Below, piece by piece: positions 1-64,000 of a DNA stretch of 64,000 nucleotides. The stretch's first letter is position 1, and every line of letters begins with the position of its first letter. Position numbers and translations under genes: made by a program. The notes under the pieces were generated by a model. It had not been told where the DNA came from. It did no database searches and saw nothing but the letters and a program-made list of their open reading frames with translations. The DNA is from Dimorphilus gyrociliatus (Eukaryota > Animalia > Annelida). The stretch spans positions 3,674,408-3,738,407 of the forward strand of contig CAJFCJ010000006.1 of assembly GCA_904063045.1 (NCBI GenBank). The letters are read 5' to 3'.

Positions 1-14
1 CGAATCCGCGCCAT
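1..14 (-). other. Possible start of a divergently transcribed gene running off the left edge (ATG GCG CGG ATT CG..., M-A-R-I-)
   Basis: The minus strand reads caaaacATGGCGCGG, a good initiation context, about 200 nt upstream of the CLPTM1 ATG. Only 4 codons are visible. Confidence 0.3.
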
Positions 15-33
15 GTTTTGACGAACGGTTCTA

Positions 34-41
34 TGACGTCA
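34..41. promoter_or_regulatory. Palindromic CRE/ATF site TGACGTCA in the CLPTM1 upstream (probably bidirectional) promoter
   Basis: Exact TGACGTCA at 34-41, about 180 nt upstream of the ATG at 222. Confidence 0.4.
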
Positions 42-221
42 GCTGTTGAAAGAAAAACTACAAGTTTTGAAATACTAACATGGGGTTTTCAATAGGAGAA
101 AAATCATTTTATCTAAAATTAGAAGGCGAATTCTGAATAACTAACCAGTAAAATATGCAGAAAAATACGAAAACAGATATCCTTTTCGACTGCTGCGGTA
201 AAGGCTGGAAGAGAAATAAAA

Positions 222-2836
222 ATGGCGGACGACAGTAATGATAACACTACGGCGTCTTCATCTAACGGTGAAGTCGTAGCTACTGATGCTGCGGCTACCA
301 ACGAAAATACACAAGTAAGTTCGGATTTTTCCAGTTTAAACTAGTAAACAAGAGCTGAGTCATCATGGAATGTTCCACGTGCGTCACCCAACAGAGGATG
401 ACTATTTAATGATTCAGACCCGCAACATTTCTTTTAGGGGTCAACATTTAATCGCATCTTACTTTTAATTGCCGTTGTATTTTAGGTCCAACAAAATGGG
501 CAAAATGCTGAAAATCAACAACCTAGGCCTGGCGGATGGGCGATATTTAAATCTTTGTTATTCCGAATGTTCATCATGTATATGATAGCCAGTTTTTTTA
601 GACGCCCTCAACAACAACAAGAGCCTCAAAAAGGTCCTGATGGCAAACCTATGCCATCTTATGGACCAGCAACGAACATGTTTCCCAAAGGATTGGCTTT
701 GGATTTGTATGCTTATTTATCGGAGTCAGAAGTTTTTGATGACTTCAAACCTGAATCATTATTCTGGTTGGAAGAGGAGCTTGAGTATGGAGATTGGACT
801 AGTGGTTTGACGAAAGATGGAACCTATATTAAAGACGGAAAGATAAAGGCCACTCCCGTAATTAATCACACAACTTTAGATAATTTTTCATTATTTTAAT
901 TAAATCTTTCAGACTATTCAAAACAACGGCTCCATATATTTGCATGTTTTCATCGTTAAGGCGGGTAATTCACCTGATCCCAGAGATTCTAGTTACGATA
1001 AAAAATTTACTATCAAGAAAACCAAGCGTTCGTATTTTCTAATTATCATATCTATTGGCTAATTTTATAATGGCTTACAGGATTGAATAAATTTAAGAAA
1101 AGGAAATTTGTCCAAACGGTAAATCTTCTAACTGGAAAAAGCGATGCTCATCCTGATTTAATTAGAGTAAGATATCAAATTTAAAACTCTCTAAAAGCTT
1201 TTAATCAATCGTGTATGTAGGCTCAAAATGAATCAAAATATGAAATTCTTTCCCACTGGCATCCAAATCTTACTATTAACCTAGTTGATGATCATACAGC
1301 CTGGACTAGGGGAGCCGTACCAGCTCCCTTAGATGAATGTAAGTTTCGAAATTATAAATTTTTTTTAGTTTATCACTTTACTTTTTTACAGTTATCGAAT
1401 TTCATCCGACTGTTAATCAGTACTATCCTGTTGTATATTTAAATGATTATTGGAATATGAACAATGAATATTTTCCCCTTAATGACACAATCAAGTGAGT
1501 TTTGATATAGTGTTAATATATTTTTTATCTAAATATTGAATATTTTCGCAGAGAATTGAACTTTTCATTAACATTCGCTCCAATGTCACTATTTAAATGG
1601 CAGATTTATGCTGCTCAATCGATGAGAAATAAATGGTATAGTTTCATGTCAGATATGAATGATGGGGACGATGAAGATCAAGACTCATTGAAAGTAAACA
1701 CTTCAACTATTGTAAAAATATTTACTAATTCTTTGTTTTATACAGCAAACTTTAATCGAAACTAATCCGTATCTTTTAGCTTTAACTGTTGTTGTTTCAC
1801 TAGTTCATAGTGTTTTTGAATTTTTGGCTTTTAAAAATGGTAATGTTGCAATACGTAGTGATTTAATCCAGAAGTATCAAATTTATCTTCTTTGTAGATA
1901 TTCAATTTTGGAAAAATAGGAAATCTTTAGAAGGACTCTCTGTTCGATCAGTATTTTTCAATGTGTTTCAGTCATTAATAGTCTGTTTATATGTACTTGA
2001 CAACGAAACAAATTTTGTTGTCAAGGTATCAGTTTTTATTGGATTAGCTATTGAGGTTTGGAAAATTGGTAAAGTTGTAAATGTCAAAGTAAATATTTTA
2101 TACTCTAGTGCGATTCGAAAATTTATAGTAATCAAAATCTTTTCAGTTTGACCGGACAAACAAGCTATTAGGAATTATACCAAAACCATACTATGAAGAT
2201 AAGTCAACTTATACAGAGTCAAACACCAAGCGTTATGATCAAGTAAGATTTGTATATTAACATTTTTTTTACTGAAGTGTGTGTACTTTCAGTTGGCGTT
2301 CAAATACTTATCGTGGGCTTTATTTCCCATGCTTGGATGCTATGCTGTTTATTCAGTTTTGTATCAAGAACACAAAGGCTGGTACTCATGGGTATTATCT
2401 ATGTTGTATGGATTTCTTCTGACTTTTGGCTTTATTATGATGACTCCTCAACTTTTTATAAACTACAAGTTGAAGAGTGTAGCTCATTTACCATGGAGAA
2501 CATTCACTTATAAAGCCCTAAATACTTTCATTGATGACATTTTTGCATTCGTTATTCGTATGCCAACTCTTTATCGTCTAGGCTGTTTCAGAGATGGTAA
2601 TTTTATAATTGACATTTTGATAGACTCTTGAAATTAATAAAAAATTTTCAGATATCATCTTTCTCATCTTCTTATATCAAAGATGGATTTATAAAGTAGA
2701 CCCGAAGAGGGTTAATGAATTTGGAACTAGCCAAGAGATGTTAGATAATCCAGATGCCCAAAATGCCATAGATAATAACGGAGAAAATGAAGCAAATGGC
2801 GAAGATAAATCGGAAACTGAGAAGAAGAATGACTAA
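222..2836 (+). CDS. CLPTM1: Cleft lip and palate transmembrane protein 1 homolog (multi-exon)
   Basis: Hand-spliced GT-AG exons give MADDSND...GGWAIFKSLLFRMF...YGDWTSG...SHWHPNLTINLVDDH...FLAFKNDIQFW...QLFINYKLKSVAHLPWRTFTYKALNTFIDDIFAFVIRMP...YQRWIYKVDPKRVNEFG...EKKND*, all hallmark CLPTM1 motifs. Exon 1 is 222-314, exon 2 is 486-857, last exon 2652-2836. Confidence 0.96.
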
Positions 2837-3374
2837 TCTGTTCAAAAAATATTTATGAAATTTCCCTAAGTTGTAAATGCAGTTATGTTACCGCCTGAAC
2901 AAATTGTACATCAATCTGTACGTTTATATTAAGTTGTATAGTTTAATTTATGTATTCTATACTTCATAATACAGTAGAATATAAAATATCTTCTGACTCC
3001 ATATGGAGGTTTTATTAATATACAAAGCTTAGGTCTCTTATCACATTGCTATCATGCAAAACATATAACGCGTGAAAATTATGCTCGATAGAAATTCATC
3101 TATGTACAATAAATTGCCAAAGGTTGGAGAGCAAACCGATATTTGCAAGTACGTGAAACACGGAATGGTCAACAATAATTATAAAATATTAAGAAATTAA
3201 TATTCAACAGTCTTTTTTCATATTTTTTAACAGATTTGTATCAGTTAGTGGAAAGACTATTAGTTTGGCACAAAGCAGCAGTCGTAGACGTTCAGTTTCA
3301 GCTTTGCCTGCAAAAATGAACGCCAGAAATCACACAAGGCAGTAGAGTGGAATATTTTTTTTCAGATATATCTT

Positions 3375-5176
3375 TCACGTAACATCCTTAACTGAAGATG
3401 GAGATGTTGGTCTAGACCATGTATAGCAGTTTCCTTCATAACATGCTGTAACAAAACATTCCTCCAAGAAATGAACAGATGTTAAGCGTTCGTTAGAAAT
3501 CTTTTTGCAAATTAATGGTTCCAGCAGTGGAACTTCCTCTAGTCTTGGGCATACTGGTGTTCCAAGAACTTTGTCATCCAACGGTTTTACATGGTTAGTT
3601 GAGCCTGATTTGGAAGTGAAAGATATGTTACGTTTGTGTTCCTTCTTTTCGTCTTTTTTGTCCCCTCCTAGAGTAAGATTGACAAATTTATTAGTTAGAG
3701 GTGACTTAGAAGTTTTAGCTGAAGAAGGAGGTGCAAGAGATACTGTCGATTGAACGCCTGAATTGGGAGTTGGCAGAGACGTTGGTCTAGAGGCCGGCGG
3801 TGGTTGCCGTAGGACATCTTCATTAATGTCCCAAAGACATAATTGAGTATCATCACCGACACTAGCCAGTCGATACTCGAGAGGTTTGCACAACGAACTG
3901 TCAAAAGCCACACAATTAATCCATGACTTATGACCACGACCCCTGCAAACAATTCTGCGCTGTTGCATAGAAAATACAGTTACAAGGTCGTCTTCTCCCC
4001 CAGCCGCAACGTAGTAGCCATCAGGTGACCAAGCGCAGTGTAAGAAGGCGCCAAAATAACTACGAAAACTAGTTGTTAATTCCTGCCTGAGCCAGTGGAC
4101 TATTCGGAGATATCCGTCTGCAGAAGTAATAGCTAAATGTTCGCCGTCTGGTGAAAATGAGAGGTGTGTAATGGCGCCAGCGCCGACGACCCAACGATAG
4201 AGGGGATTTCTAGTTGATTTCGTTTTGCAGGTGAACACTGACACAGAGTCTGTATGCTTGAAAGATTGATAATGAGGGGGTTGAGTACATGTTGTTTGCA
4301 GGTCCGTGTTATAAACGTATAACTGTCCACTACTATGGGAAACGACGAACTGGTTTTGAACACCGGGTAACCATCGAACGCAAGTAACACGAGACTTATC
4401 GACTTGTCGCTGTGAGAAATCAATCAATAAAAAGAGTTACACGGAGAAGATTAGTCAACATTTCAATTTCATATTAACAATTGCTACTAATATTAAATAT
4501 GCAAAGTTGATAGGTGTGAGAAACTAAGCTGTTTAGTTCAGAAAAATCTACTTACTTCTTTATTAAATAGTTTACAGTTGAAAACTTCTTTTCGAAGTGG
4601 ATCTATTAACTGTATTTGGCCACCCGAAAAACCAATCAAAAGTGGTAAACTATCAGCAGAAGCCAGTCCTTTATTAAAGTCATGACTTGTAGGCATAGTT
4701 CCCTGATAAGACCGTTTGTCGATTGGTTTTGATAAGTCTGCAGCCTGTAATAAAATTTGCAATCAAATATGGCAAATTCTCTAAATATGGTGATTAAACA
4801 TTTTTCGAATATAATGTATGACTAATGATACAAATTGTTACATATTTTTTATTCTTTACGATAATTACAGAATCGCAATTAGTTTTTTTCAAAATCTTTT
4901 CTATGTTTTTATTAAGCTTATTGCAAAATATCTTACTTTTCGGACTCCTCGATATGGATATACAAATAGTTCACGTCCGGAATTAAAGGCGAATATCAGT
5001 TCTGAACTTTTATCAACGTTTGTTTCGATGAAAGACAATCTGACTGGTGAATATTGAGGCGGGTTTATTTGATTCCTTGTCGGCTTTGAATATTCCGACA
5101 AAGGTAGCAACTTATATTTTCCCTCTCTCGTCACAAAAGCAGTTTTTACTTCCTTGCCTCCGTCGGAGGAAGCCAT
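3375..5176 (-). CDS. WDR20: WD repeat-containing protein 20 / DMWD homolog (USP12/46 cofactor), 3 exons
   Basis: MASSDGGKEVKTAFVTREGKYKLL..., AADLSKPIDKRSYQG, LIGFSGGQIQLIDP, DKSRVTCVRW, KSTRNPLYRW, SYFGAFLHCAWSPDGYYVAAGGEDDLV, GHKSWI, PVCPRLEEVPLLEPLICKKISNERLT match the WDR20 family. Confidence 0.95.
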
Positions 5177-5909
5177 GTTGGATTTTCGAGTTCACCCGGA
5201 TGTTAATATTTTTATTTGATCACGTTGCGTTCGTTTCGATTACGGTGTCCTGCTATTGGTATATATTTATATATATACATATACTGTATAAAGCTGGTTT
5301 TAAAAAAAATATTTCAAGCACGCATTTCGTTACATAATACCTTACCAATAGCAATGTGATTGCTGATAATTGTGTTTCAGCGACCAATTGTCAGCTAAAC
5401 AATGAAAAAATTTTTTAATCTAAATTAACATTCTTTAAATATTTTCTTACCTTTGAATATATAGAGTTTATTCCAATTTTCTCTAAATAAAATATTCAAA
5501 ATAGTCTCATTCTTGACAATAAGACACTCAACATCAAAACGGTCTGGCTTATCAATCTAGTTTTATTCTTTTCTATTTTAGCTAAATCATTTTAATTTTT
5601 TTAAAAACTAGAATAGAACTGAAAAATGGAGGTATGGAACGTTGTTTTCTTATTAACTATGGAAATGAACAATGAATTATTCTTAGGGTTTATTGATTAT
5701 TTGCAGTAATGTCCTTAATTGCCATTGTACTTTGATGAAATCGAACAGTTTCCTTTTGCTCTTGTTGAAACGTGTTTTGTTAAGCATATTATTATTCAAA
5801 GTTAAAAATATTTTTGATATTTTCTTAAGACCTTAACTGTTGTTGATTTTTGAAGCTAGTACAATTGCTTTTTATTAAATAAAAAGTTTAAATTTGGGTC
5901 AATACATTA

Positions 5910-5917
5910 TCACGTGA
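5910..5917. promoter_or_regulatory. E-box TCACGTGA (USF/TFE-type) in the WDR20-ANAPC5 divergent promoter
   Basis: Exact palindrome TCACGTGA about 90 nt upstream of the ANAPC5 ATG. The two genes start head-to-head 829 nt apart. Confidence 0.35.
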
Positions 5918-6004
5918 TCCAAATGATCGAGAGAAAACTGGTGATAGAAAGTAATCTTTTGCCTTTTACAAAAATCTGCCAAATGCAAAAGTATTATTTT
6001 TGAG

Positions 6005-8005
6005 ATGGACCGCGAAAATGGAGCTAAATGCATTACTGCAGATAAAGTTGTGATAGCAGTTTTAGTAAGCTGCGTTAGTGAGTTTAGCGATGTTGAATGT
6101 ACTGTTAGACCATCGCAGAATATTGTAAAGTTTTCTGAAGATCAAGAACGCAAGGCGTTCTTCCTCCTATTAAAATATGTCAAATCATGTATTCTTCCAA
6201 GCTTTTCTATATTATGTCGTGAAGTCGATAGTGTTGGGCATCAGCCATTCATCGATATGTTCACAACAGACATAAGGGAACTAACTGATGAAGAATTAGC
6301 TGTGGAGAAACTGCATCAAATTTTTTCCAATCTAGAAAGTCAAAAAGTTGAAACGGGATCTAGTACTGTTATAGGATTTTTTTTCCGTCGATACTTAATG
6401 GCATTTGACTATCTGCAATTCGAAGATACAGCTGATTTGTTGCGCGATGTTAAACTTATTGTTGATGGAAAACTTATGAGCGGTCCCAAAGACACTTTCT
6501 TAGAAGAGCAAGCTAGAATGCTAGAGATAGACGAAAGAAAAGTAGCCCGACCGGTCGAATTGCAAAATATGATAAATGTAAGCTCTAAAGATATTGCTCC
6601 ATTCGTTGCCTATATGAATGCAATGAGAGTAAAAGACTTTCCTGACGCTCTATTTCATTTGCACGCTTACTTTGATAAGAAATACACAAAAAAAACAGAT
6701 ATTTGTGGTGCAGTCTTGGCTCATGCAGGTGCACATTCTTCTTTAGGAATGACACAAAGTGTTGAAGAATGTATGACTGAGTCAGTTGAGGTAGCCCCAC
6801 CTCCTCTTCCTCCTCAATCTCAATCAGCTTCTCATCATCTACCTCAGTCGCCATTTCTAAGTGTTCTGACATGGTTACCCGGTGTACCGAATCTTATGAA
6901 TGTTTATCGTCAACAATTAAGTCGAGCTATGGATATTAAAGACCCAAAACTTGCTGCCAAAATAAGTATTCATGCAACTGTAGCTATGTGCCGTTTAGCT
7001 CAGACAAACAAAAATTTTTCACTGGCTGGTTACATTCAGTTATTAAATCACTGTTCAAATTATTTACATAACGAAAACGATGGAAATTTGCTAGCAGCCA
7101 CTAAGGCTGCATTATTCTATAGATCATCCTTGCCATCTTTATCTGTTGTCTCCTATACTAGCGTTTTATCAGACGTAACTTGTAACGGTGAGTTGCAAGC
7201 AAAAGCTATTGTTGGATTAGCTAGATTGTTTTCACATCGAACGAAATTCTTAGAAAAGCTCTTCGAGCATGCTGCTAGACGTTTCCCACGCTATTCACGC
7301 TACTCAGAGCTCATTGAAGAAGAAAAAGCCAAACTATTAAGACTACCAAAAGTTCTTAGAGAAAATAATATTCCAAAGGCTTACGCTCTTGCGAGTGATG
7401 TTCATAAGAACGATGATACTAAAAGTATTATTACTATATTGTTAGAATCTGAACGTTACGAGGAAGCTTGGAAAATGTTAAGGCTAACAACTAATGAGGA
7501 TATTCTTCCTGTAACGAGGGTGAAGTTATTAGCCTTTGGTGCTACTCTATTACAGTTCACATCACAGGTTGCCTTAGAACCGCTTACACAAGCACTTATC
7601 TTCTGCGATGACTATAACATGTGTTCAGATGAAAAGACGGATATCCTTTTGAGGATCTGCTATCAATTATTGGCTATGCGATTACCAACAAAAGCTTTAT
7701 GGATTGCGAAACAAATGGCAAAAATGAAATGTTTAAATGTTAATAAAACATTAAACGAAGCGAAAATAATTAAGGCTAAAGCTTATTCGATCCTGGGACT
7801 ATTTCCTAAAGCCTTAGGAGTGTTGGAATTAATAGAAAGCGACTGTTTCTCAACCGAAAAACTTATTGGATTAACATATTTTAGAGCAAGACTTTACGAT
7901 GCAACAGGACAGATGAGAAAAAGAAACGAGCAGTCTCAATATTTGAGTAAACTTATTGGATCACGACCGTATCGTTCTAGAAAACTATGTCTGTTGACAG
8001 TTTAG
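6005..8005 (+). CDS. ANAPC5: Anaphase-promoting complex subunit 5 homolog, single exon, divergent
   Basis: 666-aa ORF with APC5-like segments TADKVVIAVLV, STVIGFFFRRYLMAFDYLQF, FLEEQARMLEIDERK, VAYMNAMRVKDFPDALFHLHAYFDK, followed by TPR-like helices. Confidence 0.8.
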   Translation: MDRENGAKCITADKVVIAVLVSCVSEFSDVECTVRPSQNIVKFSEDQERKAFFLLLKYVKSCILPSFSILCREVDSVGHQPFIDMFTTDIRELTDEELAVEKLHQIFSNLESQKVETGSSTVIGFFFRRYLMAFDYLQFEDTADLLRDVKLIVDGKLMSGPKDTFLEEQARMLEIDERKVARPVELQNMINVSSKDIAPFVAYMNAMRVKDFPDALFHLHAYFDKKYTKKTDICGAVLAHAGAHSSLGMTQSVEECMTESVEVAPPPLPPQSQSASHHLPQSPFLSVLTWLPGVPNLMNVYRQQLSRAMDIKDPKLAAKISIHATVAMCRLAQTNKNFSLAGYIQLLNHCSNYLHNENDGNLLAATKAALFYRSSLPSLSVVSYTSVLSDVTCNGELQAKAIVGLARLFSHRTKFLEKLFEHAARRFPRYSRYSELIEEEKAKLLRLPKVLRENNIPKAYALASDVHKNDDTKSIITILLESERYEEAWKMLRLTTNEDILPVTRVKLLAFGATLLQFTSQVALEPLTQALIFCDDYNMCSDEKTDILLRICYQLLAMRLPTKALWIAKQMAKMKCLNVNKTLNEAKIIKAKAYSILGLFPKALGVLELIESDCFSTEKLIGLTYFRARLYDATGQMRKRNEQSQYLSKLIGSRPYRSRKLCLLTV

Positions 8006-8118
8006 AAACGCCATCTACCGCTTTAACCCAACCATTTTGAAATAGTAATAAAAACTACTACTGTTTACCTATTTTCTAGAAAAAAAAGATGTACAACTTA
8101 AATGATAATTTTTCTTAG

Positions 8119-8120
<2 letters not shown>

Positions 8121-8148
<28 letters not shown>
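8121..8148. repeat. (TC)14 microsatellite
   Basis: Direct reading. Confidence 0.95.
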
Positions 8149-8150
<2 letters not shown>

Positions 8151-8630
8151 GCCCTTTAATAATTCTATTTGGCAATATTTATATTAATTAACATTTATTA
8201 TAGATACATATAATAAAGAAACGTACACTCTCTACAGACATTGTCCATTTTTATCATGGAAATAATATAGTAATATATTTTCACCAATTATAAAAAAACA
8301 GATTCATTCAAAAATGAATAAATAAAGCACCAGATGGGTGTTTATACCTTTTTTGTTGTTTTGTTCACTCCCACCCCCCCCCCGTTTAGCACTCAATTAA
8401 AGCTATCAGATAGACAAAAGTATAAAATTTATTAGTTACCTGATTTATGGAAAACTGATTAAAATTCTTATTTAAACAATATTGTAGTATGTTTATTTAT
8501 TAAATTTGTGTTTTTAAATAACTTTTGTGTGCAAAACTTGAAATTGTTTTAATTTAAACAAAAAGTAGAAAGTTATCAAGTTATTAATGTTATTATTCAT
8601 TGGCAAAATGATAGGATTATATAGTGTTCT

Positions 8631-11176
8631 TTAAGGTTGCTCTCTTCCCATACAGTTTTTGTAATCGCTGTAATCTACATTTTCTATAGAACATAATTGA
8701 ACTGATTTACACTCTCCTGTACAAGTTTCATTAGGGTCGTATAAAACACCATTCATTTGATAATATTTATCAAATAGGCTTCCATCCAACCTCAATTTTT
8801 TACTTAACGTTGCCATCTGTTCATGACTAGCAGATGACAATTTGTATAAATCTGTAAAATTATAAAGAGACTTCCAGTTGGGTTTATTGTCATCGTTAGC
8901 CTTTTTTAAATCTAGATAAAATTGATGATAATCTAAAGTTGTTCCAGTGTTTCTATCATATTTTATAAGACGAATAGCTGGATTATTGCCAGTTCCACCA
9001 ATTACACCTGGTAGCTGTAATATATTATTTAATAGCTATGAATAGTAAATAATGACTGAAAGAGGAAACCTAAGGAGCACACGGAACGTATGTAGGCGGC
9101 GGAGGAGGAGGAGGACTATTAAAGAGTTATAAAACAAGATATCTTACGGTTGTTTCCCATGGCGTTATTGCTGAATTAAGTAATATTGATGATACGACTT
9201 CTGCTTTATCTGTAAATACATAATTAGTCATTAATATAATAAACTAGTCATATTATCTATTTCTAGTAATTAAATATAGAGAAAATGAAAAGACAAACCT
9301 GCCGAGAGAATAATTCTAAAACTGTCCGTATGGTGGTGCGCCATATGAACGGCTGATATTATATTCGAGTACTTTTGCAGGAGACGGACAAAGATTTTAT
9401 TGTGAATTTCGTCAAACCAATTTTTTTCTCTATGTTTTTCAAATTGACCTGGAGGAACGTGACCTAACAAGACAGCCTGTTTTGCATAAAGATTACATAA
9501 AGTTAGTTAAAAATTTTACTTGTTTAAATGTATAGTTATTTATAGATATCATTTAATTAATAACTCAATTGTAATGATGTTTTCATATTATATTATAGTA
9601 CATATCCTTCAATGGTATCAATACAATTGTATATATTATACTTATAGATAAACATATATAGTTTTATATGGGTACATATAACGTATTTACTATCAGTTAT
9701 ACCCGCAACTATTATTGATGTAATGAATTTATAGAGGAAAAATAACAAAAAACCTCTTTCTACAAACCTTTTTGCCTTTTTCTCTAATATCTTGTAGTGT
9801 CCTATCCAACCAAGAAAATTGGCCTGCTGGATCAGGCTGCCAATTTGATCCTGTTGTTAATTTGTTACTTTGATAGTAGAAGTTTGTATTAAGTACAATC
9901 ATTGTAAAATTTGAATTAGGTACTTTAAGTTTATAGAAACCGGCTGAAAATTGAAAGAAAATGATTAAAATATTGCGCTCCTTCTTTGAAAAAGAGAGGA
10001 TGTCCTCTTTTAGGATAGAGAACCACCTTCTTTAAAAGTATCTACAGAGTCTTGTGTTTTTAACCACATGTTCCATCTTTGCCCCAATTCTGTATAGAGC
10101 GGTGCGCTATACGGAGGTAATTGACTCTTAGGACTCCAATCATGATTTCCCAAAGCTGAATAGCATTGAACGTCCGGAAAGTATCTTTCAATAACATCCG
10201 TCAAATTAAAGATAATTTCTTTTACAACTTCAATATTTAGGAAAGTATCATTGTATATATGGGGTGTATCATCGCTGAAACGATAAAAATTCATAACTTA
10301 CCATGGCATTTTCCATACAGAAATTATTTCAATGCCTATACTATTTCTCTCCATTTATTTTTGAGATAAATACTTTTAAATGACACGTAAAATAAATTGA
10401 TAATAACATAAAAAGACCTTAATATATACTCTACTTAAAAAGTACACTTTGGTATCAAATAATTATGACACAACTAAAGCTTCTCTTGTCTTCGGTATTA
10501 TTAATCGTAATAACTGATAACTATTATTAAGTTAGCGTGCTTAAAATTATAAGTATAATCTTGTGATAAACAACCTAAATACATAATTTTGATTGTATTA
10601 TACTATTATTTCAGCAGGTTGAATGTGTATGCAATTAAGTGGATATCCTATATTATATATATATATATATAACTGTATATGTGTATACAGCATGTATTAC
10701 GTTTCTTCTAAGCATTTGCTAAGCGTTAAAACTACAATTTAACGAAGCTTATTTACTTAAGATGTTTTAAAAGTCTAGACTCTTTCGCTATTTATTTATC
10801 TTTTACCCTGTCCAAATGATGAAATCAGGATTTGGGTACTCCTTTTTCATTGCTTCGAAGGCACTCTCAATTAATTTCATTGGCGAATCGCATAGGAAAT
10901 TTCCATAAGGTCCAAATCTGGGATGGCCACTTTCATTTTTTGAGCAAGAGCCACCACCTAGTCCTTTGATATACGTGTGATCCAAATGCATATCAGTCAC
11001 ATGCCAAAAATAACCTTTTAATTTTTAAAAAATACTGTTTATTATCATATGTTTCACTGATTTCATTGAAAAAATCATTTAATTAAATTTTAATTCTAAT
11101 TACCTTGGCAATTGATGAAACTAGATAAATAAACAATAACCAGAAAACTGGAGTATATTCGCAATGATATATTCAT
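8631..11176 (-). CDS. SMPDL3: Acid sphingomyelinase-like phosphodiesterase 3 (SMPDL3A/B-like metallophosphoesterase), secreted, ~6 exons
   Basis: Signal peptide MNISLRIYSSFLVIVYLSSFINCQ. Motifs FWHVTDMHLD, FIIWTGDDTPH, LGNHD, LLGHVPPG, AHHHTDSF, AITPWETTLPGVIGGTGNNPAIRLIKYD, and C-terminal CTGECKSVQLCSI...YKNC. No GPI-type hydrophobic tail. Confidence 0.92.
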
Positions 11177-12336
11177 ATTTTAATTATCAATCTTGTACTC
11201 CGATCAGCTCACAGGAAGAAATGAAGATTATTAAATGATAAGACATAGATTTATATCATAGTTTTTTTTTCAAGAGTGCTTTTAAGAGATTTTTAAATGT
11301 AAAAAAATTAAAGTTTAACTGGTATCTATTAATTAGACATTTAAATAAAGAAGACAGCTACAGATAGGATAGATATATTGATATACGTATAGATAGATAG
11401 TCTGAGAAAAGATGCTAAAATAGCCTAAATCTTAATAGTTAATTATTGCCGAGAAGATATTCGTCAACATTCGTAAAAGAGTTTTCAAACTCTGAAAAGA
11501 TATTTACACGAAGAAGAGTATTATCTAAAAAAAATATAGTCAAATCTTAATAACAAAGAGTTCTATTGTTTAAAGAATACGAAATATGAATATATTTTAA
11601 ATGGAAAATTTCATATCTATCTCAATCAAAGACACTTTTAGATACTGTAAACTAATAAATAATTTAACTTTTCGTCCTATATTTGTCACCATGATTTTAT
11701 CCTGTACTCGGAATGGCGAAACTTGTCGATAAAGTACTTGTTGAACTTGTAAATGAGAAAGAATAATAGCTCTTGATTAGTTATTAATGCATACTTTTCA
11801 AGATATTCTTGTAAAGAGCTTACCAATATACTAAATTAATTAAATATATACTATACAGTGTAAAATATGACCTTAACTCGTAGCCATACATACAAATTTA
11901 TAGTTGCAAAATAAGAAGGAGTTATTAAAGAATAGCCTTAATAACACAACAACTACTTGTTAAAAAGTGCTGATTTCATCATGCTATTTTCTTTCCAACT
12001 GTTTTGTTAAGTAGCCTTACATTTAATCTTTTTTTTTGATTAATTTCTCCTAGTTCAATGATTTTCATTTATTATTAAAGTGTTTCATTTGATAGACAAT
12101 ACATCTATCTTCTAAGAACGGTGACTTAGTTTAATGATCTTTACAGCTGATTTGGTATATGTGTCCATTATTTACTGTACGAGTTTCGAGTGTATTTTGT
12201 ACCAATTGTAACGCCTTCACATTAAAAATGACTAACACTTCTATTTAATAAATTTAATCAAGTGTTACGTTCCTTTCTACATATTTTTCTATATATGAAT
12301 ATACTGTCACTAATTTTATTTAATTAGAGAATCGCT

Positions 12337-14929
12337 ATGGATAATCTCTTCATGATGGCCTTACTTTTCTGTTCTTGCTTAATATCGGAGGAAAGATTCG
12401 ATTTAACTGATAAGATCTATAATTTGGGTGATATTAATTTTGGCATTGTTACTCAAGTAAAGGACTATTCAAAGGCTTTAAAATGTACAAATAAGATAAG
12501 TCGTTTTGAATATCTTCAATATGTACAATCTTCCATATTCAGTGTTGATTATATAAATGAAAGAAAAGATTTGTTACCCAATTTAAATTTGGGTTATATT
12601 ATTTATGCTGATTGCGGCCGAAAGGATACTTCTCTGGCTGTTGTTACGAAATTCATTGAAGGGGCAGATGTCGCAACAAAATCAAATGTCAATAGAAATA
12701 ATATTACTATTTCATCGAAGTATTCTGTTGCTGGTGTTGTGGGTTTGACAACTAGCACAAAGGCCATTCCTACCAGTGCTATATTAAGCTATTACGAAAT
12801 ACCTCATATTAGCACTTCGGCTTCGAGCAGCGAATTAAACGATAAATACAGATACGAATATTTTAATAGAATGGAACCTGGAGACACTAGACAAGCCTAC
12901 GTAATGGTGGATTTATTACAAACTTTCAATTGGAATTACGTGTCGGTTGTTTGGCAAGTGACCGTTGGTTATCAGATGGTAATGACTGACCTATTTGAGA
13001 GAATAAACGAAGTGGGTATTTGCGTGGCAAGTCACAACAGTATCTACAATAACAGTACAGAGAGAGATCTAGAGGAAATTGCAGAAACCCTTATCGCGAA
13101 CACGAAAGCTAAAGCTGTAATATTGTGGATGTATTCCTCCTCCGTGAAACGTTTATTTTCCGTATTAGAAAGAAAGAACGCTTTACATAAATTTATCTGG
13201 GTATGTACAGGCGTAATAGATAGCGTTTATAAATCGTTTCCAAACTCTTTGAAAACGGGTATGTTTAGAGTGGGAATGTCATTGAATTTATCGGAAGAAT
13301 TAAAAGATTTTCTATCAGAGAGAACTCCGTTTAATTCAAATGGAACTGATTTACAATGGATGAAATTATTTTGGGAAAGTACTTTTCATTGTTCGTGGGA
13401 TAGAAATAGTAAAAATTCCTGCAATAAATACAAAACATTACCGAAATCTCCCAATTATTTTATATCTGTAAATAATGCTAAATATTTTGATGCTATTTTA
13501 ACAATGGCTTACGCCGTCAACTCAACAATCAATCAATACTGTCCAACAGTGTTTCTCAAGGCGTCTAAAAGAACTTATTTGAAAGATCACAGCCGCTGTT
13601 TGTCTGGCGAAAGAATATTGAAAGCAATTAGGAATTCGGATTTTCAGGGTATGACAGGAAGGATAAGATTTGATGAAAAAGGTAATGTTATTAAGCCGTT
13701 TGTAGTAAAGCAGATAATTTCAATAAATCATACTGAAGTAATTGCAATCTGGAAAAAGGAAACTGGATTTCAAAAGATTCGCTCTCCTTTTAGGCCAATT
13801 CCAGAGTCAATATGCAGTGAAGTATGTCCTGCAGGCTTTAAACCTGTTCCTTCCTACAAAGTTTGCTGCTGGTACTGCTTGGAGTGCTTGCCTAATCAAA
13901 TTACAATTAACAATGGAACTGATTGTCGAACTTGTCCAGATTCAACTTGGCCAGACTCTTTGAATAAAACTGTTTGCTTAGATTTAGTGAATAATTTTCT
14001 TCATTTTACAAACCCTATCGTCTTATGTTTGGCTATCGTTTCAGGAGCATTGATCGTCATAAGTTTAAGTCTTATTTATATGCTGTTTATTCGATTCTCT
14101 CATACTCAGGTGGTGAAAAACTCCTCAAAAGAGCTGTGCTTTCTTATCGTGAGTGGAATACTAGTGTGTCTAGCAACAATCTTTATATTAATAAGAAAGT
14201 CGACAAATATAGTTTGTATTATCGGAGTTTTCGGATTTCATTTGGGTGTAAATTTAACTTTTGTACCATTATTGATGAAAAGTCAAAGAATGTTCACTCT
14301 ATTTAGAGCAGCAGCAAAATGTCAGACAAAAGTTCCAGTTGCCAGAACTAAGTGGCAATTAACTGCAGTCTTAGTTCTTTTCCTATTCCAGGTTATTTAA
14401 AAATAAATGCATTAATGTTAACTAAGACATATACTGAATTTATAATTTCTAGGTAATTATAACTGGAGGGATGATATCCTTTTCGAGACCTGTAGCAAGA
14501 ACATCAATGCCTCTTTTGTGGGAACCTTATTCAGAGTTATATTGCGACATTCCAGTATTAACTATATGTATTCCCACCTCCTATAATCTATTAATACTAA
14601 TAGGAACATGTGTTTTTGGAATTGTTACCCGTAAACTCCCTGAAAATTTCAAAGAATCGAGAAATATTTGCATTTGCGCCTTAACAAGCATCATTTTATG
14701 GAGTGCCTTTTTGCCAACATATTTTCTAACTCACTTTAATTTATATAAAGGAACCTTACTATCATTTGGATTACTACTTCATTCCATTGTCCACTTGACA
14801 ACAATATTTATACCTAAGGTATACGCGGTAGCCGTTGTAAAAGATAACGAAGATTTTACAGTTACTTTCAGATACTCTCAAAAATCAAATCCTGTAAATG
14901 ATTCAACGATGCTACCGCTCTCCGGATAA
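12337..14929 (+). CDS. Class C GPCR (metabotropic glutamate/CaSR/taste-receptor-like), 2 coding exons (intron ~14393-14452)
   Basis: Signal peptide, Venus-flytrap domain (DLLPNLNLGY...DCG, YEIPHISTSASSSELNDKYRYEYFNR, FNWNYVS), 9-Cys domain (PESICSEVC...CCWYCLEC...CRTC...TVC), and 7TM with SSKELC, TRKLPENFKES and IFIPKVY. Confidence 0.93.
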
Positions 14930-15308
14930 TAATTTATACTATGAGCATATTCTAATACTGTGGAATATATGCCTATATATAGAAGGAACAAAAATCCATA
15001 TTTTATCTTATCTGAACTATGAAATAATCTTTATCTTAAAAGGACAAACAAACCCTTTTTGTTTACAGCTAAACAGTTGAAGTTGGTGTAGACATCTGTT
15101 GAATATGTAAATACTTTGTCTACATTCTGGTTTCCCTACTCCCTATTCACCGTGTACAAAAATATTGCTCCTTTCACACTGCTACTACTTGGACCAGTGA
15201 GCTCTCTCAATCTATAAAGAATGAATTAATTGTGTTATACAATTGTAATTATAATACGTTGGCTTGTTTTTTTTGGCAATGTTTATTAATATCAATTAAA
15301 CATATTTT

Positions 15309-16679
15309 TTATATGGTTAGAGAAGCTTGTAAATGTGGTATTCCAGTTTTTGCGTCGCTGACTCTTATTTCGAATAATCTTTTGTCAGAGGTATACTGTT
15401 TTGTATACTCGAACTTACAGGTGCCTGGTAAAAATGCTGGCCTCTTAAATGTTGCAACAATTTCGTGTTGTTTATTCAAGTTTGTCTGTTTGTCTAAGAA
15501 CAAAAGGAATAAAATTCAAAAAATTTTTATTATTCACCTGATTTTCACTCTTATCTAGAGTAATATCGCTTTGTGTTATGTAATGAATAGTTAAATACTA
15601 CCTTCTTCGCATACAATCGCAATAGCTTTACTTAGAGTCCACATTCCATGAGCTATCGGCTTTTTATACCCCAAGAGCTTTGACGTAAATGGCCACAAGT
15701 GATGGGGATTAAAGTCCCCACTCACTTTGGCGTAGGATAATCCAAGATTTTTCGAGAGGTTTACAGTTACTGTTTCATCTGATAATTCTTGATTCAATCT
15801 GTTATTGACTTCTGCCGTTCGTCTATAATTCTTTTGAATAACTCTCTTATTCCTAGATAAAAGGGTTAACTCTCCCGTCCATATCAAAGAGTTATTCGCA
15901 ACAACCTTCATATGAATAGTAACTTCAACACCCTTTTCAACTGGCTGAAGTTCTTTAACAATTACTTCGCAATTGAACGATCTCCTTTTCAAATAATCCA
16001 AATCAATTAGCTGTTTAATTTTCTGTTTTATATGAATTAAACCTTAAAAGGATCGAAAGAGAACTTTTTAAGCAATAAGAAAGAATAGAAATAATTTATT
16101 TAAAAACCTAAAGGACTTAATGGAAAGTCATTCCTAGTAATGGCTAAAATGATCGGCAAGTTGAAGTAGTGTTCCATGAAGCATGATGGTATTCCTTTAT
16201 TCATTACACATTCATAGCCGCATACAACTCGATACTTTTCGACTTGTTCTACATCTATTCTAAAATATAAATAGAGTGTTTTTAATTTATTTATAATTTC
16301 TTTAATAATAACAATGTTATACTATTATAATTTAAAGTTGTACAACCTGCAATTGGTAACTGTCACCTTGATCTCATTATCGAACTTTCTGTGTAAAACT
16401 ATATGCTTTATATTGATTTAACTAATGGTTTAAGTACTATATTTTATTTAAATTTATACAAATAAAAATTTACCTTGTTAAAAGACCTTGAGATTTAGAA
16501 AAGCTAGTTATTAATGCTCTTAGGTAGGCGAACACTAAATAGGATCTATCTTTATATTCAAATTTAGTTGAAGTTAAACTCGGCGATACTAATGAATAGA
16601 CTATTGCAATAGTCGAGATGAAGATTACAAAAATTGCAAAATAAATAAACAAGTAGTAAATTAAGCTGACCATTGCCAT
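15309..16679 (-). CDS. MaoC/HtdX-like double hot-dog (3-hydroxyacyl-thioester/enoyl-CoA) dehydratase with N-terminal TM anchor, 5 exons
   Basis: Spliced model: MAMVSLIYYLFIYFAIFVIFISTIAIVY...GLLTR|KFDNEIKVTVTNCR|IDVEQVEKYRVVCG...NDFPLSPLG|LIHIKQKI...YAKVSGDFNPHHLWPFTSKLLGYKKPIAHGMWTLSKA...E|DKQ...FKRPAFLPG...KTGIPHLQASLTI*. The hydratase-2 motif SGDxNPxH...IAHGM is intact and all splice phases are consistent. Confidence 0.85.
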
Positions 16680-17071
16680 TGGTAGGTATAACTGTTCAAT
16701 ATTCAAAGTTCGGATACACAATTGGCCTAATAAAGCAAATCAAATATAGTCTAACGGTAGTGCCATCTATATTTACAGATCTTGTTCAATTACTACATCT
16801 ATCTTTAAAACTTAAAAAATCCCTGAAAATTGATTACATTAATCATGTATTGTTTTAAAAGAAAGTTCTTTAATGTTTAATTAAGCTAACTAACGTACAT
16901 ATGAAAGAAACCGGAAGGAATGATAAAAAGTAAATATTTATCGTTTCGGGTAGAACCAAGCTTTATTGCGTAAATAATCTACTTTTCAGTCTTGATTGGT
17001 AAAATGCTTTTAATTTGAAAGATATTGCTCGAAGCTAATTCTTTTCCCATAAATCAATTTTCATTAAGAAT

Positions 17072-17081
17072 TGCGCATGCG
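17072..17081. promoter_or_regulatory. NRF1-type motif TGCGCATGCG upstream of the dehydratase gene (ETS-like CCGGAAG near 16911)
   Basis: Direct sequence match to the NRF1 palindromic core in an otherwise AT-rich region. Confidence 0.35.
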
Positions 17082-18398
17082 TACAAAAATTTGAATATTC
17101 TTTTCAATGGAGAATTCATCCAATTTATAAAATCCATTATATATAACAAAATTCAATGAAATATAATATTTATAATAAGATATTGAGTAAATGTTAAAAA
17201 ATAAGATCCTTTTTCTATCTAAAAGCCTCATTAAAAGTTGTCTTTTAAGTTCTCCACATATGTTTGAGTAAAAAGAAAAGAAAAAAAAAACATGGAGGCA
17301 AACGAAAGTATCATTAAACAAATAGAATTTTTGTTCTTGAGAATTCTATTAATAGATTATTTGGTGTTCTATTGTACTTTATAAAAGAAAACACAACACA
17401 CACATACATAAACAAGAAATGGACGGTTTAAACAATAATTTAAATTAAAAACAATGAACTAATTTCATTATTAGAATATTAGAAGACTAATGAAGTGAAA
17501 TCTGCTAACAATAGCGTCTAATTAATAATATTCGAAATGATGAATAAATACAATAACAATAATAAATAAATAAATAATATATTTTAAATATATCTCTAGT
17601 TCTTTCTCTTTATGAACAATAGCCTGTCATTAAGCCTATTTGTTATTTACAATGATCAACAGTGTTTTAATATATAGGTTTATCTGGACATAAAGTATAT
17701 ATATTTAACTATAGAAGAACAAAATATCGTCTAGTAACCCTCTTAACCTTCACTATCCCTGAGATACTTTTAACTTGTTCGCAAGTTGTTCTATCTCATG
17801 CAATTCCCATCTGAAGGACATTCTTTTCTTTTTATCGTTTTCCCTAACGCCCTGTCTATATTAGGAATAAATTGAATTGCAATAAATGCATTTTTTTCCA
17901 TTTCTAGAAAATTTTAATCTTCCGACATTCTTTTCCATCAAAAATCCTATAGATCATATTTTATTCGATATTATTAATAAATCTACTGTGTTACTTGCCC
18001 AATAAAATCTGCATAAAAGAAACCAGAAAGATTTATAGAGAGTGAAAGAGAGAGAGAGAAAGTAGAGTACTGTCTAATACAGTCTAATGAGTGTATTGTT
18101 AAAATATACATATCTATATTTAGCATGTATAGATACAACTACACATATTGCATAAGTTCTTTACAAAAAGTATATAGAGTTGCATATATATTTTATTGAT
18201 TCTTTTATTAAAAAAACAAAAATTCATAGATGTTAATGTCTCTATCAATCATTTATGAATCATCAAAAGAAGACAAAGTTTGGGTTTCCCTTTGAGATCG
18301 ATTCTTAGTGCTAAAAGCTACCCTTCTAGGTTGTCTTCCACTTCACTTTAAATTATCATCGTTATCTACTTCTTCTTCTTTTTTTTTTTTACAAGATA

Positions 18399-18811
18399 TT
18401 AGACATTTGAATGGAATACATTTAACAATTCCCAATCGTCCATCAAAATATTTCTACCTTTTGTTTTGGAAATAGAATTATTAGACGCCTAATATAATAA
18501 TAGAAAATTATAATAAAAGACTTGTAAAAATTGTTACTTTGTAATTTTTTCGTGACTTTAATTAATGCTTTTATTTCTTTTAATCGACTCAGAATAACAT
18601 TTGTAGTTTTTCGACAACTACCACCCCTATAGATGGCGTATAATCGATTAAGAATTTTAACTTCTTCGTAAAGGTCTTTAAGTGAATTTTTAGTTGGTAA
18701 AGGTATTTTACCAACTAAATTAATTTGTTCTAAATAATCAATAGACGTATGGAAATTATTAGAATTTTCTCGAATAATAGTAAAACAGCTACTATTTCCG
18801 TCATTATTCAT
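18399..18811 (-). CDS. Candidate orphan gene (~120 aa), head-to-head with STXBP4
   Basis: ATG-initiated 122-codon ORF in AT-rich DNA. A possible ~70-nt intron would give ...LKEIKALIK|ASNNSISKTKGRNILMDDWELLNVFHSNV*. No recognisable domain, and the donor is weak. Confidence 0.3.
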
Positions 18812-19039
18812 TATTTTTTATTTATTTACTATCGAATAAAATATATATAATTTCAAAAAAAAAGTTAGATTGATGATTTCATCAACAATTAATACAGTTT
18901 TTATTTTTGTTTTGCTGTTTTTTGCCGCAAAATGTGGACGTCGTCTGCAAAAAATTCAACAAACTTTCGACTATCCAACAGATGTTTAAAAAAAAAAAAA
19001 ATTAAAAAAAATAAACTCCGATTTAGTTCAGCGCCCCAA

Positions 19040-19510
19040 ATGGAATCGCCGGCTTATACGGAATTTCCCGGCAGACATACGAGTTCTGTAACTTTTAACG
19101 GTTGTGAAGGAGGGATCGGAATCAAGGTCTGTTTACCTTAGTAAAAAATATATAACAAAGCAGATAAAAAAACTGCAAAAAAAGGTGATTGGTGGAATTA
19201 CAGAAAAAGGCAAACACCACGGTATTTTCCTAAGGAAAATCTTTCCAAACGGCCTAGCTAGTTCACAAGGTAAGCTCTCTGTACTAATTTTGATCTCATT
19301 TAAAACGTTATATATATATATATATATATGTATTTGTAAAACATCTATCGGTCTCAGGTGTAAATTGTACTTGATGTAAAAAAAAAAGAGTCGTGTAAAA
19401 AATGTAGACCCTTTTTTCATTAACATCAGGTGAATTACAAGAGGGTGACGAAATCTTAGCGGTAAACAACAAGTCATTAGAGAACGTTGACAATGCAAAG
19501 TAAGTATATA

Positions 19511-19541
<31 letters not shown>

Positions 19542-22500
19542 CTTTATATATTTATGCTGTACACTGTACATGCTAAATATACTGTATACCATGTAAAAGA
19601 CTGCAATATAAAAAAATATACTGTAAAAGTAAAGGAATTATCTGGAATTGTATACGCTTACATGTATGCGGTAGTGCGAATGTGCCTTATGTATATCACT
19701 TATACTATAGACAGCACTTGATGACTGTTTTTCTTTTTGAATAGAGCTGTGTCAGTTCTAAGATCTGCAACGTTCGAAGGCTACGTTAAATTAGTGATCG
19801 CTCGAGACAATATATCAAGGTATGAATAAATTTTCTGAATATTTTGTTATCAACTTGTTTAAATAAATGACAATAAAAAGGTGGTCAATCTATTTTTGAA
19901 TGAATTTAACTAGGATTGGATATCTGCATTTGGTGGAAAATTATAATTTTTCCAGTGAAGAATCAGACGACGACAGCGACACCGGGTTTTCTTTAGAATC
20001 GACAATTCCTGCCGGCTATTCTCATTACGATAAAGGTGAGTATCGGGAAAAATCGATTTGTACATATTCGCTCGCGCCATCTATTGCATACTGCAAAAAA
20101 GACGACCTCGACTCCCATCAAAGTAAATATTAGTAATTATCCTAGCGTCTGTGTAGAGTTTTGTGCAAATAGTCTTAACTCTTCGGCTACCAAATCGGAT
20201 ATGCATTAATTATTTATAACGAAATCGATTTTGTTTAATCAGGGACTATATCCGTAATATACTCTTATATTATTCTGCAATAGTCGGAACATATAATTAA
20301 TTACGCAGTAACAGGACAGCCGTATAAATGCGAATAGATAAGACGAAGGAAGACGTATGATTGATTCGCAAAATGAATTGATTAGTTATTGGAAATCGAT
20401 TGATCTGACGCGGCTGCTATGATGCTGTCGACTGGAACACTTCACTGCATTCTCTCTGCATTTCTACGCGCTCTCTAGTCCACTTAACTGGCTACGTTTT
20501 TCGGGATTACATATTCTCTTCTTTTTCTCGGATTATCTTCGTTCTTATTTCAGCCGATCTTCCTGTTTTATATTTATTCGATAACTATATGCATAAACGG
20601 TAAGGGTAAATTCTCTGTATAGATCCCTCGAGAGTGACAATGATGAATTCTGTTGATATTCCGAAGCGTCCTAGGCCGTTTAGACGCTCTTTTTTGCCAT
20701 GAAATTGCGTTACTCTAACGCTTTTTATTGATTTCATTCCAAGCACAAGGGAAATCTCTGCTATATGCAGTCTTTTTAGTAGTGAAGCACTATAGGAATG
20801 TTTCTTGAAAGTGAGAAGGAACTAAAGATGATAGAAGAATCCATAAAGATTGGCATTTAATCTATATATTATTACTATGAACGTGAATAAACTGCAATAT
20901 TTTTTGCAGAATTCATATTTATAAAATATGTATATGGTACATAATAACAGGAATAAACGTCTATATAACGATTTCTGGGTAGTGTGTGTTATGCTCTCTA
21001 GATCGGTTCGTAATTGCTGCTTCTTTATAATATACTATAATAAAGAACCCTACACTCTCTATAGTCTCTATATTCAGTAGACAAGTAGTCGACGATGGCC
21101 AAAAAAATACGCATCTTATACGACAAACAAATCTATACGTCAATCAAGCGATACTTTTTATACGACCTTTAACATTCGCCTTATTTGTATTCTTATATAC
21201 TCTAATACAAATTGCCTCTGTATATTCGTTTTGTCTTTGATCAGCCAATTTTACATTGATTTGCTCAGATCTGTTAATAATACGCGTAATCCACCAGATC
21301 GAAACGCCGATGGTGACGTAAGCGTCTCTACGAGAACGCCAATGACGTCGTCGGGCCACGGAAGTATGCTAGCGGCCACCTCGTCGTCGTCCTCAGATCG
21401 AAAATATTCAATCGATCCGCAAGCTAAAGTGCCTATCGACAAATTGAAATCGGTGAGTGGTCGACCTATATTTTTTGTCCAGATTAAATATTTTTTCTAT
21501 TCAACACAAACCAGGCTTTAAAAGATTTAGGTATATCGCTCAAGGATGAACAATGGCAGGAATTAAAAAGCAGTTTGAAATTGAATAAGGAAGGCATGGT
21601 CACGTACGGGGATTTTGTGCAAAAAACTCGCGAAATACTGCAGAAAAAGAAAACTTCAAATGATAAAAATCATCATCATCTCGTAACAAATGACGAGAAG
21701 AACTTTTTGGGACGGTTGGATTCTTTGCAGGCGGCTCTGGATACGGAAAGAAAGTATAGCCGACAGATGGAGCGTCAAAATTCTGCTTTAAAAACCAAAA
21801 TCAAATTGGCCGGAGACGCTCAGCGGGCGGCAAGGGAGACGGAAGAGGATTATGAACGGGTCGTTCGGATGATGGAAAAAGAGATTGCCAAGTTAAAGAA
21901 CGCCAGGAGGCTTTCAGCCTTCACCCCCGAAAATGTAATAGGCTTAAAATAAAGAATACGAAACTTATTTCTCTTAAACTTTTCAATTTACAGTAGAGTA
22001 GGAAAGTTTTATATAGTTTAAGTTATTTACAGTATATGCTTCTTTCATTTAAACTTTCTGCATGTTTAGCCCATAAATTCTTATATTCATATAATTATCA
22101 ATTTATATTGATATAGCCAGATGGAGAATATACTGTATCTACTGTCTATTTGTCTTTTATAGTTATATATTGTTTAACTACTGCACTAAATCGCATTAAT
22201 TCTATTGCAAAAAAACTCCCACAGGTTGACGAAGGGACAAAGAAACGACTTTCTGTTCTAACCTGCCAACTTCGAAAGGCAGAAGAAACATTGAAGACTT
22301 ACGAAGTCGCAACTGATAAACTACTGACTTTTGCCGAGGTAATTTAGCTTAAACATCCCTTTTTTGGTGGAAATAATTCTCAAACTCTATCCATTTCCTG
22401 CATGAGGAAACTAGAGAGAAAAATTACTCTTCCGAAGCGCCTTATTCGATTATTTTAGTCGTATCTAGGTCAATTTCATTTCTTTTAATAGATTCTAACT

Positions 22501-23498
22501 GTTTGTCTACCGGTATTAATAGGGTACAAAATTAGTTTTGTATCCTAGATGTTTGGGTTTTTGGAAGAGAAAGGGAAAAGGGAATGTCTTTAGGCAGGAA
22601 ACATTTTACAATAATATATAATAGCAGAAAATATATTGTCCATTGCCTTGCTCTTTCATCCATTACTCTAACTTTACCATTCACTTGGGAAACGCCAGAA
22701 GATGCAGCTAGTCTATAGCAGAAGAAATTTATCGTTATAAAGTCTCTTGTCATTAAATAAACAATCGGCTTAAAACATTCTACAGTTCTTACTTTAAATT
22801 CTCTTTCCGGAACAATGAATTTTCCGCCTCACTGCGGAAGGAGAACTAAAAGAGCTATACATAATCGAATATTCTTTATTTCTTTGATTCTTAGTTACTA
22901 ACTAACAATTAACTTTAAATTGATTTGTCTTTTTTTTTAACTTTTAACAGACTGTTGCCCATTCCGTACCTGCCTACTCTGAAGATGGAACGAATTCCAG
23001 GGCGTTAGCCCGAAGAATAGGTTCTTCTTATTCTTCCCAAAATTCCCAACTCGCTCATCAGGCTCGGCAAGTTGTTAGGGCCGTTAAAGTTTTACTAGAA
23101 AACGAACGTATGTTGATAAAATATTCAGGGCTAGAACACGATCCCTGCCCTTAGTGATTTTCTTTCCGATCTAGTTAATTTATATTTTCTGTTGCAGCTT
23201 TACCAGTCGGCTGGGAGGAAGCCTACACTGAAGAAGGCGACAAATACTACATTAAGTAAGCAATACTAATATTTAATGCAATAATGTGATAATTACACAG
23301 TCCATCTTGTATATCAACAGCCACATTACTCAAGCGACATCTTGGACTCATCCAGTCAGTAGAATAAATCACTCAAGACAAGTAGTTGCTAGGCCTAAGC
23401 CATTTGAACGCAGGGCAAGATCCTTAGATAGAGGTGATTCAAGACCTCATCGTTACTCATCATACGGCAATGATATTGATTGGTTAAGCGAATTTTAA
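19040..23498 (+). CDS. STXBP4: Syntaxin-binding protein 4 (Synip): PDZ, EF-hand-like, coiled-coil and WW domains
   Basis: PDZ across 4 small exons (GCEGGIGIK|VIGG...GIFLRKIFPNG...ELQEGDEILAVN...AVSVLRSA), EF-like ALKDLGISLKDEQWQELK...GMVTYGDFVQKTREIL, coiled-coil, YEVATDKLLTFAE, and WW LPVGWEEAYTEEGDKYYIN|HITQATSWTHP. The domain order matches STXBP4. Confidence 0.88.
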
Positions 23499-23601
23499 GA
23501 ACATTTTGTGACAAAAATATACGTATATACAGTGTTTACTTGTTCTGTTATGTTCTATCTACAGCATATTCAGAATTGACAATTTACTGTATATAGTGTT
23601 G

Positions 23602-23632
<31 letters not shown>

Positions 23633-24163
23633 TTACATGCATATAAAACAATACCTGTATATGCATGTTTAATATACATATGTATATAGAGAGACAAGTT
23701 CCACCTGTTACTCGCTCAACAATTTGAAAAAAAAAAAGATTTATGCAAATAAGCGTCCTTTTCTTTTCTTCCTCTTTATCTTTTTTTTTTCTTATCACCC
23801 TGTTAGCGTTCATTAAACTTAATGAAAAATTTAAAAATACTGACAATGAACGATTCTAATATACATAATATAAAGGAAATGTTCCTTGCATTAATATATA
23901 ATATACATTCTATAGCATATATGATGGAGAAACACTCGTCATTGTATGTGCACATGTAATTTGTGACGTCGAGAAAGTGCATCGATTTCTATATAAAAAC
24001 GCAAGCGACGTCTCTATGCCTCAGTTTTTCAGGTACTACACTATGTATACAACTTATACAGAATTATGTGCGATTAATATGATTGAATATAGGCTGATAT
24101 ATAGTTATCTTTTCAAGGAAGGATTTTTGTTGACTTTCTGGAGATTAATATAAAAGTCAGAAG

Positions 24164-24165
24164 CT

Positions 24166-24198
<33 letters not shown>
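24164..24198. repeat. (CT)n microsatellite upstream of the SLC6 gene
   Basis: Direct reading. Confidence 0.9.
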
Positions 24199-24202
<4 letters not shown>

Positions 24203-24369
24203 TTCCATGTCTCATTCGGCCTAATATTATATTTGACAATCTTCGTTTTCAGTATGCTTGAATAAAAGTTACTTTTAACATATTCTACTTTTTCATTTCC
24301 TTTCTCGCTTTTCTTCAAACGCCGATTACTGATCGATTTTCACTACAAGGAGGTTAATTAGAATTACGT

Positions 24370-26880
24370 ATGGAAAACGGTGACGAAAAGGTAGGTAATT
24401 ACAAAAAAGAGATGTGTTTAATTGACTAACTAGGTATAACATAGGAGCTTTATGCTAACCTATTTCTAATTTTCATTAAGGCAAAGGTTAACTCTGATAT
24501 ACCCTCGGAAGAAGAAGATATTGCGGTTAGAAACCGAGGAGTATGGCGGAGCAAAATAGATTTTTTTATGGCATTGTTAGGATCATCTTTATGCTTTGGT
24601 TCAGTTTGGAGATTCGGTTACAATTGCTATAAAAATGGCGGAGGAGCTTTTATTGTTCCCTATTTTATATTTTTAGTGGGGGCAGGAATACCTACAGTTT
24701 TCATGGAGATGCTAATCGGTCAATACAGTAGTCAGGGAATACTATCCGTTTGGAATGTTGTTCCACTATTCAAAGGAATAGGCATAGGTTTCATTCTAGT
24801 TGCGTTCTTTTTATCAACATGGTACGGAATAAATATGTCTTGGACAATTCTTTATTTGACTCAGTCGGCCAAACAATCGCCCAATTTTATTAGCTGCTGT
24901 AATGATTGGAATTCGAAGAGTGAGTAGAGATGGTCTCTCATATGATTTATAATAAAATAATTAATCTTTTTCTTTATTAATACAAATATAAAAAAAGAGA
25001 AAGATTGCTATCTATACCTCTATTTCAAAAGATTTTGGGTGTAGACTTCCTTTTTAAGTTCCTATACCTTTCAAATTCATAAAGATCATAGATTCTCTTT
25101 TTCTAGTGTATAATTTCAAATAATTAAATATTATTTCATACTTAACAGAATGCTGTGAATCGCAAATAATGATTCAGAATTGCAGTACTAATTTATCATT
25201 GTCGGTACTTGTTAAAGAATGTACAATTTGTTTGAAATCATGCAATATTAATAGAACAAATGCAAGCCTTATTGGTAATTTGAAAACACCTTATCAAGAA
25301 TATTTCGAGTAAAAGTCTTTTAATTTATGCATGTTGATACACTTGGCCTTTTAATGTGAAAAAAAAAACAAAAAATATTCTAAAGTCGATTCTTTTTTTT
25401 TCTTTTTATAGAAACGAAGTACTCAGATCGTTTAGGTCATTTTACATGAAAGATGATTGGTACCTCCTACTTTTTCTTGTTGTAATATGGTTGCTCATAT
25501 TCCTAACTTTATTAGGTGGTGTACGAGTTTTTGGAAGGGTATGTTATTATGTTCTTTTCTTTTTGTCATTTTTAATTAGCTCTTTAACTAGTTCTTCATT
25601 TTAGATTATGTGCTTTACAACATCGGTAATCTATATTTCAATTTTCGGGTTTTTAATAAGGATTCTATTATTCGATGGAGCTGAAGTTGGCCTAAAAACT
25701 TTCTTAAGAGCCGAATGGTCAAAAATTGGCACTGTATCGGCTTGGTTTGATGCAGCTCAACAAGCTATTTTTACTTTGGGACCTTGTATGGGAAGTATGG
25801 TTACACTGTCCAGTCATAATAGATTTACTGATAATTCATATAGAGTTATCGGTATGATGACAATATGCATTGTTCTAACATCTTTTTTTACCGGAGTTAT
25901 TACATTTGGTTTATCGGGTTATTTGGCACATATGAGAGAGTCGCCCATTGCATTAATCTTATCTGAATCAGACTCCTCTTTCGTAAGAATACCCGAAGCA
26001 TTGTATGGTATTTCTTCATCGAAATTTTGGCTAATATTTTTCTACGTTAATGTATTTTTTAATTTTTTCAATGGAACTTCGGTTCTTGTCCACACTGTAT
26101 ATACTTCGATTGCTGATGAATTGAGTTTTATACAGCGTCGACTGAGAATCGCAATTCTAGCAACAATCTGCTTTACAGCAGCCTCTCTGGGCTGTATCAC
26201 AATAACAAGACAAGGCAGCTTTATGACAGCAATTATGGAGAATTATATAAATGGAACGTCTATTGCTCTACTCGGTTTCTTGGAAGTTGCTTCAATCTCT
26301 TTCTTCTATGGAGTGAATAAATTAAAATCAAACGTTACTATAATGATGGGATACAAACCTGGAAATTGGTGGCGAACCTTTTGGCAAATAATAGCTCCAT
26401 TTAGTTTTATTGTAGCTATTTCTCTTATTCAAATATCCATTCTTAATTATAATTATTTAATCTATTACCAGTTTATTTTCATCTATTCATCAGTTGACCC
26501 TTTCTACGAGGGTAGAAAGTTCTATTATAACCTACCAAGCAGCGGTAAAATTTTATTGGTCTGCCTCCATATTCTGACTCTTCTTCCATTGATTTTTTAT
26601 ATGATTTATTGTCTTGTAAGAAAAACACGAGGAACTTTTCGAGAAGTGAATAGCACATTACCCCTTTTTTTTACTTTTAGTTTGTCGTTTTTTTTCATGC
26701 TTTTTACCGCAGAGATTGAAGATTGCATTAAAACCGACAAAGAATTGGATTCCAGTATGGGATATCAGCGAATTACTGGTTGGCCCAATGCCAGACTATA
26801 TTAAATCCGAACAGGAAGAATTGAAATTTAAGTTGATTTTACCAAGAAGAAAAAGTTCTTTATTATCGAATTCTTCCGAG
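24370..26880 (+). CDS. SLC6 unit 1 (N-terminal, degenerate ion/substrate sites)
   Basis: [77 protein letters not shown]: an SLC6 fold with 12 TM and an uninterrupted frame. Confidence 0.9.
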
Positions 26881-29800
26881 GTTTGCATCTTTTTTTTTAT
26901 TCTCTAATTAATCTAAACTTCTTCTGTTTTCAATTTTTCTAATCTGTAGAGTGTTTCTTCGGTTACTAGCGGTTTGCCTCCTATGAGAGATGACGGTCAA
27001 TGTGGAGAAGATATTGACACATGGTCTGTCGATTGGGAGGATGATGAGAACAAGCGTAGGGGTAATTGGGGTGGTAGGTGGGAATTTTTCCTATCGGGAA
27101 TAGGTTATTGTGTGGGTATTGGTAATGTCTGGAGGTTTCCCTATCTTGTCTATAAAAATGGAGGCGGTATAGTTGATTTAAGCTTAGGTTCTTTTCCAAA
27201 TCAAAAAGATCTCTTATGTTTTTTGCAGGAGCTTTCCTACTAACTTACGTCTTAATTCTAATATTTTGCGGTCTACCCATTTTCTATATGGAATTGATTC
27301 TTGGTCAATTCTCTAGTCTTGGTCCATTGACAGTATGGAGATTTTGCCCACTTTTTAAGGGGACTGGGTACGCAACCATAATCACTTTAACCCTAGTCTG
27401 CATCTACTATAACGTTATTAACGCTTGGTCTATCTTTTACCTCTTCGCTTCATTTACAAGAGGAGAATTACCTTGGCGTTCTTGCAAAAATTCCTTTAAT
27501 TCATTAAGTAAGTGTATGCTAGGAAGAGAACAATAGAAGAAAAGATAATCTGTAAAATTGTGGAATTTTTTCCAGATTGTGTCGAAAGTTTATTAACTAG
27601 GAAAGTTTGTAATCAAACGTTTAATGATACATCTTATCCAATTGATTGTTTTCCTTATCAAAATACGACCAATTCATCTATTAAATTCTCTACTGCGGCT
27701 GAAGAATACTTCTTGTAAGATTTAACTTGCTTCTAATGCTTAATCAATAATTGTAATTATACTTTGATATAACACAGCCGATACGTGCTAAATAAATCTG
27801 ATGGGATAGAAGATGTGGGTAGTATTGAATGGAGATTGGCATTGTGCTTGGGATTTTGCTGGTTTTTAGTTGCTTTAATACTATTAAAAGGTGTAAAAAG
27901 CGCTGGAAAAGTTGTCTACGTGACGGTTATTTTTCCACTCGTTATTTTAATTATCATTTGTATAAGATTTACAACACTTGGATCCGATGCCTACCTGAAA
28001 GGTTTAAGATATTACATTACTCCTAAATGGGAACGCCTTTCAGATGCACAAGTTTGGAGTGACGCCGCAGCACAGCTGTTCCTTTCTTTAGGTTTATGTA
28101 TCGGGGGCGTTATGTCAATGGCAAGTTACAATCGCTTTCATTACGATTGCTTAAAAGACGCCTATCTTATCTGCTTACTTGATCTAATAACTAGTCTTTT
28201 CTCTGGATTTGTTATGTTTTCAATTTTGGGTATTATGGCGGAGAAATTGTCTTTGCCAATCAGCGAAATTATCACCTCGAAATTCTCTTTAATTTTTATT
28301 GTTTGTCCAGAGGCATTGTCTGATCTTCCGTCGTCAAATGCCTGGTCCGCTTTATTCTATTTCATGTTAATTTGTTTAGCTGTTGACTCTCAATTTCTTA
28401 TGGTTCATTCCCTTGCAACTGCTGTTGTAGATGAATTCGAAAATCTGTTAAGAAAGAGACAAGTATACGTTGTAATGAGCATTTGTTTTATTTTATATCT
28501 GTTAGGCCTACCATTCTGTACTCGAAGCGGTTTCTACATGGTATATTTACTGGATTCATATGTTGTTAGTTGGTCTGTTGTATTAATTGGAGTCATTACC
28601 TGTATTGCTGTAAGTTGGATCTACAAAATGAAACTTTGGTCCTCTAATATTAGAGTAATGCTTGGTTCTGAGCCATCATTCTTTTGGAAAATTCAATGGT
28701 GGTTTACAGCACCAATTATACTAACTGTAAGTTGAAAGCCAGATTAAATTGGTTTATTTTTTATGCATACGTTTTCCTTTGATTTAGACTATTATGATCT
28801 TTGCGTGGGTTAAATACGAAGAGCCAACGGTTAATGCTTACTCATATCCACGTTGGGCAATAGGTATATCACTTTTACTGGGCTTACAACCGATGGCAGT
28901 TACAGTTGTAGGATTCTTTGTCCAAATATTAGGACGGTCAGAAGGATTTAAAGAGGTGAATAAAGTCGTTGAATTGTTAAATACCCAGAAATTTCTACTT
29001 TTTCCATAAATAATACATTAGGGTATTAGAGGAGCTCTAAAACCTAGTTCGAATTGGGGACCAGCACTTGCCAAATTTCGTCAAGTATGCGTTCTACCAT
29101 CAACGAACTCCACTATCGACTCATTAGATAGGACAGCTATGTGGGTCAAAGGTAATTGATTTACAATAAATAAACGAAAAAAATTGCGTGGGGTGTCGTC
29201 TATTTTTACTGTTTTTACAAGCCTATTTAGAAGTTTTAATCGCTTTTATAAATTTTTTATTACTCCTATTAAAGTAAGCTTTTCCCCAGGAATTTCTTCA
29301 GTTTTCGTTTCTGAACCCTTAAGCAACAAAGTACCTGATAAATCATTACATTTAAATGACTCGAAGCAAAAAGGACCACTCTACGATCATTTGGGAAATC
29401 CGCTGGCCAGATCGAAAAATAACTCATCGGCAAGCCTTTTACCCAGAGTTGTCAGCTTTAAAATAAATAAGCAGAGATTGTTACCTGGGAAGACATCTCC
29501 TAGTATAAGCACGGCTTCGGATGATGGATTTACAAGAGTTGTCTTTGACTTGGACTCTCCAATTGTCACTCCAAGAAGAGTGAATTCTCTAAGTAATTAT
29601 CTAGTTTTCAATAATTCATAATGTATTATCTAGATTCTTAATAAATAAAAATATAAATAGGAGAAAGATCGGTGAGAAAGGAAAGGAAAAGACGCCGAAG
29701 CAGAATGAGAATTATTGAAGAGAACGTTAAATTTGCAAGAGATAAAGCGACACAAACTGAAAACGGGGCGGAAACTTCTTCAATATCTAGTCGGCAAAGT

Positions 29801-29938
29801 CCAGAGGGTAGTGATACACCAACACATCCACTTAACAATTATAGGGTTTTGGAACCTCGAATAAGAATAATAGAGAATGGAGGATTCGATAATAAAGCCT
29901 TTCAGAAAGACGAGACACCTGTAGAAACCAAACTTTGA
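24370..29938 (+). CDS. Fused double SLC6 (neurotransmitter:sodium symporter) transporter, predicted 15 exons, ~1452 aa, 24 TM
   Basis: Exons 24370-24390, 24481-24919, 25149-25308, 25412-25538, 25605-26411, 26472-26645, 26713-26880, 26950-27166, 27229-27507, 27576-27714, 27778-28726, 28788-28955, 29022-29151, 29290-29592 and 29661-29938 are all GT-AG and phase-compatible (sum 4359 nt). There is no stop between the two SLC6 units when intron 26881-26949 is spliced. The protein ends ...PVETKL*. Confidence 0.75.
26950..29938 (+). CDS. SLC6 unit 2 (C-terminal, amino-acid-transporter type) with long cytoplasmic tail
   Basis: [101 protein letters not shown]. Confidence 0.93.
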
Positions 29939-30003
29939 CTACAATACTGCCTATATATACAGTATATATATAGCTTCTATATAAACACATCGATAATGTA
30001 AAA

Positions 30004-30010
<7 letters not shown>

Positions 30011-30048
<38 letters not shown>
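30011..30048. repeat. (TA)n microsatellite
   Basis: Direct reading. Confidence 0.9.
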
Positions 30049-30051
<3 letters not shown>

Positions 30052-30632
30052 TTATATATATATATATATGAAGACGCATTTTTTTTTAAAAAAAAAGTCC
30101 TATAAAAAAATGTAATTACATTTTTCTGATTTAGCGTAAAGGTATCTTTGCTAAATTTACCTTTTTAGCTTGTATTCATCTGTTTAGAGGTCAAATAATG
30201 AATACATGAAAGCATAAACATATATTTGCATATACCTTGCAATTGCATTTGAACCTGTTACTCTCTATCCCTTTCTCTCTTTATCTATGTTTACCATATT
30301 TTGAACACCTTTAGTATGTTATAAATACGTATATGTTTATTTATTATATATAAAATCATATATATAAAGTATATATATAAAGTATATATATATATATATA
30401 TATAAACAAAAGGTTATACAAAATGTGCACCACAACGAACATAATGCTGATTTTATTTGATAGAATAAAAAGATGAGAACAACAATAATAATTTTATGTT
30501 TTTTTATATTTTCGGAGAAAGTTTTCCATTGTCTTTATCATCGTTTTCTTTGGAAAAAAATTTTCTTTTGTTTCTTTTTTTTTTTAAAAAAAAAATTAAA
30601 AAGAATTTTATTTAAATCTTAGCACATAATTT

Positions 30633-32450
30633 TTAAACGGCGGGTGTTATAGTTACAGTTCTGTTTCCATTTTGTTTATGATCGTGATTTCTCACTGCTC
30701 CGTGTCGATTAATCTGAACTTTGCGTTTTCTAGATCCATATTTATACCAGTATATCACTGCCAGTATAACGACAATTACAGCAAGAACGGGTACTATAAC
30801 GCCAATAACTATACCGGCTATGTTTCTTCCAGATTCTTCGCCGCTCCCTGAGCCTACGACGAAAGGAGAGCGAGTGATATTCGAAGTTACTATGTCCGTG
30901 TCAGCTGTAGTTGTCATGACCGTTGGACAAGCCTCCGATTTTAAACTTGAATTTTTGAAAGCGTTACCCGCGTCGTTCTTGGCTATGCACCGGAATAGCA
31001 GCAATGTACTGCAACCAGTTTTTACCACACCCTTGTAGTTTGCACTCCCTTTAAACAAGACTGTTATGTTCGCTAGAGGGCTTATTTGTACCGAGATATC
31101 TGGGAGAGGATCTCCGAAGCCCGTACAAAAGAATTCAATGCCATTTAGTATTTGTTCTATAGTAAAAATTTCAATTTTAGGCACAATGCATTTCAATTCG
31201 TGACGCCTTGACAATAATTCGAAATTTGACGGAGTAGAACAAACGCCAATTTTAAATCTCCTCCTCTGTCTTAAATCAATAGATAAAAGATAATCTTTTA
31301 ACCATTGAAGTTGGCAATTACAATGCAGTTTATTATTAGTTATATCCAATTCTCCTTTGTATAACTTTAAATAATGTTGATAAGTAATTGGGACAGATCT
31401 TATAAAATTGTTCCTTAATAACAAACGTCTTAATAATCTATTGACGTCGAATAATGCAAAATCGAAAAATTCAATCTGATTGTTTGATAGTTCGATTATT
31501 GTTAGATTCTTGTTGTGTTTGAATGTTGTCGACTGAATACCAGTAATGGCGTTATATTGTAGGTCAATAGCACCTAAATTACGACCAAATTTAAAATCGT
31601 TATCTCTTATCTCTCTAATGGAATTTTTCTGTAGACCAATAAATTGAAGAGATTCTGACTGATATCTATTAGAAATTTCTGTAAGACCAATATTATTGAG
31701 GAGTAAGTCCTTAATTCCAGTAACTCGATAGAGAACATTCCAAGCTCTATCTGATATCTCATTATCACTTAAATCCATTCTCCCCTCAGACATCTCTAAT
31801 CCATATAGAAATTCAATGTCCTTGAAATGGTTACCTTTTAAGGAGAGCTCTGAGAGAGATGTTCCAGTAAAAAAGCCCAAGGGCATATTTAAGGGTTTCG
31901 TATTGTAATTAATGTGCACAACTTTTAACGAAGCCTTTAAATTATCAATAAGCTTTCGTTGTAAACGTTCGATAGATAATTGGTTGGCATATAAAGACGT
32001 CAAATTTCCATCAAAAGCCAATGGATTTAAATCTTTTAATAAATTCCGTGATATAGAAAATAAATTCAAATCCAAACCTTTTAATAAATAATTAGGCAAG
32101 CTGGAAATCTTGTTATCAGCCAAGTACAACTTTTTCAAATTATATAGACCGTGAAAAGAGGTTGAGCTTAATTTTTCTATTTTACAATTGCTTAGGTCCA
32201 GCTGTTTTATTGAATTATAGGTAGAAAATTGATTGTTACCAATCTCCTTAATTTGGTTTCCATTCAGTAGTAAAGTCCTAATACCGTCCGGTATATTTAA
32301 AGGTACAGTAGTTAAATTCCTATAGGAACAATCAACAACAAATCCACTGCAATTGCATAATATAGGACAGCACGTTGCAAAACCCATCAACTCTACAAAG
32401 AGTAGCACGTCGATAATAGCCAGGAGATGGAAGTTTAAGAGATCTTTCAT
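30633..32450 (-). CDS. LRR + Ig-like type I membrane protein (LIG-type), single exon (the ORF opens at 32516; the signal peptide fits Met at 32450)
   Basis: MKDLLNFHLLAIIDVLLFVELMGFATC signal peptide, LRRNT CPILCNC...VDCS, LxxLxLxxNxI repeats, LRRCT NKLHCNCQLQWL, Ig-like CTGFGDPLP...RCIAKNDAG, TM IAGIVIGVIVPVLAVIVVILAVIYW, and a short tail. Confidence 0.9.
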   Translation of the reverse strand: MKDLLNFHLLAIIDVLLFVELMGFATCCPILCNCSGFVVDCSYRNLTTVPLNIPDGIRTLLLNGNQIKEIGNNQFSTYNSIKQLDLSNCKIEKLSSTSFHGLYNLKKLYLADNKISSLPNYLLKGLDLNLFSISRNLLKDLNPLAFDGNLTSLYANQLSIERLQRKLIDNLKASLKVVHINYNTKPLNMPLGFFTGTSLSELSLKGNHFKDIEFLYGLEMSEGRMDLSDNEISDRAWNVLYRVTGIKDLLLNNIGLTEISNRYQSESLQFIGLQKNSIREIRDNDFKFGRNLGAIDLQYNAITGIQSTTFKHNKNLTIIELSNNQIEFFDFALFDVNRLLRRLLLRNNFIRSVPITYQHYLKLYKGELDITNNKLHCNCQLQWLKDYLLSIDLRQRRRFKIGVCSTPSNFELLSRRHELKCIVPKIEIFTIEQILNGIEFFCTGFGDPLPDISVQISPLANITVLFKGSANYKGVVKTGCSTLLLFRCIAKNDAGNAFKNSSLKSEACPTVMTTTADTDIVTSNITRSPFVVGSGSGEESGRNIAGIVIGVIVPVLAVIVVILAVIYWYKYGSRKRKVQINRHGAVRNHDHKQNGNRTVTITPAV

Positions 32451-33666
32451 TGCATTCTTTCTTCTCCGAGACTTTCCTGTATCGCGTATCGAGTACACAC
32501 TATTAATGCTACACATATTGATTTCAGCCTATATAACCTATTCTTTCATCCCTATACATTTTTACGAGATGCTAATCACGTTTTAGCATGCCAAACATAA
32601 AGAAAATCTCCTATATCATTTTATCGTTCATTATACATAGATATATTTTAAGTTGGAAGTAAAAAAAAATCATTAACCTATAAAAATTAATATTTACTTA
32701 TCTAAAAAAAAGAAAAAACAAACTTGACAAACTTCTTTATATACAGTAAAAAAAAATTTTTTTAAATGTATTGGAAGAAGAAGAAGAAGAAAAAGAAGAA
32801 GGAGAGTAGGTGTAATAAAAAAGTATAAATAAACAATTCTACTTTTTGAATGAATTGTTCAAAAACAACGGATAGTACTATATATTAATATTTTAAGAAT
32901 AGTACGTAGAGAGGTATACATGTATATAACTGTTCTTATATATATAAATCATTGTATAAATATAAGCAACTTTGCAGCTATTGATTGATATTTAAAAAAC
33001 AAATCACAGTTATAACAAAAAGTGTTAAAAATTGAGAGAAAATTTCTTTATATATGCACCTTAGAGATCTTTAATAAATCCTATATATATTAAGAATCTA
33101 TGTATAAACATGTATCATACTACACCTGAAAAATCACGCTCTGTAGCATCTCCCAGGAATGTAGCGTTTTCTGCTACGTCACATCGATGACTAATAACCA
33201 GGTAAGTCCGTGCACAGTAGGAGAAAACAGTTATGCATACATGGGGCTTGATTATAGTCTTGTCTATGCGGCAGAGAGAAATAGAATTGCTGACTCTTTA
33301 ATATATTAAATTCTTAATAAAACTCTATTTATATATATTTATTACGTAAAATGCACCAAATGTGGTTATACGCTTAAATTAAGTATAAATAGTTCACATC
33401 TGTTTTCTTTTTTTTAATACTTTATACCTTCATCTTACTCTTTTCCCCTATATAGTTTTTTTTATAATATTTGCAGTTTTTTTTTCTACACAACTATATA
33501 CAACGGTCTTCTTTGTTTTCCTCTCCCCTCTTCCATCATTATTCATGTATCTTTTGTTTATATAATGCAACTTTCAAAAATTGTATTTATTTACCGTATA
33601 ATAATGAAATATAAGAATAAAAAATATAAAAAAAAAACAAAGTAATTCTAAAAGATTATACTTTCT

Positions 33667-36600
33667 TTATTCCATCTGAAGCTTTCGAAATTTTTTAGCA
33701 ATTTTCCAATTTCTAATAGCAAACGCTGCTAGTATAATAATAAAAAGGCAGATAAGCGAGAGTCCTACAGCTAAGTAGATTGTTGAATAGTCTGTTGAAT
33801 CTCCAGTAGAGTTAAGAGATTGTTTTTGAGGTGATGTAGTCTTTATTGATGTTTGTGTAGTTCGAGTCTGAGGGTCTTCGGTACTCTTGGATCGAATATT
33901 AATGATCTTAGTTTTACTAATGATTCCCGTACCGTTGGTAGGATTGGAAATGTCGCATCTTATAATTAGTCTTATTGTATTTTCGGTGTATTCGTAAGAG
34001 ACGAGCGCAGCTCCTCTACTCTCCGAAGAAGTCTTTCTTGTTCCAGAATAGCCTTCATCTTCTATACTGATTCGCGCACTATTTGAACAAATATCCCCAT
34101 TTCCACAGGAGACATCTACTCTCTCATCGTCCATAGTATAATTGAAGGAAATAATATCTCTAGGTGAACAGTTAAACCCTTCTCTAGGCATTTCATTCAA
34201 TAACCTTACTTGATCAATCTGAATAAGACAATACGGTGCGCTTATATTCTCATTACCGTATGACCACTCATAAAACCAAGCAACGTTGCAATCGCAGGTA
34301 AAAATATTTTCATTCAAATCAAAATATTTCATTGCAGGCCATATTTCTCCTATAGGTTGATTTGGCTTTGGTATAGTTTTTAACAAGTTTGAATTAAGGA
34401 ATAAACTTCTCAGCCTACTTCCAAAACCAGTAATGATATTTGCATCAAAAACAGAGATCTTATTAGAACTGAGTATAAGTACTTCCAGATTGGGAAATTT
34501 TTTTGAAATATTCAATTGATTTAGATGGGTAATTGAATTTTCTTTTAAATTCAAGTGAAGAATTTTAGGCATACTGGGCAATTGATCAATACTTATTAAT
34601 TTTGAATTGGTAATATTACAATATCGTAAAAAAGTCCAATCCATTTGTGGATGTAGTGGTAAACTTTCAAAATGATTATGATTTATTATAACATCAGTTG
34701 TTCTCACTCCATCTAGGAATTTTAGTTGAGATATTTCAGTATTAGACATATCTAATCTTTCCATTGCTTGTAATGTTGAAAAATCTAAACTATGCTGTAA
34801 TTTTGCCATAGGTATTGAATTAATGGCTAGATGACTGACATTCAAATGCATAACTACTTCTGACGGATCCCAATCAGATAATTTTCTGTTGTTACTGAGG
34901 AATAAATTCCTCATTGTTGAATTGGAAAATACACTATGATGAAGAGATTTCAACTGTAATGAACGAAGGTCAACGGTTATTAAGTGGAGACCTCTTACAA
35001 AATTTCTAGGCAGTTCTTGAATACCATTTGTAGACATTGAAATGTACTGTAGTTCGCGATTGTTTAAGAATATACCTTCCGGAATTGATTGAAGTTCATC
35101 GTTGTTCCAAATACTAATAGATTTTAGATTTCTCATCTTTGAAAAAGTATTTTTATGTAATGTTTTTAAATTACAATTCGAAAGTAGAATTTCCTCAAAA
35201 TTATCATATCCTTGAAATGATGAAGAGTCTAATACTTCCAAATTACCTTTATTAATAAACAACTTTGTAAATTGTGAATTAGCTGATAGTTTTGGTATTT
35301 CCATAATATTTTCATCGCTAGCTGGACAAGTAATACTTTGATCTCGACAATTACAGATTGTTGGACAATCTTCGTTTAGCGATGCTAGGGCTGGCGTATC
35401 GTCATCTGAAGGATTGCCAATATAGAAGGATATTTGATTAGAATTATCAGTTCTAATTGAGAATTGCTCATCGACTATTGTAAATTCTTGACTTTTGTTT
35501 TTGGAAGTAAATAGTTGTAAAGTTAATTTTTCGTTTAAATTACTTTTACACGTTAAAGAAACTTTGGAATTTCCCTTTTCAATAATTGTTACTTTTATTT
35601 TTGTTAGACTTTCTTCGATAGATGGCGCTTTAGTGCTTGTTGAAACGGCATTGGTAAGTGTAGTAGAGATGGGGGAGGCGCTAGTGGTTGACTCAGTGGA
35701 TTTTTTTGGTTCTTGAGACGACTCATTGTCACCCCTTGACGAAGAAGGCATTTGTGTAGTTGTCCATTGTAAACTGGATTTTTTCGTTTTACTTGACTCA
35801 CTTGTTACTTTAGTCGATCTTTCCTCTGTTACTTTCATTGTTCCTGCTGTGGTTGTGGCTTTTGTTGTTGTTGTTGTTGACAATGACGGTGACGTTGTTC
35901 TTGGTTCGGTATGATGTTCTGAAAGAGTAGAACTACCCTTTGATGATCTCCTAGTAGTTTTTGATTCTTGAGACGACTTATTGTCACCTCTTGACGAAGA
36001 AGGCATTTGTGTAGTTGTCCATTGTAAACTGGATTTTTTCGTTTTACTTGAATCACTTGTTACTTTTGTCGATCTGTCCTCTGTTACTTTCATTGTTGCT
36101 GCTGTAGTTGTGGCTTTTGTTGTTGCTGTTGTTGTTGCTGCTGTTGTTGTTTTTGACAATGACGGTGACGTTGTTCTTGGTTCGGTATGATGTTCTGAAA
36201 GAGTAGAACTACCCTTTGATGATCTCCTAGTAGTTTCAACGTTAACTGTAGTCTTAAAATTATCCATTGTTGAACTACTTTCAGGGAGAGGGGTAGTGGA
36301 CGGTGATGGGGTTAGGGTGGTTTTACTAAATGATTTAGTATTCACAACAGTTTTAGAGGTAGATGGAGTCGTCTCAAACTCTTTTGTTGGATTTGAGGAA
36401 GCTTTTAGAGTGGTTGGCTTGGTAGTACTTGATTTTCTGGTCATAGTTGTAGGAGTTGGCTGAGATCTTGTGATACCGAGTAGAGAAGTTAAGGTAATTA
36501 CAGCATCTACTGTATCCTTTTCGTTCCGAGCAACACAATAAGCGATCAAGTCTGAATGGACGCTGTTATCCCTTGTGTAAACGACTGATAATCTATTTCG

Positions 36601-38040
36601 CTTAAATTTCGGATCAGGATTCCGAACAGTAATTTTCTCCGTTTTTATAAGACCGTCTTCGCGGAAATGAATCTGAAGCATCGGTAAAGGATCGCCAGTT
36701 GCTTCACAAGTTAGTCTAACTGAAGTTTTCCCTATCAAAAACTTTGAGAAAGTCACAATTTGAGCCGCTACGCAAGAGAAATTTGATTCCTTCATATTAA
36801 TAAAATGACTAAACTGTGGCGTTTGACATTTAGTAGAAAAGAAAGAATAACTTCTTTGAGATTTTAGATAGTCATAAAGCCACCTTAGTTGGCAATTACA
36901 ATGGAATTTATTTCCGTTAAATTTCAATTGTAGTCCGTCCTGTAGCATGTCTGTCAATTTCTTTGAAAAGCCATGTTGTTCATTATATATTGTACGAAGT
37001 TTGCAGTAGTTAAAGTTAGCCGTTTTTAAATATGCTACATCTCTTGGGTGTAGTTCCGTAAAAAGATTATTAGAAAAATCAACCTTTGTCATTAAAGGGA
37101 ATAAACCAACTAAACCCTGACTTGGAATGGATTCTATTTTATTATAGGCAGCAGAGAGGGTTTTAATACGTGGGAAAGCTAGGGATAACAGATGTAGATC
37201 TTTCAAGCCAGTAGTTTCACAACTGAGGCTGTCTATACTAAAATTTGATGATTTTGTACTACTCCAATCAATCTGATTATTGCTTATATCTAGGTGTTTT
37301 GTGGTCAAGCCATTAAGTTTACTTAAATCCTTAAGGCCTGCGTTTCTCAATATTAGCTTATCCAAGCGTAAATTTTTGAAGGATAATCTGTTTTCCGGGT
37401 GAACGACGGGAACATTCGTAAAAGATACAACTTTAATCGAATTTCTCATCCACTGAAAAAACTCTCCGTTTGTCATTATCAGCTTGCTTGAGTTGATTAC
37501 AATCAATTCCTCAATCATTGCGTCAATAAATATGTCTCGTCTAATTTCTGTTAAACGATTAAAACCTATTTTCACCAACTTCATTGAATTTCCCCCAAGA
37601 AAACCATAATCAATAGTATGAAGAGAATTTCTCAGAAGAATCAAGGAACGAAGAGAATCTATTCTTCTAAACACATTTGCTCTAAGACGTTTGAATTTAT
37701 TACCAATTAGCGAGACTGATTTGATGGCTTTAGCCTCCCGGAAAGCTCTTTCTTCGATATCATACAACACCGAATAGGAAATAGTAACAGTCTCCAAGAA
37801 ATGATTATTCTTAAAGGCGTCATCCGGCAGCTTTTCAACCTTTGAATCAGTTAGAGAGAAAGACGTCGTATTAAGAGGAAGTGAAGGGAAATCGCCTTCA
37901 TAATCATAGCAGTCGACGTTTAATTTCCATCCTTCATATGTACAATCGCACCGTTGAGATTCTTCACAGATATTTTGGCGAGATAGATGGAAAATGACGA
38001 TAAATAATAGAGTCTTTAACAAAATACACTTCATCTTCAT
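33667..38040 (-). CDS. Large double LRR-Ig type I membrane protein with a central Ser/Thr mucin-like stalk, single exon, 1457 aa
   Basis: Signal peptide, LRRNT-LRRs-LRRCT (FHCNCQLRWL), Ig (TCEATGDPLP...YCVARN), Thr/Ser-rich region, second LRRNT (CPTICNC)-LRRs-LRRCT (FTCDCNVAWF), Ig-like segment, TM (IYLAVGLSLICLFIIILAAFAI), and a 15-aa tail. Confidence 0.9.
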   Translation of the reverse strand: MKMKCILLKTLLFIVIFHLSRQNICEESQRCDCTYEGWKLNVDCYDYEGDFPSLPLNTTSFSLTDSKVEKLPDDAFKNNHFLETVTISYSVLYDIEERAFREAKAIKSVSLIGNKFKRLRANVFRRIDSLRSLILLRNSLHTIDYGFLGGNSMKLVKIGFNRLTEIRRDIFIDAMIEELIVINSSKLIMTNGEFFQWMRNSIKVVSFTNVPVVHPENRLSFKNLRLDKLILRNAGLKDLSKLNGLTTKHLDISNNQIDWSSTKSSNFSIDSLSCETTGLKDLHLLSLAFPRIKTLSAAYNKIESIPSQGLVGLFPLMTKVDFSNNLFTELHPRDVAYLKTANFNYCKLRTIYNEQHGFSKKLTDMLQDGLQLKFNGNKFHCNCQLRWLYDYLKSQRSYSFFSTKCQTPQFSHFINMKESNFSCVAAQIVTFSKFLIGKTSVRLTCEATGDPLPMLQIHFREDGLIKTEKITVRNPDPKFKRNRLSVVYTRDNSVHSDLIAYCVARNEKDTVDAVITLTSLLGITRSQPTPTTMTRKSSTTKPTTLKASSNPTKEFETTPSTSKTVVNTKSFSKTTLTPSPSTTPLPESSSTMDNFKTTVNVETTRRSSKGSSTLSEHHTEPRTTSPSLSKTTTAATTTATTKATTTAATMKVTEDRSTKVTSDSSKTKKSSLQWTTTQMPSSSRGDNKSSQESKTTRRSSKGSSTLSEHHTEPRTTSPSLSTTTTTKATTTAGTMKVTEERSTKVTSESSKTKKSSLQWTTTQMPSSSRGDNESSQEPKKSTESTTSASPISTTLTNAVSTSTKAPSIEESLTKIKVTIIEKGNSKVSLTCKSNLNEKLTLQLFTSKNKSQEFTIVDEQFSIRTDNSNQISFYIGNPSDDDTPALASLNEDCPTICNCRDQSITCPASDENIMEIPKLSANSQFTKLFINKGNLEVLDSSSFQGYDNFEEILLSNCNLKTLHKNTFSKMRNLKSISIWNNDELQSIPEGIFLNNRELQYISMSTNGIQELPRNFVRGLHLITVDLRSLQLKSLHHSVFSNSTMRNLFLSNNRKLSDWDPSEVVMHLNVSHLAINSIPMAKLQHSLDFSTLQAMERLDMSNTEISQLKFLDGVRTTDVIINHNHFESLPLHPQMDWTFLRYCNITNSKLISIDQLPSMPKILHLNLKENSITHLNQLNISKKFPNLEVLILSSNKISVFDANIITGFGSRLRSLFLNSNLLKTIPKPNQPIGEIWPAMKYFDLNENIFTCDCNVAWFYEWSYGNENISAPYCLIQIDQVRLLNEMPREGFNCSPRDIISFNYTMDDERVDVSCGNGDICSNSARISIEDEGYSGTRKTSSESRGAALVSYEYTENTIRLIIRCDISNPTNGTGIISKTKIINIRSKSTEDPQTRTTQTSIKTTSPQKQSLNSTGDSTDYSTIYLAVGLSLICLFIIILAAFAIRNWKIAKKFRKLQME
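35710..36236. repeat. Near-identical in-frame tandem duplication (~251 and ~272 bp copies) inside the mucin stalk
   Basis: Copies at ~35710-35960 and ~35965-36236 both encode TTRRSSKGSSTLSEHHTEPRTTSPSLS..T..MKVTE.RSTKVTS.SSKTKKSSLQWTTTQMPSSSRGDN.SSQE. They differ by a few substitutions and a 21-bp indel in the poly-Thr/Ala tract. Confidence 0.95.
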
Positions 38041-38668
38041 ACGTCAACTATCAGCTACTGTTAGGCAATTTTAACGTAATATATTTATGACTGAATCAGG
38101 TCGTGATATTCGTGACGTACCATTATTCATGGCCTAGCATTTCTGGCGGGCGTATAACAAAAAATATTCGTGGCAAGAAAAAATTCACATTCTTTAAGAA
38201 AAATATTGAATATAAAGCAATCCAGATGGCGCTGGCTGAATGTGGTTGTCGCTAAATTTATCCTATATTAGTTTACTAACACTACCGAAACAATAGATAA
38301 ATCATTTTTTTTCTTTAATGTATGTCATCAAAGATATCCTGCTACCGTTTATAATTTGATAAATATTTAAAATTGACTACTTCGGACATTTAACCAGGCC
38401 TATTAGCATCGAAGAAGCAAACGAGGATAGGATGTCTACTTCCGTCAGCCAACAGGCACGTTCTGACCACTTTGAGTAGATCAAAGTATGTAATAAAGAA
38501 TTCGAAAGGGAAAGATAAAATTTTTTTAGGAAGAGATAGCTATCAATAATGAAATATATAACGACAATAAAAGAGAATCATAGGCGCATATGTAGGAAAC
38601 ATTAGCTAATGATGAGGAAGAGAATTTTGTGAATTAAAATATAAAAAAAGAATATAAAGGATAGAGGA

Positions 38669-38670
<2 letters not shown>

Positions 38671-38713
<43 letters not shown>
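38671..38713. repeat. (AT)n microsatellite
   Basis: Direct reading. Confidence 0.9.
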
Positions 38714-38715
<2 letters not shown>

Positions 38716-38993
38716 ACAAACAATGCATATATGTATTTATATTAGTATATACAATAAAATCTATGGCATATGGATATATATGTGAAGTAAATGCGGCGAT
38801 GAAAGAAAGGGGGAGCAGCATTCGCAAAAGTTGAGAATAAAAGGCACAGCGAATATTTTAGCCGACGTTTTTTTCCGGCGACCAGAAATCGTAAGCGTCC
38901 AATCAATGTTGAGAGAAATAAGCATGTATAGGCCATTGCTGATCGAGGATTTATGCATTCGCTCTTCGGCTGTCGACCGGTGAAAAATATTAC

Positions 38994-39927
38994 ATGGCGT
39001 GGGTGTGTTATATATTTATTGTTTTCTATTTAGTTACAGGTAAGCACGAATCTATTCTTCTATTCAATCTATTTTTCACTTTTTTTGTTAATAAACTTCT
39101 TTTGTAAATTGTATATTTAGTAATATTTTTCCCCTATTTTCTATAGAATTGCTATTAAAAAAATATTTTACTCCCACAAATATTTATCCCCTATTCAGAT
39201 ATTTTTTGTTTATCTAATTATATATATACAGTATATCTAGATATAAAATATATATATATTAATATATACAAATATTAATTTGATTCATATTAACTATATG
39301 TTGTTACATTTAACAAAATTATTACCAATTAATTAGCTCAATCGGAAATGACCGATGAGGAAATTCTACTGAAGGAACTCTTTGACCATTATAATCCTAC
39401 TGCAAGACCTGTTCTAGATTCAGTTGATAGCGTACAAGTTTCTATTCAATTTTCATTGATGCACATCAAAGATTTGGTAAGTCATATGTATTCACAGATA
39501 TATATAGATATATGTTGATGATTTAGGAAGAATATATCTAAATAAAAATATATAAAAAAACAGAGCGAGCGAGGGTGAGGGGAGGGAGGGAGAGAGAGAG
39601 AGAGAGAGAGAGAGGTAAAAGTAATAGTGACGAAATTAATCATGGTAGGCCTAATTTACGAGGTATCTGTGTCTCTTAAAGTCGGGGTTGTTAATTAGTG
39701 GGCTGTTTACCATTAAATAGAGATAATTCCCAAAGAAAAACATAAATATACAGTATTAATAACTCAAAGAATTATGATTATTATATATACAGTATATATA
39801 AAATTTACATATATGTATGCTATTATACTGTACTATCATTAACTTTACAATTAAGGAATTCTATAGAGGTACAGTTTAATAAAACCGCATCAAACTAAGC
39901 TAATTAAATTATTAATACATTCTATAT

Positions 39928-39983
<56 letters not shown>

Positions 39984-41339
39984 ATCTGTTGTATATACTT
40001 TATATATATATATGATTAATCAAGGTATTCATTCAGACCGATTTTCTTATTGTTAGATGGGATTAGTGAAATTAATACAAAAAAAATAAAAATCGATTAT
40101 TACGCTATATATTCATTGGATTTTTATTTGGCTGTTTATTTTCACATTACGATAGTTTTTTCTCTTTTTTTTTTTGAAAAAAAAATGAAAGAGAAAAAAA
40201 AATCACTTAAGTCATTCTATTTAGTCTATGTAGAACAAATCTATTTTTTCTTAATTTATACCCTATTGAAAACAGGACGTTCGTAGTCAGGTCTTAACCA
40301 CCACCGGTCTACTTATCTTGGTAAGTCATTGAATGGATAATATATATATACTGTATATATATATATACATATATACAGTTTATATTTTTAAATATTCTCA
40401 CATATTAGTATATAGATAATATATTAATAATGATATATAATACCACTAGTCCTTGTTGTTTAACAAAAAATCTTGACTAATAATAATATAATAGGTCATT
40501 ATCATAAATTAATGTATTTATTTAAATATACTAATTGTATCGAAAATCTTATAATTCTCGTCGAATTAGTAAATACATTTTGAAATGTCGATCTTATTAA
40601 GAGAAAATTGGCCAATTTCTTTTTTTATCTTGTTCTCCATTTTGTCTCTTTATCTCCTTCCCCCGTCCCCACCCCCTCCTCCCCAATTTTTTATATTCCC
40701 TTCTGAAGAGTTTACTTATCTTCTGTTTTGTGTTTTTTACTTTAAATCTCCTACGTTGTACTAACAAGTTGGACATTCATTGAAAATTAATTAAAATCAT
40801 GAATACTTATCAAGCTACTATTAGAAATAATTTGATGCTGAATGTGTTTTAGGACCCTTATATAAATGGTTCAAAGTATTATCACTAGTTAAAATCGGCC
40901 TAAACTTTTTCTTCGAGTCACGCTATTTCTTAATCAATTCTCCAGCTAACATACAATACCGATTAAGATAGGATGAATTGCTTTGGAAATAATCCTTATG
41001 AAGTAAGAAATGATAAAAAAGAGAGGCGGTTTTCCACAAAACTTCTTACTCAATAGTTGACCCTTTTTGTTTAAGCATATTAAGAGTTTACTGTTACATA
41101 TTTTTTATCTCTCAATTGAATAGCTTAAATTCCTTATTTTTTCTCCTTTGAAGGCGTAGGAAACGTAACAAGTTAGTCTTATACATCGACTATTTATATA
41201 ATAGTATTCTTTTACTAAAATCTTCACTTTTCAAAGTTCTAATACCTCATAGTTATTGTGTAGGGAAAGTTTAATATCTGCTTAATACACACGAGTGTAG
41301 CCACATATAATCTCTTATCAAAATAGAGAGAAGGAGAGT

Positions 41340-41417
<78 letters not shown>

Positions 41418-44111
41418 GAGTGAGTGAGTGACACGCAGACAAAGACAGAGAATGATAGAGATTGACAAAGAGGTAAAAAAGATAAAATAATAATCGATAA
41501 TCTGAAAAACAGTATAAATCAATCATATGTGCAGAAAGGTGTACTTACTCCTGCTTTATTTGCTTTAATGAATAGGAAAAGCGAGCGGGAATGAAACAGT
41601 AAATGTTCTACTACAGTAATAGAATGATAATGTCGATAGGTTTTTTATGTGATTAAAATAGTATTGTGAATGATTAGGTGTGTACTAGGTGAGACCCTAT
41701 TATGCGTTGCACGACTAGTTATCAAACATGTTTTTAAACCAACTTTGCACGTAATTTATCTCAATTATTAGCTATTTGTTAAGTTACATACCCTATCCTG
41801 TTTGTCTTTCACTTTACACCACGCCCCTTCCGTTCTCCTCTCCTCCCTCCCAGAGAAAATTGGAGGGGTCGAAAGACTGACAAACGAGTTTCGGTATTCG
41901 ATGCCCCAGGGCGTTACTTTAGACGGCAACGTACATACGTAGGACACGGTAGCTCGAGAATGATTGATAGCAGCAAGACTTACGATGAATAATTAAGAAA
42001 AAGAAATTCGAACGTTTTTCTCATTCGTGCAGGAACTATGGAGAAAACTCTCCGGGGTGTAATACTATATCTGCTCGAAAGAGATAACATTAATGTTTTC
42101 TATTAAAAAATTCAATTTTAGAATATAAACAAAAACCTTTTTTAATAGGAAAAAAGTATACGAGAGTAGAGTAGAGTAGAGATAGATAGAGAGAGAGAAA
42201 GAGAGAGAGTGAGTGAAGAAGGGGGAGGGGCAGGAGAAGGAGATAGAGACAGTAAAAAAGGAAATGATGAACGAATGTATGCCGTACGAAAACCGTACAA
42301 CAAATCGATTAAGTCATCTCTAATGCATAAATCACAACTTTTCGTAGCATTGGAGAGACGAACGACTGCAATGGAATCCTATGGAGCACAAGAACTTAAC
42401 CGAACTGATAGTAGAAGCGAAATTACTATGGAGACCGGAGTTCGCCGTTATTAACGGGTTACGCATATCCATAATTTTTCCTTAATCCGCCAATAATTGA
42501 AAATGAACGTCGTTTTCACCCCTTCCCCTACTTTACAAACTTACAGGGCGGAAAAGATTTATGAGAACTACAACCAATTCCGTGCCATAATTGAATATAA
42601 TGGAGACATCCGATGGGAACCTGGGGGAGTCTTTCAGACAATGTGTCCAATTGATATTACATTTTATCCTTTCGATGAACAAGTGTGCTATATGGTTTTT
42701 GGCGCATGGTCGTATCATACTTCAAAAATGAATCTCACTTCTGGTACAAATATCATCAATCTGGATTCATATAAAGGAAATGGAGAATGGCAAATATTAA
42801 AGTAAAAATCTATTTTTCCCTTTTTCTATCTTCTTTTTCTTAGGAAACTATAAAAAAAAGGATTTTGCACAAAGTTCCTTTGAGAACATTGAATTATTGA
42901 TGATTCATATTTTTTTTTCAAAAAATCTAAGAAATTTATTATAACCTTGTAGCACGTCAGCAAAACGTCAAGAATTTAATTACGAATGCTGTCCGGAAGA
43001 GCGCTTTTCCAACGTTGCCTTCAAAGTTCACCTTCGCCGACGGCACATCTTTTACATAATGAATATCATCCTACCTTCAATTCTTACAAGCGTGCTACTA
43101 TTATCCATATTCTTTTGTACTCCTGGTAAGACATAAATAATTTAGCATCACAAAACCAATCTAAATGAGAATCTAAATGTTTTTGGATATCTTTAGGACA
43201 AAAAGTGCAGATTGGGGTTGTCGTTTTACTATCTTTTCGAATATTTCTATTGAACGTGGCGGGAAATATACCAAAGACCTCGGATCATATTCCACTTTTA
43301 GGTAGATGGGCAAATAAAGCTCTAACGAATAAAAATATTCATTTCCGCTTTAGGCATATATTTGACTTGCACGATGGCTATAACGACGTTATCTATGGTT
43401 CTCACCGTACTAGTTCTTAATCTTCATTTTATTACGGATAGACCAGTTCCTGATTGGGTAAAAAAATTTCCCTTATTACCTTATGTATTAGTGATTTAAA
43501 TTCGACTAGAATATTAATTAAGTAATTATATAAAGTGGATAGAATTTGCATAATGAAAATTTACACATTTCTCTCATGTCCAGGTTACAACAGTGGTCAT
43601 TCGTTACATAGGTCGAATATTTGGTCCTTGCGAGAAAGATCCAGAGAAGAAGGCCAAAGTTAGAAATCGACGTCATACAAGAAATTTAATACCATTTAGG
43701 AAAGCCAATATCCGGCTGACTTCAACAGGATCGGGTTAATAACGATTGTTTGTATTCATTGATTCAAAGGCTTATTTGTCTTCGCTTTGTTTAGATTGCG
43801 ACGAGGCTACAGTCATAGAATTGCAACAACTGGATGGTAACGTCTCCGAAACTCAGAATTCACCAATTAGGACAAATCAGATTAATTATCAAAACCAATG
43901 TAGTAGTTGTAGTAGCTACCAAAAATCGGACGAGGAAGAGAAAAAGAAAGAAGCAGAACGGAATGCTAAAGATTGGAAAAATGTTGCCGAAACTATGGAC
44001 AGACTGTTCTTTTGGTTGTTCCTCTGTGCAATTTTTATATCAACGTTGGTTCTCTTTCATCCGTTGACTGATAAATATATACGTCAGACTACAATATCGC
44101 AAAATTACTAA
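38994..44111 (+). CDS. Nicotinic acetylcholine receptor-like Cys-loop subunit (alpha-type, vicinal Cys in loop C), ~10 exons
   Basis: MAWVCYIFIVFYLVT|AQSEMTDEEILLKELFDHYNPTARPV...IKDL|DVRSQVLTT...|HWRDERLQWNP...LWRPEF...; Cys-loop CPIDITFYPFDEQVC; GAWSY; YECCPEE; M1-M4 including LRRRHIFYIMNIILP and DWKNVAETMDRLFFWLF. Confidence 0.95.
39928..39980. repeat. Compound (CT)n(AT)n microsatellite in a nAChR intron
   Basis: Direct reading. Confidence 0.9.
41345..41414. repeat. (AG)~35 microsatellite in a nAChR intron
   Basis: Direct reading. Confidence 0.95.
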
Positions 44112-44499
44112 TCAACTTGAAGAAAAAAAAGAAGCAATTTGTATATACAGTAAGAAAATATTAATGAATATGTACATTTTTATTTAAATCTTGTTACATT
44201 TTCCAGTGAACTTTACAGTTCTCATTGCGGTATTTCTTTTTTTCTAAGTAAAACGATATGTGCTTTTCTATAAAAAAAATAATATATCTGACGTAAGTGA
44301 CATGGGGAAAGACACAAACATTCACAGAGCTATCCACCGTGAAGAGAAAAGTAGGAATAAAAGCGTCAAGGAAAAAAAATTCATCAAATCTCTGTCTCTG
44401 CCACCATTTGTGAGTCAATTGACAGAATATCAGAGTCTAATTGATGATTGTAACTAGTATCTACTAAAGACACGTCCTCTTGCTTTTTAAAACATTGAC

Positions 44500-46020
44500 T
44501 TGAGATGAAGAATTTTCCTGTTTTTCTCTTTAATTTTTGTTGATGCTTATTCTAAGGGAAAGCGAATAATGACGCTCAAATAATAACACAGCTACTAACA
44601 GCAAATATATTGCTCGTTGGTATTCCACTCTCATGTAGACTAGAATCCTTTGATTTCATTGTTTCGCCGATGTTTAATACACCTAAAGTGTTTTTGGCGT
44701 TGCTTTGCCAACTCAACAGTTTTTCATGCTGCATTTTGTAATTTTAAGTATGTTCTGAGAATTGTTATTAGTGTAGACCTCCGTTGATGAAAATTGATTG
44801 CTATTGGAGCACTTTATTGAAACCCATTATTTTAACAGAATTTACTATCGTAGAACATGTCATGGATTCTAGGCATCCTCCCTCTGACTGAAAGGTTGCT
44901 AAAGAGAACTATTATATTTCGCAAGCTTTTCCTCTCTATCCCTTAAAATCAATAGCTAAATTACCCAGTTTTACATAGCAATTTCAACAAAATCTATGAA
45001 AAATTTTTCAATTATCCTCAAGTTATAACGTAAAAAAAAATGTCATTTTAACGATGTCCAATTGTTAAATCCAATAATTACTGAACTGTCACCGTTAATT
45101 GAAACTAACAATTCTCCAAACGCCAAAGTCTGGTAATCCGCTATGATTTTAAATTGATTAGATATAGAATATAATTCAATTATATTTAGAGAATTAGATA
45201 AACTGTAAGCAAGAAAATTCCATAGATTTCCTATACAGTCAGTATATTTCATATATTTCAGTCTATTAAATAAATTTTGTCGATAGCTTATGGAGTCCCA
45301 ATAACCAACCAATAATCTATTCAATTCTAAATATTCTAAGCAATCGGCAGACCTGGAATCGTTGATTACTTTGAATGCCTAATCTATAGGTGATAAAAGG
45401 AATCATCGACTATTATTCTTTTTACACAGCAATTAACGAAAGACGTTTGTCTAAAGTGAATTGATTGCAAACGTGCAGATATTGAATAAATGAGTTAGAG
45501 GCAGCCGCAAAGTAAGACAGAAGAATTTAGGTAAAGGCCATTAGCAATTCTCGAAACACTGCTCTGTATAAGTTTATCTTTGATGTAAGTACCCTAAACA
45601 ATGATTTAGTGAATTCAAGGTTTTGAATCCATAGCTTTCAAATACTGAAAAGCTATGAATTGAAAGTACTGTCCAGTTTTCATGTTTATGAATGCTTTCA
45701 ATGATGCTTGGTAATAATCTATAAGAGTGCAACTTTGCCACGGCTCAAACCAGTTAGAGTCAAAAAACTTGAACGAAAAGTTTACTCCTCCAAACAGTAA
45801 CATGCTGATCAATAGAAAAGATCGAAATCCATTAAAATCTGCTAAGTAGAAAAACTATCCAATATGATTTTATATTCTCAATCTCGATCATATCAATAAA
45901 AGTTGTTCGGTCAGCCCAAATTCATTTATCCGTCCAATAATTCAATTTCAAACGAATGTTCAATGATAAACAATCCGGTTCCAAAGAGTTGATTTATCGA
46001 TAGGTAACATTTATCATATA
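44500..46020. other. Unresolved coding-like interval between the nAChR and SINHCAF 3' ends
   Basis: Several minus-strand open frames look protein-like (e.g. DFNGFRSFLLISMLLFGGVNFSFKFFDSNWFEPWQSC after a strong acceptor near 45843; ...FKIIADYQTLAFGELLVSINGDS...; HEKLLSWQSNAKNTLG...). I could not assemble a consistent model. Confidence 0.25.
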
Positions 46021-46246
46021 AACCATAGCAGTTCTTACAGGAAATATATCTTATTACTACTAATAAAAGAATTGTTTAACTATTATGAAAAAACATTCTG
46101 TTTCTTTGTTTTAGACATTTAAAAAGTATTAAAAAAAAAAGTAACGAAAAGTATGAACTACAAAATTTAAAAAAATGAAAAAGAAAAAGGAGTATTTCAA
46201 AAAAAAAAGGAAAAAAAACTCACTACAAATGTTATTTTGTGTAGGA

Positions 46247-46952
46247 CTATTCATCTTCCAAATGACATTTCCTAAAAATATTATTAACATTGAAGCAATT
46301 CGACTTTGACTTACAGTCCCACATACTTAAAAGAAGACTATCAACAGTCACTTCACCTTTCTTATTCACGAAGACAATTCCGCAGCAAGTTTTTTGAGGT
46401 TGAGATATAGTCAGATCAATATATGAGCTTGTATAATATACTCTTGTTTCGTAACTATCTTCTTCAGCTTCTGATTCTGATACTATAAATAATTGTATTG
46501 TTAAACAGAAGTTTAAATAATTAATTGTTCAAAAAGTTCTTACATTCAAATTCTTGTAGATCTAATAGAGCTCCAAACGCTTTTTTCTTTGGTTTAGACT
46601 TTTTCCGTCTTCCTTTGCTATTTGATGGGAAATCAGGCCTTTTTTTACCTTTAGACAATCGATGATTTTCATCAGGTGGTGGCAATCTCCTTCGTCTACC
46701 CCTAGGCGCCGCTTTACTACCAACGTATCTTTCGTAAGTTTTTACACCTCCACTTTTTAAATGCCTTTTACATAATAAAACACATGCGTTGCACATTTGA
46801 CCAGTTCGTTCCTCGGTAGGTATGAGATTGAAACACTGTTTAAAGTGTTCTTCGTAGGGTTTGCTTGCTGTAAATCTTGAAGAGGATGTTTTCGTCTCAC
46901 AAATACAGCATCCGTTAGGATTTCGAAACATTTTAGGCCTATGGCAAAACAT
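46247..46952 (-). CDS. SINHCAF: SIN3-HDAC complex-associated factor (FAM60A), 2 coding exons
   Basis: MFCHRPKMFRNPNGCCICETKTSSSRFTASKPYEEHFKQCF...GQMCNACVLLCKR and C-terminal YIDLTISQPQKTCCGIVFVNKKGEVTVD match FAM60A. Confidence 0.92.
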
Positions 46953-47560
46953 CTTGGTAGAGATTCTGCTGTTACAAACCTCTTGCCCGTATCGTCACAA
47001 ATAATACTCTGAAAAAAAAACAAAAAGATTAAGTCATTTCCTACAACATATTTTAATTATGAGAAATTTAGTAATACAGAGTAAATTCAATTTGGATGGC
47101 CGTCAACGAAGAGCCTATACTAAACCTAAGCAAAGTGAAAGTGGTACAAATGACCCAGTCGTTTTCATATTAATTCACCAAATTTCAAGTTTTTTTCTGT
47201 TCTATATCACTCTTCTCAAATACAAAAGTGTTTTTTTTCATATTTGAAATATAAACTTTAAGGTATACTTTAAATATCAAAGCGAATAACAAAGAAAGAA
47301 AAGTAAGGGCGAAATTAGGTGAGTAGGTATTGTTAACAAAATAACAAAATACCTAACGACAGCCTCTTGCAATAATTACCCTTAAAATGTTATATAACCA
47401 TGATATATTTATATGGTATAGCTAATACAAAATTATAAAACATAACAAAAAAGGAAACTTACAAACATACGAGTAATTACTTGTTTTCCCGGGCTGATTC
47501 TTTTAACGGCCGAAAATGATTCAAACAGTGTATAGCCTTCTAAATCACATAGTCCATGGG

Positions 47561-50500
47561 ATGGCGGCTGTTTGGTCTAATCAAGCAATCGCTAAAGATA
47601 TATCAACAACTCATGATGTGGAAGCTGAAAAATTACTTGTTCAATTAGATAAAGGTCTTATTTAAATTATAGATATCCAATTTTTTTTATTTATTCCATG
47701 AATTTTTATGATAATCTAAAATATACTGAGCGATATTCAACCCTTTTAGGCCTTCGTTCATCAAACAGAGGCGAACAATGTGAGGCAATATTGAAATGTT
47801 CGGATTTATTTAACAAGCATCCTTTCCCTGTTATAATTAATTCTGCCTTTATTAAACTAGCTGATTTATTTTTGGATAGGTTAGCTTTTCTCTTATATAA
47901 TGTGAACCTTGAATAATTTATGGAATATCTGCTTTTTAGCTCAAATTTAGTTCGATTAAGAATTGTAAGTTTAGCGGAACAAAATGAAAAGCACGTTGAA
48001 AAACTTATAAGCATCGAGGAAATAACAAGGAAAATATATTCCGTAATGCATAGCAACGACGCTGTAGCTAGAGCAATTACACTACGGTACGTAATTTTCC
48101 GTTAGACGTTGAAGCCTTATTAAATAAAAGATAATGACGACAATTTACAACAGGTTAATGGCAGCTATGGCAATAATTTTAAATGATGAAAAAAATGTAC
48201 AACATAGTATAGTTAACAGCTTAGATTCAAACGATCATGCTGAACAACAAGCAGCCATTCATGCTGCTAAAAAGTTTACAAATTGGAATAGGTTAATAAA
48301 CAAATTATTCAACATTCTCAATTATTTATTATTTGAAATAATTTGATTATTTTTTATTTCACCTAAAGGTTATTTTCGATTAACTTAGTCCCAAAATTAG
48401 AACATATGATAGAAGATAATTCAACATCTCCCTCTTTTAAATTACAATTGATTTCTATATTTCAATATACTTATCATGATACAAAAACTGTGTATAGAGT
48501 AAGTTAATTAAAAATATACTTAATCCGTTTAATGTTTATCATATGCAATAGGTTAGAAAATTTTGTATAAAGCTTCTTAATACTTTTACATCAGAGGAGT
48601 TTGTTTCTGAAATTCTTCATACGCTTACGCTGTTATCTGCAAACTTTCGGTTCGACGCTCCCGATCAAGTAAGCCTTCTTTGACAATGTGGAATTATTAT
48701 ACAATATTTCTGTTATTTATAAAAACAGGTTGAATTATTATTATGTTATATTTTGAAAGAAATAGATAGACCTAAAATTGGCATTTTATGCATGGAGGAC
48801 ATGTCTTATCTTGTTGAGCACGTTCCGCAAATGTGGAAACCATGTCATATTGAAGTATTTATACATTAATTAACACAGCTACAAGCATTTTAAATGTTTA
48901 ATTTAAATAAAGGCTCTATTTTCTTTGGCCACTGGAAAACGCAAACTTGCACAAGATTCGAACGATAGAAAAGATGTGTCAGGCCTAGCAGAGGTCACTG
49001 ATTCTTCAGCAACCCTTAATTCCATGGAAGTTGACGAAAAAGAAGAAGATTTAGAAGATGGTGAACTTGAATCTGATGAAGAGGAGAGCTCTCAGCCACA
49101 TCAAGATTTAGATACAAAAGAAACTATAGTTTTGGTTAAAGAGGAAGAAAAATTGAAAAAGTTCTCCATCAATGACATAATGCAATTATTTGATGCTGAT
49201 ATGTCTCAAGATGACTTTATTAATAGGATGAAGGAGAGAAAGAAACATGGAGAAATAATTATAACTAATGATATAACTAAAATGATAATGTGGATACTCT
49301 ACTCATTGTCTTCATCGGTTGCTGTGCACTTCTTTAATTTTTCAACTGGTAATTTTATTAACATAAATTATTTAGGAATAATTTTACCATGCTGTGCAAA
49401 TTTAGATGCTCTACTAAACATCTGCGAAGAATTTACCACTAATCCAGATCTTGAATTAGCCGCTCTAGCAACAAGAGTTCTCTCAAACGTCTCCATTCAC
49501 AATGTTAAACGTTAGTTTTATTAAAAACGATATCAGGTGTAACTTTTACAATAACACTTTTTCGTCTAATGTAAAATTGTAGATGGACATGTCGATAAGG
49601 CCTTGAATTTTTCCAAGGATTCTCTATTAACTATATTTCGTGCGTCACTTCTCGATAAAAACATTGAAGCTGTGAAGGTATTTTGTAAACATTTTGATGT
49701 TTGCGAACAATTTACATTTAACCTTTAACTCTTCAGATTTGTACAAGGTGTTTGATATTTTTATGCTATAGCGCGAGGCAGTTTTTGAGTGAGTTAATTG
49801 GATGTATGATGGAATTTGTTGAAGTTGCTCCTGGTAATATTATTTTTACAATTGATAACCTTTCATTAAGTTACTTCTATTTTAACCTCAGAAAATGTTG
49901 CTCATCTATTAATTAGTGTTGCTGTCGCTGCTGGTTGTAATCACAGAGCTATCGCATCACTACACCAGGAAAATGCTATTAATAAACTGAAGGAAATATG
50001 TCAAAATAACAAATATGACGAACGATTATTAGTAAGTTGAATCAAACTGACAAATGCTTGTGGTTTCTTTACTTAATTTTATATTTTTTATTATTATTTT
50101 ATATTCCAATTACAGTTAGCTCAAACTACTTTGGTTCTACTATGCTGTGACACGGAAGATATTAAAGAATTTAAACCTTATCTAGATGGTGATGTTCTTC
50201 CGAAAATGAAGGCAAAAAGTCATCATCAATTAGCTATGCAATGTATTAGATTTGGGCATTTTGAGTTGGGGATAGACTTGTTGGAAAACGTTAAGGCCAA
50301 GGTTAATTTACTTTTTTTCTTTGAAATTAGTTTGTTTAATTTTTTTTAAACCTTAAATTAATATATAATAGGCGTCTACTGAGAATATCCATCTATTTCT
50401 ATCGGCTTTAGTAGATGTATGCAAAGCTGAGGCTGGTCTTGAGAAAGAAGAATTGAATAGTGAAGAAATATCTGATAAATTAAACAATGCACAGAAATAT

Positions 50501-52222
50501 TATCAAAAAGCACTTGCAGAATTACAAGTAATGTTTTATTCATAAATACTTTTTATTGACCTATTTAACAAATATATTCTTTTTAATTTTTTTTTTATTA
50601 AATTCAGGCGTCATCTTGTTTAAGAGAACTTCGAAAATTTCAATGCAAATATATTGAAATGCGTTGTAAATTTTTCTATTCCTTACAAAGATTGTTAACC
50701 GTTTGCTGCAGTTTTCAAACGTATCCACCAACTGCAGTGTCAGCTGGTAGAGCCCAATCTCTCGGTCACGAATTCTACAAGTGTGAGCATATTTTAGATC
50801 AAGTAAGTTGAATAATTATTGGATTTTTTTTTTATTTTAACGAAATATTTATTTAGTTTGATAGTATTATGGAGAATTTTCAAGAGATAGAAGAATCCTA
50901 CAATGGCTTGAGAAGTCTTAGTTTTAATGCTGATTCAATTACCTTGGAGAAGATAGATTTGTAAGCTTGCTTCTTTTCTTTACGTTTAAAGACTTATCAA
51001 CTCCTAATTTACCAATACAAATACAGATTACAGAAATGCTGTTCTATTATCAAGCTCATTTTATCATTGTTCTCAAGGAGGTGTAGAGGGTAAGATTTTC
51101 AAATTTTATCTAAAATTTCAGTGTTGTTTTTTTTCTTTTTACATATATAATCTCATTTTAGGGAAGATGTCGGAGCTGCCTCGGTGCTTGGTTACGTAAA
51201 AAAGACGGATGACGCAACTGTATTAGTTCAACATGCCGAAAATGAAAATTTACAAATAGTTTGCACGGATGTTTGTCAAGCACTAGGAAATATTGTTTTT
51301 CCAGAACCATTAAAAGCCCTTACAGCTGAGGTTAGTTTAAAAAAAATACAAATAAAATAATCGAAATTCTATGTGATATACAGCAAATGGAATTTTTAAG
51401 TAGTGTTATTCTTTCAATGACTTGTATACAATTACCGCTTCCCAAGCTGTTTTTTCAATCAACTCAATTAACTACAATTAAGGTAGGATAAAATTCTTAT
51501 GGGAATTTCGTGAAACACATAAAAATATTTGATTGTTACCTATCCCAGCTGAATATCAGCCCCCATAAATCTTCAGGTGAATACGTATCATTAAAAATTG
51601 AAAATCGCCTCACTCTAAAGGTAAAAAGCACTTGAAAAATTTCTAGTTTATTTAACTGTTTGTTTATTAATCTTAATTGGAAAGTTATTAAAAAATAACA
51701 AGACAAAAAAACTACTTTATCATCATTATAGATTGAAGGTGTTATCGAACATTGCGGCCGAAAGGACTATTATAGGTCAGTTGAACGGGTTCAGATATCG
51801 GTCCATTCGAGTCAAGAAAGTAAATCAACGATAGTAAGAGACCTTGAGAAGGTAAATTGATAATAAAGAAAATATTTTATTTACTATTTAATTAGTATGA
51901 ATATGATATTCTTTGAGTAAAATATTCAAAATCATTAAAATGCATATACTTTTATTATAACTAGGAGGTTAAAAGTGTTCCAAATGAGTTGAGTAAAATG
52001 GTTGTTCCTCACAATGATTATTTTGCCGCGGAATTCATTTTGGCTTTTCCAAGCGCTGGTATGCATCTGGTTCGTATTGACACTGCAGTTCAAGATGAAA
52101 AGGGCATTTTGTGGAACACTGGACCGAGTGCTACCTTGAACGTTAGATCTTACGATGAAAAAGCAATGCTTCAGCAACATCATAAAGATATTGTTCAAAA
52201 ATATAATATTTCTAGACCGTAA
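47561..52222 (+). CDS. INTS7: Integrator complex subunit 7 (many short exons)
   Basis: LVQLDK|GLRSSNRGEQCEAI...HPFPVIINSAFIKLADLF, HSNDAVARAITLR, HSIVNSLDSND, and C-terminal PHNDYFAAEFILAF...QDEKGILWNTGP match INTS7. Head-to-head with SINHCAF about 610 nt apart. Confidence 0.93.
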
Positions 52223-52282
52223 AATATAATAAATATTCCTTTTATTAGTAATGTCTTTTACGTATTTTCGTTCATCCTTCAT

Positions 52283-53041
52283 TTATCTAACTCTAACTGG
52301 AGTTCGCTTGAGCTTTCTATCCCTTAATCCAAGCCAATCTTGTAAATCCCTCCTTTTACAGCCATTACCCATTCGTATTCCTCCACTTATTCCATACGGG
52401 CAAACACTTTTAACTTGTTCAAGAGATTCGTCGCTTTTATTTTTCCATTCATCCTTGATTGAATGGCCAAGAGAGCATAAATTATGTGGAAGAGAATTAG
52501 ATTGCTGTAATTTAGGTATTTCTATTTCAAGTGAAGATCTTCTATGCGCAATTAATAAATCAGCAGAACTGTCTACAGGAGACTTTGATGTTTGTAGAGG
52601 TAGCTTTCTCTTTTGAAGATTAATATCGGTATTTTTAGCATTTAAAATAATTCTCCTTTCAATGTCCAAATATTTTAATCTTCTATTTAAATCATTCTAA
52701 TTATGTATATTTGAAAATAATTAGTCTAATTAAATTGATGTATATATAAATATATAATAAGAGATAATATAACAAACCTGTATTGTATTATTTGTTCTAT
52801 GAGCTTGTCTTTCCTTAGGTGTCATCTTTTCGCCAATATTTCCAATTTTAGTCTGATTCGAAGCCATATTGACAAGTGAAAGTTGCCAAAAATATCTCTT
52901 TTCTTTATCAGAATATGTTGTAAAGCTACTGATATTCGATAAAAAGAGATAAGCGCCTCAGTAGTCTAAGATGGTAATGCGAGAGATACTATCTTCGAAC
53001 AACGTTGTATAAGTAAGGACTGGGTCATGAATCGATGCCAT
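52283..53041 (-). other. Candidate gene of unknown function with an in-frame TGA (pseudogene, readthrough or error)
   Basis: Strong acceptor before 53086, donor after 52778, acceptor near 52684 and a 133-codon terminal ORF. Every consistent splice model into that ORF crosses one TGA or needs a weak acceptor. Confidence 0.35.
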
Positions 53042-53764
53042 TCGCTTAAACGTATTGCAATAGTTTTCGATGCAGACTAATGAAGGCTGAAAAGAGATAG
53101 AGATAGAGAGAGAGACAGAGAGAAAGTATTTCTAAAAGAAAAGCAAAGCGAGAGAGGAAAAGTTAGCTTCCTTTTTGTATTATTTCCTTTCGAATATAAT
53201 CTGGTATTAGTCTTGAATAATTCATGCAATCATTTGAAAGCCTATTGTGACCTAGGCTTCGATAAATTACTTTTTTTATATTTCAGGCGTTTGATGCTCG
53301 GAGATATGGAGTATAAGAGATAATCGGACGCCTACTCAACATATAAATTAAATTTTTTTATGCGGTTGTTTCTTCAAGCTAACTTATAACTTTGAAACAT
53401 TATGTAATGTTTGTTGAGTACTTTGAAACATGCTCTAATAACCTGGTCCTATCTAAAAATATATTAAGGAGCGTGTAATTTTAGATTTAATCAGATAAAT
53501 CTTCTAATTTTATATTATTACTATATTAGCTTGCAAAATATAGAAATCTCAATTGACTAGGCCGACGTAAACGTATACCTGTAGGCTAAGATTGATTCGG
53601 AAGTCTGTATATAAATGTTTCAGATAAAATGATGAAATTCTACAATGTTTTTAAACCAATTCTTAACCATATGTCAATTCGCACAACGTGTAATAAGGAT
53701 AAGAATATCTCTCGTTCTTTTTACAAAAATTCTATCTCCTCCTTTTATTGTACAATCAGTCAGA

Positions 53765-55138
53765 ATGAAGATAGTATTTAGTTTATTCCTTTTATTGAGC
53801 GTCTCTTTAGCGACTGAAGTTTACCGTCCCGTTCGAAAAGAATCACAGAGGAATGTCTTAAATATAGAAATAAAAAAATTGCATGAAAATGTCAGGATGG
53901 CCGAAAAGAGAATAGAGAACTTAAAGAGTTCTATTAAAGATCCAAAAGCTTGCCCTATAAAGTATGAGGAAAAGAGTATGGAGCTTGATATGTGCGCTTC
54001 GTCGCTTAGCGATTGTATTAATATGAAGCAGGATCAAAAAATGATTAGGTTAATCTTCAACCAATAAATATATACAGCTTTTAATATAGAATTCATGATA
54101 AATTCTTGTAAATAGATATTTTACTGAAAAGAAACAAAATACAACTAGAGAGGAACTTAATAAAGCTTTGGAAAAAATCGAATCATTAGAATCCGCATTA
54201 AAAATGGAAAAGAAAGACCTAGACATATTTTGCTCTGAAGAAAAAGAAATGCTTAAACAATTGAAAGAAGAGCTTAAAGCTGCTTCTAAAAAAGTTGAAA
54301 AGAAAGATGTCAAAAGGTAACGATAAGATTTTATCATTTGCGATGAAATCTGTAAAAAATTTTCTCTAATATTTTCTTCTTTAGAACTGATTGTCAACAT
54401 GAATTGGAGCAACATAAAATGATGGTCAACGGAATGAAACAATTAGTTGATTTTCAATTACCAGAAACAGAAAAAGAAAGAAATAAATTGAAAGAAGAAT
54501 TAGGTAGCATATTGATAAATAAGCCGTATTGTAGCTAATATTTATTTATATTTTCTTTGTTCAGAGGAGTTAAGAAAGGAGTGCTCCGCTAAACCATCAA
54601 AGCCATCAAAAGGATGTTTAGAAGAGAAAGAAATGATTAAACAACTAAGACAAGAATTAAATTCTAAAGATGATAGTGGAAGCTCTGATGATTTGGAGTT
54701 TGTAGATAGATATATATAGATAGATAGATAAATACAGTATGTATATGTATATTAAATACTATCAATTGTGTTATTATAACAGAATGTGTCGTGGAGAATT
54801 GGAACAGGTGAAAATGATGAACTCTGGAATGGATCAACTTATTAAGTATCAACTTCCTGAAACTGAGAAGGAAAGAGATCAATTAAAACAAGAAATAGGT
54901 AAGGGAAAGTTAAGAATTATGCATAATATCTTCAATGTTGGAAAGGAATTGTACTTTCTTCTTAAAAAAAACAGAAAAAATGATTGAAGAGGAAAAGAAT
55001 CGTAGTAAAACTTGGCTCTTCTTCGTTTTTACAACTATGATCTTGACTACTTATAACGTATACCAATGGATAGCATCCGTTGTAGAAAAGAATCAAAAGA
55101 CTAGTCCAAGATCTATGGCTGGTAAAAAGAAGCAATAA
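53765..55138 (+). CDS. Uncharacterised type I membrane coiled-coil protein with duplicated exon modules and a KKxx tail, 6 exons
   Basis: Signal peptide MKIVFSLFLLLSVSLA. Exon phases 2,2,1,2,1 are consistent. Repeated ..CxEEKEM(L/I)KQL.. and ..C..ELEQ.KMM..GM.QL..(F/Y)QLPETEKER..LK.E segments, TM WLFFVFTTMILTTYNVYQWI, and end MAGKKKQ*. Confidence 0.8.
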
Positions 55139-55259
55139 TTAATGATTTTTCATTGTTTCTGATTAGTAGAACGTAATAAAATTGTATTTAAATAAAAAAC
55201 AAAAAACAAATATTTCTAGTGTCATTTGAAATACTTTTTAGTTTTAGCCTTCTAAACAG

Positions 55260-57409
55260 TTACTTTTTTGGCCAAATTCTAATTACAACCCCCTGCGAAG
55301 GGGACATTTTTATCTTATCTAATCGACTAATTGTACTGCCAGGTATCTCTTTTGGATGAGTAGAGAAGAGAACGAAACCATCATCGGGAACAAAATGACC
55401 AGGTGGTGGAAAATTTCCGGAATATTTTGTAAAGTCAACCGTTTCAGCTTTCGTACCAAAATTAAATGCTACGATATATGCTGGTGAACCATTAAACCAT
55501 CGGATATAAGATAAAATATTGTCTGTAATAATGGCCCAATCGAAATTTCCCATTTGGAAGGATTTTTCCTGCCTTAACCATGATAATCTCCTATATAATC
55601 TCAAGGTGTTATCATCATGATCGCTATTTTTTTGATTCTGTTCGTACAGTGATTTTTTAAAAACATTGTTATAAGAGACAATTGTTCATTATACCTCAAC
55701 GTTAAGTGTTTTATAATTACTATGAACCGGAAGCCAAGGCTTTTTGGCCATTGTAAAGCCTGCATTTCGAGAATCAGACCATTGCATAGGTGTTCTACTA
55801 GGATCTCTAGAGAATTCTTCATATCTTTTGGGTCCGAAATTAACTCCATAAGGATCTACTGTATCTTCAAATGAAATTTTGGGACCAACCATACCAATTT
55901 CTTCTCCGTAGTAAGTAAACGGAGTACCTGGTAAAGTTAAAAGTAACATGTTGAATGCGCCTATAAAGTCTTCGCCCATTCTATTTCCAAGTCTCATTCT
56001 ATCGTGATTTCCTAACTGTATAATAAATTTCATAATGATTAGCGCTCTGCTTGTCATTTATAATTTTCCAAATACATACCACCCAATTGGGCCACCGTCC
56101 CTTGGGTAGTTCCTGCAACCAACTATTAATCAAAACTCTAATGCATTTAACGCCGCAAGTCTTATTCATCTGTAGTAAATTAAAATTGAAAGGGAAATCG
56201 GTTTCTCCTTCGTAATACATCGATGGATTTGAGAAAGATTCCGTAACCATAAATCTGTTTTAACAATATAATACACAAGGTGGCGCTCAGTGATAATAAA
56301 AAAAATAATTACATATATTTGTTAGATTTTCTTTCATATTCTGTGAAATATTTTCTCCATGATCTAATAACTTCAATTGTTTCGGGTTGATCCATTGTGT
56401 AGACATGATTATAATGCTCAGCCTGATCGGGTGTTGTATTGGGTAGACCACTTAGAGGTTCATTTTTAAAAGCTTTATCTTCAAATAAATGACTAATGGC
56501 ATCTATTCTAAAACCATCAACTCCTTTTCCTAACCAAAACTTTAAAATATCCTACAGAAATATACGCAATTGATAACAAGTAAATAAATATATATTATTA
56601 ACAATCAACCGACTATCATTTCCTTCTGAACTTCCGGATTCCTAAAATTTAAATCAGGTTGCTCTTTTGTAAATTGATGAAGGTAAAATGCCTGTCTGCT
56701 TTCATCCCAAGTCCACATAGGACCTCCAAATACACTAACCCAGTTGTTTGGAGGAATTCTAGTGCCATTAGCCATTTGCTTTCCCTTCCTCCAGATGTAA
56801 TAATCTTTATATTTTATATCGCCTTTTCGGCTTAGTTGGAACCATTCGTGCTGATCACTCGAATGATTGGGAACAAAGTCCATTATTATTTTTATTTCTA
56901 CAATTTTAAAAAAAGGAATAATTATCAATTCGCTTAAGATAAAATAAACTATATAGTGTACCTTTTTTATGGGCCGCTCGAATAAGATTCTCAAAATCAT
57001 CCATTGAACCAAATATCGGATCAATTGCTTTAAAATCGGATATATCGTATCCAAAATCGACCATAGGTGACTTGTACACGGGACTCAGCCATAAAGCTCC
57101 TATTTTCAGCCATTTAAAGTGTTCTAAACGGCTTTCGATTCCTTTTAAATCTCCAATTCCATCACCATCGGAATCTTGGAAAGAACGGGGATATATTTGA
57201 TAAACGATAGACCTTTTCCACCAAGTTTTGTCAATTCTCTTGCTGCCAAATAAGGTATTAGTCCATTTAGGATCGTAAAAGCAGACGGCTAAAGTTAAAG
57301 CAAGAATAAACATAAAAAAAAAGAGAGGTCGATTTTCTCCGTCTATAGGAAGTCTATCGGGATTATCCTTGCCACCACGCGGTTTGTCTTTTTTCTTACC
57401 ATCCGACAT
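55260..57409 (-). CDS. Type II membrane GH13 alpha-glucosidase (maltase / SLC3A1-rBAT-like)
   Basis: Short cytoplasmic N-terminus, [105 protein letters not shown]. Confidence 0.92.
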
Positions 57410-58454
57410 TTCTACCTATATGGATTAAAGTGATCGCCTAATACCTTTTTAAAGACTTAGACGAGTTCTAACTCATGTCAAAGGTGTAGAGTACGATTAT
57501 TTCTTATCAAACATACTGATAAGATGAAATACAGATTGCACAGAAGGTTCTAGTAGTCTCTTCTGTATTTGTATATTAATTCTGTAACTGAGGAATGACC
57601 GATAAAATTGTTATAATTAATGTCCTTTATCTATATTATAATGGAAATTTTCTTACGAATTCGAAAACTAATGAATCAAGGAATAAACCAATATAACCAT
57701 TATCTATACTTCTTATTTAATAGTCCTACTTTCTCCTTTGTTCAAACCATAAATCTTTTCGCACTCTCTCCTAGCTGCTCTTCCTGTTTACCTTACAGTT
57801 CATAGTCTGAAGGAGGGGAGAAAATAGAGATTAGATAAATTATTTACTACTTAAAAAAAAGTAGAACGATAATATTTGTTATATTTCTCCTTCGAAAAGA
57901 ATAATAAAAGGAATTTATTGACCTATTAGGATCATTAGACATAGATAATAAAAATTGATTTCATACGTATAGAAAGATGTCCGGTAGAACGTTTGAATTA
58001 AGTTACTTCTTACAGATTGAATTTGTTTAAACGATTCTAAATGGTATACGGCAATCAATAGCTTTATAAAAGATCTATACATACAAATACTATGTTCTTA
58101 ACAAAACATCCTATCTCGTTTTTAAGTTCTATAATCGATCTGTGTTAAGCTTTTTTCATGTCTATTTTTACCTTAAATAAAGGTTGAATATTTCTTTTAA
58201 GAAAGTGTACACTTTACATTTTTATTATATTCTCTTCTATTAAATAGAACGTTCTATTTTAAGAATTCTCTTCCCAGCTATTTACAAAGAAATTACACTC
58301 TATTCAATTCTCAATTATATAACCTATTAAAGGAACTTTATTGGTCTTATATTGAAATTTTATAATCTTATTAAAGGAATCAGGAAAATTACTTTATTTA
58401 AGAGATAATCGCTGTTCAATATAACTGAATGGTTGTTATTTTTTTAATTTACAA

Positions 58455-58673
58455 AAGATGGCGCTCGTCTTTTTAGACTACTCAGTCAATATGTGATCTT
58501 TTTGTTAGCTATACCAATCTATTAGCATACACTTTTAACAAGAGCTGGGAGGGGGAAAAGTTGAGAAAGGGTTAGTAATTGTTGACGAAACATGTCTTTC
58601 TAAAAAGGCTCTTAGAAAATCTAAGCAAACCATTTAATCTTCTATTGAAATAAAATTTCTTCAAGATGGCGCC
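58455..58673 (+). promoter_or_regulatory. Pair of YY1-type motifs (AAGATGGCG at 58455-58463; CAAGATGGCGCC at 58662-58673)
   Basis: Direct matches to the YY1 core AAGATGGCG in an intergenic region. Confidence 0.3.
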
Positions 58674-59072
58674 ACCTGAGAAATTTGATACCCTAAATTT
58701 ACATAGGCCAAAAAAATTAGCTACCCTCATTGTGTTTATTTCAATAAGAATATTTGTATTAGATATTTATGATAATTAATCACTGACATCAAGTGACAAA
58801 AGTATCTTATTGACCCCTTTCTTAGCCTTTATAAAGACAGACAGCTTAATGAATAGTTTCAACTTGAGCAAAATGTGATATGACCAGTTTTTAAAAATAT
58901 GATCTAGGCTTATAAAATTGAAAATCGTCTTTTAAAAGATATTAGAAACAGCTTGCTTTTGATGTAAAACTTATAATTGAGTAGTAAAACTTTTTAGTAC
59001 CGTTACCCTTTACTCTTTCTTTATTGATAAAGATCTAGGTGAACTGAAAATAAGATCACAAAAACAAACAAA

Positions 59073-60201
59073 TTACAAAACAGAAAATCTTCGTTGGTCC
59101 AACAAATGCCACTTAGTAACTCCTGTATCCCGTAGAATAGGACTGAACTCAGCCCTAGGTACATCTACTAGGCCTAAGCCATCCTCCCCTTCGAGACCTT
59201 CTAAGGCTTCTTCAATCAAGTATTCATTCTCCTCGTACGATTGCTATTCGATATTTTTTTAAGAATAGAAAAAGAAAAAAAAAACCATAAGCAATGAAGC
59301 AAAAGAATAAAGTGTATGATAAAAAAAAAGTAAGTGAAATACTCTTAATAAGAAGGGACTGTAGGAGGGCTCGTACCTGTAAGCGTATTGATAAAATTTC
59401 TTTACGTAACCTCATGAGTTGGCTGGAGAGCATCTGGTCATGAAGTTTCATTTCTCTCTAAGCAGCAAAAAAAAATGGGAGAGGATAAAAAAAAAAAGAG
59501 AAAGAAAGATTGAGAAGAGAAAAAAAGGAATGGTATTAAAACATATCAGCGTTCGTGTCATATCTCAGCGTGACTACATGCTTTATGCCTGGTATTATTT
59601 ACAGACTATTGAAAATGAACGAGGTATTCAATCCCCTTTGATAGGGGTCACTACCGCTTTAAAAACGTACCAGCTCCTTCCTTAGCCAAGCTAAATCTCT
59701 ATTAATCTTTTCCCTCCTTTCTTCATTCCATTCTTCTACATCGGTCAAAGAGCCAACACTTTTGTTTAGAGCGTCCAAGTAGCGTTCTTGCCAAAGACCA
59801 AAACTTCCCCGACGCGTTGCCAATTGAAGTTTATTGGCTAATTGCTTTAATTTGGCCAATTCATCTTGATCTTTTAGTGAAGACCTCCGTCTTAAAAGTC
59901 TTTTCTGAGCAGTTCTAAGCAATAAATTTGGTGATGAGGAAGAGTCGGTTTCTGTCTCGTTCGATTTGCATTCATTCGCTAATTCAGGAATACTTTCTAA
60001 AGTTGATGCACCCCTATCACAAACAGCTAAATGTTGAGGTATATGTTCCAAAGCTCCGTGCCACCATTTCTTTTTCAAGCTATGCAGTGAGGTAGACAGT
60101 AGTGGAGGACTAGAACCAGTATTAGGTTCCTGTGGCATTATAAAACTAACGTCTCTAGTAGGAATTAATTCTTCAGTGACTATAAATTCAGTTTTCTTCA
60201 T
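59073..60201 (-). CDS. FAM167A: FAM167 family protein (DIORA-1-like), 3 coding exons
   Basis: LAKLKQLANKLQLATRRGSFGLWQER, DLAWLRKEL|REMKLHDQMLSSQLMRLRKEILSIRLQ|...ILRDTGVTKWHLLDQRRFSVL* match the conserved FAM167 blocks. Confidence 0.85.
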
Positions 60202-60351
60202 TTCTGTTTACTTTATGCTCCTTTACCCTTAAAGTTTCAATAATACTATTAAATATCTTGTAGAAAGAAGTCCTTCTCGGTTCATATTCCTAAAAAGTAT
60301 CGATCTCAAAAGCGAATTTCCAGCATGATTTAAACTTTATATGTATAGATT

Positions 60352-60365
<14 letters not shown>

Positions 60366-60393
<28 letters not shown>
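60366..60393. repeat. (AT)n microsatellite
   Basis: Direct reading. Confidence 0.85.
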
Positions 60394-60399
<6 letters not shown>

Positions 60400-61109
60400 T
60401 TTTTTTTTATTATCTGTAAATGTTACGTTAGCTAAACGATAAATGGCAGGCGCGATTCAAACGACTTGAACGCCGAATACTTTCCAGTTTTTTCAAGAGC
60501 AATCAAGCGTAGGTTGATATTATAAATCGCGCTTGACATTTGTATTCTGCCTTTTGTGTACAGTTCCACCACCAAATATATGAATTATATATTCGTAATA
60601 AATATGAATACAATTAGTTAATTATACGTGTTTTCTCGTAAAAAAACAGCCTAATTTCTTAAATATTTATTTTTGTCTTTTATCTCTTTAAACGGTGACA
60701 ATTCTTGTTATATAAAAAATATTTTTAAAAGAAAACATAAAGAGAATATTTGTAAACACAACGGTAAAAGGGTAATCAATTAAGAATCCAATCAAGAGAG
60801 CAGGGGTTGAATTGTAGTCCTACAGCGCCGTTTAGCCAACAACCTTCTTTTAAGGTGTAGTAATCGTTTAATTAACATCGTGCCGACTACCGACTAAGTT
60901 AGATTAAATACGCCTTGTTTCTATACTGCAAATATTATCGTTACCGGTTCATTAATTCTCTGTCAACCGACTGAACTACTCATACCATCTAAAAAACATT
61001 CCTTTTCTCTCAATTCGTTTTCAATTGTTTTCGATGGTCCTGTGCTTTTTTGCATTTATATTTGTTTTCTAATACCGGAAGTAATTCTCATTTTTGATAC
61101 TCAATAACG

Positions 61110-61976
61110 ATGAATGGATCTGTAAGCGGGCCAGGAATTATACAAGCCGTTAAACAATGTCGTTATCGTCAATTGAAATTATTGTTGGATTTTGGTCAAA
61201 AACTTGAGAATAAGACAGATTCATCGCTGATTGCCGCTCTTCATATAGACGATAATCGTAAAAGAGCGAAAATGTTCTCATTTCTACTGAGAAGAGGGGC
61301 TGATTGTTGTTTTATTGATAATAGAACTGGGAGGAGCGTTCTAATTTGGACGTCTTTTCTTAAAAAGACACAACAATTAAAGCAATTAGTCGAAAGAGCT
61401 GAACCAGACTTAAATTTTTTACTGAAAGATAAAAATGGTAAGACGGCATTACATTACGCCGCTATTCGTGACAATCCGGAAGCCTGTTCGATCTTATGTG
61501 AATCGATGACATCGTTCGGATTATCGTTGGATACCGCTGATAGTGACGGAGTTTCTCCTTATTTACATGCAAAAAGACTCAAATTAAATGGTGTTATGAA
61601 CGTTCTTGAGCGATTCGGTGCTTGCCCAACTCAATTTGACGTTCAGAAAATGTTCTCATCAGAGCGTCTTCCCGAAATTAGAACCACTTCGAATACTTCA
61701 AACGGTTGCAGAAATGATAGTTTATTAAGAATGTTAGGAAAATTATCGGAGCAGAAGACAACTTCTTATCGGGCGGCAGCGCGTCTCGCCGAAGAAGAAG
61801 ACGAAGAGAGTGAAAGTGACGTTTCGAAGAAAGTAACATCGAAATCGGCATTTATGCTTGTATTTTCAATGGCAAAAATGAAAGGAAAGATGAATAAAGC
61901 AAGACAAAAGTCAAAGGCCAGGAAGAGGACCGATAGAATGCCATCACCATTAGAAGATTCTTCTAGAAATCAATAA
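61110..61976 (+). CDS. Ankyrin repeat protein, ANKRD63/ANKRD34-like, single exon
   Basis: Ankyrin repeats (GRSVLIW, NGKTALHYAAIRDN, DGVSPYLHA) with MTSFGLSLDTAD resembling ANKRD63, followed by a low-complexity basic tail. Confidence 0.8.
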   Translation: MNGSVSGPGIIQAVKQCRYRQLKLLLDFGQKLENKTDSSLIAALHIDDNRKRAKMFSFLLRRGADCCFIDNRTGRSVLIWTSFLKKTQQLKQLVERAEPDLNFLLKDKNGKTALHYAAIRDNPEACSILCESMTSFGLSLDTADSDGVSPYLHAKRLKLNGVMNVLERFGACPTQFDVQKMFSSERLPEIRTTSNTSNGCRNDSLLRMLGKLSEQKTTSYRAAARLAEEEDEESESDVSKKVTSKSAFMLVFSMAKMKGKMNKARQKSKARKRTDRMPSPLEDSSRNQ

Positions 61977-62147
61977 ATCTTTCTACTGTCTAAAACACAA
62001 AAAAGTTGCCGTTCGAATAAACTTCGATAATTAGTCAGCAATGTAAATAATAGACAATTTCTAGCAATCGATAGGATATTAAAAGTATACTATACTATTC
62101 TATATATTTTGTTCACTTTTCACCTCACTGTTTTGTTTTACTCTCGC

Positions 62148-62959
62148 CTAACAACATTCAGCAGTTTTACCTACAGCATAGTAAGTTGGCTTATATCGCG
62201 ATAATCTTATCATACATAGTATTGGTACAACAATCCAAATGCAATTGACACCAAAGACAACGCCGATTAAAAGGCCTGTAGATGTTTCATTCGTATATTT
62301 CCTTGCGTCTGGCACTATTTTAGGTATATATTGTAGAACGTAGATTAAAGTCTTCCATAATGTCATTGTACAAACGGCGAACGTTAAAAGAATTGCGTGT
62401 TGACTTTTACAAAAGTTCTGTATATAGAAAAAAAGAAGAGATTTAAATACAGAATCAATACAAATACATATACATGTATAAACAAACGTATGATATTAAT
62501 TACGTAATAAGTTACCCGCCAATCCTCTTTTTCGGTAGTGGGATTGAACGTATTTGTTTATAATAGTGATTTTTCCCTATTCTATCAAATAATATATAAT
62601 TGTTAAATTTACCAATGAAATAATAATCCAGGTCAACACAAATTCAATAACATTGCAACATTTTTCAGCCACTATAAAATTATCCTTCTCGTCTAAGGGT
62701 CTCTCGTCAATTTTAGTATATTTGTGATCTATTAGAGAAGAACTTGAAGGTATAATAGAATAATAAAGGTATTTTGAACGAAATACTCACAAGGTATGAA
62801 GACAGTGGCCAATTTACCTTCAGGAAAACTCTCTGGCCGTAGAAAGACGAAAAAAGAGTCATAAAGGCTAACAAATGATGAAAATATTAGCCAGTATTTT
62901 ATCCAAATTGGTAATAATCCACCACACCAAATATTTCTACAATTGCTTTTGCATGACAT
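62148..62959 (-). CDS. EXPERA / emopamil-binding-protein-like 4-TM protein, 3 exons, ending in -CC
   Basis: WLIFSSFVSLYDSFFVFLRPESFPEG...P|YHKYTKID...FIVAEKCCNVIE...|...MTLWKTLIY...NCIWIVVP is the motif layout of EBP/EXPERA-like proteins. Confidence 0.75.
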
Positions 62960-63043
62960 AATTTTGAACAATCCACACAGCACATGTACTGTCTAGATAG
63001 TTGTTGAATTATCGTAAAACGATCAGTTAAATTACGTCACTTC

Positions 63044-63067
63044 CGTTTAAAATTTGGAACGCGCCAA
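63044..63067 (-). promoter_or_regulatory. Promoter motifs upstream of the EXPERA gene (CGTCA half-CRE, ETS CACTTCCG, E2F-like TTGGCGCG)
   Basis: Clustered CpG-containing motifs about 90-110 nt upstream of the ATG at 62959. Confidence 0.35.
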
Positions 63068-64000
63068 CTTAAAATGATTAACAGTTTAGTATTGAGACAT
63101 ATTTTTTTTATATATCCTAGGCAATACTAATTTTTCATTCGCTAATGTTTAGAAAAGCTGTTTGCTGTAGAACACTATATATTGTTTATATTAAAGCCGA
63201 GTGTACTGATTGGGTAATTTTATCTCACAGTTTTCTTCTCTTTCAATCTGTAAAAAGTATTTTAATATCGAACAGTGAAAATGGAAGGGAGAATTGGTAG
63301 TTAACCCTAAAGAATTATTGAAATGTATAATATTTATTATATATAGAAGTATATTAGGAATATTATAAGGAACCAGTCGCTCAAGACTTTTATTTACACT
63401 TAGGCAAAGTTGTGTATATTTATATATATATTTATAATTATGTAAGATAAGAAAACAATTGTTTCTTTGTTCTAGGATATAGAATGAATAAAGAATAATA
63501 TACAAAGAGAAAAGAGAGACTACCTATATTCAGTTTCGTTGAAGATTTTTCTCTATTCTCTCCCCTTAACACCGATTCTTCTGGTGAAAAGTAATATATA
63601 TATATATAAAGGAAAACTGCAATATCAGTTGAACACCTTTATGAAATAAAATCTCCTCTTATGTTAAAATTAAAACTTGTTACAAGTTAAAGACATTTTA
63701 ATTTCCTGCTTCCCTTATTGGTATATAATACTTACGATTTCCTCGCTTTTAATGTTCAACCGATGAATAAAAACTATAAAAAGAATAAATAAAATTTTAT
63801 ATTATACCTATAAATTCTTAAATAAACATATTTTAAAAAGAACAATCGAATGATTTACGGCATTTTCTATTTTATAATCAGCTATCAAGTAAGCTAAAAC
63901 AAACAAGACAAGATAGAGATGCAGAAAATAGGAAAAAATTCTATTGGTAACAAATGTATAATATCTTTTTTCTTCTTTTTACATTTGTTCATTAAAATAA

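Follow-up and report, generated by a model that had tools for sequence, protein, structure and literature searches.

The main product of the gene analyzed here is very probably a single protein of 1,452 residues that consists of two tandem 12-TM SLC6 units, an active C-terminal unit and a degenerate N-terminal partner, which were joined by an ancient fusion. The gene spans positions 24370-29938 on the + strand of the window (the 64,000-nucleotide stretch of Dimorphilus gyrociliatus DNA that was analyzed) and comprises 15 exons that form one open frame of 4,359 nt, from the ATG at 24370 to the TGA that ends exon 15. A 14-exon model amounts to 4,419 nt; excision of an additional in-frame intron of 60 nt (26412-26471) yields the 15 exons, 4359 nt and about 1452 residues that an earlier, sequence-only reading of this DNA had given. 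The family norm is a single 12-TM unit per protein; here one open frame, and likewise one cDNA contig, contains two SNF units, a departure from that norm. Both units cover the Pfam SNF profile (PF00209) nearly from end to end, unit 1 at profile positions 1-523 of 524 (segments 1-128 and 205-523) and unit 2 at 1-520 (segments 1-36, 38-128, 161-473 and 476-520), with E-values of the segments ranging from 1e-97 to 4e-4; the PDB matches of both units are all SLC6 proteins, and the two units are 31.5% identical to each other over 559 aligned residues.

The 5' UTR extends at least over 24175-24369, given that the first record of the X1 cDNA contig begins 25 nt before 24200 and runs collinearly to exon 1; this region contains short uORFs as well as a (TC)n tract. 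Exon 1 (24370-24390) encodes MENGDEK, including the start codon, and is joined to exon 2 in the cDNA (24390/24481). Unit 1 begins in exon 2 (24481-24919), which encodes its N-terminus and TM1-TM3 (SNF profile 1-128, E 6e-41; alignment with BGT1 and TauT), followed by exon 3 (25149-25308; joints 24919/25149 and 25308/25412), which runs from the Cys-rich EL2 with its N-glycosylation sequons to the EYF motif, exon 4 (25412-25538), which encodes TM4 and is supported by the gene model and the cDNA joints, and exon 5 (25605-26411), which extends from TM5 to the start of TM11 (SNF 205-523, alignment with human NET and the comparison of site residues). The 60-nt GT..AG intron lies in TM11 and is excised in the X1 cDNA (joint 26411/26472); its position and phase equal those of the TM11 intron of unit 2 and of a scallop intron. 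Exon 6 (26472-26645; gene model, cDNA and a relative's contig) completes TM11-TM12 and ends with GTFRE. As previously proposed from the sequence, four intron positions are common to both units (EL2 phase 1, EYF phase 2, TM11 phase 0 and post-TM12 phase 0).

A cytoplasmic linker, approximately 100 residues long, connects the two units. Its first part is encoded by a separate exon (26713-26880, 56 aa, containing PDYI and ending with SNSSE) that is present in the cDNA, is flanked by two phase-0 introns and shows a dN/dS of 0.065 compared with the relative. Direct examination bore out the description of the junction in the sequence-only reading at every point: unit 1 reaches 26880 (SLLSNSSE) without a stop codon; the following 69-nt intron (26881-26949) has the donor GTTTGC, a T-rich tract, CTAAT and the acceptor TGTAG, and its excision, with phase 0 on both sides, leads into the start of unit 2; without splicing, the unit 1 frame ends at the TAA at 26905-26907, 75 nt short of the first ATG of unit 2 at 26983-26985. 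Exon 8 (26950-27166) encodes the acidic pre-TM1 part of the linker and the canonical TM1 of unit 2 (Pfam; GlyT2 alignment), and ends in phase 1 at NGG/G, where the slash marks the exon boundary. The rest of unit 2 is encoded by exon 9 (27229-27507; TM2-TM3; Pfam, alignment and cDNA), exon 10 (27576-27714; EL2; gene model and cDNA), exon 11 (27778-28726; TM4-TM11; SNF 161-473, E 1e-97; GlyT2 alignment, E 2e-80; site residues) and exon 12 (28788-28955; TM11-TM12; Pfam and cDNA). Exon 13 (29022-29151) encodes the post-TM12 region; its 5' joint in X1 is 28955/29022 (listed in the alignment as 28953/29020, with the cut shifted by +2), and the lengths of the pieces of this contig imply its 3' joint to 29290. 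The protein ends in a tail of 240 residues, encoded by exon 14 (29290-29592; cytoplasmic; X1 pieces and contigs of the relatives X6 and X10) and exon 15 (29661-29938; gene model and cDNA), the latter with a basic cluster and the terminal ETKL, so that the last three residues, TKL, resemble a PDZ ligand.

Transcript evidence comes primarily from a cDNA contig of the public run X1, which is 4,565 nt long, matches the window with 0 mismatches, spans both units and has all 14 introns excised. The joint 26880/26950, which the sequence-only reading had named as a test, is present in this contig and also in an RNA contig of a relative (X10), whereas DNA contigs (X2) follow the genome without a break and keep the junction intron. 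Transcripts polyadenylated after 26907 together with a start near 26983, a lack of junction reads, or orthologs found as separate genes had been named as observations that would contradict a fusion; among the contigs of the public runs examined, none ends after 26907 or starts near 26983, the junction is joined, and the counterparts in relatives are fused. Given that this evidence consists of assembled contigs, which may merge overlapping transcripts and drop rare isoforms, minor single-unit isoforms may coexist with the joined form, and isoform ratios are not readable from the contigs. Transcripts of paralogous SLC6 genes cross-map on the conserved TM1 motif, producing spikes of depth in X6.

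The fused frame is conserved in a related species, whose genomic contig (L001) contains all 15 exons, every one of the introns with GT..AG boundaries, and an open frame of 1,456 aa. The junction intron in this contig is 61 nt long and differs from that of the window by indels, with GT..AG kept, and the changes in the flanking exons are mostly synonymous. The ATG at 26983 of the window is replaced by GAG in the relative, which has no Met at all before TM2, so that unit 2 in that species lacks a start codon of its own. The dN/dS values between the window and the relative are 0.106 for unit 1, 0.076 for the linker, 0.089 for unit 2 and 0.061 for the tail; hence purifying selection acts on all four parts of the protein. 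The 36 linker codons of exon 8 (aa 633-668), 11 of which lie upstream of the 26983 ATG, show a dN/dS of 0.096.

The site residues of the two units were compared by LeuT numbering, using alignments to human NET, BGT1, TauT and GlyT2. The TM1 motif of unit 1 is degenerate, with GSVWRFGY where canonical transporters carry GNVWRFPY. Among the Na1 side chains, unit 1 has N27S and, in TM7, N286I, with T254 kept, and unit 2 keeps N27 and S254, with N286D in TM7. At the Na2 site (LeuT T354/S355, Asp-Ser in eukaryotes), unit 1 has Asn for Asp and Gly for Ser in TM8, and unit 2 keeps Asp-Ser. Unit 1 additionally has Y268H and Cys at G24; in unit 2, the gate Phe is replaced by Leu (F253L), and the sites are otherwise canonical except for N286D. 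The Cl- site (equivalents of SERT Y121, Q332, S336 and S372) reads Y, Q, T/S, S in both units. Because unit 1 lost the Na+-site ligands, the two halves of the protein are not equivalent.

Proteins with the same layout are encoded by at least 12 mollusc species, according to predicted gene models (1,250-1,720 aa, annotated as "uncharacterized"), among scallops, oysters, Pinctada, Mytilus, Sinanodonta, Tegillarca and Physella; examples include XP_060064335.1 of Ylistrum balloti (1,573 aa), LOC117329281 of Pecten maximus, LOC125680508 of Ostrea edulis and XP_059161224.1 of Physella acuta. The sequence-only reading held that the architecture was not known as characterized: it is indeed unstudied, and no natural fused SLC6 protein is described in the literature searched, but it is not unseen because the mollusc entries are already public. 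One clade (UFBoot 98, SH-aLRT 90) unites the C units of the window and its relative with those of the molluscs. The N units, which are 21-26% identical between the window and molluscs, are not joined in the free tree; a tree constrained to join them is only 0.70 lnL worse and is not rejected either (p-AU 0.474), and the branches are long. A linker motif, W-x-P-x12-P-[DE]-Y-[IV], following TM12 of the N unit was detected in 18 of the 210 proteins compared, all of them members of the double-SLC6 family, and is present in both the window (exon 26713-26880) and its relative. The counterpart of the linker exon in scallop (aa 675-736) is likewise flanked by two phase-0 introns, the next exon ends at NGG/G in phase 1 in both, and 11 mappable introns of the window together with the junction intron, which is 17.4 kb long in scallop, coincide in position with scallop introns; for 9 of these 12, the phase was determined and is equal. 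In the window, its relative and six molluscs, whose site residues were compared, the N unit comes first and is degenerate, and the C unit behind it is canonical and carries Asp in place of the Na1 Asn; a long tail ending with [ST]-x-[LF] is shared as well. The window protein differs from those of molluscs in being shorter, with a small EL2, short introns and no LTANLYIPN linker block. R30, Q250 and the gate acid, all lost from the N units of molluscs, are still present in the N unit of the window, and the Na2 Asp, for which bivalves have Ser and Physella has Ile, is retained in its C unit. As the counterpart of a conserved mollusc family, the fusion appears to be ancient.

Two separate tandem SLC6 genes, with the joined form being a minor read-through product or with the acceptor at 26949 serving spliced-leader trans-splicing in an operon, would be compatible with the short unspliced gap of merely 75 nt and with the donor GTTTGC, which is the weakest of the 14 and the only one with T at +3, so that intron retention and a unit-1-only product would be allowed; nor would isoform ratios, being invisible in contigs, speak against such an arrangement. 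We nevertheless consider it quite improbable: the joined form is the sole cDNA contig over the region, X1 shows no loose end or contig start at 26950, the cis donor is used in the cDNA of two organisms, which counts against trans-splicing, and no AATAAA or other poly(A) signal was found between the units in the 26907-26983 interval. Moreover, the relative has neither the 26983 ATG nor an alternative Met before TM2, the linker codons of exon 8 are under in-frame purifying selection, and molluscs share both the fused layout and the linker exon. An artefact, either a chimeric transcript assembly or a misassembly of two paralogs in the genome, is extremely improbable; the reliance on contigs and the cross-mapping of paralogs in X6 would leave room for it, but the 69-nt intron is excised exactly at GT..AG in two organisms, the shorter flank of the joint measuring 166 nt in X1 and 90 nt in X10, and the arrangement is common to two independent DNA sources, the window with X2 and L001.

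A real fusion in which both units are active, unit 1 by means of a non-canonical coupling (H+, uniport or another ion geometry), would be a bifunctional double transporter. Such a protein is unlikely, if somewhat less so than separate genes. Strong purifying selection on unit 1 and its retention of W8, R5, R30, Y108, Q250, F253, T254, the D404-equivalent Glu and the Cl- site, along with the D369 equivalent, agree with it, and in view of these residues unit 1 may still bind or move some substrate. Against it stands the replacement of the N27, N286, Na2 Asp and Na2 Ser ligands in unit 1, with Cys at G24. Mollusc N units lack, in addition, the extracellular gate pair and Q250, in combinations that differ by lineage, as expected if the transport site is under relaxed constraint but the fold is maintained, and N units evolve approximately twice as fast as C units (44% vs 67% identity between scallop and oyster).

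The joined X1 and X10 contigs, the unconserved ATG at 26983 and the fused relatives all support the covalent, pseudo-heterodimeric SLC6 protein that the sequence-only reading had put forward. Within this protein, the C-terminal unit would be a working Na+-coupled transporter of the amino acid type, from the GlyT/PROT branch, as suggested by its TM1, Na2 site, Cl- site and gates, all of which are intact; the Asp that replaces the Na1 Asn is unusual. In the N-terminal unit, several gate residues and apparently the fold are retained but the Na1 and Na2 ligands other than T254 are not, and this unit most likely carries out no canonical Na+-coupled transport. It would act as a built-in partner protomer, supplying the oligomeric state that SLC6 proteins reach non-covalently, and would serve folding, ER export, stability or allosteric control. 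A more specific possibility, which we put forward tentatively and regard as rather doubtful, is that the N unit has been conserved as a pseudo-transporter and works in cis, as a protomer that regulates or senses a ligand, to control the C unit allosterically; the protein would then be a natural covalent SLC6 heterodimer that predates the split from molluscs. If so, a physiological SLC6 dimer interface would be fixed in one chain, and coupling between protomers would be important enough to be hard-wired.

SLC6 transporters (SERT, DAT, GAT, GlyT) are major drug targets, and the role of their non-covalent oligomers in function and trafficking, studied with artificial concatemers, has long been debated. 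An ancient natural tandem with one degenerate half provides a ready-made test case for this question, in which selection has preserved a second unit of LeuT fold despite its probable lack of transport activity. The gene itself defines the pairing of the units, and the protein would offer a single-chain cryo-EM target for the SLC6-SLC6 interface. The family is conserved in commercially important bivalves, where its members are now labelled "uncharacterized" or mislabelled as glycine transporters.

Among the known systems, unit 2 is closest to the GlyT1/GlyT2/PROT branch (solved structures: GlyT2 9wbr, GlyT1 8wfj, PROT 9wml), with a match to GlyT2 at E 2e-80 and about 40% identity, and shares with it the canonical TM1, Na2 site, Cl- site and gates as well as Gly at the monoamine Asp position. 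Members of this branch have one 12-TM unit per chain and form non-covalent oligomers, in contrast to the window protein with its degenerate unit fused upstream. Unit 2 differs from GlyT2 by Asp at the Na1 Asn, Leu at the gate Phe and Ile at the TM6 Trp of SAAWGG, so its substrate is not readable from the likeness to GlyT2. A predicted chain of Gigantopelta aegis (XP_041349165.1, 1,227 aa) contains two SERT-like SNF units, both of which are canonical, share 57% identity and group with a SERT-like paralog of that species that has one unit only; we rejected it as a member of the family, as it represents either a merged gene model or a tandem duplication of recent origin. Engineered SLC6 concatemers, which are laboratory constructs, resemble the window protein in carrying two homologous transport modules per chain, and so do naturally occurring pseudo-heterodimeric transporters in which one half has degenerated, for example ABC exporters with a degenerate nucleotide site. 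In the pseudo-heterodimeric ABC exporters, as in the window protein, one module is conserved even though it lacks catalytic ligands, the degeneracy in the ABC case concerning the ATP sites.

The two-unit SLC6 gene occupies positions 24370-29938 of the forward strand, in an AT-rich (~33% GC), gene-dense animal genome in which introns are mostly 61-69 nt long. For the miniature annelid Dimorphilus gyrociliatus, a median intron of 66 bp and a lack of trans-splicing are reported (PMC7854359). The gene model, reconstructed manually and by script, consists of 15 exons on the forward strand: 24370-24390, 24481-24919, 25149-25308, 25412-25538, 25605-26411, 26472-26645, 26713-26880, 26950-27166, 27229-27507, 27576-27714, 27778-28726, 28788-28955, 29022-29151, 29290-29592 and 29661-29938. 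Every intron is bounded by GT..AG, all exons join in compatible phase, and the open frame of 4,359 nt encodes 1,452 aa. The 524-position SNF profile (Pfam PF00209) is matched essentially whole, twice; the completeness of each unit rests on this full-length coverage, the hydropathy-based count having missed TM1 and TM6. A look-up in the ESM Atlas confirmed SNF and yielded nothing further. The two units share 31.5% identity across 559 aligned residues. The details on which the sequence-only reading had based a fused gene all hold: the exon ending at 26880 lacks a stop codon, the junction intron (26881-26949) is 69 nt long, the unspliced frame runs into a TAA at 26905-26907, the ATG of unit 2 lies at 26983, no AATAAA occurs between the units, and four intron positions are common to both.

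The joined transcript predicted from these details was detected in both cDNA and RNA contigs. In X1, a run identical to the window, a single 4,565-nt contig matches it with zero mismatches from ~24175 to ~29949, departing from it by ~29969. This contig skips the 69 nt of the junction intron at the joint 26880/26950, with GT..AG ends, and lacks the in-frame 60-nt intron of TM11 (joint 26411/26472); 12 of the 14 joints are present among the matches listed, and the removal of introns 29152-29289 and 29593-29660 is accounted for by the length of the contig and its placed pieces. The kind of this run is not recorded, and the excised introns identify it as cDNA. The contigs of X2, a DNA run that is probably the source of the assembly, are collinear with the genome and lack these joints, which excludes a processed DNA copy as the source of the spliced form. 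A 370-nt contig from X10, an RNA run of a second organism (~95% identical over the contig), is joined over 26645/26713 and 26880/26950 and reaches 90 nt past the junction. All this transcript evidence consists of assembler contigs rather than molecules, and assembly drops rare isoforms; nevertheless, where the final exon of unit 1 is joined to the opening exon of unit 2 by precise removal of a GT..AG intron, the RNA must have contained both units. One mRNA and one open frame encode both. In X6, an RNA run of a relative, depth spikes of 600-1,100 at window positions 24598-24796 and 26986-27184 fall exactly on the conserved TM1 motif of each unit (GNVWRFPY...NGGGAF) and come from cross-mapped transcripts of SLC6 paralogs instead of expression of the gene itself. 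Just past the stop codon, the segment 29952-29985 matches many other X2 contigs and is therefore a dispersed repeat; it adjoins a (TA)n tract (region 29952-30070).

An exhaustive representative search returned no full-length entry for the two-unit protein of the window itself; the nearest database match of unit 1 was a 282-aa ORF of a related species, 75% identical and called on Logan contigs. A profile with the window exons matched only molluscs and insects. The 21-kb genomic contig that carries this ORF (L001) aligns over the locus from end to end, with 74-78% nucleotide identity, and projection of the window exons onto it gives 15 exons with every GT and AG kept and an open frame of 1,456 aa. 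At the junction, most differences in the flanking exons fall on third codon positions, and the intron, shortened by two deletions to 61 nt versus 69 nt, keeps its unusual GTTT donor. This donor (GTTTGC, 26881-26886; GTTTAT in the relative, L001 11306-11311) alone among the 14 has T at +3 and, weak as it is, has been kept in two species at dS ~1. Retention of the intron would end unit 1 after 9 further codons (18 in the relative); regulated retention that would give a unit-1-only protein is a possibility. The first ATG of unit 2 (PPMRDD in the window) is replaced by GAG in the relative (PPEKDD), where no in-frame Met occurs between the junction and TM2, so that unit 2 is not separately translatable there without losing TM1.

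The dN/dS values between the window and the relative (Nei-Gojobori, dS ~1) are 0.106 for the unit 1 core, 0.076 for the whole linker (0.065 in the exon preceding the junction and 0.096 in the exon following it), 0.089 for the unit 2 core and 0.061 for the C-terminal tail. Purifying selection thus acts on the linker and the tail as well as on the two units; unit 1 is no decaying pseudogene, and the linker is coding both before and after the junction, down to the 33 nt that would belong to a 5' UTR were unit 2 a separate gene.

The neighborhood of the gene (the window contains ~1 gene per 6 kb and many long intron-free exons) includes an exon of an mGluR-like class C GPCR at 12337-14397 (+; 687 aa; ANF_receptor, NCD3G and 7tm_3), whose counterpart (P0203, 68% identity) lies on a contig of 21,338 nt, the same as that of L001, suggesting that synteny upstream of the SLC6 gene is conserved between the window and the relative. 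Directly downstream, on the opposite strand, there are two large single-ORF leucine-rich-repeat proteins (LRR_8, LRRNT) of 627 and 1,457 aa at 30633-32516 (-) and 33667-38040 (-). Also present are an ORF of 666 aa that weakly matches ANAPC5, at 6005-8005 (+), and a WD40 beta-propeller exon at 3375-4427 (-).

The same exhaustive search ranked several proteins of 1,093-1,699 aa, each with two matching stretches, right behind the ORF of the relative. Look-ups and a length-restricted search traced these to molluscs, almost all of them under the name "uncharacterized protein"; they come from scallops (Ylistrum, Pecten, Mizuhopecten, Argopecten), oysters (Saccostrea, Ostrea, Crassostrea), other bivalves (Pinctada, Mytilus, Sinanodonta, Tegillarca) and a snail (Physella). 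The two-unit layout is therefore not confined to the genome of the window. The Octopus bimaculoides LOC106884409 models (P0055 / P0206) comprise only a C-unit type and the conserved tail with its TKL end and begin inside EL2; the N unit may be absent from the model or from the gene. A double protein of Gigantopelta aegis (XP_041349165.1, P0003) was rejected as a relative: its two canonical SERT-like units are 57% mutually identical, one of them is sister to a single-unit paralog, and the protein reflects a recent tandem fusion or else the merging of two genes in the model, unrelated to the mollusc/window family.

Five lines, namely the C-unit clade, the Na1 Asp, the linker motif, the exon layout and the C-terminus, tie the window gene to the mollusc family. 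In a careful maximum likelihood tree, C units from the window, the relative and the molluscs group as a single clade (UFBoot 98, SH-aLRT 90), and in the family alignment all C units have Asp at the Na1 Asn position (LeuT N286). The motif W-x-P-x12-P-[DE]-Y-[IV], located immediately behind N-unit TM12, is present in 18 of the 210 proteins compared, all of them fused-family members, the window or the relative, and in no single-unit SLC6 protein of this set. In the scallop Ylistrum balloti gene (L004, ~98 kb), the motif is contained in a dedicated 62-aa exon between two phase-0 introns, and the exon that follows has a phase-1 end at NGG|G; window exons 26713-26880 and 26950-27166 are arranged likewise, which makes the junction intron positionally homologous. 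The 11 mappable window introns and the junction intron match scallop intron places, with equal phase in 9 of the 12 and phase not recovered in 3; many such positions are probably ancestral to SLC6 generally. The exon logic is the same despite the very different scale: the scallop junction intron spans 17.4 kb (L004 58488-75896) of the ~98-kb gene, compared with 69 nt of 5.6 kb in the window. The C-terminal [ST]-x-[LF] is TKL in the window, is shared by the relative, and reads TQL in scallops, TKF in oysters, SKL in Physella and TKL in Octopus. The window N unit is only 21-26% identical to the mollusc N units, and the N units do not join in the free tree; a tree constrained to join them cannot be told apart from it statistically (delta lnL 0.70, p-AU 0.474). 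In quick trees, neither unit was resolved until the sequence of the relative was included. A single ancient fusion, rather than independent fusions, seems quite probable.

If the two units were instead separate genes, the joined RNA would be minor read-through, or the downstream gene would be trans-spliced, as in an operon. Against this speak the cDNA contigs joined across the junction, the lack of conservation of the unit 2 ATG in the relative, the in-frame selection upstream of that ATG, the absence of a poly(A) signal between the units and the conserved fused layout, and such an arrangement appears very improbable. The chance that the fused gene is an artefact of assembly is negligible.

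A further alternative concerns function, namely that both units are active, unit 1 by way of non-canonical coupling. The ion and substrate sites, mapped in LeuT numbering by HMMER alignments to solved human transporters and by the family alignment, bear on it. Unit 2 has a canonical TM1 and keeps Asp-Ser at Na2, the Cl- site residues (Y, Q, S, S), R30/D404 of the extracellular gate and R5/W8/D369/Y268 of the intracellular network; the monoamine position holds Gly instead of Asp, which places it among the amino-acid carriers. Its best PDB matches are GlyT2, GlyT1, PROT and DAT (~40% identity). It is non-canonical in N286D and F253L and has Ile in place of the TM6 Trp of GlyT2 (SAAWGG motif). 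Unit 1 keeps R30, a Glu equivalent of D404, R5, W8, Y108, Q250, F253, T254, D369 and the Cl- site, and carries N27S, N286I, G24C and Y268H, as well as D to N and S to G at Na2. N units evolve ~2x faster than C units (44% versus 67% identity between scallop and oyster). The pattern in the N unit is one of a fold that is conserved while constraint is relaxed at the ion and substrate site; the N unit is degenerate and the C unit near-canonical, and activity of both units seems unlikely.

The preferred reading is a transporter joined to a degenerate partner. Both termini of a 12-TM SLC6 unit are cytoplasmic, so a linker of ~100 residues can join TM12 to TM1 with no conflict of topology. Oligomers are the usual state of SLC6 proteins, and their formation is tied to ER export. 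The C unit would be the transporter and the N unit a built-in non-transporting partner, a second protomer in cis, that might serve folding, export, stability or allosteric control. The TKL end of the tail suggests PDZ-type anchoring, and the Asp at Na1 of all C units may alter Na+/Cl- coupling.

In the literature searched, itself incomplete, we found no paper on a natural two-unit SLC6 protein (24-TM, tandem or double-SNF), and public databases list such proteins solely as predictions, either uncharacterized or mislabelled. Many molluscs already have predicted proteins of this two-unit architecture, whose function is wholly inferred. The window gene is most likely a divergent member of this two-unit family, in which the tandem architecture is conserved and one half is degenerate. 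The mollusc N units have lost the same ligands as unit 1 of the window, but with other replacements, and additionally lack R30, Q250 and the gate acid, all of which the window unit keeps.

What the first reader, a model, noticed from the sequence alone, without database searches (positions are those of the whole stretch)
24571..26120. N-terminal SLC6 unit is intact but has lost the Na+/substrate-site residues
Seen (SERT numbering, aligned by eye): TM1 reads [14 protein letters not shown] versus canonical [14 protein letters not shown], so N101 becomes S, the Gly/Asp98 substrate position becomes C, and P106 becomes G. In TM7, N368 becomes I (ICIVLTSF). In TM8, LGLDS becomes NFFNG (D437 to N, S438 to G). 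The gate residues (RxxW, WRF Arg, Y176, Q332/F335, TM8 DE) are kept and the frame has no stop or frameshift. Established: these positions form the Na1/Na2 sites in LeuT/SERT. Inference: unit 1 is a pseudo-transporter (chaperone, scaffold, sensor or uncoupled/leak unit) acting on the fused active unit, rather than a decaying copy.
Basis: partly seen in the sequence, partly recalled or inferred. Interest (0 to 1): 0.7.

Follow-up and report, generated by a model that had tools for sequence, protein, structure and literature searches.

The report
Sodium-blind half of double transporter
In the tiny marine worm Dimorphilus gyrociliatus, one gene encodes two SLC6 amino-acid/neurotransmitter-type transporters joined head to tail; the first half has lost its sodium-binding residues yet is kept intact by selection, so it is a working but non-standard partner, not a dying copy.

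Summary
Unit 1 (window 24370-26880, seven exons) is an intact 12-helix SLC6 unit. Its substitutions, in SERT numbering, are N101S, C at the D98 position, P106G, N368I, D437N and S438G. The gate residues and the chloride-site residues are kept.

It is not decaying. In a related species every exon length and splice site is the same, there are no stops, and dN/dS is about 0.1.

The window is Dimorphilus gyrociliatus; the public model DgyrCDS5133 already joins both units. Fusion is supported by:
- a 69-nt GT..AG linker intron, conserved in the relative;
- no Met before TM1 of unit 2 in the relative;
- published absence of operons and trans-splicing in this species.
I have no RNA reads.

The new result is the family context. 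The same two-unit protein occurs in the annelid Owenia and in more than 25 molluscs, with a shared linker signature (P[DE]Y[VI]). Owenia's N-unit is fully canonical, while mollusc N-units have lost the Na-site residues with different replacements. The loss in Dimorphilus is therefore secondary and parallel.

"Pseudo-transporter" is plausible but untested; an uncoupled or differently coupled transporter remains open. Unit 2 also carries unusual gate substitutions. The scan had already noted the fusion on this same stretch (s1-080368). I found no paper describing natural tandem SLC6 proteins.

The parts
24370..24390 (+). Exon 1 of the double SLC6 gene (ATG, MENGDEK)
   Evidence: Identical in the relative L001 and in the deposited protein DgyrCDS5133.
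24481..24919 (+). Unit 1 exon 2: N-terminus and TM1-TM3. It holds the degenerate TM1 motif [14 protein letters not shown] (24580-24621).
   Evidence: Pfam SNF 141 bits. PDB alignments. Site table. dN/dS 0.10-0.13.
25149..25308 (+). Unit 1 exon 3: extracellular loop 2, with four N-glycosylation sequons and six Cys
   Evidence: All sequons and Cys are conserved in position in the relative. dN/dS 0.13-0.24. The deposited model skips this exon.
25412..25538 (+). Unit 1 exon 4: end of EL2 and TM4
   Evidence: Same length and splice sites in the relative; dN/dS 0.12-0.24.
25605..26411 (+). Unit 1 exon 5: TM5 to the first part of TM11. It holds N368I (25869-25871) and D437N/S438G (26070-26075).
   Evidence: Pfam SNF 159 bits. 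NET alignment. Site table. dN/dS 0.07-0.09.
26472..26645 (+). Unit 1 exon 6: end of TM11, EL6 and TM12. It follows a 60-nt intron (26412-26471) at the same position as the intron in unit 2.
   Evidence: GT..AG and exon length conserved in the relative, where the intron is 72 nt. Aligns with unit 2 exon 12.
26713..26880 (+). Unit 1 exon 7: C-tail and linker, with RLK..P..W and the signatures MPDYI and L..KLILP. It has no stop codon.
   Evidence: 86% aa identity to the relative, dN/dS 0.06. The P[DE]Y[VI] signature occurs only in the two-unit family among about 296 proteins.
26881..26949 (+). Linker intron (69 nt, GT..AG) that joins unit 1 to unit 2 in frame
   Evidence: Donor, acceptor and phase are conserved in the relative, where it is 61 nt. 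If retained it gives a stop. The deposited model splices it.
26950..27166 (+). Exon 8: linker plus the N-terminus and TM1 of unit 2 (canonical [14 protein letters not shown])
   Evidence: 93% aa identity to the relative. The relative has no Met in this exon. The [19 protein letters not shown] stretch is shared with Owenia.
27229..29151 (+). Unit 2 exons 9-13 (27229-27507, 27576-27714, 27778-28726, 28788-28955, 29022-29151): TM2-TM12 and the tail of the C-type unit
   Evidence: Pfam SNF 115 + 328 bits. Best PDB matches are GlyT2, GlyT1 and PROT. dN/dS 0.08.
29290..29938 (+). Exons 14-15 (29290-29592, 29661-29938): long cytosolic C-terminal tail, stop codon at 29936-29938
   Evidence: Match the deposited protein DgyrCDS5133.

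Best explanation
Unit 1 is the N-terminal half of an ancient two-unit (about 24-helix) SLC6 protein. Annelids (Owenia, Dimorphilus) and molluscs share this architecture.

Shown:
- The half is intact, spliced in frame to the second half, and under strong purifying selection.
- It has lost the side-chain ligands of both sodium sites: N27S and N286I at Na1, T354N and S355G at Na2 (LeuT numbering).
- It has also lost the Gly/Asp substrate position (now C).
- It keeps both gates, the chloride-site residues and a glycosylated EL2.
- The loss is secondary. The Owenia ortholog is canonical, and mollusc N-halves lost the same sites independently.

Inferred: unit 1 no longer performs Na+-coupled symport. 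It serves as a built-in partner protomer of the C-terminal half, which keeps its sodium sites and belongs to the GlyT/PROT-like group. The arrangement would be a natural SLC6 'concatemer' with one coupled and one uncoupled protomer. The uncoupled half most likely still changes conformation, and may bind a ligand. It would tune folding, ER export, or the transport cycle of its neighbour.
For: Residue mapping.

Selection and conservation:
- dN/dS is 0.106 over 630 codons for unit 1, against 0.079 for unit 2.
- Exon lengths and GT/AG sites are all identical in the relative.
- Per-exon ML and YN00 estimates are 0.03-0.24.
- The EL2 sequons and Cys are conserved.

Fusion:
- The linker intron and its phase are conserved, and the relative has no Met in exon 8.
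- The public model DgyrCDS5133 (P0195) is this gene and is fused at the same junction.
- PMC7854359 reports no operons or trans-splicing in this species and a median intron of 66 bp.

Family:
- Two-unit orthologs occur in Owenia and in more than 25 molluscs.
- The linker signature is found only in this family.
- Every unit-1 exon scores best against the Owenia N-unit.
- The N-units, including unit 1 and Owenia N, form one group under the site-heterogeneous model, SH-aLRT 94.

Degeneracy: unit 1 keeps 69% of 75 family-conserved columns. Mollusc N-units keep 57-68%, Owenia N keeps 95% and unit 2 keeps 84%.

Background: SLC6 oligomers and an engineered SERT-GAT1 concatemer show functional coupling between protomers (PMC8247324).
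Against: - Fusion therefore rests on comparative evidence and annotation.
- There is no functional assay. Ser at the N27 position and Asn at the T354 position could still offer oxygen ligands.
- The intact gates, the chloride site and the conserved TM1/TM6 core fit an active carrier at least as well as a passive scaffold.
- Tree placement of unit 1 is not decisive. A unit 1 + unit 2 clade is not rejected (AU p 0.82, 0.60, 0.45), and the two units share a few rare residues, for example a TM8 His.
- In the scallop a 24-kb intron separates the two units, so an independent C-unit transcript is conceivable there.
Confidence: 0.6

Rival explanations
1. Unit 1 is still a working carrier with changed coupling. 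It could be a uniporter or leak pathway, be chloride-, proton- or K+-dependent, or use only one remaining cation site. The protein would then be two different transporters in one chain.
For: All gate residues are kept (R5, R30, F253, Y268, D369, D404), as are the substrate Tyr (Y108) and the chloride-site residues. The TM1/TM6 core is almost invariant between the two species. Ser and Asn replacements could still coordinate an ion. Purifying selection is as strong as in unit 2.
Against: S355G and N286I/T remove ligands outright, and 0 of 37 other SLC6 proteins lack a hydroxyl at the S355 position. The N286 position differs between two close species (I versus T). Orthologous mollusc N-units vary freely at these sites and at the TM1 hinge glycine, which argues against a conserved ion or substrate site in the N-half.
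Confidence: 0.28
2. Units 1 and 2 are two separate neighbouring genes (tandem paralogs). The fused model would be an annotation artefact.
For: In the window exon 8 contains an in-frame ATG (LPPMRDDG). If the linker intron is retained, unit 1 ends at a stop after 8 codons. Other tandem SLC6 pairs exist in this genome as separate canonical genes, for example on C18.
Against: - Only 69 nt separate the units, which leaves no room for a promoter.
- Operons and trans-splicing are reported absent in this species.
- The relative has no Met in exon 8 before TM1.
- The donor, acceptor and phase of the linker intron are conserved.
- The linker exons are the best-conserved parts of the gene, at 86-93% aa identity.
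- Independent pipelines in more than 25 species predict the fusion.
Confidence: 0.07
3. Unit 1 is a decaying duplicate (a pseudo-exon block) carried along with the functional unit 2.
For: The Na-site residues are lost. Unit 1 keeps only 69% of family-conserved columns, and its stem branch is long, 2.1 against 0.8 for unit 2.
Against: There are no stops or frameshifts in either species at dS of about 1.3. dN/dS is about 0.1. All exon lengths are identical, and the glycosylation sequons and Cys are conserved.
Confidence: 0.02

Closest known systems
Canonical SLC6/NSS transporters (LeuT, dDAT, hSERT, GlyT1/2, PROT)
   Same: Same fold and family (PF00209). TM1/TM6 unwound motifs, both gates, the chloride-site residues and a glycosylated EL2 are all present. 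Unit 2 is closest to GlyT2, GlyT1 and PROT.
   Different: Unit 1 lacks the side-chain ligands of Na1 (N27, N286) and Na2 (T354/D437, S355/S438) and the Gly/Asp substrate position. It is not a free-standing 12-helix protein but the first half of a chain of about 24 helices.
Two-unit SLC6 proteins of molluscs and Owenia, annotated only as 'uncharacterized protein' or 'Transporter' (e.g. XP_060064335.1 Ylistrum, XP_059161224.1 Physella, Owenia P0177)
   Same: Same architecture and the same linker signature W-x(8-16)-P[DE]Y[VI]. The C-unit has Asp at the TM7 Na1 position. The N-unit is more divergent than the C-unit, except in Owenia.
   Different: Dimorphilus unit 1 keeps the R30-D404 gate pair, Q250 and the TM1 hinge Gly, which most mollusc N-units have lost. 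Its linker is about 40 residues shorter. Its Na-site replacements (S, I, N, G) differ from those of molluscs.
Engineered SLC6 concatemers and native SLC6 oligomers (hSERT-rGAT1 concatemer; review PMC8247324)
   Same: Two SLC6 protomers held together through a cytosolic link. The literature shows that neighbouring protomers can influence each other.
   Different: Here the concatemer is natural, ancient, and asymmetric, with one protomer lacking its Na sites. The engineered ones join two active transporters.
ABC transporters with one degenerate nucleotide-binding site (CFTR, TAP1/2, TM287/288). This is an analogy from general knowledge and was not tested here.
   Same: A duplicated module in which one copy has lost its catalytic or coupling residues but stays under selection as a regulatory or structural partner.
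   Different: The fold and energy source are unrelated, and no evidence here shows allosteric coupling between the two SLC6 halves.

Membership tests
SLC6 / NSS (Pfam PF00209 SNF) | Sequence match to the family profile above the curated cut-off | tested here: met
   Unit 1 exons E2 and E5 score 141 and 159 bits against a cut-off of 27. Unit 2 exons score 48, 115 and 328 bits.
SLC6 / NSS (Pfam PF00209 SNF) | Full 12-helix unit with cytosolic ends | tested here: met
   Exons E2-E7 align over TM1-TM12 and the tail of family members. The EL2 sequons are conserved. No 3-D model was made, because the spliced protein has no reference.
SLC6 / NSS (Pfam PF00209 SNF) | Na1 site side chains (LeuT N27, T254, N286) | tested here: not met
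   Unit 1 has S, T and I (T in the relative) at these positions. Only T254 is compatible.
SLC6 / NSS (Pfam PF00209 SNF) | Na2 site side chains (LeuT T354, S355 = SERT D437, S438) | tested here: not met
   Unit 1 has N and G. In 37 other SLC6 proteins the second position is always S or T.
SLC6 / NSS (Pfam PF00209 SNF) | Extracellular and intracellular gate residues (R30-D404, F253, R5-D369, Y268) | tested here: met
   All are kept in unit 1 and in the relative.
Chloride-dependent eukaryotic SLC6 | Chloride-site residues (SERT Y121, Q332, S336, S372) | tested here: met
   Unit 1 has Y, Q, T and S. The relative has F at the Y121 position.
Spiralian two-unit SLC6 family (unnamed) | Two SNF units in one reading frame | tested here: met
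   In-frame GT..AG linker intron conserved in the relative; no Met in the relative's exon 8; the deposited model is fused. No RNA reads were available.
Spiralian two-unit SLC6 family (unnamed) | N-unit tail signature W-x(8-16)-P[DE]Y[VI], followed by L..[KN]L[IY][IL]P | tested here: met
   MPDYI lies at the same spacing from the Trp as in molluscs. Among about 296 proteins only family members carry the signature.
Spiralian two-unit SLC6 family (unnamed) | C-unit of the GlyT/PROT-like type with Asp at the TM7 Na1 position | tested here: met
   Unit 2 has D, as do 15 of 15 mollusc C-units and the Owenia C-unit; 5 of 37 other SLC6 proteins do.
Spiralian two-unit SLC6 family (unnamed) | Unit 1 groups with the N-units in a tree | tested here: inconclusive
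   The PMSF tree gives the N-unit group, including unit 1 and Owenia N, SH-aLRT 94. AU tests do not reject a unit 1 + unit 2 clade. Pairwise scores favour Owenia N for every exon.
Processed or decaying pseudogene | Stops, frameshifts or neutral evolution (dN/dS near 1) | tested here: not met
   No stops in two species; dN/dS about 0.1.

The most novel reading that the evidence does not exclude
The two-unit SLC6 protein of annelids and molluscs would be a natural asymmetric transporter dimer. After fusion, the N-half repeatedly, and independently in Dimorphilus and in molluscs, gave up sodium coupling and became an allosteric or sensor protomer. That protomer would gate or tune the sodium-coupled C-half, which in the same lineages lost its TM10 gate acid. 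Owenia, with both halves canonical, would preserve the ancestral state. This would be the first natural case of obligate functional coupling between SLC6 protomers.
Probability: 0.3. Interest if true: 0.8.

Novelty: new variant of a known kind. Interest (0 to 1): 0.62.

Why it matters
Whether neighbouring SLC6 protomers talk to each other is a long-standing question. It has been studied so far with engineered concatemers and cross-linking (PMC8247324).

This family is a natural series for that question:
- one ortholog with both halves canonical (Owenia);
- many with an N-half that has lost its Na sites, to different degrees and with different residues (Dimorphilus, chiton, octopus, gastropods, bivalves).

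If the N-half regulates the C-half, comparing these orthologs in oocytes would show directly what an uncoupled protomer contributes.

The result also corrects a public gene model. DgyrCDS5133 skips four conserved helices of unit 1.

If unit 1 turns out to be merely a second transporter with altered coupling, the interest is smaller but still real. It would be an SLC6 member working without the canonical Na1/Na2 ligands.

Tried and rejected
- Pseudogene reading: rejected.
- Operon or trans-spliced two-gene reading: rejected on the published absence of both in this species and on the missing Met in the relative.
- Recent lineage-specific tandem duplication (unit 1 sister to unit 2): trees cannot reject it. 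I consider it unlikely because of the linker signature, the position in a shared architecture, and the best similarity of all unit-1 exons to the Owenia N-unit. Partial gene conversion between the units could explain the few shared rare residues.
- My own error, corrected: I read a TM4 column as the TM3 substrate Tyr and thought that Y176 was lost in unit 1 and that unit 2 had Ala there.
- Synapomorphy counting was uninformative: 2 columns shared with N-units against 5 with unit 2.
- Literature: five searches found no description of natural tandem SLC6 proteins.
- The look-up of encoding contigs found no record for the Owenia protein.
I worked exon by exon by reference, and used the deposited model P0195 where a whole protein was needed. 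For that reason no structure prediction of unit 1 was made.
Full report
**What is there.** The window is AT-rich eukaryotic DNA with introns of about 60-230 nt. Between 24370 and 29938 on the + strand lies one gene of 15 exons with two complete SLC6 (PF00209) units in tandem.
- Unit 1 is exons E1-E7: 24370-24390, 24481-24919, 25149-25308, 25412-25538, 25605-26411, 26472-26645, 26713-26880.
- Unit 2 starts in E8 (26950-27166), after a 69-nt GT..AG intron, and runs to the stop at 29936-29938.
- The public protein DgyrCDS5133 of Dimorphilus gyrociliatus (P0195, 1236 aa) is identical to these exons wherever it uses them. The window is therefore from that annelid. This fits the 78-Mb assembly and the published 73.8-Mb genome with a median intron of 66 bp (PMC7854359).

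I sent no joined spliced protein to any tool. All searches were made exon by exon by reference, or with P0195.

**The observation.**
- Changed in LeuT/hSERT numbering: N21/Y95 to S, A22/A96 to S, V23/V97 to L, G24/D98 to C, N27/N101 to S, P106 to G, N109/N177 to G, N286/N368 to I, A351/L434 to N, T354/D437 to N, S355/S438 to G.
- Kept gate and substrate residues: R5, R30, Y108 (Y176), F253, Y268, D369, D404.
- Kept chloride-site residues: Y47, Q250, T254 and the Ser at the E290 position.
- I first misread a TM4 column as the TM3 Tyr and corrected this.
- Unit 1 keeps 69% of 75 columns that are at least 85% conserved in other SLC6 proteins; unit 2 keeps 84%.

**Not a decaying copy.** A 21-kb Logan contig from an unidentified relative (L001, found through P0001) is colinear with 24001-29939.
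- All 13 compared exons have the same splice sites. All have the same length except E10, which is 12 nt longer in the relative, and none has a stop.
- Introns are 40-77% identical and differ in length.
- Nei-Gojobori dN/dS is 0.106 for unit 1 (630 codons, 77% aa identity, dS about 1.3). It is 0.079 for unit 2 (579 codons, 86%).
- ML and YN00 estimates per exon range from 0.03 to 0.24. dS is partly saturated, so the ratios are approximate, but they are far below 1.
- In the EL2 exon all four N-x-S/T sequons and all six Cys keep their positions although neighbouring residues change. This argues for a folded, glycosylated loop.
- The degenerate motifs themselves are identical in both species ([20 protein letters not shown]). 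Only the N286 position differs (I versus T).

**Fused or two genes?** I could not obtain RNA reads. Five lines of evidence favour fusion:
- The linker intron's donor (GAG|GTTT), acceptor (..AG|AGT) and phase are conserved, while its length is not: 69 versus 61 nt.
- The linker exons are among the most conserved parts of the gene: E7 86% and E8 93% aa identity, dN/dS about 0.06-0.07.
- The Met in E8 of the window (LPPMRDDG) is Glu in the relative (LPPEKDDG). That frame has no Met between the last intron stop and TM1 of unit 2.
- 69 nt leave no room for a promoter, and the genome paper reports no operons or trans-splicing.
- The deposited model is fused at exactly this junction.

That model, however, uses internal GT/AG sites, with intron bounds at 24788 and 25515 and a donor at 26334. 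It thereby drops TM3, EL2, most of TM4 and TM11-TM12 of unit 1. Those segments are conserved and selected, so I prefer the full 12-helix unit.

**Family context (the main new result).** A whole-library HMMER search with E5, followed by word searches, found two-unit SLC6 proteins in these groups:
- the basal annelid Owenia fusiformis (P0177, 1623 aa);
- bivalves (scallops, oysters, mussels, unionids, venerids, Dreissena, Mya);
- gastropods (Physella, Haliotis, Littorina);
- Octopus and a chiton.

All share a signature in the tail of the N-unit, W-x(8-16)-P[DE]Y[VI], at the same spacing as MPDYI in Dimorphilus. Among about 296 fetched proteins only this family carries it.

Dimorphilus and Owenia also share ..IDT.S.DWE.DENK.RGNW before TM1 of the C-unit. 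All C-units, including unit 2, have Asp at the TM7 Na1 position.

Every unit-1 exon scores best against the Owenia N-unit, and every unit-2 exon scores best against the Owenia C-unit or Lingula.

With a site-heterogeneous model the N-units, including unit 1 and Owenia N, form one group (SH-aLRT 94), and the C-units with unit 2 form another (93). Unit 1 sits on a very long stem, 2.1 changes per site against 0.8 for unit 2. AU tests do not reject a unit 1 + unit 2 clade. The tree alone is therefore inconclusive, and orthology rests mainly on architecture, linker and similarity.

**Parallel loss.** The Owenia N-unit is canonical at all 23 functional positions examined and keeps 95% of the conserved columns. 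Mollusc N-units keep 57-68%. The residues they carry at the same sites are varied:

| Position (LeuT) | Residues in mollusc N-units |
|---|---|
| N27 | S/G/C/T/N |
| N286 | H/N/S |
| T354 | D/H/G/S/L/N |
| S355 | T/A/G/Q/R/S |

The replacements differ between molluscs and Dimorphilus, and among molluscs. The simplest reading is that sodium coupling of the N-half became dispensable after fusion and eroded independently.

Dimorphilus is less extreme than most molluscs. It keeps R30, Q250 and the TM1 hinge Gly, which many mollusc N-units have lost.

One pattern is unexplained. C-units of molluscs and Dimorphilus, but not of Owenia, have lost the TM10 acidic gate residue (M/V/A/L/T), while all N-units keep it. 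Unit 2 also has Y268L and F253L.

**How it most likely works.**
- Shown: an intact, selected unit that lacks its Na-site ligands and is fused to a unit that keeps them.
- Established background: SLC6 termini are cytosolic, so a tandem chain keeps the topology. N27/N286 and T354/S355 are the Na1/Na2 side-chain ligands in LeuT and its eukaryotic relatives. SLC6 transporters oligomerise, and an engineered SERT-GAT1 concatemer shows cross-talk between protomers (PMC8247324).
- Inferred: unit 1 no longer does Na+-coupled symport and acts as a built-in partner protomer. Because its gates, chloride site and TM1/TM6 core are conserved, it probably still isomerises or binds something rather than being an inert scaffold.
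- I put about 0.6 on this reading, about 0.28 on an active carrier with altered coupling, about 0.07 on two separate genes, and about 0.02 on decay.

**Novelty.** The gene and its orthologs sit in public databases as 'Transporter' or 'uncharacterized protein'. Five full-text searches found no paper on natural tandem SLC6 proteins. The scan's own notes had already flagged the fusion on this stretch (s1-080368). I class the finding as a new variant of a known kind.

Noticed in passing
window 24788-25515 and 26334-26712: The deposited model DgyrCDS5133 splices from an internal GT in exon 2 (first intron base 24788) to an internal AG in exon 4 (exon resumes at 25516), and from an internal GT in exon 5 (26334) to exon 7. 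It thereby drops TM3, EL2, most of TM4 and TM11-TM12 of unit 1. The skipped parts are conserved and under purifying selection in the relative. The model is therefore probably wrong, or a minor isoform.
   Followed up: partly
window 27778-28726 (unit 2, exon 11): Unit 2 is not fully canonical. It has TM7 N286D, has lost the TM10 acidic gate residue (T; M in the relative), and has Y268L and F253L. Mollusc C-units also lack the TM10 acid, while all N-units keep it, and Owenia keeps it in both halves. The reason for this complementary pattern is unknown.
   Followed up: partly
window about 26090-26100 (unit 1 TM8) and about 28400 (unit 2 TM8): Both units carry His (LVHT / MVHS) where nearly all SLC6 proteins have Glu. 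None of 37 other SLC6 proteins and none of the mollusc C-units has His there. This could reflect gene conversion between the halves or co-adaptation.
   Followed up: no
window 26881-26949, 27715-27777 and 24001-24369: The linker intron (74% identical to the relative), the intron 27715-27777 (77%) and the 370 nt upstream of the ATG (75%) are more conserved than the other introns (40-67%). They may hold splicing or regulatory signals. A (CT)n run lies at about 24165-24200.
   Followed up: no
G000:C18:126000-134000 (L005): A second tandem pair of SLC6 genes lies about 1.3 kb apart in the same genome. Both have canonical TM1 ([10 protein letters not shown]) and TM6-TM8 motifs, and they look like two separate genes rather than a fusion.
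   Followed up: partly
L004 (Ylistrum balloti locus) 58488-82096: In the scallop the exon with the N-unit tail and the first detected C-unit exon are about 24 kb apart, so the fusion there depends on a long intron. The N-tail exon starts at the same position (R[IL]K..) as Dimorphilus exon 7.
   Followed up: partly
window 30633-32516 and 33667-38040, minus strand: Two long, almost intron-free ORFs (627 and 1457 aa) encode leucine-rich-repeat membrane proteins. The larger one holds a duplicated Ser/Thr-rich, mucin-like block.
   Followed up: no
proteins P0215, P0216, P0218, P0221, P0184, P0004: Other two-unit SLC6 models occur in frogs, a tick, the rotifer Brachionus, Solemya and Gigantopelta. 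Both of their units look canonical and they lack the P[DE]Y[VI] linker signature. They may be separate fusion events or merged tandem genes.
   Followed up: no
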